A DNA stretch of 64,000 bases from Asterionella formosa (Eukaryota), in contig NKIB01012647.1 of assembly GCA_002256025.1 (NCBI GenBank), forward strand, positions 1-64,000, in the 5' to 3' direction. Positions 1 through 64,000 of the stretch are shown piece after piece. How positions within the stretch are numbered: position 1 is the first letter of the stretch; every line of letters begins with the position of its first letter. Made by a program: the position numbers and the translations under genes. The notes under the pieces are model-generated. The model had not been told where the DNA came from, did not search any database, and worked only from the letters and a program-made list of their open reading frames with translations.

Positions 1-1004
1 TTTTTTTTCAGAACACACCATTTTGTCTGAAGAAGACCAAATGCCATTTCTATTCTTATCCTTAGCTGTGAAAGGAAAAAGTTAAATGTATCCTGTGTTG
101 GATCATCACGTTGTGAGCCAACAAAGGGAACAAGCATTACATCAGACAATGTGTAAGCTGCATCGCCGACCAGATAAAAACCTGTGTTGAATGCTGCAAC
201 TTGATCGAAAATGGAAGTTTTTTCAAAAGCTACTTGGTCACTGCATTTTCCCGGTGCAATTACACCAAAATAAATAAATCTTGAGTCAGCATCACAAACA
301 GCCTGGACATTGATTCCATAAGTCATGTAGTGACCGGAAAAAAATGAACCAGGGTTGTTGCCACTTTCAACTATAGTCGGGCGGTTGATGGTGGCAAGGA
401 AGCCGTCAATAGCACCAACACATCCTCTCATCACGCCCTCTGAGCTTTTGCATTCAAAGCTGGAAGCCAATTTGATAAATTCTTCTTTTTCTTTTGGAAA
501 AATAATTTCGAGTTCTTCACAGTTTAGTACAGCATCAATGAACAAATCACGACATCGATAAAGTGAAGCAATGCTACAACCGTAGGCATGACGAATGTCG
601 ATGTAACTGCCACCAGCCAGCCATCGCAAACCAATGGCTACCACAATTTCGGGAATTATGGGCTCAGAAGTGCCACATTTGGAATAATTCCCTGCAATCT
701 GAATTTCCAGCATGGAGGTGAGTTTTTTGAATGCTCTGTGTGACATTCTGTATGTCTTCTCGAAAGCAATCTCGTGATTGAGTTTCTCGACATGTGATTG
801 CCAGGAGATTCTTTCGTGGTGCCACTTGTGCCTTCGTTGTCGTCGTCGTTCAGATGACTGAAGCTGCCGTTTACAGCGTCGCCTTTGTCGTTTGGATGAG
901 TGTTCTTTTTCCTCTGCTTCCTTAGTTAAATGACAGAGGAAGAAGAAATCAAGATCACTACTGTCATCGTCATTATCATCAAGTAAATCAAATGGCGACG
1001 ACAT
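1..1004 (-). CDS. PIF/Harbinger (HARBI1-like, DDE_Tnp_4) transposase, 3' end runs off the window
   Basis: Hand translation from ATG at 1004 (MSSPFDLLDDND...) is open to base 1. It contains GLRWLAGGSY, GCVGAIDG, YGINVQAVCD, FYLVGDAAY and SQLRIRIEMAFGLLQTKW, the Harbinger DDE motifs. Confidence 0.92.
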   Translation of the reverse strand, partial: MSSPFDLLDDNDDDSSDLDFFFLCHLTKEAEEKEHSSKRQRRRCKRQLQSSERRRQRRHKWHHERISWQSHVEKLNHEIAFEKTYRMSHRAFKKLTSMLEIQIAGNYSKCGTSEPIIPEIVVAIGLRWLAGGSYIDIRHAYGCSIASLYRCRDLFIDAVLNCEELEIIFPKEKEEFIKLASSFECKSSEGVMRGCVGAIDGFLATINRPTIVESGNNPGSFFSGHYMTYGINVQAVCDADSRFIYFGVIAPGKCSDQVAFEKTSIFDQVAAFNTGFYLVGDAAYTLSDVMLVPFVGSQRDDPTQDTFNFFLSQLRIRIEMAFGLLQTKWCVLKK

Positions 1005-1298
1005 GATTCATGCAAATGTGTGTTTTTAATATTATATTTAGTTTCCCGGTAATTATATTTTGTTGTTGCTTGATATCAAGACCATCATTATATTCTGGAG
1101 GGATATACACATGATCTTCGCCAGCCTGTTGCCGTTGAAGATTCATTTTACTCCATGATACAATGTGATCACAAATTAGTGATACAGTGACACTTTTGGA
1201 ATGAATGAAATTCAGTTCAAATCGAGTTACCGTTGCTGATACATTTTCAAAAAAATTCAAATTCCGTGATACACGAAAAAAAATGATAAGAACGACCC
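1..1298 (-). mobile_element. Harbinger DNA transposon, one terminus at 1298
   Basis: Terminus reads GGGTCGTTCTTATCATTTT on the minus strand and is followed by TTA (1299-1301), the canonical Harbinger TWA target. The other end is outside the window. Confidence 0.75.
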
Positions 1299-1431
1299 TT
1301 AGTACATACCTGGCACCGGAATTCCGTATCAATAAAAACGCAACCGGGACCTGGAACTCTCTCCTACGTACAGCACTGAACATTGAGTACCGGTACGGTA
1401 CATACCGGTATTTGTCATTATCAAGTCCACC

Positions 1432-2658
1432 ATGATGGGTCACAGCAACAGTCTCCCTGCAAACAGACCACGCTTCACTTTAACAAGGTGGCGTTCCATT
1501 CGCAGTATTCCTTTACAACTCGTGTGTGTCACAGTTTGTTGGTCGTCGTCAGCTGCAACAGGAAGAACGCATGACAATAGCATCGACCTGAACGACCGTA
1601 TCAGAGGTGCTTACTACGGAGCCCTCGTCGCAGACGCATTGTGTTTGGGATCTCACTACGAATACGATGCAAAGAAAATCAAGCAAGCGTATGGAGGCGA
1701 TTCTATTCAGCGATACATGGCGCCTGGTGAACAAATGGGAGGAGAAACGCATGGAATTGGATGGGGCGCCAGAAATTACCACCCAGGCACAGTTGCTGGA
1801 GACCAGACTGACTATGGAGAGTACAACGTATTGATATTAGAGCACCTAGCGCAATCAGCGGAAAATCCTCATTCCTTCGATGTTACTGAATTTATCCCGA
1901 TATGGCAAAATAGGCTCCTGCATGGATGGAAGCAATGGGTTTGCACTCAAACGAAACAAGCTTTTCAACAAGTGCAACAAGGGATAGCAGTGAATCAATT
2001 GGGCGGAAACAGCAATGCCATGGCTTTGAGGTTTGCATCCGTTTTTAGTTATTTCGAAACAGAAGATGAAGTGGTAGATGCTGCTCTCAAAACAATGTTT
2101 ACTCATCGCGAGAGAACTGCGTTGCTGGGAGGAGAGTTTTTCGCCCGCGTCACATATCGCATCCTTCACCAAAACCTGACACCTCGTCAAGCTATTGATC
2201 AGGTTGCAGCCGAAAGCGATCCATGGATTCAACAGAAGGTGATGCAGGCCATCTCGAAGTTTGAAGAAGCGATGAAGCCACCTCTTTCAAATGAGGAGTT
2301 CGTTGACGACTTGGCCTTGACAAGCATGGCTAGACTATGGGATGTAGGAAAATCGGAGCCTATCAAGGTGGGTAAGGCTAGTCCAACCGAAGGGACGTTG
2401 CCAGGAGCGATCTATTTTATACTCAAATATCCAGACAATTTGGTCAAAAGTGCCAAGGCCAATGCCATGGTAGGTGGGGACAACGCTTCGCGGGCCATTG
2501 CTATTGGTATGGTGTTGGGTGCTGCGCATGGTGTCAAGGCTGGGATACCCAAGGAGCTACAGGATGGATTGAATCATTGGAGGCATAGCGAGGCACTCTT
2601 GAAGGAAATGCCATTGATAAAGGCGAATCCTGTTGCATCAATAGGTAATGAGTTATGA
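1432..2658 (+). CDS. ADP-ribosylglycohydrolase / crystallin J1 family protein
   Basis: 408-aa ORF with RIRGAYYGALVADAL, GDQTDYG, GGNSNAMALR and GGDNASRAIAIGMVLGA motifs, plus an N-terminal extension with a hydrophobic patch. Confidence 0.85.
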   Translation: MMGHSNSLPANRPRFTLTRWRSIRSIPLQLVCVTVCWSSSAATGRTHDNSIDLNDRIRGAYYGALVADALCLGSHYEYDAKKIKQAYGGDSIQRYMAPGEQMGGETHGIGWGARNYHPGTVAGDQTDYGEYNVLILEHLAQSAENPHSFDVTEFIPIWQNRLLHGWKQWVCTQTKQAFQQVQQGIAVNQLGGNSNAMALRFASVFSYFETEDEVVDAALKTMFTHRERTALLGGEFFARVTYRILHQNLTPRQAIDQVAAESDPWIQQKVMQAISKFEEAMKPPLSNEEFVDDLALTSMARLWDVGKSEPIKVGKASPTEGTLPGAIYFILKYPDNLVKSAKANAMVGGDNASRAIAIGMVLGAAHGVKAGIPKELQDGLNHWRHSEALLKEMPLIKANPVASIGNEL

Positions 2659-3439
2659 CTACTTATTTCTCATGTTGGAAACTGATTGTGTCTCGTTGAT
2701 GCCCCCGCTAGCTAGTTCCCGAAATGATGCGTAGCAGACCAACCGTAGTTATTTCAACAACGTTCCAAGAGAACTGTGTAGAGCTGATGAGTCCATAAGT
2801 GCTGTGGCTCAGGTACCTGTCGCAATTTTGAATATAGATAAATGTTCATACATAGGATCAATTTAATTACTCATCCAGGTTTCAACGGATATTCGATATG
2901 AGTTCAATCTCTTTGGTGAGAGGGAATCTCCAGATCTTTCGTTCTAGGCCTGTCATAGGGAGGACAAAGGGTATGCAGTGAAGTACTATCGGTATATGAT
3001 TGACCCAAGTGAGTGCAACAAAAGGCCACAAGAAAAAATATCTCAATTCAGTGTCAAATAACTCATAGATTTTTCTGGCTCGATCTCCTCAGAGGAATTC
3101 TAAACCATGTCATGTTAGATCTGATTATGTGCTAAGGCGACATTTCGCCTCTTTTATCTCAAAACAGTTGTAACCAAAAGGCAAGCTCTAAGTCACTGGG
3201 TGAGAAATGTGCTCAATATTTGAGTATGAACAACGAAAGATTCTATTCTGCTAATACTCTGCAAAGCAGTCATCAAGAACGACGTATAACTGTGGAGCAC
3301 GAACAGAAAAATATATTGCATGGCTAAAGGAAGTGGGGATAGTAGGGTGGGGTCCAGTTCAAAAATCTCTAAAAGACAATGATTGACAACAATAAGAAGC
3401 ACACTCTACATAGCTCTGTTTTTGCCATGGTAAGCTCCT

Positions 3440-3889
3440 TTAGTCTTGCCTCGCTTTTTTCGCCCTCTCACTGTCTAGTACCAACGATCGTTTCCGCTTA
3501 CGCTCCTTCTTTACTGCTTTTTTCATCGCCTTTGCCTCCTTCTTCTCTTTCTTGGCTTGCTTCTTTTCTTCTCTACTTCTTGGTGTAGCGTCATTTTCTA
3601 TTTTAACTTGCGCGACAGCTTCCTCAAGCTTGACTGTGCCTGGAGAAACACAACTAGTTTCTGATTTTGTAACTGCTTCATCGTTGGATTCATCCCTGCC
3701 AGGATTTTGGAAAATCGACGGTAAGGAAGCATCAAAGGAGAGGTACACTTGCTCTAGGCGAGTGAAACGTTCATCAGCGACAGGATGCATCCGCTGTTCA
3801 CTGACGAGAAACCGATGTATCATGTTCTTTGCCGTTGTATTCGTAACAGATCGGACGGCAAGGACACGGGATATTTTGGGATCTTCCAT
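3440..3889 (-). CDS. Hypothetical small protein with Lys/Glu-rich basic C-terminus (possibly nuclear or nucleolar)
   Basis: 149-aa ATG ORF with gene-like GC content and a tail EKKQAKKEKKEAKAMKKAVKKERKRKR. Confidence 0.6.
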   Translation of the reverse strand: MEDPKISRVLAVRSVTNTTAKNMIHRFLVSEQRMHPVADERFTRLEQVYLSFDASLPSIFQNPGRDESNDEAVTKSETSCVSPGTVKLEEAVAQVKIENDATPRSREEKKQAKKEKKEAKAMKKAVKKERKRKRSLVLDSERAKKARQD

Positions 3890-4629
3890 TCTGCTGTGAT
3901 CTTTATTGTTGCCACAAGGATATATTAGAGTTTAGAATACAGTAATGATGGAGAACGAGATGGAATTTAGTGGGTGTGGCGCAGAGTGTTATCATAACAG
4001 CGGTGAGGAGCATCCAAGCGAAGCACAAGAGCCGAAAGCAGCCGTGTATACCCATAGATAGCGCCTGGTATATTACAGAGGATGTCAAAGGATGCTACAT
4101 CAGCCATTCATATTTTGTACCGGTACCAGTATAAAATGGCTTTGAGCCACGTTATTACATCGTTTTCCCACTAATTCTTGATTTATGCTAAAATCGATCC
4201 CCTCTTTCGCCCTTTGGCACGATATAAATTAGTTCATTAAGCTAAATGAGATTTAGATCATTTTTATACTTGAACGGTAGATTAACTGAGATCTATCCAT
4301 TTTCAAAGTGGCAAAACCGGTCGAAGTGGCTCAAAACCATTGATTAAAATTTTGCCTTACATGAGGTAAATCGTTCGCATGTTCTTTCTCAGTAGTTGTA
4401 TCGTTCTCAGACTGGTGATGTTCCCATCATACCTTGTTGGTTCTGTCTAAGACTCCTCGTATTTTCTCGCAGTTGTTGCATCGTTCTGAGACTGGTGGTC
4501 CTCCCATCATATCTTGTCGGGTAATAGGAGTGACTGAAGGGTGAGGAATTGGCGCCATTACAGGTGCAACTGGTACTGTAGCGTTGCCACACATCATGGT
4601 GTCAAGGTATCCGGTAAGTAGAACTTGCT

Positions 4630-5340
4630 TCATTGTTGGTAATGGATGATCGCCCACTCAATAGTACCATATCGCCATTTTTTTCGTTTGTGCCACTGTC
4701 CACTGGCTGTCAACTCTGCTGGCTGTTTGTTTAGCATTCTGATTGCATAAACTTTGTTTGCAAGCGCCATGTGTGCATCTATTTTCTCATGCTCTTGCTC
4801 ACTCTGCACTCCTTCTGCGTGTCTCTTCCTATTCAGCTGGTCATCGACCACTTCAGGACCCCAAAAGTACCTGCCTGCAGCAGCATAAAAGCCGGCTGTG
4901 CCTCGTTTCTTGCTTGCAATCGCCCTTAGTGCAGCTGTTTCTTTTTGTTGGCGGGCAAGTTCATTCAGATTTATTCCGTTTCTAAGTGTCCTCAAAATTG
5001 CGATACTGTACAACCTGATCAACAAGGGTTCCAGTGGCTGATGCATTGGCTCAAGTTGAGTCCGTATGGGGGAATGGAAGAGACAGGTTGATTATTGTTT
5101 GCTTCTGTTTGCAGATTTGAGGTAATTGTCAGTTGAATTTCCAGATGGAGCAACAAGTTGTAGTTCAATGGAACCCAACCTTGTTTAGCAACAGCTTTTT
5201 GTTTTGTAGCGATATGGGTAAAGTATTCATCCCAAGCTTTCAACACCAGATCAATAATGTCATCCTTTTCAACAGCAAATGCAGCACATCGCCTTTCCTT
5301 TTGGTTGAGCAAGTGTCTCTTGCATTTCGTGAGTTGGATC
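4630..5340 (-). pseudogene. Degenerate pogo/DDE_1-type transposase C-terminal remnant
   Basis: DDIIDLVLKAWDEYFTHIATKQKAVAKQGWVPLNYNLLLHLEI resembles the post-catalytic 'LV..AW......N..A...GW.P.N' segment of pogo-like transposases. The frame is fragmented. Confidence 0.5.
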
Positions 5341-6175
5341 TTTATACTTGAATTTGTCATCTGGGTAGAAATCGATGAGGTATGTCCTGTCAACGACTGT
5401 GAATCATATAGTGTCATAGTTACAGGTAATTGTACTAGTGAATTAGTTGCCTTTCCCGCCTGAGTTAGCTTCTGCAATGGTACTACTGGACCATAGGTTT
5501 TGTTAGCCAAGCCAGCATAGCCGCCTTCGATGCAACAATATTCGATATTGCACCATATGGTATTTTGCCATTGTTTTTTGCTTTTCAAAGTTTCTAATTC
5601 CAGTACTATATTTTTTCAAATAAGTGAAACTATAGTCTTATCCAAAGAATTAGGTATCACCTTGTACTTTTTGGATGATTGAGGCTGTATTCTTGCTGTA
5701 AGTTTCATCATTGTTAATGAGATGACTGCGATTTGCTTCATTTTGTGGTGTGTCAGAAGCAATTTCTGCAGTGAATTACAGTCTCTGACATAAAAATAAG
5801 GGTCCATTTTTTGGCCTTCAAGAAATATTGCATTTATTTACTAAGAGTGACTAGTTGAATTACATTTACTGCTATAGAACATGGACCATGGCGGTTAAAT
5901 GCCACTAAATATATATTAGATATTAAGTTTGCTTTCTAAACAAATGTATTTGTGTATTTCCGGGAGGTGCCTTCTCAATGGTGTATAATATTGTTTTTGC
6001 CACTTTTGGGCCGATTGCTACTTTCCGACACATTTATCTGATTATCTAAAGCACAAGACCTAATCAACAACTAGCGATGCTGTATCCGGCGCAACATCAG
6101 GAACAACATTGTCTTACTAAAAATTGTCATAACTGGAAAATCAAAAAATATCTATGTATACACTATGCCAAATTT

Positions 6176-6580
6176 GGCAATTCCCGCTCCAGCTATCGTC
6201 TTGCCATTTGGGTACTTCTAAGTAATTTTTAGGCTCTAAGTAATTTCTTAAGTAATTTTTATTTAAGGGCAATATGGGGCACATCGAATTTTTCGGCAAT
6301 AAAATTGCCGATTTTAGCAAGACAACCAGAATAACGGTAATATGCATATAGATGGTACAACAAGCATGGAACACACGAGAATGATTGTGACATGCAACAT
6401 CAATGAAAATTGAACATGATGTTTGGAGCAACCAAAGTATGAAATGCGATGTAATAAGTAGCATCAAATGAGAAATAGAAAAAATTGTTTTGGGTTAGAA
6501 ATGAAATAAAAAATAGGAGTTTCAATGGAGACGTATGCATTGTGAATCATGACGCGACGATAGCTAGAGCGTGTATTGCC
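6176..6580. mobile_element. MITE, 'GGCAAT' family (short derivative of 38836-40722)
   Basis: Terminal inverted repeats (TIRs) GGCAATTCCCGCTCCAGCTATCGTC and GACGATAGCTAGAGCGTGTATTGCC. About 370 bp align closely with 38836-39210. Confidence 0.8.
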
Positions 6581-6619
6581 TTCAGCAAGCACCCCAAATA
6601 ATAGTACATGTGCATCCAA

Positions 6620-7180
6620 TGTGGCCGCTGTAAGTTTGCAATGCCCTGCAGATCAGGCCAATCAAATGGAGGTTAGTAATTCACATTGACCAATCATATT
6701 ATATATGTTGAAGCAAGCACTTACAATGGATTTTGTTGGACCAAAGATTTCAGGACTAAAACTTCCGGAGCATGACTACTTTTCCAATGATGATGTTTTG
6801 GCTCATAGTCATTCTGATTCTGATATTTTGGCGACCATAGAAAAGGCCGATTTTGTCGAATTTTTGGAAGACAATAGCTCAACATTGGCTGTGTCTGAAG
6901 GCGATTTAGATACAAAGGTAACTTTCAAATAGCATCAGTATGTATCTTCCGGCAGCCAAGAAATGGCAGCAAGGAATTTCGGTTCTTTTACTAAGCCAAA
7001 TAAACAGATTTCCCCCAAGTTTTCCAGCCATTTTAACAGAGTATAAAAAACCGAAGTTTCTTTCTGCAGTTTCTTGCCAGATCCTATATCCTGACAATAT
7101 ATAGAGTGGACCTACACCCCTACATTGTCCGAAGACTGTATGTAAGCACATGAAAAGGGTGTATATTGGTGAAAGCTCCA
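6620..7180 (+). repeat. Diverged internal segment related to the Kolobok-like elements at 22577 and 62283
   Basis: Shared blocks such as ATATTTTGGCGAC...GAAAA(G/A)GCCGAT...GTCGA(A/C)TTTTTGGA and GACTGTAT(G/C)TAAGCA...ATATTGGTGAAAGCT also occur at 23255-23590. Confidence 0.55.
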
Positions 7181-8281
7181 GTGAGTGATATACATTTATG
7201 TTTTACTAGTAAGAAATGTATGTCTGATTAGCCTGAATCAATTTTATTTTTGTATTCCTACCTCGTGCTAGGCAGGGGTTCAAATGCAGCACCCTAAAGT
7301 CTAGAATGTGACCAGGATTGGCAAGCAAATGAAGAAAAATCGTTTTCCGATTGACCCCTCATTTACTTGCTCTCAATGGCAGCAACAAAACGAAATTGTT
7401 TTAGCTGTAAACAATGAGAAGAATTTAGAATTCTTTTTACCGGCAAATTCAATTGCCCTTTTAGTCGAAAATCTAGTTTGAGAAGCACAACAGCATTTCT
7501 TGCATGCGATGTTCGGTCCAAATCTGGAGCATTCGTAGCTTTAACGCCAGTCGTTACGTGTCTCGCTGAAAACGTTTCAATGAATTTTCACATGAATGTT
7601 CTGCCAGCAAAGGCTAGAGAGTACCAGTACTCCCTGTATTATGAATTTGTACAGGTACCATAATATATGATATCTCCCGCCAGGCCGCCACATACTTTAC
7701 CTCCGCACCTTGGATACGACAGGTAGGCAAATGAATGGAGATTATCTGTATATACAACATATATGTAGGGATTGGGGGTACCGTCAAGTTGGTTGTCGCA
7801 TGTCGGATTGCTTGCTTGCTTCTAATTCTTATATCCATATATGAGCACTGTATGTTGATTGTGTATTGTTCTTTGTCGTCTTGTTCCAGCCACGTACCCG
7901 GTACAAGGTACCAGGTTCTCCATGTTAGTTCTTGGAGTAGGTACCAGATACCTGGTAGCTGGTCATCATTCGCCTCCGCAGCACGACTTGAGAACGAGCT
8001 CTGTATCCCGCTGTTCTCGCACATACCCTCTACATATCTTTGGTATTAAACGTCGATGTATGGTCATCGTTATTACTTGTGAGCGTTGCTCATCGTGGAT
8101 CAACCAATGCTCCACCGGGGTATGTACTGGTATTCTGTAGATGGCTGATCAGATGAATCTGGATCGATGTGAACTAAAATACTACGTACCGGTTGGACCC
8201 CTACGCATACCTGCAGTCGTTGTATGGCATCATTGCTCAATCGTTCGCTTCGTGACATTGAACCAATCATTCACTATTGTC

Positions 8282-9763
8282 ATGAGCCAGATTCCAATTG
8301 TGAAAGGCACTATTGTCCAAGGACAGCCTGCTCCGCCGCAGTATGGACAGTACGGACGAAGCGGCAATGATTCGCAATACAATCAGTCGGGCTATGTTCA
8401 GCAGCAACAGGATCCTTACGGTGTCAACGCATCGGACATGTTCGGGTCCTCCGACACAAGTTTCAACGGTGTCAAGGGAACTCCGCAGGCCAAAGGGTTC
8501 AAAGATGTCATATTCGCCATTGCCTTCATCATCCACTTGGTCGTCATGATGGTCGTCATGGCGGGCTTTACTGTGTCAGCGCAAAACGGATACAACTACA
8601 AAGGCGTTGTTTACTGCGTCTCCACCTGTGCATTAGTGGCGTTGGGACTTTCAACTATGGCTCTTGGGTTCATGATGAATTTCGCAACCGAACTAGTCAA
8701 GATAGCATTGTTTTTCAGTGTAGGATGTTCCTTGGCTGTTGGAATTTTGGGGGCACTCTCGAGCCAAATGCTCATGTGTATTGTGGGCTTTGCTTCCTTT
8801 CTATTGGGATGTTGCTACGCATACTTTGTCTGGCCGCGCATCCCTTTTGCAGCTGCCAACCTTCGAACCGGTCTCGCCGGAGTTCGATCGAACTTAGGGT
8901 TGACCATTGTCGCTTATGTCTTTCTCGCCCTGGCCTTTGCGTGGACTGTTTGGTGGTCTATTGCGGCAGGGGCAGCCATGTCCAGTATCGGCGGGACCGC
9001 CCTCTTCTTCTTTTTCCTCTCCTTTTATTGGACGCACGAAGTACTCAAGAACACTGTCCATGTTACTGTGGCGGGCGTCATTGGGACCTGGTGGTTTGCT
9101 CCAGAGGAAGCATCGAGCTTCTGCAGTGGCGCCATTATGGACTCATTTGTTCGGGCCACGACCTACTCATTTGGATCCATTTGTTTTGGTTCATTGCTGG
9201 TGGCAATCGTCCAAGCCTTGCGAGCACTTCATCGACATGCCCATGAAAATGATGATTGCTCCTTTGTCATTTGCATTGTTGACTGTATCTTGGGATGCAT
9301 TGAGGGCATTATTGAATATCTGAACAAATGGGCTTATGTCTATGTCGGTCTGTATGGATACAGCTACCTTGACGGTGGTCGCAATGTTATGACTCTCTTT
9401 CAAAACAAGGGGTGGTCTACAATCATCGCAGATGACTTGGCCGACAATGTACTTTTCATGGTTAGCGTGGCAATTGGTTTGTTTACTGGTCTTGTTGGTC
9501 TCATCATTGCCACTTTGGACAAAAATATTTTTGCTGGTGTGGGCTATGATGATAATGTTGGTGGGATTGGCTTTATTGTTGGATTTTTGGTAGGCTATCT
9601 TTTCGCCAGCATCACGATGAGTGTTGTTGCAAGTGCTGTCAATACTGTGATTGTTTGCTTTGCAGAAGCACCTGCTGAATTTGAGCAAAATCATCCTTTG
9701 CTGAGCCAAGAAATGAGAGGAGCTTGGGTGCGGGCATGGCCTGAATTTAGCTTCAACGCCTGA
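8282..9763 (+). CDS. CTL: Choline transporter-like (CTL/SLC44/PNS1 family) protein, paralog 1, intronless
   Basis: About 10 hydrophobic segments with RIPFAAANL, VHVTVAGVIGTWWF, SFGSICFGSLLVA, NKWAYVYVGLYGYSY and VNTVIVCFAEAP. Likely start is ATG 8282 (MSQIPIVKG), not 8141. Confidence 0.9.
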   Translation: MSQIPIVKGTIVQGQPAPPQYGQYGRSGNDSQYNQSGYVQQQQDPYGVNASDMFGSSDTSFNGVKGTPQAKGFKDVIFAIAFIIHLVVMMVVMAGFTVSAQNGYNYKGVVYCVSTCALVALGLSTMALGFMMNFATELVKIALFFSVGCSLAVGILGALSSQMLMCIVGFASFLLGCCYAYFVWPRIPFAAANLRTGLAGVRSNLGLTIVAYVFLALAFAWTVWWSIAAGAAMSSIGGTALFFFFLSFYWTHEVLKNTVHVTVAGVIGTWWFAPEEASSFCSGAIMDSFVRATTYSFGSICFGSLLVAIVQALRALHRHAHENDDCSFVICIVDCILGCIEGIIEYLNKWAYVYVGLYGYSYLDGGRNVMTLFQNKGWSTIIADDLADNVLFMVSVAIGLFTGLVGLIIATLDKNIFAGVGYDDNVGGIGFIVGFLVGYLFASITMSVVASAVNTVIVCFAEAPAEFEQNHPLLSQEMRGAWVRAWPEFSFNA

Positions 9764-9864
9764 ACAATCAAGAAAAAGTAGTAGATGTAACATGGACATG
9801 AATTTATAGTAAAAACATTATTGGTTGGTTTTTAAACTATTTTTTCATCAATGGAGTGTAATCC

Positions 9865-11454
9865 TTAATAATGGAACTCACTTGGCCATGCTTGACGCCA
9901 GGAGTCTCGCATATTATCTGATAGACGAGGATGGTTGGATTGGAATTCACTGGGGGCCTCCGCATAACAAACAATGACCGTGTTGACAGCACTGCTAACG
10001 ACGCTGAATAAGGTCAAGCTTAAGATTGCTCCAACAAGAAAACCAATACCAAATGGTATTGCTCCCCCTCCAAGATCAATTCCAGTGCCCACTGCAACCA
10101 AAAGGATGACAACACCAGTCATGATTCCAACACCGAAACTAACCATTCCCAATGCAGAATCAACCAAATTATCTGTTATAATTGTAGTCCATCCTCTGCT
10201 TCTGAACAAAGTCATGACATTCTTTCCAGCTTCCATAAAGGAGTATCCATATAGACCCACATATGTAAATGCCCACGTATTGAAATACTCAACCAATGAT
10301 TCAATGCACCCTAACAAGCACTCTGCGAGACAAGCAACTATTCCATCACCTTGTTCGCGCATTTGGTGAATTAGGCTCTTGATGGCTTGAATGATAGCTA
10401 CAAGCAACGATCCAAAACAAATAGAGCCAAAGGAAAATGTCATAGCCCGAAGCCATGAATCTCTCACGCCCCGCGAGCAGCACGAGGACGCTGTCCTGGG
10501 CTCAAACCACCAAGTTCCAACAGTCCCAGCTACCGTCACATGAACTACATTCTTGCTCACTTGTACCGTCCAATAGTAGGACAAAAAGAACAAAAAAGAG
10601 ATAATTCTATTGCCTTCATTTTCGCAATTCCCCGCAGCGTCATTGCACCCTGACGTGACATAGAGGGCAGATGAAAATGCAATGCTCCACCAAATGGACC
10701 AGAGAAAGGTGAGAATAAGCGATACATACGCAAAAAAGGTTACTCCAATGTTGGCACGGATGGCAGTAATGGCGGTCGTCATGTTGGCCGCTGCGAATGG
10801 TATCCTTGCCCATACGTAGTAGGCGTAGTACAAAGAAAAGGCAAACATGAAAAGCGCACCAATAGCCACCAGAATAACTCCGGCCAACAACATAATGACA
10901 GCCACAAGAAGGGAGGTGATGATGTTGAAAAAAAGAGCGGACTTGATCAAACATTCGGCACAGTTCATCATAAATCCAAGTGTCAATGACGAGATAAAAA
11001 AGCCAACCACACCCGAGGTTCCAAGAAGGAAAAGCACATGATTCATGTCATCTATAACTTGTGCTGCATCGTCGGTGGCTTGCTGGTTGTCAATATTTTG
11101 ATCTAGAAATCTCATGAGAAAGCGTTGTCCATTCGCACTTTGATCCTGAGCTTCTCGTAGTGAAGTCATCAAGATAGGTGCATAGGTAGCAGTACACCAA
11201 GCGATAACTCCAAGGTGAGCATAAAAGATAATTCCAAAGAGCATGTCATTGCAGCGCTTGGGCTGATGTTCTCCCTTCGTCCAGTTGTCGTCTTCGTCCT
11301 GGAATCTCCCTTGCTGTTGGGGCTGTCCATGATTGTAAGTGGTATTCCCTTGATCGAGACCTTGGGCATAGCCCTGTTGTTGATGCTGCTTCACAACAGT
11401 TCCTTGAACAACAACAGGAATGTCGTTGGTGGCGTAGTAAGGCTGTTGAGACAT
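9865..11454 (-). CDS. CTL: Choline transporter-like (CTL/SLC44) protein, paralog 2, intronless, tail-to-tail with paralog 1
   Basis: 529-aa ORF with the same family motifs (RIPFAAANM, VHVTVAGTVGTWWF, SFGSICFGSLLVA, YVGLYGYSF). Confidence 0.9.
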   Translation of the reverse strand: MSQQPYYATNDIPVVVQGTVVKQHQQQGYAQGLDQGNTTYNHGQPQQQGRFQDEDDNWTKGEHQPKRCNDMLFGIIFYAHLGVIAWCTATYAPILMTSLREAQDQSANGQRFLMRFLDQNIDNQQATDDAAQVIDDMNHVLFLLGTSGVVGFFISSLTLGFMMNCAECLIKSALFFNIITSLLVAVIMLLAGVILVAIGALFMFAFSLYYAYYVWARIPFAAANMTTAITAIRANIGVTFFAYVSLILTFLWSIWWSIAFSSALYVTSGCNDAAGNCENEGNRIISFLFFLSYYWTVQVSKNVVHVTVAGTVGTWWFEPRTASSCCSRGVRDSWLRAMTFSFGSICFGSLLVAIIQAIKSLIHQMREQGDGIVACLAECLLGCIESLVEYFNTWAFTYVGLYGYSFMEAGKNVMTLFRSRGWTTIITDNLVDSALGMVSFGVGIMTGVVILLVAVGTGIDLGGGAIPFGIGFLVGAILSLTLFSVVSSAVNTVIVCYAEAPSEFQSNHPRLSDNMRDSWRQAWPSEFHY

Positions 11455-12308
11455 AGAGCTGGCTTTCTTTCAAAAATGTATGAAACAAAGGACGCTGCTC
11501 ATTGCTTTTTCTGTTATTTGCCTTTTTCTATCTCATACGTAAATGACATGATCGGCTATGTACTGGTACGTGGTAACCAGGGAACCAGGTACCACATCAT
11601 ATTGATCATCATCCAGGATCTTCTGACCTCAGCACGAACAAATTTAACTTTGATATAACTGTAAATAATTTAAACCATTTCGCTTGCTGGCTCGAACGAC
11701 GGTGGGTACCAGGTACCACGAGCAACAAGAAGCCCAGTATCAGTGTGCACGTTTTACGCGTACTATTTCAGTTTCGACTCACTCCCAATGATTCCTCCCA
11801 TGATGCTTAGTACCAGACAGGATACTGGTAAGCTGGCTTTCCATTCCAAACTCTCTCAAGTAACTATCTATGCTGTTAAATTATCATTCTATTGAATCCA
11901 AGTCATGTTCTGATCATCAAAATTGTGTTCACCTACTTCAGCTGGTAATCGCATTACCACAAAACTGTTTGACCAGGTACAGTACTCTAAGTTCATCATG
12001 AAATCATTCTGACCTCACATATCAAATCACTTCAAGTTCTCCTCATCTGTCCTATGGTCCTCCTCTTGTTTCAACTTATTTCATGGGTTATTGTGGTGAT
12101 GTCACTCATGAGGAAGATATATCATATTTACTGTTTCAGGTAGATGTGTGCCAAGAGTTCACAGATGATGTTCTTCTCCGCCCATTTTGGTGAAAACAAG
12201 CATGCAAAATGATGTCATTGCATCATATTTTGTACTGAAAAAAGTTTTTTCAGACACTAAATTAATCTTCCAATGGAAATATAATAGCATACCTGTATGT
12301 ATATACTA

Positions 12309-12359
12309 ACAGGTGATGAGAGAATGCATGACATGATGATGCATTCCCTCATCACCTGT
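12309..12359. repeat. Short palindrome/hairpin immediately 5' of SINE-A copy 1
   Basis: ACAGGTGATGAG(A)GAATGCAT...ATGCATTC(C)CTCATCACCTGT: 21-bp arms with one mismatch. Confidence 0.85.
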
Positions 12360-12362
12360 AAG

Positions 12363-12690
12363 CCAGCAGTGGCTTAGTGGTTTAGCACGGTGCCTTTGAT
12401 CTGAGGTTGTGAGGTTCGATTCCCGCAATTTTTTTAAAAGCAATTGTTCTTGCCTGGTGTGCAAGAAATAGTGGGTTGGCCCCCCCCCCCCCCTACAAGC
12501 AGCTTGTGCCGCCTTCCTACTAGGCGGTCGGAGTTTCCCCTAATGCTGCGGCTAAGATGATCACCTTTCGCAAAAGGTGGTTGGGGACTAACCTACGCTA
12601 ACAAAACTAGGGAAGGACAGGTCTTGCCGGCAGGTAGCACAATGAAAGACTTGCCTAGAAATAGTAGGGGAGTATAAATGGGCTTCACAA
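12363..12690 (+). mobile_element. tRNA-derived SINE, family A, copy 1
   Basis: A box TGGCTTAGTGG and B box GGTTCGATTCC. The body (CACCTTTCGCAAAAGGTGGTTGGGGA...ACAGGTCTTG...GCACAATGAA) is shared with 36696-37023 and 60077-60525. Confidence 0.75.
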
Positions 12691-12974
12691 GCAAGCAACA
12701 TGCTGTCCTTTTTATATAACAGATAGTAATGCCAGCTGAATGGAGTAAAATTAATTTAGCTCGTTCACTTCTTTATTTCTTGTTGACAGCAACCTTTGAG
12801 CTTTAATATGCATGCAACGCAAAATAGATAAAGAGTTCGAAATAGCTATGACAATTATTGTTACATAAATAATGATTCCCTATAGCATTAATTGAATACT
12901 TATGTTTGTATCTATAGTTCAAAACATGAATTAATTCGATTTAACATTGGCTCTCAGTTTTTATGTGGTTCTCG

Positions 12975-13805
12975 TCCCTCTGGTTGAAAATAATTGCGTT
13001 AAATTGCCGGCACCAGCCACTAGTGTCTTCACTGTTTGCATATTAAGGATTGCTTATGTAGCCAACATACCATCTTTCTAGCATGTGAGCAAGGGTCGGA
13101 TTACTCGAAAAAATGCGTTTATTATTATTTGCTCACATAGACGTGAACATACACCCTGTTTCTGTAATTAAATTAATAGCAACTAAATAAATTATTCGAA
13201 ACCAATTTAACATACATGTATTAATTGCGTACAATTGCATATCGCCAATTGCCGTTTTATATTGGCCGGCCACTCAAATATTTGCGGGAAACCGAATACA
13301 ACAAGCCACTATTATAATTATAACTTGAATAGTGTAACTTTCGATCGGTATACTTTCCACGGTTGTTGCACTTACATGGACCATACCGCCGGATATTTAA
13401 CAGTGATTTCCTCAAAACAAGCATGCCGTCATTTTCTTCCTCCTCACCATTGCCACTTTCGGGGTTGCGTATTCTTCCATAATTGAACGCAAGATAACGT
13501 TGTTCTATTGCTATGATATCCTACTTCGTATGTATGTTGAGAATAGATGGTTCGAAGAAAAATGGGTCCTCATGCATGCATCTGGTGCATTTTGCTCGAG
13601 ATAGCCACAAGTGGAAATCGAAAAAGCCCAAAACGTTTTTCTAATACGTAGTTGCCAATTTCAAATTTACTAAATAAATATTATACATAGATCTGTAGCT
13701 CATGTGATTGCGCACATTAGGGCAATTGAGCCGCAGAAAATCGCAGGAATCAAAATTGCCCCAGAGAAATTTAAGAATTGACGCAATTACTTTCAACCAG
13801 AGGGG
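12975..13805. mobile_element. Stowaway-like Tc1/mariner MITE, copy 1
   Basis: TIRs TCCCTCTGGTTGAAAATAATTGCGT and ACGCAATTACTTTCAACCAGAGGGG. Colinear along its length with 46602-47433. Confidence 0.8.
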
Positions 13806-13957
13806 GAAGTACCCCCAAGATATCATAATTGACACACTGTATATGATTTTCGCTGGTAGACGTACACCGCTCTGTGGAAAAATCGAATGGCTGAGGCTAA
13901 CATATTCAGTAGTACTTGGGTATTAGTCGTTGCTCGGGTATGACTTGTTGGTATGCA

Positions 13958-14209
13958 TGATGAGGGAATGGCCTAGTGGGCGGTTAGCACACCTCATGAG
14001 CGAGGTGACGGTTTCGATTCCTGCATTCTCCACATGTCGTTCTTTACGTAGTCCCTTGGATTCGGGCTGTTGTGTGGCTCTTGACAAGGAGACAGGTCAC
14101 ATTGTATCGTACGGACGAATAAAACCGGTACTAGTTGTCCATTCAAGTGGGCACGAGTGCGATTGTTGAATAGCTTTAACATGGCCAAAAAGATTAAATT
14201 GACAATTTA
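13958..14209 (+). mobile_element. tRNA-derived SINE, family B, copy 1
   Basis: tRNA-like head at 13964-14032 (GGGAATGGCCTAGTGG...GTTTCGATTCCTGCATTCTCCA). Flanked by the direct repeat TTGTTGGTATG at 13945-13955 and 14210-14220. Homologous to 36454-36672. Confidence 0.78.
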
Positions 14210-14352
14210 TTGTTGGTATGTAGCTATGATTATGCTGCTAGTTCCGGGTGATATTAAATCCCAATGACTTTGAATGTGAATATAAAGATATGTTTATTCA
14301 TAATTCCTGCAACCAGAAAGGAAAGCGATTTTGCGTTTGGAGAGAATAAAGC

Positions 14353-14385
14353 AAGCAAAGTCAGCAAATTTTGCTGACTTTGCTT
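14353..14385. repeat. Perfect mini-palindrome
   Basis: AAGCAAAGTCAGCAAA-T-TTTGCTGACTTTGCTT: 16-bp arms around one central base. Confidence 0.9.
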
Positions 14386-14565
14386 ACTTTTGCCAGTCAT
14401 TGTCATAGCTTTTTGCCTAGTTCCAAGTATTTGATGTTTTCATGCTTGGAAGCATGAAATGAACATAAACTACATTACTTGGTTGTGGACTTCTTTTCGG
14501 CTGATCAAATCTAAGTTCATTTATAACAGTATACGTGACAGGATTATAATATGTAGATATACTTT

Positions 14566-14620
14566 GGGGCGTTCTTATCATTTTCGATTTAGTATCATAA
14601 TTTTTGAAAAATTATCATGC
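14566..14620 (+). mobile_element. Solo Harbinger-type terminus related to the element ending at 1298
   Basis: GGGGCGTTCTTATCATTTT...TTTTTGAAAA(A)TTATCA here versus GGGTCGTTCTTATCATTTT...TTTTTGAAAATGTATCA at 1298 (minus strand). No partner TIR seen. Confidence 0.55.
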
Positions 14621-14872
14621 ACCGGCTACTCGATTTAATCTGAAAAAATACATTCTCCACAAAAACAAAATTGTATCATCAAAAAGTATCACAAAAATTC
14701 AACGGTTACAGGCTGGCTACAATCATGTGCATATCCTTCCAGGCTTCGCTCCCTTCAGACTATTTTCATAATTTTCCAGTAGTAAACCATGAAAGAAAAC
14801 TATGCGTATTATGTACCACTATAGAATCTATAGTTGAAATACCTGCTAGATTCTTGATTATCGATGATGAGT

Positions 14873-15000
14873 TATTTCCATGATGCATCATAGGATTGTG
14901 ATCATCTGATCATAATTTTTCGTTACATCATCTAATAATTTTGATAAGTGCCCTTGTTATTTAAATAGTAACCCTTTTGACTACATATATTTAATTATTA
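14873..15000 (+). repeat. Left arm of a 128-bp long inverted repeat (partner 21968-22095)
   Basis: TATTTCCATGATGCATCATAGGATTGTGATCATC...TTTAATTATTA matches the reverse complement of 21968-22095 with about 7 substitutions by hand count. Confidence 0.9.
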
Positions 15001-15600
15001 CATGTATTGTTTCTATTAGATTCCTGCATTCGAATTTCTTGGTAGGATAATGTACCAGCTAAAGTAATTTAATTTGGCTCTTCATTTCCATCCGTCCTCA
15101 TCACTCTGATTTTTGCAACAACAACAAAATACTAGCGATGACAAGTGGAATGATTGTTTGCGATAACGACGTCTTCAATTTGTTGGTCAAGTGATCATTA
15201 TGTCGTAGAGTAATTGTCATGTGCAGTGAACCTTTGTTCATAATCATTCAATTAAGAGTTTACAGAGAAGAAATCATTCAAACTCATAATGGTTCCGCAC
15301 ACAGCGCACATTGTAAATCCGTTTATCCGTTTCGTCGACCACCATCATTACAATCTCGCCAATCAACCCGTAAACAAACACATTCTACTTGTTCTCATTG
15401 ACATTTTCAATTCTCACATGATACTACATCTACTATTGAGATTCAGCATAGAAGGAGATACGAAAATGTAACAGACTACTGTCCACAAGATAGCTATAGT
15501 TATAGAATGATTCTGATTACAATTTCTTTTTCATATCGCTTGTTTCTGCATTTGGCATGCTGTACTTGTATTTACTTTTGAACTTGTCAGCATCTCTGAT

Positions 15601-16017
15601 ACCATCAAGAGAGCGAAAGCAAGTGGCTCTCTTCATTGTTGTTTACTTGTAGGAAATATTTGATATACGTATCGTCATTTGCTTGTTGGAACTGTCCATT
15701 GCCTCAAACCTGCTTGGCGTGTGCGTACACACACTGTCGACTTGTTTTCATTGGTATGTTGTTCTTGTATTCACTGTTGAACTTGACCGCATCTTTGTTA
15801 CCATCAATAGAGCGACAAGTGGGTCTCTTCATTGTTGTTTGCTCCTGGAAAAGTCGGTGTCCGTGTCATCCTCATCAATAGAGGGACAAGTGTCCTTCAT
15901 CATTGCGGTTTGCCGATGGAAAAATTGGTACCCATGGTATCGTCATTCGCTCGTTGGAACCACTGTCCGTTGCCTCAAACCTGATTAGCGTGTGTGTATG
16001 TGCACTGTCGACTTGTG
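15601..16017 (+). repeat. Compound tandem repeat (unit A x3, unit B x2)
   Basis: Unit A (CATCAA-AGAG-GA-CAAGTG...TTCATTG) at about 15603, 15802 and 15874. Unit B (GTATCGTCATT-GCT-GTTGGAAC...TGCCTCAAACCTG...CACTGTCGACTTGT) at about 15669 and 15937. Confidence 0.75.
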
Positions 16018-16777
16018 TACATTAAAGGAGTGACTTAGCTACTAAAGTGCGTGTTATAATATCATACTCCGTAGTACGATGCAGAACACTACAGTTCCCA
16101 GAAATCATATCATCATGATTGATAAGATGATAATGTGATATCACGATAGGGTTACATCGATGCATACATCACCAAAGTATGATACGTAATATTGAATAAA
16201 GTATATCACAAAGCTATGATGCATTGATCATAGAACTGTGATGATTTCTTAAAATGTTTATGATATATTTTTAATCAAAATATGATCATGTTAAAATAAT
16301 ACAATGACAATAAAATACGATAAAATACGTACGCAAGTGTTATCGATACATCATAGAAGATAAATAAATCATAGAGTATGTTTCTTAATATATAAATTCG
16401 ACTTTTAATATATACAGTAAAAGCCAACAGTTAATATGATAGTATTATACGGTGGATAGGATCTAAGTATATGGATGCGTTGATATGTACATCACTATAA
16501 TATGATTTGTGATATGGATTGATGCATATCACATACTGGTATCCTCAACAACCCGTCATCACGTTCATTGTCGTGTCGTTTTTCCTTGTTATAGCTGTAT
16601 TTATGCCGGCATGTGTATTGTGTAAACACTACGCTGGCGGAACATGCATATTACACTGCTGTGCTCTGTTCAACAATTACTACACTCGGTTACCATCACA
16701 CCAGTTCCACCACCACAAGCGCCGCAAAAAGCTCCGCATTTCTCTCCCACTGTTTTACATCATAGTCTTCTGGCCCT

Positions 16778-18810
16778 TTGATAACTTTCCAAATGGCATT
16801 TCACGGATTTCATGGAAAGGATCAGTCAAACAAGAAACGTGACTTACTTCCATTGTTTACACTACACGATTTTATGTTTTCGGAAAAGAAGATGAAGAAA
16901 CTTTTGAAATCAATCGAAGATTCCTTTGAATACACTCAAATAACAGATGAATTTGAACAGATTCATAATACTCCAGAAAAAATAATGAAGTATGCCGATG
17001 CAATAGTGGCAGAGATTGAAAAGAAGGAAAGATTGCTTTCGAAGAGGAAACCCAAACAGTTGTTCTCCGTGGATGAAGACTCTATTACTACAGAGTCACA
17101 GTTCCATCCAGTGTCGTATTTTGCTCCTCATTCTCATGAAATCGCTGATAATGAAGAAGAACTCAGTGATTCTCATTCATTTGATGAACAAGTTCATACG
17201 AGGAATGAGAATACCGGCGGAAATGTGGCAGACATCACTTCTGAAGTAGAAATGGTTTTAAGCAGAGAAACTATTGCATTTCTCAAAGAAAGGTATTCAA
17301 GATAAAGTCCGAGCTAGATCAAGAACTCGAATTCGGCCAAGAAGATCAATGCAGACAGAGATGTGATGCTGGCTAAGGCAGTTGATGCACTGAGTCGGGA
17401 ACGAAGTTTGAAGCACAAAATTGAAACCATTTCCAAATCACACATGGAAGAAAAAGATTAGGATTTATTGTAAAATCATCGAGAATAATCCCGAAGGCAG
17501 CTAGCTACTTTTGTGAAGAGTCAGCATGTGAAATGTGTAGAGTTATTATGCCAAAGCAAACGGCATTTTCCTTGAGTTTGCCGAAATCTCATGGACAACT
17601 AAAATTGTGGAAAGAATTGTAGATTTGTACACTCGTACCCCACAAGAAATATGCAATTACGCCTCTGTATTTTATGGATTCAAAGGTATCAAAAAATCAT
17701 CTTCAGATTTTAAAGATCTTGCATATTGGGACCTTGAAACAATTACCTCTATGATCCATTATATAATTCATTAACTTCATCCAAATGATGTAAAGGTTAT
17801 ATTTGATCTGGATGAGAACCCAGAAAAGGGTAATAACAATCCATATATATACCAAGGTGATTGTCATCCACTTCATCATGACAGTAGCTATGTGCTAATT
17901 GTTTATTGCAAAAGATGAGATGAGGAGGAAAACAACCATTTTGTGCAAAATCGTTTTGCTATAAATGATGGATTATGTCAAGTCCGTGATCCAGGAAAAG
18001 ATGCAAGTTTGGATGAAAATTATGATCAAGTATTTCACCTTGCCCGTAAGTACTGCATCATCCCTGGATGCACGAAACAATTGGAATTGTTATGCACCGA
18101 TACAGGATATCTTCCACAAGAATACCATACACCTGAAGAAATTGGTTTATCTGAATCTTTCTAAACTGGTACCAAAGCACGGCACCATTGCATATCATTA
18201 TATCCACTGAACATGATTTCATGTTATTTCAACCAGAAGATGATAGTGGATGGTCAGTGTACCATTCACAATTGTGAAAGTATTGGAAAATCTTTTGCAA
18301 CTAGAAAGAATGGCAAAACCAACATCTGACCCACCAACCAAGTCAACATACTTTCATCTTGGAACAGTTTGGCCTCAAGTGACAACGACAATTTCTCGTG
18401 AGGATATGTTTCAGTTGGAAATAACTGTTCTTCAATTTTGTATCGACAAAATTTTGAGCTGCTATTTAGATTTAAAAATGTTGAATGATGTATTTGGACG
18501 ACTTCCTTGCAATTCATCTTTCAAGAAGGATGATGTTGTCAACGTGAAATCCATGATCCAACAAATGAATGCAAAAATTGCTCCCTTCAAATGGTATAAT
18601 CATGCACCTCTTGGCCAAATTACTGGATGCATCAAAAATGACAAAAAAATGAAATAATATTTTGTAACTGATGATAGCTCTTCTGGAATCAATTTGAAAA
18701 AGTTTACGGACTCATATCGAACTGCAGTTGAAAAGTGGAGAAGCAAAATTCCGGACGAAACGAGAAGGACCATCTTAGGTTTGTTGGGAGTGAAAAAGAA
18801 CAAATAATGG
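16778..18810 (+). pseudogene. Decayed coding sequence of unknown type inside the inverted-repeat-bounded block
   Basis: Chain of same-strand, protein-like ORF fragments (16778-17305, 17943-18164, 18250-18657) broken by stops and frameshifts. No motif recognised. Confidence 0.4.
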
Positions 18811-18936
18811 ACCATTTGGATCATCCAATGTCATCATTCGTTAGGAAATTGTAGTTTGTGAAAACCTCACAATAACCAATATAATATGTGAAACTATATT
18901 GTTACCAATATTTTTTATATTATTCTTTTATCTTTA

Positions 18937-19740
18937 TCAACGTTCGCTTGTTAGTTTTTGGTCCCAACCGATTGATTTGCACAAATGACGACGTGGAGGC
19001 ATGACAACATAAAAATTATCTTTCTGTATGTGTTCCAAAACTTCTTGCGGTTTCAGAGATTTCCTTGATTCCTGTGGTTTCAAAGCAGGAACAACAAATG
19101 CTGCCGAAAGTATGTTATGAAATTCAACAACGCTCAATTCAGTTATATCATTGCATAAGGTGTCTCCTCTTGCAAAATACATACGTTTATGAATTTTCAT
19201 TTCAGTTGAACTCTCAAGGAACGAATGCACGCTAAGAGAATGATTGTTGTGTTGGAGAAAATAACATTTCCCCAAAGAAGTAGTTTTTCATTAGCTGTGG
19301 TAGGAACTTGATCAATATCCCTTCTCCCAGTTCACTTCGACCCAGTCAAACCAATCACGACCAGAGATTCCTGCATTTGAATCATTATTCCATTTCGGAT
19401 GGCATCTCAAAATAGTAGTTTGGCCGGGAACGTCACTTTCAATTTCATCATGATAATAAAAGTCAATCCTTACAATGGAAACAGGCCCAACACTATCTTC
19501 AAGACTTTTAATTCTTGCTATTTCTATTGCTGAATTCGCAATGCTCTTTACGTAGTTGGCCCCCTTCGGTAAATCAGGATGAACCAATTGAGACAAGGGT
19601 GCATCTTACTCCGTGATACATGCCCAATCTTATTAGGGACACCTGCTATAGTCCATAGACCATTTGATGATGAAGCAGGGAATTGAACTTTAACAGGAAG
19701 GGATGGTGAATGGATCTTGGTAGGCGATATTCCCAAATTA
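18937..19740 (-). pseudogene. Plavaka/CMC-like transposase C-terminal remnant
   Basis: ILRCHPKW...RDWFDWVEVNW followed by LSVVEFHNILSAAFVVP...VVMPPR resembles Plavaka-type C-termini. An in-frame stop lies near 19312. Confidence 0.5.
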
Positions 19741-21299
19741 TCAGGCGAGGTACTACTAGCTAGGCAACATCCTTGTATCCGGAATCATTCCTTCGAAATC
19801 AATTTCTGTTGAAATACCCTCGCTCAGTTACGTTGATATGTACTACTTTACTCATCTTCTTTTGTTTGTTTTCTGTATGTAATGTATCACTTGCCAAAAA
19901 AAATTTCGTGCCAAGGAAAACTGCCTTTTATCATATGACCTTGCTTGTTAAAATGTCATGCTTATAGGCAGGACAAGCCGTGGAGAACCCTTTTTAACAG
20001 TAGACAAATCTGGTGTGACCAGATTTCAACTCAGTCTTCGGGCACAGTGTGAATTGCGATCACGTTTTGTTGGTTCGCTGATCAATGCCAGTACAGAAGC
20101 ATTTTGCTTCTTGGTGCTGAAAGGAAAATTCCGATTGCAACAAAAATATTTGGGTTTTCAATCCAGATACGCAGGAAATTTCAGAGAATGATATTCGTCA
20201 TTCTACTGATTTTGTCGACATTGGTGGGAAACCAATTATCAAAAAAATTGTGAGCAAGGGAAGAAAGTTCAGTTTCAAATGGTCTCACTGATCAATGGAC
20301 TGATGATTTACTCGGTTATTATACTAAGGAAATCTACACTGGACTCTCACGACAAAAGAATCGATCTGAATATGGAAGGAATCCTAGTGGGATAGCTACT
20401 TCCACCTCAAATATCATCTACCCACACTCATACTTCTCATTTCCCCCCAACATAAATGAAGATGATATGCATCAATATGTTGAACCACTTCAACCAAATG
20501 CTCCTGAGAAGAATATTGATTACAATGAACGCATTCATCAACGGGACATTGATGACGATGTTGATTTTGAATGGATCTAATAGAATCCAATGCATGCTTA
20601 GTAGTTACATAATAAATATAGTTAGTGTGAGACTTCTACAATGCACAAACCATATCGTAGATGTTAGGAAAACATTGATGTTGCTCTATACTACTAGTAG
20701 TGGCGCCTGTACTGTATGTAGTGGTATGCCTCCATTTTTACTACTATGGTGGAGTGATAATTTCACGACTCTGTATTGTCCAGCACAGCATGATTGGAGT
20801 GATGCTAAATTTATTTTTAATAATTCATTTTCATTATATCCTGTTCATATCCTGACTTTGTCATCATTTGAAATTTGCAATGTCTTTGCGGACATTGCCA
20901 TGGTGTTATCTGTGTAACTACAAATTTCGGAAAAACAAATCCCCATCTGAGTCTCACAATCGAAATTGTAGCAACTGTGTTTTCTATGCATATGGTCACT
21001 GTCGACATTACATGCAAGAACATCGAGTTCCTGGAATACATAATGAAACTATGTATTGCGGTAGTGCATCGAATCATTCAAGGAAAGAAGTTAATGGCAG
21101 TGTAACTGCTGCAGCATTTAGGGAGAGTAGACAACAAGAAGAGATTATGTGTCCTTTCCTTGAATCAAGTGGCCACAATCATCCATTTCACGACGACAGG
21201 ACGATTCAGTTTATAACAATATTCAGTCACAACAAGACGAACAATTGAGACTAAAAACTCTCCAAGGATTGAATTCAGAGACCATGCAATATTCAGATT

Positions 21300-21773
21300 T
21301 CCAAGATCACACCGGCTTTCTCCCTGAAAATGCAATGGAAATGCCCCTTCCTCCTCAATTTCAACTTCCAAGTAAACATTCCCTAAACATGCGCGCATCC
21401 AATCGAATTAGAAATCATGTTATTCCTTAACGAGAATTACTTTCCACCAGTTTACTTTGATCATCTAATGAAATGGCTGTTCAAGGCAAAAGCAATGAAA
21501 TATTTTGATGGAAGGTATCAACCTCCATCTTACCAGACTTTGAAGAAACGCATGGATGTTTCATTTCCACAAACATTAACTGGTGAACAACTGTTGACCA
21601 AACAAATACAGATTGATAACAATTCAAACATGATCATCCCACGCAAACTCCATTATTTCGAACCAATACAGCTCATGGCAGCATTGCTACGCGATTCCGA
21701 TACCATGCAACATTTTGTATGTCACCCACAAGTGAAACTTACAACTTGTGGAGAACGCATATATGACGAGTGA
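21300..21773 (+). pseudogene. Plavaka/CMC-like transposase N-terminal remnant (truncated)
   Basis: PVYFDHLMKW...PPSYQTLKKRM...YFEPIQLMAALLRD resembles the segment preceding the Plavaka core. It ends abruptly at ...GERIYDE. Confidence 0.4.
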
Positions 21774-21967
21774 AAATGTCAACAAGAACAAGTAGAATGT
21801 GTTTGTTTACAAGTTGCTTTGCGAGATAGTCATGCTGGTGGTTGACGAAACGGAGTTAGTATTTGCGCTGTGTGCGGAACAATTCCGCGTTTGAATGATT
21901 TCTTCTCTGTAAACTCTTAATTGAATGATTATGAACATAGATTTACTGCACATGACGGAAAAAAATA

Positions 21968-22095
21968 TAATAATTAAATATACATAGTCAAAAGGGTCAC
22001 TATTTAAATTACAAGGGCATTTATCAAAATTATTAGATGATATAACGAAAAATTATGATCGGATGATCACAATCCTATGATGCATCATGGAAATA
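21968..22095 (-). repeat. Right arm of the 128-bp long inverted repeat (partner 14873-15000)
   Basis: Reverse-complement match to 14873-15000. Confidence 0.9.
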
Positions 22096-22576
22096 TGATG
22101 GTTTTTATTTGCAGACATCCTTTTCTGAAAAGGCCTGCTCAAATATCAAATGACTGTTGAAAACAACAGCATATCAGCATGAATTATCCCTCGCTTGGTG
22201 ATATGATAGCAAAAATAGCAAGCAAATAAATCTTACCTTAAAAGCATCGATTGCTTATGATCTCAATGTTGCATCATTCCACCTTCTGTTGTTGCAACAA
22301 ACAATATGTAAGTTATTGGCTGATGAAGGATTTGTTAATGATGGTGAGGCGCTGAAAAGCTAGAAGGGGGATGCTGGTTTTAAGGGTCGTCCCCATGTTG
22401 AAAACATTTTGTGCACAGTGGTGGTTAAATGTTGTCTTTATGAATTCAGATGGTCAAAAATCCTGGCGCAGCCATGACTTAATCTTTGTACCAACAGAAC
22501 CTACAATCTACACGAAAAAACCTGGCGCAGTCTTACTTCGTCGGGACGAATTCTGATGCTACAAGTGTGACCATAA

Positions 22577-23705
22577 GGTTACGGTCCCGGCGTAACCCTA
22601 GTTTGGAGAAAATATCGCTAGGGTTGTAAAAACGGCGTGGAACAGGGAGTTTCCTACTATGAATTCCCATGATTCGAGTGTACATTTGAATATTTGAATT
22701 AAATATGAATCGGCGCCAGATTGATAGAGTTCCATTTTAAACAAAAAATAATGATTTTTAAAAGTTAATACTATATCCTCATCGCTGAATGTAGACATGA
22801 TTCTGCTCAACGCCAAAACACATAAATAGATCAGGAGTACGCCAACATGTATGCTCATGGTTCGTGTTTATACGTTATATTGAATCTACGCTGCTGCATG
22901 TAGGGTTGATAAAAATCACTAAGGTACCGAATTACCAAAGTACCGGTGTACCCGTAGTACATAATCTCGGTTCATGACGATGGAAGACAGGATGAAACTA
23001 GTACCGGTGTACCGGTACTGATTTTACCTGATGGTAAGGTAATTCTAATTTGTGTGGCTGGCGTGATTTTACAAGACCGGAATACTTCAGCCAATCTGGA
23101 GCAGGTAAGTAAATTCAATTCAATCAATCAGAATATGTGTAGTCACGCGGCAACGTACCCTGGAGTCTTTTCGGACTGAGAATTATTCAGTGAAACATAC
23201 CTACGCAAGACTCTAAGTCAACAAGAACGTTTTGCACATACAAATTCCGATTCCAATATTTTGGCGACACTTGAAAAAGCCGATCGGGTCGACTTTTTGG
23301 AGGAGGATTGCTCTACATCTGCTTGGTTTCGTCAAGATTAAAGTAGATAGCCATGTACCCTATAACGTCAGGAGTTAACTTCTGGAGAGAAACTGCAGTT
23401 ATGTATCGTAGATTTTTAGAAAAGCTTCGTAGCCCCTTTTTTGACTATTTTTGCGATAGTTACAGATCTACGGACTGTTTCTTCCAGAAATGAGGTCCTT
23501 GCCACATCTGCATATAGATCATATCCCTAAGCAAGTCAAGCAATGACTGTATCTAAGCATATGCAAAGTGGTCATATTGGTGAAAGCTAATTTTACCTTT
23601 AACTATTCCATGTAGTTGTACGTACTGTGTGGATTACTAAGGTACATCATAAAATTATTTTGGGAAAAAACGGACCTCGCAATGTGTAACTGCGGGGCCG
23701 CAACC
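22577..23705 (+). mobile_element. Non-autonomous TIR DNA transposon, Kolobok-like, copy 1
   Basis: Ends ATAA|GGTTACGGTCCC and GGGGCCGCAACC|TTGA, i.e. GG...CC termini in a decayed TTAA context. Colinear with the reverse complement of 62283-63238. Confidence 0.65.
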
Positions 23706-23761
23706 TTGAATAAAAATGACGAGGAGGAGAGGACACAGCCAATGGTTACTCTTAATATATT

Positions 23762-23945
23762 CACAGTACAAACGCCATATTCTATTGTAATAAGGGGAAT
23801 ACGGGAAACAATGCTGGTAGTGCAAACCTACAGTTCCACAGTACGCACGTAGAAATGAGTACAGTTTCACAGTACAAACGGCATAATTTTATATTGTAAC
23901 AAGAAGGGGAAGACGGAAATACTGGTAGGGCAAACCTACAGTCTC
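23762..23945 (+). repeat. Tandem duplication, about 106-bp period
   Basis: CACAGTACAAACG...TATTGTAA...CTGGTAG-GCAAACCTACAGT at about 23762 and 23868. Confidence 0.75.
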
Positions 23946-25734
23946 AAACTTGTGACGACAACCTTGTAACATCAAATAGTCCTGCCTTGGAAATAGCCAT
24001 ATGATTGTGAACCATCACATGAAACCACGACAAGTAGCTAACCTTGTTCGGTATAATATTAAATATTAGTTACGTGAAGTGCGCAACCATAAACTGTAGC
24101 ATGAATTAGTAAGACACCACAAATGTCCTTACTATTTCACAAAGGAAGATGCATGTTGTAAATGAATTAGCCTCAAGAGCAGGACTTAGTTGAACTTTGA
24201 AATGAATTATTTGAAACATCAACTAATTCAGTCTCGAGTTCAAAGTTTTTTGTGGAATCTTCACATGAAACCTTTAAAACTTCACGTGAAACCGTTAAAA
24301 GTAACCTTTTCTATGGGAAGAGTAGCATTAATTCATGTGAAGTACCACATAATTAACACTCCTATGTTGAACAACAAATTTCGAAAAGAGGCGTATTTCG
24401 CGGCTTAGTAGATGTACTTCCTCAATTTGTGGTAAGTGAAGATAGAGCGAAATGCATGCTGTTGTGTGAGCAAAAGATGAACAGCAAACAATGAATTGCT
24501 TCTCTTTGTTAGTATGATTGGGACAACAAAACGGACTGAATAGTAATGGGAAAATGAATGCAAAATCAGAACCGTCATGAGAAAATGGAACAACGCAGGG
24601 GAACAAGGGCGAGGCAACCACCAGTACAACAACCTTCAGAATTGGATTGGGGGGAAGGTGGAAGTGAAAGCACCAATCATTGCGATGAGAGAATTGTAGA
24701 ACATTCTGTAGCCACTCAAGATATAGAAACATTGAACAATTCTTAAATATAGCTCTAAATTTCGATCCATTTCATCCTATTTCAGACAGTGATTTCGATG
24801 AGAATTACGATCATGTTAAGATAGATGTATGACAAAAGTATACACATCATAGGCCCATGTTTAACTAATTATATGATGCAATGGTATTATAACTATGATA
24901 GTATCATCATACTTCAAGCTTGGTAAAAGTTTACTGCATGATCATAATTATATGATACATTGATAATATTTTTGATCGAAAAACTATCATATATGTAAAA
25001 ATCCTGTACCACTTAGCGTATGATACCTTTGATCCTAGTATATGCATGATAGTTTTTATTTGCAGAGACAATCCACTTCAGTACTACTAGTATCTGTAGC
25101 AAGTGACTGCATTGTTTGTTTGTTGGGGTTGGTGGGATGATCTTGGTGGATGGTGGTCTCCACATCAACAGTCATTATCTGTGTTTGTATGATTGGTTCC
25201 ATATGCCGCGGCTCCACTTGCCTTGCTTGTATTGTCAGGGAGAATCCAAGAATGACTGATCTGTTGTAACAAAACACTTGGGAGTTATAAGATGACTGAT
25301 GTAAGTCAGTGGCAAGTCACCAAGATATTAGTTTCTGTCTGGTGCTGCATAAATATATATATGGTATTGCTTGGATATACGCAGCCAGCATAAAATAAAA
25401 GGAATATATGCCACTAAAATTAGTGCCTTCTTGCAGGTGTATTTTCGGTTATTTTATTAGTGACAATGGAAATGATGCCTGCATGAAAACGTCAGTATCA
25501 CTCATACCATTTTTGGAGGGGGCAAAAAACGGTATCAATTTGTATCATTGATACAAAATTGATACCATCAAGTTACCGTTACTGATACCATGTTTTGATA
25601 CCAATCGTCACTTTTTGCCCGCAACCCGGAAATGATACAGCGAATTCGGAATGATATATCATCGCTGATGAAATTATAGGTTTGACATACCAATAATACG
25701 TAGAATCTACGCAATTTCAGACGCGGAGAAACAA

Positions 25735-26160
25735 GCTACCTAGAGTATACCGGCACCTGGTACCAGGTAGAGTACCGGTACCAGGAACCTGGTACCACTA
25801 CCGGTATGTATGGATTCATTCATGCGCAAATATCGTTCAAATTTATCATACCTTGAGTAGTATTTGCCATGACTCAATCAATACAATATGTACCAGTACC
25901 TGTAGTAGCACCGGCCTAAGTATTTAATGGTACCAGGTACCTTGGTACCAGCAGGTTGTATTCTTGTTTCTTGGTGCTGCTTGAGATGGTCTTGCCAAGT
26001 CATGGCATATGATAGTGGGTACCAGGTACCAGGGGGTACCTGGTACTCCACCTGTTACTGGTACCAGGTCGTAAATACCAGGTATATATAACAGGTACCA
26101 GTACCATTTGAGTATTTGTCAGTAACAGGTACCTGGTCCCCGGTACCAGGGTACCATCAG
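25735..26160. repeat. Dense TA-CC(A/T)GG / TA-CCGG / TA-CCAG micro-repeat array upstream of CTL paralog 3
   Basis: Examples are CCTGGTACCAGGTAGAGTACCGGTACCAGG and GGTACCAGGTACCAGGGGGTACCTGGTAC. Similar tracts lie upstream of most genes in the window. Confidence 0.85.
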
Positions 26161-26343
26161 CTTCGGTAAGAATGTATCTAACGCACATGTATTTCTGCCT
26201 GCTCGACCAGGAAACAAGCAAGCAAGCAAACTTAACTAAATGTGGTCTGGGTCATATTGCCTTGTTGAGATTGCTCCGCCGTTGCTGAGCCCTGACCTAA
26301 TTCATTTATTCTTGTAATCCCTCCTTCTTATTTCAATTTCATC

Positions 26344-27960
26344 ATGACTGTGGTCGTCCAGGGAACGGCGGTCAGCGATCCCTACGGGAACGAAAGTTAT
26401 GGCAATAGTTCCCCTGCAGCAGGAACAGGCCAAGTTGTCAAGGGCGAGAAGCAAGAGTCCAAATGCCGCGATCCAATCTTTGCTCTTCTCTTGTACGGCA
26501 CGGTTGCAGCCATTGCCGCAATTGCATTTACCAAAGGTCTTCCTGCCTATCAGCAATCTGAAACTACTACTACTGCTTCGTACACCGGATACATGTACGC
26601 CGCTCTTATTTGCGGGGGGTTTTCGTTTGTCTTTTCTGGTTTCACCCTCGGGATCATGATGGCGATCCCAGAATTTCTCGTCAAATCATCTCTCATTTTC
26701 TCTGTTATCATTACTGGTGTCTGGGCTGTCTATGCTTTCCTTATTGGCCAGATCTTTTGGGGCATCATAGGCCTGATTTTCTTTGCAATTTCCGTTTGCT
26801 ACGCGCGAGCAGTGTGGTCCCGGATCCCCTTTGCGACGGCCAATCTTGTCACAGCAACTACGGCAGTGAAGTACAATCTTGGAGTTGCTTTAGTTGCATA
26901 CATTTTTGCTGCCTTGGCGCTTGCATGGGCCTGCTTGTGGACGCTTTCCTTGATAGGAGTCTGGGACGTGTCCTACAAGTGCACAACAACCGTTGTCGAT
27001 GGGAATCAAGTTCAAACCTGTTCTTCGAGTCCCAGTTACGGAGTCCTCTTTGCAATGTTTGTGGCTTTCTTCTTTGCCCAGCAGGTCCTTCAAAACACCG
27101 TGCATGTCGTCACTGCCGGAGTGGTGGGTAAGTTGAACTATTGCTGAAATACGTCTCACCAGTTCCATTGCCCCACTTACCATATTGAATTTTACAGGTA
27201 CTTGGTGGTTCTCCCCCGAAGATTCTGGATGCTGCGCTGCATCTGTCACTGGATCTTTTGTTCGCGCCGTGACAACGTCGTTTGGATCCATTTGCTTTGG
27301 GTCATTGATTGTTGCCATTATACAGGCATTGCGACAACTTGCCCATCAAGCCCGTAATAACGGAGATGGTGGCGTTGTAGTCTGTATTGCAGAGTGCATC
27401 CTGGCTTGTTTGCAAAGCATTGCCGAATATTTCAACCAGTGGGCATTTATTTATGGTGCGTCCTTGTTTTGGTCCTTGTTTTGGTAGCATTCAAAGCAAA
27501 TGATTGTTGCTAACACCTCCCAATTTCTATATTCCAATCCTCAGTTGGTCTTTACGGTTACAGCTACTTGGAGGCTGGAAAGAATGTGTTTACACTATTC
27601 CGTAATCGAGGATGGGACGCAGTGATTGCAGACGACTTGGTTGGTAACGTCTTGTTCTTGGTTAGTTTTGTAGTAGGGGGTATTGCCGGCGTAATTGGTC
27701 TCATTCTTTCGAAAACGACTAACTTCTTTGACGAAGCCGAGGACGATACGGGCCTTAGCGCGGGAGGTTTTGCGTTTTTGCTTGGTTTCATTATTGGTTT
27801 GTTAATTTGCAGCGTTTTGATGAGCACTGTTGGTAGCGCTGTGAATGCAGTCATTGTTCTTTTCGCTGAGGCACCTGCTGAGTTCCAGCAAAACTATCCC
27901 GATCTCTCAGGTCAGATGAGGGCTGCTTGGATGGGCGCATTTCCCAATGCTCTTCAGTAG
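26344..27960 (+). CDS. CTL: Choline transporter-like (CTL/SLC44) protein, paralog 3; exons 26344-27127, 27198-27455, 27545-27960 (485 aa)
   Basis: Splicing the GT-AG introns 27128-27197 and 27456-27544 restores the conserved AGVVGTWWF and AFIYVGLYGYSY motifs seen in the intronless paralogs. Confidence 0.9.
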
Positions 27961-28166
27961 ACTCGACACCGGGCTGAATGTTGTCAAATTGTGTGTGCTT
28001 TAGAACTTAAGTCAAGCAAGTAAATTTACAATTAATTGATGTTGATTCATTTCCGCCTTGTAGGCAGAAATATCATGTGCCTAGAGCAGGTACAGAGTTC
28101 AAATTATACCAGTTAGGACAGTAGCTGCTTCTATTCCTGTCATTGTGAATATGATAAACAAATGCT

Positions 28167-28703
28167 TCAGTCGTTCAAGTCATCGTCGTCCTCTGTTTCC
28201 TCTTCACTGCTACTATCACTCAAATTCATATCTGCTTCCAACACTTGCTGCGCCTGTCTTGGTCTATTGGCAGAAGACGCTGTGGTGGCTCCTTGTTGAA
28301 CTGCTGGTGGTTGTGACGTGACTAGTACGTGAGGGACATCGACCGGCTTTGCCGCTTCCGCTTCTTTTTTCCGTTTTTTCGTTCGTTCCTGCTCTGCCTG
28401 CGCTAATTCCAATTGCAACGTCCCCAACGCTCCACCCCGCAATTGATGAGGAAGAGGATTAGGAGTTGCAAACCCCATGACGGGAGCTTGAGGATTCCAA
28501 CCGGCAGGTGCCGATGTCCGAGACGCCAATTTGCGTGCCAAGTGCAACACATGTTCAACATCTTGCATGGACAGTGATGGGAGCGACAACCATGGACTAG
28601 CCTTTTCCAAAGCTTCCGTCAGGGAGTGCTCGACCTCAACGAGAGACTGAGTCTGATCGAGCTGATACAATTGTTCTTCCGCTGTTGTCCTTGTTGTCGT
28701 CAT
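28167..28703 (-). CDS. MED4: Mediator complex subunit 4-like protein
   Basis: VLHLARKLASRTSAPAGWNP...PNPLPHQLRGGAL matches the Med4 pattern 'L..A.KIS..TSAP.GW....P.P....MR.G.L'. It has an acidic DSSSEEE tail. Confidence 0.7.
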   Translation of the reverse strand: MTTTRTTAEEQLYQLDQTQSLVEVEHSLTEALEKASPWLSLPSLSMQDVEHVLHLARKLASRTSAPAGWNPQAPVMGFATPNPLPHQLRGGALGTLQLELAQAEQERTKKRKKEAEAAKPVDVPHVLVTSQPPAVQQGATTASSANRPRQAQQVLEADMNLSDSSSEEETEDDDDLND

Positions 28704-29178
28704 GGTTCTAATAAACTATTAGTCTATCATTCTATATTGATAGAGTGCTAAAATAAAATGGAAAAGAGCTTTACATATGCCGGAATGTAGAGGAATATTA
28801 TTATTTATCCGGTAAAAGCAAGTAAACCGGTACGTTTACTTGTTTTTTATGTACAATTTTATGGACCGGTACCCTGGTAATCGAAAAATGACATTTGCTT
28901 TACTGTTTGCTTCCTATATATTTCATATTTTGATTTATTTTACAAGCTGAAACTGTGAGTAGCCTATCTTAGGACTCATGTAGAGCATTGTAGTAGGCTC
29001 CCATGTTACTAGCAAGGATTGTGGCTGCAGAAGCTTTACTGGACATTTTTAAAAGCTAAATGTGATGTTTTCAGAGGTCCAAATAATATTCATTTGCCCT
29101 ACATGTACACTTTGTGATGAGGCTACGAGTCAAAATAGTTGTTCTTAAAAATGGTTCCAGTAGCCAACACCAAATATA

Positions 29179-30621
29179 CTAACACAACGCCTGAGTCTTG
29201 ACCTCCTTAATAACTCTGAGGACTTCCGTCATTTGATCGCTTGATCCTTCCAGTAGCTCATTCTCGTATTCCACTGATGAGGGTTCCATTGCATCATAAT
29301 TCAATCGCTCATAAAATGCCTCGGACGCCTTGGATGCCTGCACTCGCTCAATAAACAAGCGCACCTCTTGATGCAGTTCGCCGGCGCCACTCGTCAATTC
29401 GGCGAATGGGCAGCTAAACATCGCCCTAGATCCATCCTTATATGTATTCGTCTGTCTGGCCATTGCGGCATTAAGTCGATGCTCTGTGTCCCAGTCGGAA
29501 TGCAACATCAGCATTGGGATCTGCGCATAATAGCATTCTGCAGCTAGATTGCAACCAGCACTACCAATGATCCCATCGGCAATAGTCATGATAGGTACAA
29601 AATAAGCTGCATCGTCAATACGAATCAAGCGCCCTTCCGCTTCCATGGTTGATGGCGCAACTTCCAGTTCCCCAAAAACGATAACATCAATTCCCTCTTC
29701 CAACAATGCGTTGACTAGTTTGCCTCCATTCTTGTCTCGGAAATATGACGAAACCACTCGCCGATGTTTAGTTGGGCTTTTGCTGTTCGACATGTCGAAT
29801 GCCGCAATTTGATTAGCTCGCAAACGAGCAATCTCTTGTACCGCTTCCCTTGCACCAATGTGTACCATGTTGGGAAGAGGCACATGATTGAACCCAATTT
29901 TATAGTCGGCCCATAAATTGTTGAATGAGTTTTTGCGATTCTCCACCTTCCACGCTTTCTTGTACGACAGATTGGACGTCACCCACGATGGCGGGGGCTG
30001 CACAAAGATGTTACCATGTACCAATGCGAGGGTGGGTATGCCATTCCACCAACCTTGGACAAGACCTGCAACATCCCCGTCGGTAATAATAAGTAGCGGC
30101 CGAGAGAGGAATGGACTTCGAACAGATGCTTTCAGCCCCAAATATAGTCGCTCGAAAAATGGTTCCTGCATGGTTGCTTGTGCGATGTGAGTGTATCGGA
30201 GTAGTTCTCTCTGAATCGGTTCGACGACAGGGGGTTGTTCCCCTCTAAGAATTGTGTCAATAACTTGTGGATCATAGGGAGCAGGCTGAACCGGTGGATC
30301 TCTACCAGCGAAGAGCCTGAATTTGTATCCCAACTTGGCCAAGGCTTCGATAGTTACAATGGCCCCAGCCCAATGGCCATGACCTCTTGAATGAATATGG
30401 AATTCAATGAGTGTGTCGTCTCGAGGCCAACAGATCAATCTCCTGTAGGCTACTACCATCCCAACTAACAGGAAAGCAACGACAACCAGGAGCAACTTCC
30501 GGTCTCCGACGATGCGTCTTGCAGTCCTTATTCGAAAGGATCGATTGCGCAACCCGTGATTTTCTTCGCTAGACAAAACTTCGAGGATAACGAGTCGCGG
30601 TGAGAAGCTAGCCCTTATCAT
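29179..30621 (-). CDS. Type II membrane GT-B fold glycosyltransferase (MurG/GT28- or MJ1255-like)
   Basis: N-terminal transmembrane anchor, then HSRGHGH, LIITDGD, IIGSAGCNLAAECYYAQIPML and TEHRLNA, which correspond to the G.GH / AG...L..E / EQ..NA GT-B motifs. Confidence 0.7.
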   Translation of the reverse strand: MIRASFSPRLVILEVLSSEENHGLRNRSFRIRTARRIVGDRKLLLVVVAFLLVGMVVAYRRLICWPRDDTLIEFHIHSRGHGHWAGAIVTIEALAKLGYKFRLFAGRDPPVQPAPYDPQVIDTILRGEQPPVVEPIQRELLRYTHIAQATMQEPFFERLYLGLKASVRSPFLSRPLLIITDGDVAGLVQGWWNGIPTLALVHGNIFVQPPPSWVTSNLSYKKAWKVENRKNSFNNLWADYKIGFNHVPLPNMVHIGAREAVQEIARLRANQIAAFDMSNSKSPTKHRRVVSSYFRDKNGGKLVNALLEEGIDVIVFGELEVAPSTMEAEGRLIRIDDAAYFVPIMTIADGIIGSAGCNLAAECYYAQIPMLMLHSDWDTEHRLNAAMARQTNTYKDGSRAMFSCPFAELTSGAGELHQEVRLFIERVQASKASEAFYERLNYDAMEPSSVEYENELLEGSSDQMTEVLRVIKEVKTQALC

Positions 30622-31130
30622 GCACGGAACTAAAAATTATAAGGAGACAACAATGCCCTCTGATTTTCCGCTGAATCTGAATTCAGACTTCAGACGCACA
30701 CGACATTCCAGATTCCCACACAAGTCTTACCGCTATCATCAGAAGGTGTTGACAAAGAAATTGATCTTCGTCCGAGCTCACGCCTGCGTATATCGGAAGC
30801 CTCCAATGTCATGGTCTCGATGGCGATGCCTTGGCTTGTTTCGAACCGATTTGCACAAAATAACAATGTGATTGATTATATATACGGTGTAAAATATTTA
30901 CCTGTATACTTGCACATAAATATTACTGCCGGTTCAAAATTTGTCGAATGTAAGCAAAGACTGCTGGAGGCGCAGTGGAGTACATAAAACCGTTTCCTGG
31001 TAGTGCTTCGAACCTATTTGAAAAGGGCAATAGAAAATCATTGAAAAAGAATCATAATTAGTTTTGTATTTTAATAGCTAAATAAATATTGTTTCATCAT
31101 GCCAATCGAGTGATTCGAAATGAGGGGTCG

Positions 31131-31809
31131 ATCGCTGTCATTTCGATTTTCAACTACCAGGTACCGGTACTTCATCTCTCAGCAAATCTTGGCAGAATTC
31201 ATGGGAATTTACATGCTTTGTCTTCAATCATCACGCTTGTACACGCAGGACAAAAGCAAAGAGCAGTATGATAATCTGTCTAGACTAGTAGAAATTGCCT
31301 AATAAGAGTAGACAAAAGCTAAATCTTAGTATGGGAGAAAACGAAGCGTTAACTTCGTACTTGCCAGTATCAAAGGCAGTGTTAAGTTCTAGTCGCACGT
31401 TGAGGCTCGAAAACTCGGACTTCTAGGGGTGGGATGGAAAAGGAAGAAATGAGTGTGAGGAACCACAAAGAAACATCAGAACCGCAATGGGATCATTGTG
31501 ACCTGATAAACATAAATTCGTGAGTGCAAGACAAGCAAGTGGGCACTGGATGTGCATAATTTCGACTGGCGACTTTGGCTCAAGTAGCCAACCTGAGCTA
31601 CTGCTCCAGCAATGCTCGATCATGACTCTGGACATTCAGCCAACTTACAAAAGTATGTCCATGCACCTGTAATACAGTTGGTTTAAATTGGTCATCTCGC
31701 AATTGAGCATTCCAGACTTAAGCTTTCTTCATATGAGAAGGCTTAAGTCTGGAATGCTGCCAAGATTTGCCAAGAGATGAAGAAGTCGAAAATCGAAAAT
31801 CACAGCGAT
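31131..31809. mobile_element. MITE-like element with about 55-bp inverted arms
   Basis: ATCGCTGTCATTTTCGATTTTC...CTTCATCTCT..GCAAATCTTGGCAG matches the reverse complement of 31757-31809. The left arm carries a 13-bp insertion. Confidence 0.65.
31706..31758. repeat. Hairpin, 23-bp arms
   Basis: AGCATTCCAGACTTAAGC-T-TTCT/TCATATG/AGAA-G-GCTTAAGTCTGGAATGCT. Confidence 0.9.
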
Positions 31810-32249
31810 ATCATAGTAATGTTTGGAGATTCATCACTTGTATGTCTGGACATAGAAACATTTGTAGACTTTGTTCTCCCTCTGGTTACAAAAAATAAGC
31901 TAGTACAGTGAAAAATACAACTTCCTCACAATAAATATTAAATTGTCACACTTCTCTGGCATCGTCATCATTGTCCTCAGTTTACCTTGATTGCTTGGTG
32001 TCTTCACTTGCAGGATCTCAGTTGATTGTAGTGTTTAGGTAGCCGCTTGGAGTTGAGGGAATTGTGCCCCCCATTGTCCCTGATGTCACAACAAATGGAG
32101 AAACTTTCCAAGCAGTGATAACAATGATATGAGGAATGGGTTGATTGATAACTTGCACAATTGAAGTCGAAATATCCTTCAAGTCGAACCTTGTTGTGAT
32201 CTGAGGGATACTTAAGTCTACAAAGGCATTTGCATACAGACATATGAGT

Positions 32250-32745
32250 AATGAATCTCCAAAATTATGAAACCATCATGATTCAAGGAAAAAATGGAGT
32301 GGCAGCTAATGCTGTGGAAATCGAGGTTGATTGTAGACTTTGGTTCTGGTGGCATTCATGGTTTGGAAAGCTAGGTGCTAACAATGATCTAAATATTTTT
32401 CTCCGTTTTTCCATGATTTTCATCTGGAAGGACCCCAAAACCAGCTAACCTTTAGTACAATCAACAATCAGTAACACAATCTAAGGCATTATTGATAGGT
32501 GAAATTTACCTGAATTGGCATAAAATTGTTAAGAAAATTTCAGAGCCAGAAGGTGCAAAGCAGAGCTATTTCTTGATGTCTCAGGAGGAACAGCACAAGG
32601 ACGTACAGCGAGCATTTGGAGATCTACAGTCCAGGTGGAGGATCCTTGCTTATTTCATGTAACGTTTGGTCAGTGGGCGAGCGATATGAACAGTGTAATC
32701 AATGAAAGCATAATTTTGCACAGCATAATCATAAAGGATGAGACT
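32250..32745 (+). pseudogene. Degenerate plant-type PIF/Harbinger transposase remnant
   Basis: LWFWWHSWFGKLGANNDLNI, GEIYLNWHKIVKKISEPEG, QEEQHKDVQRAFGDLQSRWRIL and ILHSIIIKDE are decayed PIF motifs (WIWHAFFG.PGSNNDIN, DGIYP.W, RKDVERAFG.LQ.RW, ILHNMI..DE). Confidence 0.75.
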
Positions 32746-33082
32746 GAAAATACAAATATAAAACAAAATTGGTGAGTGACTTCTTGGTTGGCCACTCAGT
32801 GTATAGTTTTGATACATGAGGTAAGACATCGTCATCATGACTAAATCCCTCAGTCTCAAATCATTCACAAATTCTCACAAATGATACACACATGTAAGAA
32901 AATGTTGTAGATCACCCTAGGGAACAACTGACCGATTAAACCACTATTCCAAAATTGAATTGGGTGTCGGCATTTCGGGTCAACACATTTCTAATTGGCA
33001 AATGAAGTAGCCTTATAAGTTTGCTCTTTCTTAAAAAATCATTTCTCAGGCACAATTTTGGCCACTAAGTTGTCGTCATATT

Positions 33083-35524
33083 TCACTGCAGCTCGTGATA
33101 ATGAAGCATCAGCTTGACAACTTCATGCTGAACTTGATCGTCAATATACACACCTTGAGAGCCAAAGACTTCGTCAATAAACTCTAAATATGAATAATGT
33201 GGTGATCGCTTAGGTGCTGGTTCATGTCGCAGTTGTGGCCGAACTTCCGGCGGGAATAGAGGGTCTTTAGCCAGGTCGGGTACGTCCGTCGAGGCAAACA
33301 TGATGTTTCGATCAATATCAGTGAATCGATGGGCTTCAAAATCGAATTTGTCATTTTTGAGAAGGAGTCCCTCGCTAAATGCTCTGGGAAAGAGGACTCC
33401 ACTAGTGTTAAATGGAATCCAACCAAGCTCTAGACGTTCAAGATGACTGTTCCTTCCGATGACTTGATTGGTGGCTGCACCAAGAGCACAAGGTCCTGAA
33501 ACAAGTAAAATTGGGACTAAACGAATCTTCCAAGCCTCTGCAAGCTTCCCTGATGCTCGACACATTTCTCTCTCCATATCAAATAAATCGGCTCGCATTA
33601 AAACAAGATTAATCAATCGTTCCACAGCCTTTGCAATGACTGGATGACCAGGTGCAGCTGCAATTATGCCATTCCAAAGACAGAAGGGCTGATCGTGGGC
33701 AGTGGCAATTCCGTCATCTCGGGCTGTTAAAAAAGAAAGCGTTGGAGTGATAAAAGTATCAAGATTCGTTTCCAGCAAAAGATCTACATCTACATATAAT
33801 CCACCATCTCGCAGCAGCACAAGATATCGAAATAGGTCTGCCTTGAATGCGCCAGGCACCAACGCATCATACGACTCGAGGAAGCGAGCAGGAAAGTTGT
33901 CCTGGATGTATGATCGTACCTCGGTGTCATTATAAAACCTGTATTCCCATCCAGAATTTCTCCAGGAGTTTTGAAATCTGTATAACTGGGGATAGTGAGT
34001 AGGAGTGATATCCTCAAACCAAGTCTGGTGAATGATGCGGGGAATCATTCTTTGACCAACGCGTGGAGGAGGGACATTCACATTGACATCGACTTCCAGG
34101 ATTGTCTTTCCCTTTTGATAGTCGCCCGATTCACAAATGGATCGAGTATAGCACGTATTGCAGAAAATTGAGCAAACTTCATAAGTGCCAAGAAGTGATG
34201 CTTTGACACATCTATCGCAGAGCCAACCAGGCTCACACCCGACGGAACGAAGTAGGGATTGGTGCGAAGACTTTTGAGGTTGATCAAGATTCCCATTCGC
34301 CGAAATCGAAACTGAGATCGATTGTGGAGACGATACAGTTGAGAACGTCGTTGAGACTCGTTCGAGATACAGGACTTCCGAACCAGGGTCCTCTAGTATA
34401 GAAATTTCAGAAAGTGGTGCAAGGTTTGTATCTTGACAATTGTTAGCTGTGTTCGCAAACGTTAGTAACAACTTCTTTCCTTTATCTGCATCCAAGCCCT
34501 CGATCGGGTGACCAAGGAAGAAGACCAGCGTTGATTCCACATCTGCCAGCGATTCCCTTTTCTCCAGACTTTCAATCACGCATTGAAGAAGTGGATGCTG
34601 AGGAGGGGCGGCGATCAAATTCAGATATCCCTTTTCATCGTACTGAACAAATCCCATTTTGAAGCATTTCCCTTGTGGGGAACCCATGAGTTTCTGCATT
34701 TTCTCAATGCCATCGACATTGCGGGATGGATTAGTTGGACCGAATACGACTCCTCCATAGCGGTGAACAGCGCAAATCGACCACAACAAGACCTGTAGAT
34801 CATGGTGTCTCAAAGCGTCAAAGAGTGTAAGAAGATGTGGATAATTTTGTTTGATTAGCCCACGTAAATCGCTCAGGTCAAAAGCGACAAGATCATAGGA
34901 ATCATTCTGAACGAAAGGGCGAAAAGAGCTTCCAACGTTGGCTTGTAGAATCCTCTTTGGGAAAGGTGATGGACAATCCGTGTCCCAATTCATGGCCGAC
35001 GCCTCGACGAGTGCCATGACTTTCTTTCGACGAAACCTTCTAATAAGTACTTCGATGGACCAGCTCATTGCATCAAGCGCTACCGACCGATGTAGCCTGG
35101 CAAGAGGCAGCCCTAGCTCCTCTAGCAAAGCTTTCCGCTTAGCAAACACTTGCTTCCAGACATGCCGGCGAAACTTATGATCTACGTACGCACCAAGTAC
35201 ACCACCATTCATTGACTTGCGTCCGAAATAGTGTTTCTTGCGATCTGCAAGTAACGCAATGAATAGTGTGGCCAAGGTAAGTAGCAGGGACACTTTCAGC
35301 CAGCGTTTGTTGGACACTATCTTTTTGATTTGTCGGTACCGCATCTTGCCCTTTCTGATGTAGCTCCCACACTGACTTGAGACCATAACAGCCTTGTCGT
35401 GCAGAATTCCAATATTCAAACCAATTTGCCTGGCAGTCGGGCCATTTATCATTTCAACAGCCTTCTCGTTAATGATTCCAATGCGCTTGGCAGTCGCGCC
35501 TTTTATGATTTCAAATGGGTTCAT
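33083..35524 (-). CDS. GT32 (DxD; OCH1/SUR1-like) glycosyltransferase with an additional degenerate N-terminal GT32-like domain
   Basis: IPRIIHQTW, GAFKADLFRYLVLLRDGGLYVDVD and IIAAAPGHP motifs with an N-terminal transmembrane anchor. First in-frame ATG is at 35524. Confidence 0.85.
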   Translation of the reverse strand: MNPFEIIKGATAKRIGIINEKAVEMINGPTARQIGLNIGILHDKAVMVSSQCGSYIRKGKMRYRQIKKIVSNKRWLKVSLLLTLATLFIALLADRKKHYFGRKSMNGGVLGAYVDHKFRRHVWKQVFAKRKALLEELGLPLARLHRSVALDAMSWSIEVLIRRFRRKKVMALVEASAMNWDTDCPSPFPKRILQANVGSSFRPFVQNDSYDLVAFDLSDLRGLIKQNYPHLLTLFDALRHHDLQVLLWSICAVHRYGGVVFGPTNPSRNVDGIEKMQKLMGSPQGKCFKMGFVQYDEKGYLNLIAAPPQHPLLQCVIESLEKRESLADVESTLVFFLGHPIEGLDADKGKKLLLTFANTANNCQDTNLAPLSEISILEDPGSEVLYLERVSTTFSTVSSPQSISVSISANGNLDQPQKSSHQSLLRSVGCEPGWLCDRCVKASLLGTYEVCSIFCNTCYTRSICESGDYQKGKTILEVDVNVNVPPPRVGQRMIPRIIHQTWFEDITPTHYPQLYRFQNSWRNSGWEYRFYNDTEVRSYIQDNFPARFLESYDALVPGAFKADLFRYLVLLRDGGLYVDVDLLLETNLDTFITPTLSFLTARDDGIATAHDQPFCLWNGIIAAAPGHPVIAKAVERLINLVLMRADLFDMEREMCRASGKLAEAWKIRLVPILLVSGPCALGAATNQVIGRNSHLERLELGWIPFNTSGVLFPRAFSEGLLLKNDKFDFEAHRFTDIDRNIMFASTDVPDLAKDPLFPPEVRPQLRHEPAPKRSPHYSYLEFIDEVFGSQGVYIDDQVQHEVVKLMLHYHELQ

Positions 35525-36453
35525 TATGAAACAACGAGAGAAAGAAGCAACCACAGTGTAATAATAACGAGATGCTGAGCCGAAGGAGTGCAGCCATCAG
35601 AATAAAAGCCAAACCGCAAGCAATTTATATCCTCAGCAGCTTATAAATTTATCATGTATGATACAGTTAGTTCCGTTTAAACTGCGGACCAAGGCTACTA
35701 CCGGTACATTTATACATATATCCCGGCTATATATATACCGGTAGTTTCTTGTCGTCGTTCCGGGAGGGACTGGTTTGAAATATACATAGAATAGACATAC
35801 CCGTATAGCTGTACATCTATTCATACACAGGCATCAACATAAGGGTTAATGTGAAATACAGTACATATTTTTACTGATCAAATGTGAACCGTATGTAGTA
35901 GCGGTATGTGTACGTGGTAAAATATCATACGTGGCTCCTGTTGTTCACTACAAGTGGCATATTGCTTCTTGGTGCTTCGTACGACAACTTTTACTCGTGC
36001 CTCCTCCTGGGTCGCTTGGTCCTGGCGAAACAAATCCTACGTATGTATGTACACACCACTGGAACAGTATTTGGTTTAAAATGCATACCACGTACAGCTT
36101 TGCTTTTGAGTACCGATATGTATACCGGTATTTGTATATACCTATATCCACAAACATGAGGATTTCAAGTATACCGGTAATCCAGTGCTTCTTTCTCTTG
36201 GACAACAGCAATGTATACAGCAACACATTCGAGTCATGTTGCTGCTAATATCTCGTCATCATGCATGTTTGCCCAACACTTAGCAACGAGTACCTGATGA
36301 AAGAATAAGTCCACAATTGCCACGAGCATTTCTTTTTATGCATACACAGCTAGTTCCTCAATACAGGTTCTTTGTTGATGATGCGCACTGATGCATGCTG
36401 AGGAATTGTTCTGTTCAACCAAACATGATGACTACACATATGAAACAATACAC

Positions 36454-36672
36454 TAGGGTAATAGCTTAGTTGGTTAACTCACCTTGTTCCAAGGTGGCAG
36501 TTTCGATTCCTGCATTCTCCACCTGCTTTCTTTATGTAGTCCCTAGGGTTCTGGGGTGTGAGACAGAGAACAAGCAGGTCGAAGGCCCTCTGCTGGGGGA
36601 CCAAGTGCAACTTTACAACCTCCACAATGTTGAGTTCTTCAACAAAAGTGTACAAAAAATTTAATTAATATC
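36454..36672 (+). mobile_element. tRNA-derived SINE, family B, copy 2
   Basis: tRNA-like head at 36456-36521. Flanking direct repeat TATGAA(A/G)CAATACAC at 36439-36453 and 36673-36687. Confidence 0.78.
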
Positions 36673-36695
36673 TATGAAGCAATACACACTATCAA

Positions 36696-37023
36696 ATGAC
36701 ATTCTGTTTTATAGGCCATTTGTACTTCCCTAGTATTTCTCGGCAAGTATTCATTGTGCTACCTGCTGCTGACAAGACCTGTGCTTCCCTAGATTTGTTA
36801 GTGTAGGTGAATCCCCAACCACCTTTTGCGAAAGGTGGTCATTGTAGCCGAAGCTGCAGGGGGGAGGCAATCCACTATTTCTTCCACCCTTGGTAAGGCT
36901 ATGTGGGATGGGAAGGAGTGTGGAAGCCAAACCCAACAATTGCTTCTCAAAAATTGCAAGAATCAAACCACAAAACTTCCTCAGATCAAAGGTTATTTGC
37001 TTTACCAGTCAGCCATGCCCTTG
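36696..37023 (-). mobile_element. tRNA-derived SINE, family A, copy 2
   Basis: Minus-strand head GGGCATGGCTGACTGGTAAAGC...CCTTTGATCTGAGG...GGTTTGATTC, with the body shared with 12363 and 60077. Flanking direct repeat ATACA(CA/TT)CTATCAA at 36682-36695 and 37024-37037. Confidence 0.75.
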
Positions 37024-37717
37024 ATACATTCTATCAATCATACTGGTAGTTTATAAATTCAACCACACTACCAGCAGCAGCCTAGTGTTGTTACCAGGGT
37101 TACTAGGTAGTCTTGACTACCTATTACCTACCATACTGGTTAGGTAGTTGACAACAAAGCAGTAATAATAGTATATTAGCCTACAGGCAGACCCAAAAAT
37201 GTCATTGTCGCATTTTTCAGGGGGGAAAGTCTGATACATACCATTATTTCTACATTTTTGTTTAAAAGGAAGTGTAACTTGTAGTAAACTATTTAAACAG
37301 CATCAAAAGATATCGACAAAACCCAAAATATCAATGTTTGTATCCTTTCATTCCTATTGTCTACTGGGATGGGATGTGAATTACTTTGGGGTATATTGGT
37401 TGCACAGTCACAAAGAAGAGTTTACAGGACTCTGATCCCTTAATATGTATAGTGCGTTATATGGCCTCCTGTGCATCATCAGATTCATTCGACGGACCAA
37501 CCCAGCCTCGCCTACATTTGCCACATCTGGTTAACCTGTTATGACACTTGGCCAGATGGCATTCCATATTTATTGGATTTGAAGGAGGAGACTACACAGG
37601 GGCAATTGTAACCATTTACGAGGAGGCCATTCAAGATTATTTGACTCTAAAGCCGATGCAAAAAGTTAGCTATTTTTGAATTAACTGTTCAAACACTAGA
37701 TGGAAGTTGTCGATCCT

Positions 37718-38581
37718 CTAGATATTCAAAAGTACGCTGCAACATGTCAAAGCTCCATCACACTTGGCCATTTCGGCTGCATTAACCCATTTGATGTTGA
37801 TTCCTTTTCTTAGACATGACTCCTCTAGAATTTCCCTTGATGACAAGCAGCCACCATCCTGAGCAAGGACAGCACCATTAATAGAAACAACGTTACAGGC
37901 CAACATGTTGGGCAACCGAACAGCCTGATACCTGCTTCCTAGTTGTTTTAGAATGGCATCTCCTAAAGGTCCCTCAGGGGCCAGAATGGTTTCTTCGTCC
38001 AACTGGCTAACTATTGATTTCAAATGCAGTGCGGGGCAGTCATTGGGCATAAACACTGCGACAACTTCTACACCACAAAAGCTCTGTGCCAGCATTTTGA
38101 CACCGTCCTCATTTGTCCTCTCAGAAAGGCCCACAAAAAGGTGTTGCCCTGTAAACATGACATCTCCACCATCACACGTGGCCGTTGGTGAATTGATTCT
38201 CATATCTAAAACGTCCATGCCTAGTTCCAAACACACCCGTCTTACAGAATCCACTTCACCACGTCGCGAAGAATGCCCTGGTTGGGTCACCACAGCAATA
38301 TTTCCTATTGCCACTACAGTATCTTCCACAAAACAACAGTCAGGGTGATCGGGAAGGAAGGGGAGGAGCAAAGTTGGGACGAATTCTCGTAACGTGTCGA
38401 TGTAGTCGCTGTGTTGTTGATGTGCGGCTTCATAAGAAATGGGTGGCTTTTCAGAAGACATGGACAACGCGTCAATCAACGATGGGGCGACACTTCTAGC
38501 AATGGCCATGGAGTAGCACCTTGCTTGCGTTTGTCTTATTCTTGCGATCGTTGCGCGAGCAGCAGTGGTGGCAAGGAACAT
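37718..38581 (-). CDS. DDAH: NG,NG-dimethylarginine dimethylaminohydrolase (amidinotransferase fold), probable mitochondrial presequence
   Basis: PDCCFVEDT, SRRGEV, CDGGDV, GLSERTN, LHLKS and DGALTCCSVL motifs. ATG 38581 gives MFLATTAARATIARIRQTQARCYS. Confidence 0.9.
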   Translation of the reverse strand: MFLATTAARATIARIRQTQARCYSMAIARSVAPSLIDALSMSSEKPPISYEAAHQQHSDYIDTLREFVPTLLLPFLPDHPDCCFVEDTVVAIGNIAVVTQPGHSSRRGEVDSVRRVCLELGMDVLDMRINSPTATCDGGDVMFTGQHLFVGLSERTNEDGVKMLAQSFCGVEVVAVFMPNDCPALHLKSIVSQLDEETILAPEGPLGDAILKQLGSRYQAVRLPNMLACNVVSINGAVLAQDGGCLSSREILEESCLRKGINIKWVNAAEMAKCDGALTCCSVLLNI

Positions 38582-38835
38582 CGTCAAAGTCCGCACATCG
38601 AGGGGACAGGTTGTTTTAAATTGTTGCTGGTCATCAAAAAATTGATGTCACTTTGTTATGCATTTGCTTCCTTTTTTAAGTTTCGACTGTGAGCGGAGAC
38701 TGCAAGCGAGTAACCCGGCATTACGAGAAGGTCTACCTGCGGCGAGGGCCTCCCAATACTCGCAGACAGACTCCTCCCGAGTACATAGTGGTGCGTAAGC
38801 TCTTAATTAACTAGATACCGGCATACCGGTATGTA

Positions 38836-40722
38836 GGCAATTCCCGCTCCAGATTTATATCGCCTTGCCATTCGGGTAATTCTAAGTAATTTTTGGGCGT
38901 TATGTAATTCTAATTTAGGGGCAATATAGGGCATATCGAATTTTTCGGCATTAAAATTGCCGATTTTTAGCTTGACAACCAGGATAATGGTAATATGCAT
39001 GGAGATGGTACAACAAGCGTAAAACACAAGAGAATGATTGTAACAACATGCAAAATCAATGAAAATTGAACATGATGTTTGGAGCAACCAAAGTACTATG
39101 AAATGCAATGTAATAAGTTGCATCAAATAAGAAATAGAAAAAATTGTTTTGGGATAGAAATGAAGTAAAAAATAGGAGTTTCAATGGAGACGTATGCATT
39201 GTGAATCATTGTAGTACTTACACAGGCAACATTGACTTTCCATGACCACACAATCGAAGACCGAAAGAAGAACAAAAAAAGCTGAACCCAATATAGACTT
39301 GCATCGTTATGTAGCGTAAATGGTCTGGTTGCTGCAACCATGTGCATCGCTGTGGCCCATAGTAGTAGCCTGACACCAGTAGCAGTATTTCCGCCACAGT
39401 CATCATTCCTCCGCCCACCAAACAAGCAATCCTGATCATTCCATTCTGAGCAAGCGTGATCGCCACGCTGCTCCAGCACTATTGACTCTCTCTAGCTGAG
39501 TATTTATGTAGCTTGTGATACGAACTCGTAGTAGAAATGTAGCAAAGTGCGTTAGTACAAGAAAAGCATTGCTTGGCGGCAATATTGACATCATGGTAAA
39601 AGACTATACACATCAACAAATACGATCAACAACAATATGTCGTCAAAGAGTAGTCATCGATAAATACATTGGTTAGTATGTAGATAGATACAATCGAAAC
39701 AAAACGACAGTGCCGTGCGGAACGACAAACGACGATGGAAGCGATCAAAACGGGCCATGGAAGCAATCAAATCGGAACTTCGACAATTTTGTATCTACGA
39801 TCACATTCAGTGTTTCACTGTTGTACTCACCGATCCGCTCTAACAAGCGTAACACACAGCAGACTATGGGCTCATAAGAAAGTCGAAAGTTCCTGTGCAT
39901 TGCAAGCCCGAATAGAGCAACGGCAGGCAGGATAGAGTGAGAATTATAATTGTGAGGACGAAATCGGGCATTCGGTACGAAAAATCAATCAATATGTGAA
40001 CAATACAATTTACCATTCTGGCTGGTCTCGTAAAGATACCGAGTCTACAGAGATAACATTATAATGTGCTCAAAGTAAGCGTTAAGTTTTAGCTTAAACC
40101 ATGCATGGTTGTTTTGAGTACCACGTCCGTATGTAGGCTAGATGACTATCAGTAGAATATCCGTTAAGCATCATCACATGCATGACCGGAGCAAAACTTG
40201 CCACCAACATCAGATGTATCGATATCATTGTTCATCCAACGAAATATGGACGATGCGACTACATGAATCCCTCGAGAAGACAAGCAATCCAACAACCAAC
40301 CGCATCCGTTAGACAACGAATCGCTACTGGCGTCATCACTGAACTGATTTCGCTTCAAACCGGTAATGATGGACGACAATCGGCATGGTGAAAGGTGAAT
40401 TGCCGGAGTCCACTTTTCATCTGTAGAGTATATAAAATGGTTTCCTTAAGTAGACCCCTTGCCAATTTCGACAATCCCAGGGCTGGACAACCGAGGGGCA
40501 ATTGGCGTCTGTTATCTTGCCAAAATGCGAAGATAGGAAATATACAAAATATATTTTAATGATGGGCAATATCGGACCCATTGCAAATTTCGATGTGAAG
40601 ATAGGAAATATACGAAATATATTTTATATGATGGGCTATAGTGAGCTAAAATTGACATTTACACTTGATGAGTGGGCAGTAGGTAAGCGAATGGCGCGAC
40701 GATAGCTAGTTTGTGGATTGCC
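38836..40722. mobile_element. Non-autonomous TIR element, 'GGCAAT' family (1.9 kb)
   Basis: Left end GGCAATTCCCGCTCCAG...ATCGCCTTGCCATT and right end AATGGCGCGACGATAGCTAG...GGATTGCC. Both ends are shared with 6176-6580. A further partial left arm follows at about 40817-41015. Confidence 0.75.
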
Positions 40723-43083
40723 TCAGCAATACCCTTCTCGGTGGCTACATGCCTTCTCGTACACATGTGTAGTCGGCCGGGATGGCACTCGTAGGGTGAC
40801 CTTCTCGCAGCGCCGGATCGCCTTGCCATTTGGTTAATTCTAAGTAATTTTTGGGCGTTATGTAGCTCTTTTTTCGGGGCAATATGAGGCACAATAATTT
40901 TTCGGCAATACAATTACAGAGTTTAGCATGACAGCCAGAATAATGGCAACAAATATAGAAATACATATTTTGAGTCTGTGACAGAAAAACAAGCATCAAA
41001 CACAAGAGGATGATTGTTGTCTTTTCCAGTTTTGCTTTTGTAGTTGAGAGTGTGATGACTTTTGTATTTCGTATTCAGTGCTGCTAGTAGAACAAGAGTT
41101 GAATGGTAGGGTTTAGCTCCTTACTACACCAGCAGTTAATTTGTTCAGCCTCCCTTTGTTCTCAAGACTCGCCAGTTTATATAAGATTTTTGTTTGCTTA
41201 GCTCATTTGTAATAAAGACAATATGCAATATCTGAATTCAATACCTATATAGTAGTCCCGAAATTCTACCAAGGTAGTATTTTCTCGTAGGCCTTGGTAG
41301 TCTTCTACTGAGGACAGAAAGTACCTCTTAGGTATTGGCAAATCTTTACGTGGTCAGTATGATGAGGTATGTAACAGCTCAAAATTCTACCGTGTAGAAT
41401 TTGTTATCTCGTTTTGGTAGTACATTCTACCAATCATAATAACTAGGTTAGGGTTAACATTGATATTTTCAAGAATATATAATGCCAGCAAGGAAGAGGA
41501 GAGCAATGCCTGTATATGTTCTATCTACCGATAATTTCGGTAGTCCATACCGTAATTACTTCATTCTTAAAGTTCCTTTAACCCGTCTCAACTGTAATAA
41601 TCACTGTTAATGATACTCGCTGCTATTCTATACAAGGATGCATGGACGCGAGATTGACACATGAGGATGATGGACTTTCGAATGGTAAGGCAAAAGATGG
41701 CAACACAGTATGCCCTGCTCGCTCACACCTGATCCCATCGAACACAACACAGCAACAATCCTGCGGATTCAACAGCACATGGTACATCCGTCACGTGGAA
41801 GCATCGCCCTCCAAGCACTGCAAAATGCCGTCACGAACCGAAGGTCGGTCGCTTCCGTTGCATTTCAGGCTATGTACCAAACCGTTCACACCGCGGTCCA
41901 GCTGCCGCAAAACATGGCTGATTCTGGGATTCAAGACAAGTTGAGGACGGATCTGTTGCTGGGAGTGGAAGTCAATCAAACAGAATGTGGGACCGAAAGG
42001 ATAGAGCCTGAACTCAAAGTGGTTGTTGCGTGAATTCAACAGGCTGTCACACTTTCTTGAGCATCGTCTTGAGCCTTCATATACACCAAAACTATTTGAA
42101 CTGTTTTACTCAGTCTGAAATTGTGACGACTTTTGGAAGAATTTGGTGCTCGTGGGTGGTTCACTTGGAGCAGTTTTATTGGTCTTTGCTGCACTTAACA
42201 ATGCTTTTTTACTTCACTTCAAGATTGGCGATTGGAATCTTCTAGCTATGCTCCCAGATCCAAAGATTCACCCCTGATACACTCACAACATCATTGCCAA
42301 GGTTGAAAACTGCCTTGCTTTCGCAGTTTGTAGTTCATATCCATTTCTCTCCTGATATTTGGAATGGGTGTGGTTGGGGAAAAGTGTACATAACCATGTA
42401 CCATGCAAAAAACTATTTGCTTGTCCATGAAGGTTTAGTGGTGATGGCGTTCCTCCAGTTGTGGTGGTTCCAATGGACATGACAGCACCATCTACAGTTG
42501 GAAGTAGTGTGAATGTTGAGGGGCAAATTCAACAATTAACAAGCAGGCAACGATTTGCAATTAGAGTTGGACCTCATTATGGTTCTGGCCTACAAGCAAC
42601 TGTATGTAATCCCAGCAAGGCTCCAACAAAGTCTCAAGGACTTTGTGAAGTTGGAATTGCAGAGAGAAAGTCAGTCAGGCTATGAACAAGGCTTGAGAGG
42701 GGGAGGAATAAATGATTTTATTATTGGGTAAGTTACAGAGCAGATTACCGGTAGTTTTGGTTAAAGTGCTCATACAATGATCAACAGAATATATGAGGCA
42801 TATTGTCAAGAACTTTCAGTGACCCACATTTTCAACAAAATGCTTATTGATTGATGCACTGGTGGAAATCCACAACTACGTGTTTAGTTTTTTACTACCA
42901 CATTAACCAGCATGCACATTATTACATTCTCATTGTTTCCATTTAATGTTATTCATTTAATATGATTTGATTTACCGATGTGTTAATATGTATTGTAGGA
43001 GTACCATAGTGGGCGCGCTCTGATAATAAAAAATTATTATATCATATGTATTATAACACAAATCGTTATACCCATAACACCAA

Positions 43084-43170
43084 AATTTGTGTTTGTGTTG
43101 ACCAAATTTGGTAAACCTGGCAAGCACCTCCTACCAGGTTTACCAAATTTGGTCAACACAAACACAAATT
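43084..43170. repeat. Perfect 37-bp-arm hairpin inside the left end of the PHIS element
   Basis: AATTTGTGTTTGTGTTGACCAAATTTGGTAAACCTGG, a 13-nt loop, then CCAGGTTTACCAAATTTGGTCAACACAAACACAAATT. Confidence 0.95.
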
Positions 43171-43379
43171 CTTTACAGTTATAAATAACAGTGCATTATA
43201 TAAAAAGATGTTTAGACATGAATGACTATATAGAATTTCCCGGAAAATTTCAAGACTTGCTTGCTCATACTCAAAATGGCTTGCTCTTGCCAAAATAGGT
43301 ATGCATATACATATGCATATAGTTACATATCAATCAACCTCCTCAATAAATCGATCGTCATCGCTTTTAGATTTCGGTC

Positions 43380-44586
43380 ATGTCTTCATCTTCTTCTGGT
43401 CAAAGGAGAGCAGCCAGGGAGGGCTTCCCTTCCTCTCCAAGGCTGCTTGAACGTCGCCGTCACCAGCAACAAGAACAACAACAGACTCGACCAGAAGAAG
43501 AGGAGGAGGAGGACGACGCCGAGAATGAAGATGACACTGGTGCTGATGAGTTTGCCAGTGACGATGAGGACAGTAGGATAGGTGTCCCAGGTGTTTCTCA
43601 GATTGGTGTTTCTTGGGTTACTCAGTCCTCATCAAGGAACAACAACGAGTTTACAAGTGCTCCTACTAGTTCAGTTTCAAGAACAGCAACTGCCAGGCGA
43701 GCACCAACGTTTCCAAGAGCTCGCCGAAGCATGCAGAGTCGGGGTCAACAGTTCAGGATCAATGAGATTCTCTCATTGCTGGAAGCCATTTCTACTCACC
43801 TGCCAATTGGGTCCCATGAATGGGAAGTTGTTGCATCACAGCACAACGAGAATTTCCCAGACAAAGAACGGACAGGACCTTCACTTCACCGAAAGTTTAC
43901 ACAGCTGCACAAAGTTAAGAAACCAACTGGGGACCCAACATGCCCTGCTGAGGTGAGATATGCCAAACAAATTTTTCGAAGAATCGAGCAACGAGCAGAT
44001 GCAAGTGCTGAGATTGAATCCACTGATCTTGGAATAGAGAAAGAGCCCAATGAGCCCAATATTGATGAGCCAAATGTTGATGATGATTTTATAGCGATTT
44101 CTGAGGAGAGTGAAGACAATGGTGGAGCAACATCTGCCGCTTATGCTAATTTTTCTGGTTCAAGATTTCCTCGACCTATGGTGCGTGTCCCCTCGATTTA
44201 GAGATAAGGCAGTGTCAAAAAATACTGGGCCTGTTGAGAAAGTGCTTTCTCTTCTTTCGACACAGTTGCTTCACAAGGCTACTCGAACTGATACTGGTAA
44301 CCTGCAGCAGCAACAGAACATGATGAACATGATGATGATGTCAATCATGGCATCATTGTTGAATCATGGGGTATCTCAAACAACCACCTCCACTGACAGT
44401 GCCAATCCCACTCAGGCAATTATGAATTCAATTATTGCTTCAAACATGATTTCAATGCAGCAAACAATGCAAAGCCAAAATCTAACCTCAACAGCAGGTG
44501 CCAATGCACAACAAACTTTGTCTGCCTCAACTCAATGTCAAACACCAAAAAACAACAGTGGTAGCAGTAGTAGTGATGATGAATAA
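43380..44586 (+). pseudogene. Myb/SANT-like accessory ORF of the PHIS element, frameshifted near 44185
   Basis: FRINEILSLLEAISTHLPIGSHEWEVVASQHNENFPDKERTGPSLHRKFTQLHKVKKPTGDPTCP resembles a trihelix/Myb-like domain. The C-terminal part continues in another frame to 44586. Confidence 0.7.
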
Positions 44587-44660
44587 CCTTAAATTAATTC
44601 ATTCTAATATAATGTGAAAGAAGCGGTGCTAAATAATCATGAAGGAATAATTTCTTTGAA

Positions 44661-45834
44661 TTACATGGCATATCTATTTGCATTCCTATGCAAATAGGGC
44701 ATATACACTGAAGCAATTTGGTTCTGACCAACTTTGCTAGCACGAAAGTTGTAGAGCAATACAATCATTTGGAGAATTAATTTTCTCTCACCTTTTTCTT
44801 CATAACGAAATTTGTCTTTGATTCTCGGAAATGATCCCTGAAGGCATCGCATTCCCCATTCCGACAGCTGTCGGATGGAGGTGGCTTGGCGATTCATACC
44901 AAATCTTTGTCAAGGATTACCATTTGCATCAACATTGTTTTGATGCGATTTCAACATTGCATTTGATTTTTTAGATGCAAATGCTGAATCCACAACTACT
45001 TTCTTGCCTGTATCCCTGTAAACTGTTTCAATCTGATCATAGATTGATGACCAAATTGCCATGGTGGAGTCATGTAGAACACCAGGTGCATTGAAATATG
45101 AGCAGCAAATTTTTCCATCAGGCGAAAAAAGAAACAAGTTTGTCACATAGTGTTCATGGGTCCATCCATTGTAGAAGTTGTTCTGCTGCGTTACATTTCC
45201 AGCCTGTTGCAGGGTCAGTTTCAGACAATCCATTGCTCCCCAACAATTTGTTATAAGCGGGTATTTCTGATTGATCATGGTTGCAAACAAGGTGGCTTCG
45301 TCTGCAGTAGGCAGTCTCACTTTACAATCATTCGCCTTGAAAACCTCAACCAAACACTCAAAGAACCATGCTGAGTGAATCCGAAAATAATCTGAAGAAT
45401 CATTTAGGAACCACGAGTCCTAGTCCATGCTAACCCAAGCGCTAGACAACTGATGGAACAGAGGTATCTTTGCCGACCTTTCTTTGTTGTTGAATTTCTA
45501 ACAATGAAATCCGTATTTTTCCTACAGGGAGTAAAGGAATAAAAACAAGGTTTGAACAGCTGGTGTAGGAGCTCGAAAGAAGCATGGTCAAACCCACACA
45601 AGGTAATCAGAGCATCATCATGCCTGCTGTTGAACATAGTCCAGAATGGACTCGATAATGGATGCTGTAGTGCGTGGTGACGTATTTTGCCACTTCTTCT
45701 TCTGACCTCATCAACAGTCAAACTTTCCCTGAACGATGGCGTCCTATTAATTGGTGGATAGCACATTGCTAACAGTAGCAATGTGATCATAATGTCATCA
45801 TCATCACCATCAGGAGATGAGATGAAAGTCGACA
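44661..45834 (-). pseudogene. DDE transposase of the PHIS element (2 stops, 1 frameshift)
   Basis: CWGAMDCLK, FYNGWTHEHYVTNLFLFSPDG, APGVLHDS, VVVDSAF and RQLSEWGMRCLQGSFPRIK motifs. Stops at 45404 and 44910, frameshift near 45320. Confidence 0.85.
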
Positions 45835-46601
45835 TGGTCAGTGACCAAGATGATGAATATATAGAACTCATGCATAAAATGAACAAGAGGCGGCATACTA
45901 GCATACAAGAGGATGCATCGATATGAAAATTTAACTGTTGAAAACTAAAGTTAAAAATATATATAATGTCAGAGAAGTAATCTAAAATATCTCTATTATC
46001 AGAGCGCAAGGACGATATTATGTAGCAGATCACCAGAATAATTTGTGTTATAATACACACATGATATAATAATTTTTTATTATCAGAGCGCGCCCAGTAT
46101 GATAGCCGACACAAAATTAATGATCACTGTACATACCGGTATACCTGTACATATATTGAATTGCACGACGAAGTACCTGGTACGTGGTACCTGTAATGAG
46201 TAAAGGTACCTGGTACCAGGTACAGCAACTGGTACTGATGGTCATGCTGATGAGCGATATGCAAACATTCATGATCAGGTACTGGCTTTGTACACGGTGC
46301 TAGCAAATTACTAGTGCACTAGCTTCCACTACGGGTAGCATTCTCTGTCGAATAAAAAGTGAATACCTATATTGTAAGAAGTTTACCAGTACCTGGTGAG
46401 CAATCCTGCACATCGATACAGATGTATATAGGGTTAGGGTTATATCGAATATATCGGAGCTCAATAATGAGAGAACTCGACTAACACCTATTCTATACTT
46501 TGATGTCATTTCAGGAAATGAGTTGTACATAAGGATTAATAAATAAGCTCATATATTCAACAAATACTGCTACTTCTAGTTAGATACTTCACCTGGTGGT
46601 A

Positions 46602-47433
46602 CTCCCTCTGGGCGAAAATAATTGCGTCAATTTGCAGCAACTGCAGTGCCCGAGCAGCTTATTTTTAGGACAGATTACATGGGAAACGTACCATTTTTCT
46701 TTGTTATGATTGGTTTACTTGGAAAAAACCTTTTTAATAGAATAGATATATAGACATGAATATATAAATTCGCACTCACTAACTAAATTATTAGCATCTA
46801 AATTAATTAATCAAAACCAATTTAACATTCATATATTTTGATAGTATATATGTACATATCGCCAAATGCTGTTTTACTTCGGCTGGCCACTCGAATATTT
46901 GCGGAAGATGGAATACAACATGTCACTATCCTGATTAGAACATGAATGAAGTGACTGTCATTCAGTATATAATCTATGGATGGTATATTTACATTTACCA
47001 TACCGTTGGATTTTTAACACTTCCAATACTCAAAATGAGCATACATTCATTTCTTCCTTCCCATCATCACCAGCACTTTCGCGGTTGCGCATTCCATAAT
47101 CAAAGGCAACTTACCGGTGTTCTACTGTTATAACCTCCTTCATAAGTATGTTGAGAATGGATGGTTCGAAGAAAAACGGGTCCTCACGGCATTTTTATTT
47201 TGCTCAAGATGGCCATAAGTGAAAATCGAAAAAGCCCAAACATATTTTTTGAAACCAACATACTACTAGTTGCCAATTTTAAATTAACAACCTATATACC
47301 GGTATTATACATGGATCTGTAGCTGTGTGTATGGCACACATTAGGGCAAATAAGCCGGAGAAAATTGTATGAGTTAAGATGGCCCCAGAGAAATTTCAAG
47401 AATATTCGTGCAATTGCTTTCGCCCAGAGGGAG
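46602..47433. mobile_element. Stowaway-like Tc1/mariner MITE, copy 2
   Basis: TA|CTCCCTCTGGGCGAAAATAATTGC...GCAATTGCTTTCGCCCAGAGGGAG|TA: CTCCCTC termini with a TA duplication. Confidence 0.88.
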
Positions 47434-48059
47434 TACCAGAGTCGTGTCTGGAGTAATTGATTAAATTGGAATGCACATAATATATCAGTACAAATACTAC
47501 AAAAAGCAGAAAGTGCAGTTTATGATGATAGTCCCCCAAATGAATTGTGAGCTTTCTGCCTTGAAACTTTGCATGATGGTTCTTCATCGGCTGATCGAGT
47601 CTTCCTTGACCTTCCCTTGCGTGTTTGCCTTTTGTTCGCTAGCCATCAGACCACATCTTTATTTTTCTGCTAGACAGATTTTGCACTGATGGTTGCTAAT
47701 TCGGTCTCAACCTGAATCATGATTTCAGTGCACACTTCGTGCGCATCCCTATTTCCTCGACTATAATAAGAAAAAACCCTTTATATGCACCTGAACATAT
47801 TTGTAATTTATCTATTTTATTTGAATAGTATTATCATGGTGATGCAGCCAAATGAGGATGAATTATGGTGAAAACTATTGGGAAGGTGCATCGCCAGCTA
47901 TTTATTGGGATGCCATTTGGATTCTGCCCGTCAAATTTTTCCTACATAATGTAGTTAAATATAACGCCATTTCCGACTGTGTGTTTGTCCTATTCGAAAT
48001 GATATGCACATCAGACTCTAGTTGTCAATCAAGCTTAGATTAAGCAATTGCAGGTTCTT

Positions 48060-49442
48060 CTAAAAGTTCATAGGCTTCGACCAAACCCATTTATTCGCGG
48101 CCCACTTGATATCTTCCTTGCTTTCCACAGGACAGGATCCGTGCAATGATAGCTCATCCAAAGATCCATCCGCCTTCATGCTGTAAAATACTATGACTTT
48201 TCCTCGTTGTGGCTTGACCTTGAGGCCTTTCGTGCAGTCCTTAAAGTTGTGTGGCATAGGGGCACCATTAAAGCAGGGAAAAATGGTTTCTCCTCCTTCG
48301 CTAACGTCACTTAGGTACCAAAATACAGTGGCCAACCGATTGCGAGTGCCGTTAGCAATGGTTGCTTGAGTAACAGGGTCCTTTTGGTACAACTCAGGAT
48401 TAAAGTAGTCGTGGTGCGAATCATAGTGTTCAGTGAGACCATATCTTAACACTTGAACATGCTCTTGATGCGTTTGAGGAATTCGCACCAAGGAAGCAGT
48501 CCTATCATCAATACCCGCCAACACGTCACTATTGTGCGACGGCAAAAAGGTGGACTGAGAAGTTCTAAAATCTGATGCAGGCCGGCCGATATCACCGTCC
48601 GTAAGGGATACACCCGAATACTTCATTGACGGTGCAGCCTTGTCTTGAATATAATCACATTCTTCAAAGTCTAAGAATCCATGGATAGAAAGTACCAGAG
48701 GGTGGAGTGATAGGGTTTCGATTGTGGCATTCCTCGATGGCCCTCGCCTTGAAACGCCAGGAATGTACGACAGGTCAAGGACTCGTTGGAAGCCAATACG
48801 TACTCCCGGCCACACAAATGCTCCTCCTTCCATGAGAAGGACGATTCCAGAAAACATTGTCATATCTACGTTTTCATCTGCTTCAGTAGCCAGCAATTCC
48901 CCAGAGCTTGAATACACTGCCCAGGGCTGATGTTGAATTGGTCTGTGCTGAAGCATCAGAGCTTCGTCTAAAGCCTCCTTAAGAACGACCCAAGAAATAA
49001 TTCCTGTAAGATTCTTGTTGGCTGGAGTTTCTTTCCTTGCGCCCACAAATACATCAAAGGTATTGTCGTCCTTGAAACAAATAGTATGCATGCCAGCAAC
49101 TTCCTGTTCGTGCAAGAAATCGTCGATATTGGAGCAATCGAAAATTGCTCGTGCTTCTGCCACAATTGCGTCAGGTCCAGAATTCGATCCTTTATCTATT
49201 GGATGCTCTTGTAGGTTGCGTTGAGAAGAGGTAGTGGTCGTCGAGGAGAAAAGATGCGGTCGAGCAGCAAGGACGAAGGACACGAGGGCGACCAAAGAAC
49301 ATCCAATTATAGCTGGGAACGACAATTGCAAAGGGCTTTTGACCTTGGCACATATCTTGCTCCTTTCCTCATTACTGTCTCCCTTTTTTGTCCCAGGAGA
49401 TGGGACGAGGGAAGATTTCTTGACTTGTTTCGTCTTAACCAT
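48060..49442 (-). CDS. P4H: Prolyl 4-hydroxylase alpha-like (2OG-Fe(II) dioxygenase), type II membrane protein
   Basis: QVLRYGLTEHYDSHHDYF, RLATVFWYLSDVSEGGETIFP and SLHGSCPV...KWAANKW motifs with an N-terminal transmembrane segment. ATG at 49442. Confidence 0.92.
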   Translation of the reverse strand: MVKTKQVKKSSLVPSPGTKKGDSNEERSKICAKVKSPLQLSFPAIIGCSLVALVSFVLAARPHLFSSTTTTSSQRNLQEHPIDKGSNSGPDAIVAEARAIFDCSNIDDFLHEQEVAGMHTICFKDDNTFDVFVGARKETPANKNLTGIISWVVLKEALDEALMLQHRPIQHQPWAVYSSSGELLATEADENVDMTMFSGIVLLMEGGAFVWPGVRIGFQRVLDLSYIPGVSRRGPSRNATIETLSLHPLVLSIHGFLDFEECDYIQDKAAPSMKYSGVSLTDGDIGRPASDFRTSQSTFLPSHNSDVLAGIDDRTASLVRIPQTHQEHVQVLRYGLTEHYDSHHDYFNPELYQKDPVTQATIANGTRNRLATVFWYLSDVSEGGETIFPCFNGAPMPHNFKDCTKGLKVKPQRGKVIVFYSMKADGSLDELSLHGSCPVESKEDIKWAANKWVWSKPMNF

Positions 49443-50916
49443 AATAATGGTCAGATGATCACACAATGACTACCGGTAAAACATATATTGGTCGTACTTA
49501 TTTTGAATCAATTATTTTGAGTTTTGTTGCTGTGAATCCTTGGATCGCGGCAAGCAACCAACAATAGCTAATAAGATACAGCTACCGGTACATGAGTTTG
49601 CTCGCTTTGTAGCGAGTAATATACCCGGCTAACCAGGGTTTGCTTACGGTACCTGGTAGTCTACCAGGTACGGGAAACGTTGTACTTCCTGGCTTCGTGG
49701 AAAATGCTTTATGTGTATCGTGCACAGACCTCGCTTTTTTTCAAATATCTAGCAAAATTCTAGTCGCGCCTTCTTTTGCATTGCTGCTAAATCCGTAATG
49801 ACACAACATATAATAATGTGATCGATGATCTAGCAGTTTATGTTCTTAACATATGCTTATTGTTTGGTTCAGATGCTTTTGATCACTGAATCCAATTCGA
49901 TCATAGAAGTGCGAAAATGTAGTTTTGTATACATATACAGAACAGAATCACATTACATTCAGTCCATAATTTCACATGATCTTTTCTTGCTAGTGGAAGC
50001 TTCTCCTGGTGGTACCTGCTTTGGGCGAGATATTGTAATGAACTTCGCCTTTTCATCAACTACCTGGAAGTTTGACCAGACTCCAATCAACTCTCTAATC
50101 CCAACAAATTACATCGGAATACCATTATAGAACCTATGTAGCATGGAATTATGTTGAAGGAAGAATAAATATAACGGTAATACACATTGCTTGGTACAAA
50201 ATATTTTTGATTCTCATTGTCACACCATGCTCAATGAATTGTCATCGTTTTAGGTTTCAAAAAGCAGCCATTATCCATTTGACTGGTGGATGATGGCAAA
50301 TATGAATCACACTGAGAGAGATCAAACGAAAAGACCTCAAAAGAATGTGAAAGCCCGGAGATGAGCACCAAAACCCGCAAAAGAAAAGGAAAACCCGGAT
50401 ACACGACATTTTCCTGCGTGTTCTCCGGGTTTTCGCGGTCTTTTTCGAACGTCGCGTTCTTTTGCCTTTTTTGGGACAACGTGATGCGAGGTCGATTTTA
50501 GATAAAACACAGTTATTGTACTTGACTTTTCGTATTACGGAGTTCTTTCAACTCCCAGTTTAGAGTTATGAGCTATAAAATCCGGTATGTGCTAGCTGAT
50601 ATGGCAGCACTAGGTATAGCCGTACCTGGTACACCAGGTACTGGTGTTGCAAGCTTGTCTTGAGTCCTGGTACCGGGTGTGTGTGTAGAAAAAAATGGAT
50701 TGGAGGGCCATACATAAATAGCAACACATCAAAATAACGCAACACTATTACAGGTAGTCCCATTTCGACAGCCTGTTTCAGATTCCCAATAGTTCTCTAC
50801 TTATCCGTCGTTGTCTCTGCGACTGGAACATCGATAACTTGAGAGCAAGCTCGGATCGATCGCAAGTAAGCACATCAGAATCATCAGTAGCTTGAATATA
50901 AATTGAATTCAGGCCC

Positions 50917-53900
50917 ATGATGCCCCCACCGCCACCTCCGGCTCCGGGACCTCTTTCACACTCCCACATCTCGCAACGGAAACCTTCGAACAGTGAACCA
51001 TATGGAGCGGTTCCATACCCCGTTTACTCTACGACTGCACCTACACCACGAAGGCGAGCAACTCCGTCCCCGTATGTCTTGACGCCGTCCACTTACGGGT
51101 TGTCCTCACCAGAGACTGAGACAGATTCTCCGCAACAGAAACGTCACGACAACCAATATCAGCACAACACGGTGGCACTTACTTTTTTGCTCGTACCTCT
51201 TGCCTTGTTACTTTGGAATCACGTGTCAGAATCACCTTTGCAAGCACTCCTGTGCAGTGTCCTACTCTTGTACTCGCTCGACTTGGCCAATCTACGAGAC
51301 GCTTGTATAGTCACTCTTTGGCTGTGTTTTGCCCTTGTGTCGGGAACAAACTCGTGGACCTTGCTAATGGCGACAGAAGACCATGAAGCAAAAGGTGGAA
51401 CCATGTTGGTCATCATTTTTCGCATGATGGTCGAGACTTTGTTTTTCCTTTGTTTGGTGAGTAGGTAGCATGCTGCTATCGGAATATTGATGGGTTGATA
51501 TTTTGTGTCATGAAGGTCATTTAACATTTCAGTGTTCCTTGACATCGTACAGGCAACCTGGTCAAATCTTCAATTCCAGTGGATGTACAAGGACTCCCAT
51601 GCCTTGACGAAAATGGCCGAGCAAATCCTTCACGGTTGTTTGGTGCCCGTTTCCGCCACCATTCTCACGCATCAGTTGATGACCATGCTGGTTGACAATG
51701 TTGGTGTCGATCAAGTTGCAAATATTGCTCCATACTTGTTCGCATTTTGTTTGTTGGCTGGCATGTGGTTTTTCGGGTCTTGCAAATCATCCTACGCAAC
51801 TACTGGTAAAGACGAGGGACAATCGACGTATTGCATTATGAATTCCATGGCTTGGGTACATTCTGTCATGCTTCTGCTCATCCCACCCCTAATGCATTTA
51901 CTTTCCTTTCGAAAACGTATTCTAAGCAAGCATGCTTCATTTGACGAATGGCATGATCTGATTTTGGTGTGGACTGTCCCATATCTACTGCACTTTGTGC
52001 TGCATTTGTGTCATGCGGGGGACGGAGGACCATATTCGCTGTCGATTTTATATTCAAAATCAACGAACACCCTTCGTGGGGCCTTCTTTCCTATCATGGT
52101 ATCAATTTTAGCGTCCTTGAGTCTGCAACAAAAGTATATCATTCCAATTTGCCAAATGTCTAGCTACCAATTTCTTGGTCACAATACGCCATCGCATTTT
52201 ATCACCGGTCTCTATTTGACAGCCTCAACACTAACAGCCCTTCTGTCGTTTTGGGTGCATGGCAAGGTTTCAACCACAACAAATGAACCCCTCTTTGGAG
52301 AATACCAAGATGACGTAGTGCAATTGAGCTTGGCGTTGAGTGGCATGTTTGCTGGAAGAGCATTTGGAATGCCATGGAATTTGACACCATTGCCCATTTT
52401 GGCTTTTCTGGGATTTACGGTTTGGTTGACGTCTCGAATGCTGAGATATTTGGCCGTACTTCTATTTGTTTTGCATTCATCCGCTTTGGTTATTTTTAGC
52501 TATCGATTTGCCGGCATAGAAACCACTATTGCGTTGGCCGTGCCTGGAGTGACCTTAAATTTGATGAGATTCGGAATGGTGTCTATCGTGGCGTCGGTGT
52601 TGGTTGGGTTGACCATGGGTTTGGCAGTTCGGTCCAACGGAGGATTCGGGAGTGCGACGCTAAAGAAATTTGACATTGGTGGAATATTACTTCTAGTTTA
52701 TTCAATTCTCCTGACCATTTTGGAGTGTACACTGTTGAAGGAGGCGATTCCTTTCCAAACCTTGACGGGTATCGAAGTGCTAGAAACAGAGTCTGAAATG
52801 GACGCAATGGTTTACAGTCCTTTATTGGCCTTCACTACTAGTGGAGTTTTGGTTGTGATTGTCGTTCTTCTATTACGATGTAAGATTGTCGGACCTAAAT
52901 CTGGCATTTTGGTCGTCTCAATGGCAGTTGGCAAAGCCATGGCAGTTTTCATCGACATCAATGAAGTTCAAAAACGAGGTGGCGATCACGACGCGTTTTC
53001 CCTCCTACTGCGAGCGCTAGTAGCGATGTTTACACTATCTGTGCTTCTCGGTCCACGGGCTTTTTTAAAACCGATTCATATCAAATCATCAACTATCGCC
53101 ATGTACAAAAGAAACCTGAGTCCACATGGAAAGCCAGCATCCGACACGCCTGGAAAGGCAGATCACGCTATAATGGCGTATGCATTGATTATCCTTCCCA
53201 TCACATTGGTCATTTCCATACCATTGGTGCTTCAGCCGTTGCTCGGATCCTTGTCCAGCCATTACGGAGGTGCCTACTATTCGCTTGCACCAGTCGCTTC
53301 TGAGGTTATGGGATTTAGTGCATCGTTGTGGGGCCTTTCCCTGTTGTTAATGCTCAACCACTACCTTCCTGACGGAGGTGGTGACGTGTGGAAGAAGATT
53401 TCTGCTCTCACTTTCTTGATGGGCCTCGGTATCGCCATATCTGCGCCAACCATACCTGATTGGGCCCGTGTGCTCAAACGAGCTCGACAGGCCCCAAACC
53501 CCTTTGCAGCTCTTTCTAGCATTGGCTCACAAATGATTATAGGAAACCGAAGTCGAGCAGGTGGCTGGGGTTTGATATCTGCTTCTCTTGCAACCATACT
53601 GGCAGTTTCGGGTCCACTAGAACTTCAAGAGCGCCGCGACTCAACAGGAAAAAAGGATAAATTCTTGTTGCTTCGAATGATGATATTCAGTATAATGTTC
53701 GGCTGTGGTGTTTCGTGGTTCATCACTCTGCAGAGTATGAGTGAAGAAGCGTTCCTGTCATTCTTCGTAACTGCAATTGCATGCATGGCAATGTCGTTCT
53801 TTGGCACCGTCGCAGCTGTTCTCGGGTACTTTTTGGAACTAGAAAACTTTGATGAAGTCGAAGCAATTGTCAAACTGTGGGCTGGCGCCTTCCCAGTCTT

Positions 53901-54855
53901 TGGAATTACTGCTTCTTTATCCCAGTTTTTGACACAGGATGCACATCCTTTCGGGATTGGTGGATGGTGCTCAACCTATTTATCTGTTTGTTCGTTCGTT
54001 GCATTTATATATACTTTGATTCTTCGTTCCAGACCGACCAAAAGTGCAGCGACTCGAGGGATCGGTAACCTCAGTTGTATTCTCTCTTGGTTTTGCACAA
54101 TTGTTGTAATTTTCGGAAAATATGGAGTAGCTGGACTCGATGCTGGTTTTGATGTAACTAAGGTGGCCGGCCTGTCTGCATCAGTGTTTGGTACACTTTT
54201 GGCATCCTTGCTTTTGTTAGCGCTTGAGGGCGAGTCCGGTTCAAGCGGAGGCCGCAGCAGAGTTCGACGGATATCTGACAATGCAAGTCAATACAAACCA
54301 TCCTTTGGACTGTCGTTGACACAGCTGAAGCGGTCTAATGCATTGGCACCTGTGATTGCTGCCGTAGTTTCTGTGTTTGTCATTGCTACGGCGTACGCCA
54401 TTTTCATCAGAGGGTGCAGTAACTTCTTCGACAGCGATACCAATCATCAAAGCATGTTTCATGCTGTGTTTGGGAAGGTGGACAGATCAAATGCAGATTC
54501 CGAATTAGCTTACATGGCAGAGAGAAGCGCTCTCCACAGTCAAGCCGTTGTAACATCCGCGAAGCTTGCCAGAAGTAGCTTTTGGATGGCTGCCAATCCG
54601 ATGGGCCCACTACTTTACCTGGGAGGAATGTTGGCAACCATCCCCGGTCTATATTTGTTAGTGACATATCTTTGGTCTGGGATAGGGATACAGACTGCGC
54701 AGGTGACCCTCGCAGCACCCTTGAACATGATTCCACTTGTCTTTTGCCGTGGCATCCCGACTCTTACTGCAGCAGCGACAATCGGTTTTGTTGGAGGCCT
54801 ACTGCAATTAACAATGCTTCGAAAAAAAGATCAACAGGCACGAATGAGAATATAG
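50917..54855 (+). CDS. NEF1: NO EXINE FORMATION 1 (NEF1)-like multipass membrane protein; exons 50917-51456 and 51553-54855 (about 1280 aa)
   Basis: The GT-AG intron 51457-51552 joins the two ORFs in frame. From recall of the Arabidopsis NEF1 N-terminus, it shares a Pro/Ser-rich MMPP start, LVP.A.LL, Y.LD..N, W..LQF.W......E..L..C and DL.L....P.L, with many transmembrane segments. Confidence 0.7.
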
Positions 54856-55139
54856 AAATCCGTCTTTCGGTGTTAACTTTTATATCCAATCGGTTTCTTC
54901 ACCTCGTTTCCCACAGCAAGCTAAATAATTCCCACATAGCCATGTAACTAACACTCAACGTTTTTCGTCTCATCCGCAATTGGTTGCTTTATTCATCAAT
55001 TGTTAACAACCCCTTTTCAGCAGCATCGGTTTTACCAGGTACAGACCTTGTTGATGAGTATTAGAAGGACTAATAATGCGACCTTAAATAACAATTAACA
55101 CGTTTGAAGGAATAGATGAAATATTTGTTCCCGACGAGC

Positions 55140-56657
55140 TCAAACAAGAGCGGTGCCCAATGTAGAATGATATTCTTGAGAATAAGTAGCAGCCCACGCT
55201 ACTTCCATTTGCTGACCGAGAATAGGATAATAATTGTGAAGCTCCAAAGGCGACTCGGCGAAGCAGACGACTACGGTATCCACGGCACTAGCAACTACAC
55301 TCATCAAAATGCCGGAAACCAAGGTGCCTATCAAAAGTCCACAAAAAAATGCCATCCAGGCTGCGTCCTCATCTCCAAGCATCGACATAAGTGAAGGGTG
55401 TGCCTTAATAATCAAAATGCTGACTAAACCAGTCAAGCCTCCAATGACAAAGCTAACGAGAGAGAGAACGCGATTCACCAACTGATCGTTGATAATGGCA
55501 TCCCAACCTCGTGACTCGAAAAGTTCCATGACTTTTACACCAGCTTCGGCGTAGGAATATCCGTAAAGGCCGACGTAAATGTAGCTCCACTTGTTAAAGT
55601 AAAGAATCAACTTATTCAAGGTGTCGAGTAGGCATTCCGCAATGCAATAAAGTACACCAGTGTTGCGACTACCGTTATCTCTGGCACGCTTGACAAAATA
55701 ATGAGCCACCTGGACCAACGCGACCAATAAACTTCCCATGCAAATTGATCCTAAGGAATATGTCATGCTACGAAACAACGAGTCGTTGATCGATTTGCTG
55801 CAACCCGAGTTGGCCTCGTCAGGAACAAACCACCAACTTCCCACAACACCCGCAACAGTGACGTGAATAATATTCTTGACGACTTCATGCGTCCAGTATA
55901 GGGCAAAGATAAAAAGGGCAAGGGTGCCTCCACTAAGAGTCTTCTCACAGTTTCCATCCTCGTCGCATTTTGGCCTACCGTGCGCGTAAGTACCAATCAA
56001 ACTAATCATCCAGAGCATGGTGTAACCGAATGACACAATGGTCAAACTAAATTGAACGAAAAAGAGTCCCCAATTCGTGTGTATAGCGGTCAATGCAGTC
56101 AAAAGATTAGCTGTAGCGAATGGAAGTCGATCCCAGATTGACCAAGCATAGAAGCAGGCAAGCGCAAATATGGAGAAAGCGAACAAGGCACCGTCCCAGA
56201 ATCCGTGCGACAAGCAAATTCCCATGAGCACCAGGTTTGATAATATGCTAAACACAACGCTGAATTGTACCATAAATTGGGCGAACCTTGTCATGAAATA
56301 TAGTACCGACCCCGAGATCACGACAGAAGCAACAAAACTCCAGAGAAAAAGCCAAAGTACCCCTCCAAAACGTATGGTTGGCGTGTCTGGGTGGTCTTCA
56401 TCTTTGTAATTAAAAGCTGGAAGACCCCATGCCATGCCAATGCCAAAAACTACGGATAAGTGCGCAAGAAATAGGAGAGCGAACACAAAGTCCCGACATG
56501 CTGATGGCTGGCGTTCAGCGTTGCTCCACGAGGTGATTGGCTGGAAAGCTTGATCGAGAACGACTTGTTCGTCATCTTCAGGCTCGATGTTATCTGGCAA
56601 GAGTTTTTCCGACAAGTCGTTCGTGGTGTTGGTTTCTTGATCTAGAGGGTCCATCAT
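55140..56657 (-). CDS. CTL: Choline transporter-like (CTL/SLC44) protein, paralog 4, intronless
   Basis: RLPFATANL, IIHVTVAGVVGSWWF, SLGSICMGSLLVA, NKWSYIYVGLYGYSY and VDTVVVCFAESP motifs. Confidence 0.9.
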   Translation of the reverse strand: MMDPLDQETNTTNDLSEKLLPDNIEPEDDEQVVLDQAFQPITSWSNAERQPSACRDFVFALLFLAHLSVVFGIGMAWGLPAFNYKDEDHPDTPTIRFGGVLWLFLWSFVASVVISGSVLYFMTRFAQFMVQFSVVFSILSNLVLMGICLSHGFWDGALFAFSIFALACFYAWSIWDRLPFATANLLTALTAIHTNWGLFFVQFSLTIVSFGYTMLWMISLIGTYAHGRPKCDEDGNCEKTLSGGTLALFIFALYWTHEVVKNIIHVTVAGVVGSWWFVPDEANSGCSKSINDSLFRSMTYSLGSICMGSLLVALVQVAHYFVKRARDNGSRNTGVLYCIAECLLDTLNKLILYFNKWSYIYVGLYGYSYAEAGVKVMELFESRGWDAIINDQLVNRVLSLVSFVIGGLTGLVSILIIKAHPSLMSMLGDEDAAWMAFFCGLLIGTLVSGILMSVVASAVDTVVVCFAESPLELHNYYPILGQQMEVAWAATYSQEYHSTLGTALV

Positions 56658-57483
56658 TACGTTCCATTAGGAAAAGAGAGCCACTGGGAACAAAGGGACA
56701 GAGTTTCGATTGATGACGGGAGCGTCCAGGAGGGCTCTCAGAATTTTTGGGTAACATTACATGCCGGGTAAAGTTAATAGGGAATGCAATCAAAAACTGA
56801 AACGAGCTCTAATTCATTCATATTTACGTATTCATGTTTTAGTTGAATAAAGGTATTCATAAAACAAATTTTATGAAGAATTGTCATGACGTTCATCAAG
56901 CAATCGTGGAATTGACTCAATATACCAGGTGTACTCCGAGTATATACCCTGATATCAGGTACCGGGTAATTGGTTTTAGCTACCGGTACGCTGGTAGCTG
57001 GTACTCCGTACCAGATACCAGGTACCTGTATCCCTGTATTCATCAATATGCGGTGATTGTGTAGAGACTAAAACTTTAGCTATCGTTATCCAACATGAAA
57101 TTGTTTATTTAAGCATAATGACCGCGAGTCCGCTGTTGGATAACTTGATGTTACATACGTGTTCGTATGATTGTTTGCACTCCATGATCCATGATGCTTG
57201 TTTCGTGTTCGAGAGGTCAGTATGCATCACCATTCTAATTCGAAGGAATTCGTTCTTTTTTGCTGCTTCCCTTCTTTATCAGTCCCGCTATAAGCAAACT
57301 GATTCCCAACAGCGACTCGAGTTCGCATTTGGATGTCAGCTGCAAGATGCTGTCGTTTCATGATCCTTGTTCTCATGCGCATTCCCCATAAATTGCAAAA
57401 CTGGATATTACCACCAGGTAGCCTACCACTACTGTATACAACCAACCCTCCACCCCCAAATTCCAAAAGATTCAAACTTTGTC

Positions 57484-58040
57484 ATGGCTCGATTCGCCAC
57501 TGTCCTCTTTGTCCTTGTGGCCTCTTCTGCTTCTGCTTTCACTGTCACTGCTCCCTTCAAGACGGTACGTTTGGAGTATATCGTTCTTATTGCGGCACTT
57601 TTTTCACAATCTCACACGCATTTCTTTTGCTTCGTCAGCATAATTGCGTTCAGACGAATCTTCAGTTGATGGCTGCAGAGGAATTGGAAACACTGATGGC
57701 AAAAGCTACCGGCTGTGCCGATAGTGAATGCTCGGTGGACGAAGTCGCGGATTTTGTTGAACTCCTCAAGGTCCAACAAAAGGAACTCTCTGATCGTGTC
57801 ACGCAGGTCAATTCCATGATCAAGTCGCTTGAAATCATCAACGGTCAAGATGATCGTAAGGTCGATCAAGTACGCGAGACGGTCCGTGCCATTTTCCGTG
57901 TCTTTCAGCTCGGAGACAAGGGCAGTGGCAATAACTACCCCTCACTCTCAAAGCCCACTGGGTGGAGTGGTGACGTGGGGAGCGGTCCAACCACGGCGTA
58001 CGACTCCCTCCCTCCCAAACGTTGGAAGCCAAAGCCATAA
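57484..58040 (+). CDS. Plastid-targeted small coiled-coil protein with CADSEC motif, paralog 1; exons 57484-57564 and 57639-58040 (160 aa)
   Basis: MARFATVLFVLVASSASA-FTV is a signal peptide with an ASAF cleavage motif. The GT-AG intron 57565-57638 joins it in frame to ...GCADSECSVDEV...AYDSLPPKRWKP. Confidence 0.8.
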
Positions 58041-58415
58041 ATAAACAATTAAGTTGGACGATATAGCAAGCTTTGAGTAGTTTCAGTTTTTGGATGATTG
58101 GTGTTTATTTTACCCAGTATTGCTCAATTGTACAATCAGACGAGTAGCAGGGCGTCCTGTACGCAATCCATGTCATCTTGAGGGAAGAGACAAGAAGTTA
58201 ATCTTCTAAATGGCTAAAATGCTTGCTGGGTCATGGTCAAAAGTCGGCAACAAAATATTTAGAATTACGCTTTGGTCTAGCAGCTTGGTTCAAGGAAAAG
58301 AACAACTCTCATTGCGACTAGCTAAAGTTCAAGTATGCTTTGGAGATGTGGTGCTGGATTTGTGGTATGGTGTGTTGAGGCAAGATGGTAGTATTGGCAA
58401 GGGGAAAGGACGAGC

Positions 58416-58979
58416 TTACTGCTTGGATTCTGGAGTCCATTTCTTGGGGGGAAGGACATCGTACGCATCATAGGGGCCATCAAAAGCATTAAGACCGGTG
58501 GCAATTCCGACAGTCTTGGCGTTGCCGAAGACACTGAGAAGATCCTTGACAAACGCGCGAACCTCATCGGTTCTGCGTTCCTTCTTCTCGTTGATATGTT
58601 GTAGCTGAGCAATCATGTTCATTACCCGGTCAAGGCGAGCGTTCAAGACTTGTTGCTGTGCTTTCAGATCAGCGACCAAGGAGGAGACATCATCGACTGA
58701 GCATTCACTATCGGCACATTCTTCGGCAGCAGACAAGATGGCCTTAGTCTCCTCATCGGTTAGAATGGCATGGCGAGTGATACTCGGCGCAACAATCTAA
58801 ACAACGAAGAATTGGAAATCGATACTGTTAGGACAACATTAAAGGGCAAGAAGAAGACAAACAACCACATCTAGCAGATATTCATAGACTAGTGTCACGC
58901 TTACCGAGCGAGGGAAGGAAGGAGCTGTGGTAAATGCACGAGTAGAAGCAGCAAGGATAGCGAAGAGGAGCAGCTTCAT
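58416..58979 (-). CDS. Plastid-targeted small coiled-coil protein with CADSEC motif, paralog 2; exons 58979-58905 and 58796-58416 (151 aa)
   Basis: MKLLLFAILAASTRA-FTT presequence. The GT-AG intron 58904-58797 joins it to ...ECADSECSVDDV...AYDVLPPKKWTP. Confidence 0.8.
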
Positions 58980-60076
58980 GATGGACAGTATGTTTTATTG
59001 TTGGCAAGGGAATTGATTGGAAAGATATGAACGAAATTATGAACCAAATAGGCATGACACCTGGGTACCTGGTACCACGTGAATTGAACTTCTACAAGGT
59101 ACCAGTACCTGGTCTCCTAGTACTTGGAGTACCAGTACCTGGTATCAGTACCACATGGAAAAAATAAAGAACCAGATACCAGCAAGTTGCGGTCATTTTG
59201 CTTAATAGACAATTTAATCTTGGATAAACACAGCTAAACGTTTAGTTTAGCAAAATTACTGCAACTTGCCAGCGACCGGCACCTGGTACCGGTACCAGGT
59301 ACCTGGTACCACACCCTGCTGGAGCACCGTGTTGCTTGGCGGGTCTTCCTCCTCTATGATATACTGTATCGGGATCGGGCTTCTCATCCTCAACTATGGA
59401 TGCGAACCCCAAAAGGTTGCATCTTGTTGCTGGCGGGGAGCCCTTATCTTTTTTTATGTACATCAAAATTCTTGACATACCGGTAGATTCTTTGATCGCC
59501 GGAATAATACTATGTTACACACATACCGGTATACATACATATACACTGTACAAAGGTAAACCTAGTTCTGAATGCATTACCGGTAGGTAAAAGGTTCAAG
59601 TTGGATTCAAGTTGGATTCGGCATCTCCAACTGCCTGCTATTTAGGTACCAGGTACAGCCTTCATTTGATTTTATGAAAAGGTAAACGGGGTATACAGTA
59701 TAACTATCTCGAAGAAAATATGCCGTCGTGCTTCTACTGGTGAAAAATAATGCAGATATTATTTTATCCTAAAAAATACGTCTCCATGTAGACTAAATAC
59801 GGTACCAGGTACCTGGCCAGGTTTTCTCTGTGTCCACTAACTAACGTTGCATAGATTCGCCAGCACGACTATTGCCAACGTGCTTATTTTAGGACGGATC
59901 ACAAAGACTACATGCCATCTTTCTACATGAGGGTCGGCTTACTCGAGAAAATGCTTTTTTTAGGAGTTACATACCAGTAGGTGAACGTCAACTCTATTTT
60001 TGTAATTAAATAATTAGCATCTAAATAAAAATATCGAAACCAATTTAGTATTCTTTTATTAATTGGGCATACGTAT

Positions 60077-60525
60077 GAATGATAGTATGTTTTATAGCCC
60101 ATTTGTGCTTCCTTTTTGAAGGCAAGTATTCATTGTGCAACCTGCCAACAAGACCTGGCTGTGGTTCCCTAGTTTTGTTAGCATAGGTGAGTCCCCAACC
60201 GCCTTTTGCGAAAGGTGATCATCTTAGCTGCAGTGTTGGCACAAGCTGATTATTGGGGGGGGGGGGGGGGCACCCCCATTTTTTTTGCNNNNNNNNNCCC
60301 CCCCCCACCCCCCCCCCCCCCCCGCGCCCCCCCCCCCCCCCCCCCCCCCCCCCCGCCCCCCCCCCCCCCCCCCAACCCACTATTTTTTGCACACCAGGCA
60401 AGACCATGCAGGATGGTAAAGGAGTGTGGGAGTTGGACCCAACAATTGCTTCTCAAAAAATTCGGGAATCAAACCTCACAACCTGAGATCAAAGGCAATG
60501 TGTTAAACCACTAAGCTATTCCCGC
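60077..60525 (-). mobile_element. tRNA-derived SINE, family A, copy 3 (contains poly-G/poly-C tract and assembly gap)
   Basis: Minus-strand head GGGAATAGCTTAGTGGTTTAACAC...CCTTTGATCTCAGG...GGTTTGATTCCCG. Flanking direct repeat ATTGGG(CATAC/TACAT)GTAT at 60062-60076 and 60526-60540. Confidence 0.78.
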
Positions 60526-60613
60526 ATTGGGTACATGTATATAACAAGCAATGCTAATGCGTTGATTTTGCTAGTATCATTTGTTTACCATCATCATCAT
60601 CATTTTTGTCGAA

Positions 60614-60919
60614 ATGAATGTTGACATCGCTGATTCGCCCATTCCTGATGGTCAGATCCTTGGCTTGATGGCCAGCAACAATGGTTGCAGTTGCACCCAT
60701 CATCACTGTTGCGGATCAACTGTAAAGGATGGCTCTTTGATTTTCTTCTCTTTGTGTATAGCATTGAACAAGATCCCACAAGAACTCATGGATGCTAACC
60801 AGGTGACTATGGCATATGAACTCCATCCAGAATATCAAAGGTGCAGAGTTGGATATCTTTCCAGGAGAATCACACATCACAAAGTCGAGGCAGTGCTGCT
60901 GTGGTTCTTGAACTGCTAA
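60614..60919 (+). pseudogene. Small Cys/His-motif (possibly HIRAN-like) transposon-associated ORF
   Basis: ILGLMASNNGCSCTHHHCCG...CRVGYLSR resembles the 'G.....NGRSC..H..CG...C.VGFL' ORFs I recall from stramenopile DNA transposons. Confidence 0.4.
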
Positions 60920-61317
60920 AAGACTCTAGCAAAGAGCAAACAAAAAGACAAATGAACATGCAAGGTTAAGGAGTTGTTCTTCTTACTTTTCTTGATGTTA
61001 GGGTCAAAATTGAAGATGCTATCGTTAAGCAGGAAATCTATAATTCTACTGCTGTGTAGATAAATAAAATCCAACTATAGTTATCCAGCTTGTCAAAGAA
61101 ACTACTATAAGTTCAATACATATAGAACCATTAACACCCAGTGCTACTAATATATATATATATATATAAATATAAAGGGTGAATGTCTTTTGATCCAATG
61201 CAGCCGTAATGGTACCAGAGACAAAAAACCTTACCATTACCATTACCATTACCCCCTACTATTAAAACAGATCATCCAGGAATGTGAGGGCCAACTCTAT
61301 TGTTCCTTCCCCAGCTG

Positions 61318-61797
61318 CTAATTCTCATTTAGAATCCCCGCCGATTCCAAAACTGCCTTCCCAATGTGAAGTATCTCATAATTGTTGTTGCCATGAACCA
61401 AAATAATCCCTTCCAAGCAACACTGTGATGTTAAGAAAGAACAATTAAATTTCTTTGGAAAAAACAAAACAAATTCTGCCTGCATTGCCTCTATCAAACT
61501 GTTACATTCATGTTGGCTTCTTCCACGGAGTTTCATTGACCTGACTGTAATGCCCTAAAAGAAGATAGATCATTGATGTTCAAATCTGGACTGTTTGCTG
61601 GTTGCTTAGTCAATCGAATATCCCATTCTCCACCTGTTGAAGCTGCTACACAGCAAAATCGGAACCAAAATATGCTACAGCATTGTCATGCTGTAGATAT
61701 ACAATGATGTCTGCATACACCTGTTTTGTTGCTGGGAGTGATTTTGTTTCCATTGTCCCTGCTGCTGGTTGATAAATTGAACTTCTTTACGCTGCTA
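61318..61797 (-). pseudogene. Plant-type (DD39D-like) mariner transposase C-terminal remnant
   Basis: Read across frameshifts: RSS..QPAAGTMETK, YLQHDNA, GEWDIRLTKQPANSPDLNINDLSSFRALQS and FLTSQCCLEGII..HGNNNYEILHIGK..LE..GIL. Confidence 0.8.
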
Positions 61798-62282
61798 CTT
61801 ATACATATTACATACATGGGTTCATAGCTTAGAGCAAGATGCACACACAAAATTGAGCCGCAGAAAACCATAGGATTCAAAATCATTTATCCGTTGAATT
61901 ATTGATGCAACTGTTAATTGGTGTTCGAGGGAACAGGCATACCGGTGTAGGTGCTGGCCTTCCAGTTAACGGTATTGGTGGTACCAGGTAGCTTCATACA
62001 AACTGTCAGGTGTCATGTATAGTATGTGCCGGAACCAGGAAGAAATTACTGGTAGTGTTGGACAAGCAAGGATTAAAGATTCATCTTGTCTTCTCTGAAG
62101 GCCTGAGTAGTAGGGTAAGTAACTTGTTGTTTGTGTGCCGTCTACATACAAGGGAGAGTACCGTTAGTAGTCAGTACACAAAAGGCTAATTAACCCACAA
62201 AGGTATTCAAAGTTACTTCAGCAATTTTCTGTGGAGTTACACACTGGTGCATGCACCAATCTACAACTAGTTTTAAACTTAA

Positions 62283-63238
62283 GGTTGCGGCCCCACAGTT
62301 ACACAATGTGAGGTCTGTTTTTTCCCAAAATAGTTTTATGATGTACCATAATCCACACATTACGTACAAATAAATAGAATAGTTAAAGGTAAAATTAGCT
62401 TTCACCATTACAACCACTTTGCATATGCTTAGATACAGTCATGGGTTGACTTAGGGGTACTACGTTCTATCTTTGGATATGGTAAGGACCTCATTTCTGG
62501 AGAGAAACTGCAGTTATCCCTCTTGGAAAAGTGTCTATCCAAAATAAAGTAAAAAATAGGGGCTATAAAGCTTTTTAAAAAATCTACAAGAGATAACTGC
62601 AGTTTCTCTCGAGAAGTTAACTCCTGATGTTATAGGGTACACAGCTATCTCCCCCTACTTTAATCTTCATTAAACCCCGCAGATGTAGAGCAATCCTCCT
62701 CCAAAAAGTCGAGAAGATTGGCTTTTTCAACAGTTGCCAAAATATTGGAATCGGAATTTGCATGTGCAAAACCATTCCCATATACTTAGAGTCTTGCCTA
62801 GCTATGTTTTGCTGCATAATTCTTAGTCTTAAAAGACTCCAGGGTAAGTTGCCATGTCACTACACGTATTCTGATTGGTTGAATTGAATTTTCTGATACC
62901 TGCATACAGCAACATAAATTCAATATAACATTTAAACACAAACCATGAGCATACATGTTGGCATACCAGTACTCCCTATTTATAAACCGGTATGTATTTT
63001 GGCGTTGGGCAAAATCATATCTACATACAGCAACGAGGATAAACTAATAACGTTTGAATATCATTTTTGTTTGTTTGAAATGGAACTCTATCAATCTGGC
63101 GCCGATTCCTATTTAATTCAAATATTCAAATCGACGCTTGAATCATGGGAATTCATAGTAGGAAACTCCCTGTTCCACACCGTTTTTACAACCCTAGCAA
63201 CATTTTCTCCAAACTAGGGTTAAGCTGGGGCCACAACC
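62283..63238 (-). mobile_element. Non-autonomous TIR DNA transposon, Kolobok-like, copy 2
   Basis: TTAA|GGTTGCGGCCCC...GGGGCCACAACC|TTTG. Reverse-complement copy of 22577-23705. Confidence 0.68.
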
Positions 63239-63285
63239 TTTGAACAATTTGCCAAGTAATACTTTAGTATCATATTCCTGAAATG

Positions 63286-64000
63286 CTATTTTGTTGAGTT
63301 CCGACTAGCTTGAGTTGTTTCGTAAGCGTTCGTTCGCAACCAATCCTCCTGTTGGGTAAAGAGCCGTGCGACAATAGTATTGTAAGCAACTTCGCTTTGT
63401 TCATTTCGTTCTACACCATTTGCTTGGGGTAGAGACAAGGACCCGCCAGTTCGATGCCGAAGCGAATGGGCGATCATAATCACTTCGTTGTTTTCCCCAA
63501 TGTCATGAACCCAACCAATACCATCTTTGAGTCGCAACCACGAGATTCGTTCTCCAGGTGGCATTACACGTTCGCTGACGAGTACACTCTTGCCAGGAAG
63601 TAGAACAATGCCAACTATTTCTGCGGCAAAAGATGGACCTCTTCTGACCGCGACACCCGATTCTTTCCGAACATTGTAACGCCAGCCTTCTCGGTGTCGT
63701 TCGATACGAGGCTGGACGGCGCACTCTTCCAAGTACAAAGTGCCATCACCATAAATCCGAACCCATTCGGCCAAACCAATCATTTGCGACAGGGGGCAGA
63801 TTTCAACTTGTTCGCGGTGCACCTGAATGTGTCGGTTGCGAAACAACTTAGCAAACGATTCGCCTGGTAAGGCATCGCTAAAAACATCGATAACCTCGCA
63901 TGCGCGTAGGAACTCGCCACACTCAAACCGGAAATCGACGCCTTCCTCTAATTTGATGGGATCTGCCCTTCGGGAGGGACCCACTCTAACCTTTATGCCA
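63286..64000 (-). CDS. C-terminal part of a protein with SH3b-like beta domain(s); 5' end outside the window
   Basis: Open frame with gene-like composition. GVAVRRGPS...LLPGKSVLVSERV...WLRLKDGIGWV fits an SH3b-type pattern. Confidence 0.6.
   Translation of the reverse strand, partial: GIKVRVGPSRRADPIKLEEGVDFRFECGEFLRACEVIDVFSDALPGESFAKLFRNRHIQVHREQVEICPLSQMIGLAEWVRIYGDGTLYLEECAVQPRIERHREGWRYNVRKESGVAVRRGPSFAAEIVGIVLLPGKSVLVSERVMPPGERISWLRLKDGIGWVHDIGENNEVIMIAHSLRHRTGGSLSLPQANGVERNEQSEVAYNTIVARLFTQQEDWLRTNAYETTQASRNSTK

Follow-up and report, generated by a model that had tools for sequence, protein, structure and literature searches.

Why do a few short words, each set between two TA dinucleotides, recur so often in this diatom-like DNA, and what put them there? 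In the window (the whole 64-kb stretch analysed here), TA-CCGG-TA occurs 22 times against 0.56 expected under an order-2 Markov model, and TA-CCWGG-TA 23 times against 0.59, the latter divided between CCAGG (14 vs 0.29) and CCTGG (9 vs 0.30). TA-bounded CCAG and CTGG are jointly found 19 times (2.5 expected; 9 vs 1.27 and 10 vs 1.23 when counted singly), and CAGG/CCTG 10 times (2.3 expected). Among 8-mers with a count of at least 8, TACCGGTA ranks second by excess, behind a poly-C run. The units are also present in 56 unit-rich metagenome loci, for which CCWGG counts are inflated by design, since the loci were selected for two adjacent CCWGG units. Short palindromic TA-bounded words are over-represented in non-coding DNA before genes. 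The stacked pattern was not found in viral contigs, and a search of metagenome contigs with the window's 1113-aa ORF found no relative. A literature search at abstract level, with most subscription journals outside its scope, returned no description of TA-CC(W)GG-TA units.

The initial annotation had taken the units for discrete insertions at TA sites, probably the excision footprints of a transposon with CCA...TGG termini. Random trimming of such termini would also yield CCA, TGG, CCG, CGG and CCATGG, and none of these is enriched between TAs in the window (9 vs 6.3, 3 vs 6.3, 1 vs 2.5, 4 vs 2.3 and 0 vs 0.13 expected under the same model); nor are CC (7 vs 12) and GG (16 vs 13.8). The spacer set is thus narrower than free trimming of CCA/TGG ends would produce, and the footprint interpretation is supported in part: the units are indeed discrete and TA-bounded, but the CCA...TGG model misfits their spectrum. 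Among one-base variants of CCGG, CCAG and CTGG are by far the commonest (9 and 10, against 0 to 4 for each other transition), and these are the two CpG-transition products of CCGG. We scanned the window and the loci for palindromes between TAs in which a P of two to four bases is followed by its reverse complement, either directly, P+rc(P), or after one base, P+N+rc(P). Two builds alone passed the filter, namely CC(W)GG in both data sets and CTC(S)GAG in the loci, where TA-CTCGAG-TA is found 16 times (0.42 expected) and TA-CTC[C/G]GAG-TA 10 times (0.15 expected). The halves of the second build match CTCC, the tip of a TA-flanked element of CTCCCTC type at 46600-47435, which points to transposon ends as a source.

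Five comparisons between repeat copies had been proposed as insertions at TA; none of the features has a strand.

31155..31169, double unit TA-CCAGG-TA-CCGG-TA in one inverted-repeat arm; the other arm, at about 31780, is without the 13 bases and reads TT
62964..62971, single TA-CCAG-TA, with 6 inserted bases that the sister repeat copy at about 22858 lacks
39094..39098, TA-C-TA, with 3 inserted bases that are missing at 6438 in the sister copy
47297..47304, single TA-CCGG-TA, for which comparison with 13679 is ambiguous
59972..59979, single TA-CCAG-TA, in gap-free alignment with 13138, which leaves the insertion unconfirmed

The first three are clean, and in these pairs the discrete, TA-bounded unit is missing from the sister copy. 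At 31155-31169 the sequence TACCAGGTACCGGTA is followed by CTTC, and the 13 bases are absent from the opposite arm as described, but the empty site is TT rather than the expected TA. The 62964 unit corresponds to a clean 6-base gap in its sister, with A in one copy and G in the other before the TA, and the 39094 pair (TA[CTA] vs TA) differs by an equally clean 3-base gap. The unit-free copy therefore carries a single TA in two of the three clean pairs and TT in the third. The remaining two comparisons are ambiguous: the 47297 and 13679 copies are about 75% identical and so badly aligned in this stretch that an indel is unplaceable, and 59972 differs from 13138 by mismatches, with no gap. Scar and empty site are the only states observed among the repeat pairs. 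Cross-locus indel alignment mostly matched unit arrays against each other, and the L019/L048 pair of loci proved to be a Harbinger-type coding region with ordinary indels.

The 64 units counted in the window (all bounded by TA on both sides by definition of the search pattern) form 58 arrays, of which 53 are single, four double and one triple. For 18 of the 53 single units there is neither a copy of the spacer nor a GGTACC within 40 bp, and units are thus not always copied from adjacent DNA, in keeping with the initial reading. In the 56 loci, adjacent CCWGG units pair as AA 51, TT 42, AT 40 and TA 27 times, so that neighbours share W in 93 of 160 cases and differ in 67. The central W of adjoining units is near random, which argues that the arrays are not plain slippage. 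It is accordingly very unlikely that we are dealing with ordinary micro- or minisatellites in which a 6-7-base GGTACC(W) unit slipped outward from chance seeds. Runs of up to 6 units in the related loci, the (TAC)n and (TAG)n runs that adjoin arrays there, and the slight excess of same-W neighbours speak for this explanation, as does one contig of run X3 that covers 59281-59944 with, in total over the stretch, 21 letters fewer than the window and a single substitution. Yet head-to-tail copies changing mainly in copy number are not what is found: single units make up 53 of the 58 window arrays, none of which exceeds 3 units, unit lengths are mixed, W differs in those 67 pairs, and slippage leaves single units at a lone TA unexplained. 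Number, order and spacing of units vary, with no fixed arrangement.

The arrays are distributed very unevenly with respect to genes, a strong bias to the 5′ side that was absent from the first reading. Of the 58 window arrays, 37 are found no more than 600 bp upstream of a host ORF (13 such ORFs), one lies in a 3′ flank, one inside a gene, and 19 away from ORF ends; overall density is about one unit per kilobase. The loci show the same bias, with 7.4 against 2.6 units per kb. Units avoid ORFs: those of at least 200 aa occupy 32% of the window and 33% of the loci and contain 3 of 64 and 18 of 676 units, respectively. The upstream arrays are not coding repeats, as stop codons interrupt all frames. 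The principal groups, all without strand, are as follows.

7949..8132, two units upstream of a choline-transporter-like ORF, 8141-9763 (plus)
11561..11830, three units upstream of a choline-transporter-like ORF, 9865-11469 (minus)
25761..26103, cluster of 10 unit arrays and degenerate GGTACC words upstream of a choline-transporter-like ORF starting at 26296
35699..36179, four single TA-CCGG-TA upstream of a glycosyltransferase-like ORF, 33083-35596 (minus)
46134..46222, unit arrays just beyond the right end of a Harbinger element
49471..49670, four unit arrays directly upstream of a 2OG-Fe(II) oxygenase ORF, 48060-49469 (minus)
56981..57024, two unit arrays lying 5′ of both divergent ORFs, 55140-56666 (minus) and 57303-58040 (plus)
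59066..59308, unit-array cluster that includes the triple unit 59287-59308 and brackets a foldback MITE

This placement raises the question of whether selection maintains the words, and multiplies them by whichever mutations furnish them, because they act in diatom promoters as cis-regulatory or chromatin elements (binding sites based on GGTACC, ACCGGT or CCWGG, for instance) that aid transcription start or keep DNA open. Beyond the 5′ bias itself, such a role would agree with the recurrence of the same words across many diatom-like contigs. It would also agree with a run X3 contig that spans 47197-50322 and carries five arrays: over 3126 bases, just 2 gap letters separate it from the window, and gain or loss of a 6- or 7-base unit would need more. 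With strain divergence at 0.3-0.45%, however, unchanged units are expected under neutrality as well. Selection of this kind would account for maintenance and not for origin, and it sits poorly with the fresh indels at 62964 and 39094, which are in MITE copies far from ORF starts, with the 19 arrays away from ORF ends, and with the free variation in unit number, order and spacing. No diatom motif of this type was found in the literature at abstract level. We consider regulatory selection an unlikely explanation. A 6-letter difference in 61107-61617 carries no information on the units, since its stretch has no counted unit but does include (TA)n and a tandem repeat of 6 bases.

The organism was confirmed in 4 sequencing runs, and its contigs carry stacked units in dozens of unrelated contexts. 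At the places listed for runs X3 and X9, between 22 and 52 contigs share the stacked word alone and then continue into unlike flanks (agreement 0.35-0.41); in run X3, 52 contigs diverge at the word edge at 46205 and 45 at 46223.

Breakage and repair could also generate such words with no transposon involved. Repair that creates hairpins or palindromes, or an error-prone polymerase that makes templated micro-insertions, would act where promoter DNA is open, at TA (or GTAC) steps, and the 5′ bias agrees with breaks at active promoters. All enriched cores are palindromes or near-palindromes, and the arrays form long perfect palindromes with strong predicted folding (z = -5.6 for 59170-59315). G is in excess beside the outer TAs (0.47 vs 0.25 in the window, 0.56 vs 0.38 in the loci), and this G/C excess makes the sites often GTA...TAC. 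Palindromes derived from flanking DNA should nevertheless vary with the flank, whereas CC(W)GG is the core irrespective of flank; the 18 single units with no local template, and the match of the second enriched class to the tip of a resident TA-flanked element, also weigh against it. Taken together, repair independent of transposons seems improbable.

If the units are instead excision scars, donor elements might be recognisable nearby. Four features of the window bear on this.

59179..59272, no strand, foldback MITE with inverted ends of about 25 bases starting CCAG (CCWGCAAGTTGCGGTMATTTTGC), TA on the left
57040..57128, no strand, a second and diverged copy of this foldback MITE, inversely oriented
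46600..47435, no strand, Stowaway/mariner-like element bounded by TA on both sides, its inverted ends CTCCCTCTGGGCGAAA agreeing at 16 of 18 positions
43011..46095, minus strand, PIF/Harbinger element flanked by AGT on either side, inverted ends GGGCGCGCTCTGATAAT

The foldback MITE, whose ends begin CCWGCAAGTTGC, is a candidate donor of CC(W)GG tips on the basis of its end sequences. It is the only TA-abutted CCW-ended element found in the window and loci; its ends start CCAG or CCTG, and further copies are present in loci L011, L057 and L117. Most of the listed joints into its region start at 59177, the TA. TA flanks the left side in 3 of 4 copies and the right in 1 of 5 ends, with no consistent duplication, and the window has two copies against 64 units. 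An apparent 2.3-kb element at 57009-59308 was rejected as a transposon: it encloses a convergent pair of small paralogous genes, and the two MITE copies form its arms.

The 832-bp element at 46600-47435 occupies the TA of a TGG-TA-CCA context; its TA flanks and inverted CTCCCTC ends mark it as a putative Stowaway-like or mariner-like non-autonomous element. The 43011-46095 element is a PIF/Harbinger transposon, with a DDE_Tnp_4 match at 44913-45419 (E 1.3e-12), a second ORF (DUF6818, 43371-44201), inverted ends and a 3-bp duplication. It was discarded as unit donor, given its GGGC...GCCC ends, its AGT duplication and the excision of this superfamily, reported as precise in PMC4561436. More generally, stretches of up to 600 bp upstream of genes host other DNA transposons too. 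No Tc1/mariner/pogo transposase was detected among 117 window ORFs or 54 related-locus ORFs (52 of the 63 of at least 130 aa in unit-rich loci, plus 2 more), which represent a small part of the genome; the DDE matches in window and loci are PIF/Harbinger (DDE_Tnp_4) only. Nor was a TA-CC...GG-TA element with long inverted ends found in the window or in 126 kb of loci, the search returning unit arrays that match each other.

We give an even chance to the proposal that a TA-targeting cut-and-paste DNA transposon with CCWG...CWGG tips, or its MITEs, left the units behind as stereotyped repair scars. An element of this kind would insert at TA and later excise to leave a uniform scar, a short palindromic CC-GG or CC-W-GG core between two TAs being what is observed. 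With the donor tips that we infer, excision would leave 3′ overhangs of about 4 bases on the TA-bearing flanks. Were these to anneal over their inner three bases, C.G, W.W and G.C pairs would form, and random resolution of the central W.W mismatch would give CCAGG or CCTGG. Annealing over all four bases would instead create two central mismatches, whose resolution may yield CCGG (the preferred product of any GC-biased repair), CCAG/CTGG or, from CCTG-tipped copies, CCTG/CAGG. Deamination of the CpG in CCGG could supply further CCAG/CTGG, and repeated events in open promoter-proximal DNA would stack scars into GGTACC-rich arrays.

The enrichment of CCGG, CCWGG, CCAG/CTGG and CCTG/CAGG between TAs counts for this origin, and the near-random W of neighbours is as mismatch resolution or independent events predict. 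The clean TA indels between repeat copies and the single units with no local template also favour scars, as do the unlike flanks around shared stacked words and the avoidance of ORFs. Against it stand the negative searches for a transposase and for a long-ended element, and the inconsistent flanks of the MITE. The G excess next to the outer TAs, which is not known as a Tc1/mariner target preference, is a further point against it, and the 5′ bias is no less compatible with a regulatory word or with promoter-linked breakage. Because rice excisions are mostly messy in PMC4423477, the uniformity of scars is not a given.

Excision footprints are known mainly as rare by-products of assays or pairwise genome comparisons, whereas here scar-like words number roughly one per kilobase, gather in front of genes and are shared by many diatom-like contigs. 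As scars, they would constitute a readable record of past transposon traffic and would cast transposons as makers of palindromes, CpG sites and array-like sequence in the promoters of ecologically important algae. If they are not scars, what needs explaining is either micro-insertion with sequence specificity or a promoter word that has escaped recognition. A broader and rather doubtful extension is that diatom promoter DNA is partly built by transposon traffic: repeated insertion and excision at TA would leave palindromic scars (CCGG, CCWGG), and the resulting GGTACC-rich arrays might serve as preferred landing pads for further DNA transposons, perhaps with regulatory or nucleosome-excluding effects, in a process that reinforces itself and, across the algal lineage, adds new non-coding sequence before genes.

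Known systems offer partial parallels. The canonical Sleeping Beauty/Tc1 footprint is TA-C(A/T)G-TA, and Minos leaves TA, four end bases and TA through heteroduplex repair. The present units resemble both in having TA on either side, cores of 4 and 5 bases, inner bases that would be element tips, and a central A/T that is random as in an annealed-overhang mismatch; they differ in that the donor is only a candidate, the cores are CCGG/CCWGG, and the population is genome-wide, promoter-biased and arrayed rather than a set of assay products. The hAT elements make 8-bp duplications. Their (Ac/Ds) footprints are palindromic additions built from flanking DNA (PMC4561436); palindromic additions at the excision site are thus common to both, but the core here stays the same from flank to flank and it is TA that is duplicated. 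In rice, PMC4423477 describes 8 perfect sites among 94 natural excisions, the rest having deletions or filler. That catalogue likewise presents excision as a genome-wide source of small indels, although its products are messy and ours are a few uniform words. For Stowaway and mariner-like elements, PMC4561436 gives 2-bp duplications, footprints made of the duplication plus short end sequence, and primers that carry TA followed by CTCCCTCCGTCCC. Stowaway MITEs and the plant mariner-like Osmar elements find a parallel here in the TA-flanked CTCCCTC element of the window and in the loci rich in TA-bounded CTC(S)GAG words, but the abundant units are CC(W)GG rather than CTC...GAG, and the ORFs searched encode no mariner-like transposase. 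Finally, the mimp MITEs of Fusarium oxysporum, a TA-targeting family of Tc1/mariner type, are concentrated in effector-gene promoters. They share with our units the placement of TA-linked sequence upstream of genes, but whereas intact MITEs mark the Fusarium promoters, those of the diatom are marked mostly by scar-sized words.

Eight- and nine-base words in which two TA dinucleotides enclose a short C...G core occur far above expectation in the 64 kb; positions 31155-31169, for example, read TACCAGGTACCGGTA. Among window 8-mers with at least eight occurrences, TACCGGTA ranks second in excess, behind a poly-C run. The enriched spectrum is narrow, led by CCGG and CCWGG (W = A or T), with CCAG/CTGG next and CCTG/CAGG last.

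Spacers between two TAs, observed and expected counts (window expectations from an order-2 Markov model)
Window, CCGG: observed 22, expected 0.56
Window, CCAGG: observed 14, expected 0.29
Window, CCTGG: observed 9, expected 0.30
Window, CCAG: observed 9, expected 1.27
Window, CTGG: observed 10, expected 1.23
Window, CAGG or CCTG: observed 10, expected 2.3
56 loci, CCWGG: observed 480 (inflated, because the loci were picked for stacked CCWGG units), expected 7.0
56 loci, CCGG: observed 51, expected 5.3
56 loci, CCAG or CTGG: observed 145, expected 28

The 64 window units fall into 58 arrays of one or more adjoining units (53 single, four double and one triple), and because the array flanks are otherwise unrelated, the units represent discrete short words rather than parts of one longer repeat. 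Among one-base variants of TACCGGTA, those carrying CCAG (9) or CTGG (10), both C-to-T products at the CpG within CCGG, are much the most frequent, with other transitions at 0-4 each; given this dominance, part of the CCAG/CTGG class may be decayed CCGG. The initial annotation took the units as probable excision footprints of a transposon ending in CCA...TGG. Free trimming of such tips predicts CCA (9 observed vs 6.3 expected), TGG (3 vs 6.3), CCG (1 vs 2.5), CGG (4 vs 2.3), CC (7 vs 12), GG (16 vs 13.8) and CCATGG (0 vs 0.13), none of which is enriched in the window.

Metagenome contigs were scanned for two stacked CCWGG units, yielding at least 126 stretches. Removal of six overlapping loci and selection for G+C of 0.38-0.50 and at least five units left 56 loci (126,479 bases). 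The ORFs they carry are ordinary host genes, some of which belong to several kinds expanded in diatoms, and two loci contain repeats 83-87% identical to window repeats. The intergenic DNA of three loci (L070, L026, L084) consists almost entirely of TA-punctuated words: (TAC)n, (TAG)n, TAGCTA and TAGACTA, plus CC(W)GG units. In related diatom-like loci, TA-C/G-TA occurs 1393 times vs 653 expected, TAGCTA 156 vs 45, and TAGACTA/TAGTCTA 124 vs 22.

The five pairs of repeat copies from which insertion at TA had been proposed were rechecked by self-comparison and pairwise alignment. Three cases are clean. At 62964 and 39094, the sister repeat copies lack CCAGTA and CTA, respectively. At 31155, the 13 bases are indeed absent from the other inverted-repeat arm, but TT is found there where TA is expected. 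The remaining pairs cannot be scored: 47297 lies in a poorly aligned part of a ~75% identical pair, and the copies at 59972 align without a gap, differing by mismatches. The observation is real, and the direct evidence for insertion at TA comes from three events. Slippage may provide extra copies of units, and 25 of the 53 single window units have the same spacer plus TA close by. As the main origin, it is very improbable. Eighteen of the 53 have neither a spacer copy nor GGTACC within 40 bp, in keeping with the earlier premise that units are not always copied from neighbouring sequence. In addition, arrays mix units of unequal length, and neighbouring CCWGG units of the loci have mixed centres (160 pairs: AA 51, TT 42, AT 40, TA 27; 93 same W vs 67 different). 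Template-free singles, mixed centres and mixed lengths all argue against slippage in that role.

A screen covered all TA-bounded palindromes of the form P+rc(P) or P+N+rc(P), where P is 2-4 bases and internal TA is excluded. CC(W)GG is the sole class past the filter in the window. Besides this class, only CTCGAG (16 vs 0.42 expected) and CTC[C/G]GAG (10 vs 0.15) stand out in the loci, along with a marginal ACWGT (4 vs 0.58). The window contains one element relevant to the second core:

46600-47435: TA-flanked, Stowaway-type element with inverted ends CTCCCTCTGGGCGAAA, matching at 16 of 18 positions

Stowaway and mariner-like elements generate 2-bp duplications, and their footprints retain the duplication together with short end sequence; the Stowaway primers include TA followed by CTCCCTCCGTCCC (available text of PMC4561436). 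By this rule, the element's ends make CTC-GAG and CTC-S-GAG (S = C or G) the expected residue of CTCC...GGAG tips. CC-GG and CC-W-GG are built alike, and on sequence grounds the parallel class points to transposon tips. The element occupies the TA of TGG-TA-CCA, so a TA element can insert in a GG-TA-CC context, and the landing step in the proposed stacking of units by re-insertion is possible. Separately, positions 7622-7640 and 62964-62982 both read TACCAGTACTCCCT followed by similar bases. This is a TA-CCAG-TA unit directly before a CTCCCT start resembling the Stowaway-type end; the likeness could reflect chance or a shared fragment.

Units avoid ORFs of at least 200 aa, which hold 3 of 64 in the window (32% coverage; all three close to ORF 5′ ends) and 18 of 676 in the loci (33% coverage). 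Thirty-seven of the 58 window arrays are positioned between 600 bp upstream and 30 bp inside the 5′ ends of 13 host ORFs; one is within 600 bp past a 3′ end, one in a gene, and 19 elsewhere. Unit density is ~5 per kb upstream vs ~0.3 per kb in the 3′ intergenic spaces, which are short (about 3.8 kb by manual tally of coordinates). The loci follow the same trend more weakly, with 7.4 units per kb in 5′ flanks (33 scored) vs 2.6 in 3′ flanks (24 scored). Arrays are strongly clustered (32 of 57 inter-array gaps in the window are under 200 bp), and G is elevated beside outer TAs relative to TAs generally (0.47 vs 0.25 in the window, 0.56 vs 0.38 in the loci).

The long window ORFs encode host-type proteins, including an ADP-ribosylglycohydrolase, a glycosyltransferase and a 2OG-Fe(II) oxygenase, and the window also contains two PIF/Harbinger transposase fragments. 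For one choline-transporter-like protein, the closest named relatives are from diatoms (37-44% identity), and unnamed metagenome proteins are nearer (60-64%); the window is accordingly taken as diatom-like. Unit clusters lie immediately upstream of all four paralogs of this type:

8141-9763: choline-transporter-like (PNS1-type) paralog
9865-11469: choline-transporter-like (PNS1-type) paralog
26296-27957: choline-transporter-like (PNS1-type) paralog in three ORF pieces, implying frameshifts, stops or introns
55140-56666: choline-transporter-like (PNS1-type) paralog

Window DNA occurs in runs from 17 studies, most carrying the label of a freshwater or algal metagenome, and contigs from four runs were aligned to window 44001-64000. 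In run X3, word depth is ~175 for unique window parts. There, 52 and 45 contigs match nothing but the stacked word at 46205/46223; in a second run, X9, the figures are 36 and 34, and 22 and 32 contigs match only the word at 59291/59311. These contigs diverge beyond the words (flank agreement 0.35-0.41); unit words are dispersed through the genome carrying window DNA. Over 47197-50322, 14 substitutions separate the X3 strain from the window, with just 2 gap letters, so the units of the five arrays there are common to both. Over 59281-59944, with six arrays, there is 1 substitution, and gap letters total 21 for the stretch. Across 30 bins, contig depth peaks in 46002-46668 (~500x the single-copy level in X3), with contig-rich variant sites at 46304-46509. 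The 46400-46650 stretch has no clear inverted ends, and an 83% identical copy is found in locus L049. Long poly-G/poly-C tracts (60255-60373, adjoining a 9-base N run at 60289-60297 that is probably an assembly gap, and 12480-12493) lie inside a repeat family:

12545-12684: repeat family copy
36713-36854: repeat family copy
60078-60516: repeat family copy

The 5′ bias and the units common to strains would fit a selected regulatory promoter word equally well. Such a word leaves unexplained both the constant core regardless of flank and the match of the second core to a resident TA element, and we consider it unlikely. The same two features are left unexplained by transposon-free break repair at open promoters, to which we assign a similarly small chance, although palindromic units and G/C next to outer TAs fit that process.

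A donor of the putative scars was sought. None of the ORFs searched (117 from the window, 52 of the 63 locus ORFs of at least 130 aa and two more) matched a Tc1/mariner/pogo transposase; the nine left out were short or overlapping. Searches of the window and loci for TA-CC...GG-TA inverted ends matched unit arrays only. Two resident families bear on the search:

59179-59272: foldback MITE, candidate donor, with ends of ~25 bases, CCWGCAAGTTGCGGTMATTTTGC
57040-57128: diverged copy of the foldback MITE
43011-46095: near-complete PIF/Harbinger element with inverted ends GGGCGCGCTCTGATAAT
43371-44201: DUF6818 ORF of this element
44913-45419: DDE_Tnp_4 ORF of this element

The foldback MITE folds strongly, and further copies are present in L011, L057 and L117. 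Its tips (left CCAG or CCTG; right CTGG, CAGG or CCAG) coincide exactly with the enriched 4-base TA-bounded spacers. TA adjoins three of four left ends, and most joints of other genomic copies, among those listed, start at 59177, the TA. Only one of five right ends adjoins TA, and no consistent duplication was seen at the copies examined. This MITE is a lead, not a proven donor. A MITE copy and unit arrays also lie upstream of each member of a convergent pair of small paralogous genes without a Pfam match, an old inverted duplication with signal-peptide-like N-termini and a common C-x-DSECSVD-type motif:

57303-58040 (+): small gene
about 58416-58996 (−): small gene

The PIF/Harbinger element, with roughly 120-240 genomic copies by contig depth, has AGT at both flanks, inside T-AGT-A, and related copies in L019 and L048 also adjoin ACT or AGT. 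Given these flanks, the family seems to target TA[C/G]TA, not TWA, the usual PIF/Harbinger target.

Overall, we give the units about an even chance of being excision scars, with both donor and mechanism at candidate level. Excision footprints as such are already known. Natural excision sites in rice are mostly messy, with 8 of 94 perfect (available text of PMC4423477). Titles and abstract openings yielded no description of dense, promoter-biased, uniform TA-bounded palindromic scar arrays in diatom-like genomes. An overhang-pairing model would account for all of the enriched spacers and none of the non-enriched ones, where free trimming of CCA/TGG tips fails. A donor with CCWG tips would leave 4-base 3′ overhangs on its TA-bearing flanks. 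If the inner three bases pair (C.G, W.W, G.C), filling and mismatch resolution would produce CCAGG or CCTGG at random, the same three-base geometry as in the Sleeping Beauty footprint TA-C(A/T)G-TA. Four-base pairing would create two central mismatches and give CCGG, CCAG or CTGG, or, from CCTG tips, CCTG, CAGG or CCGG; Minos likewise uses four-base pairing with central mismatch resolution.
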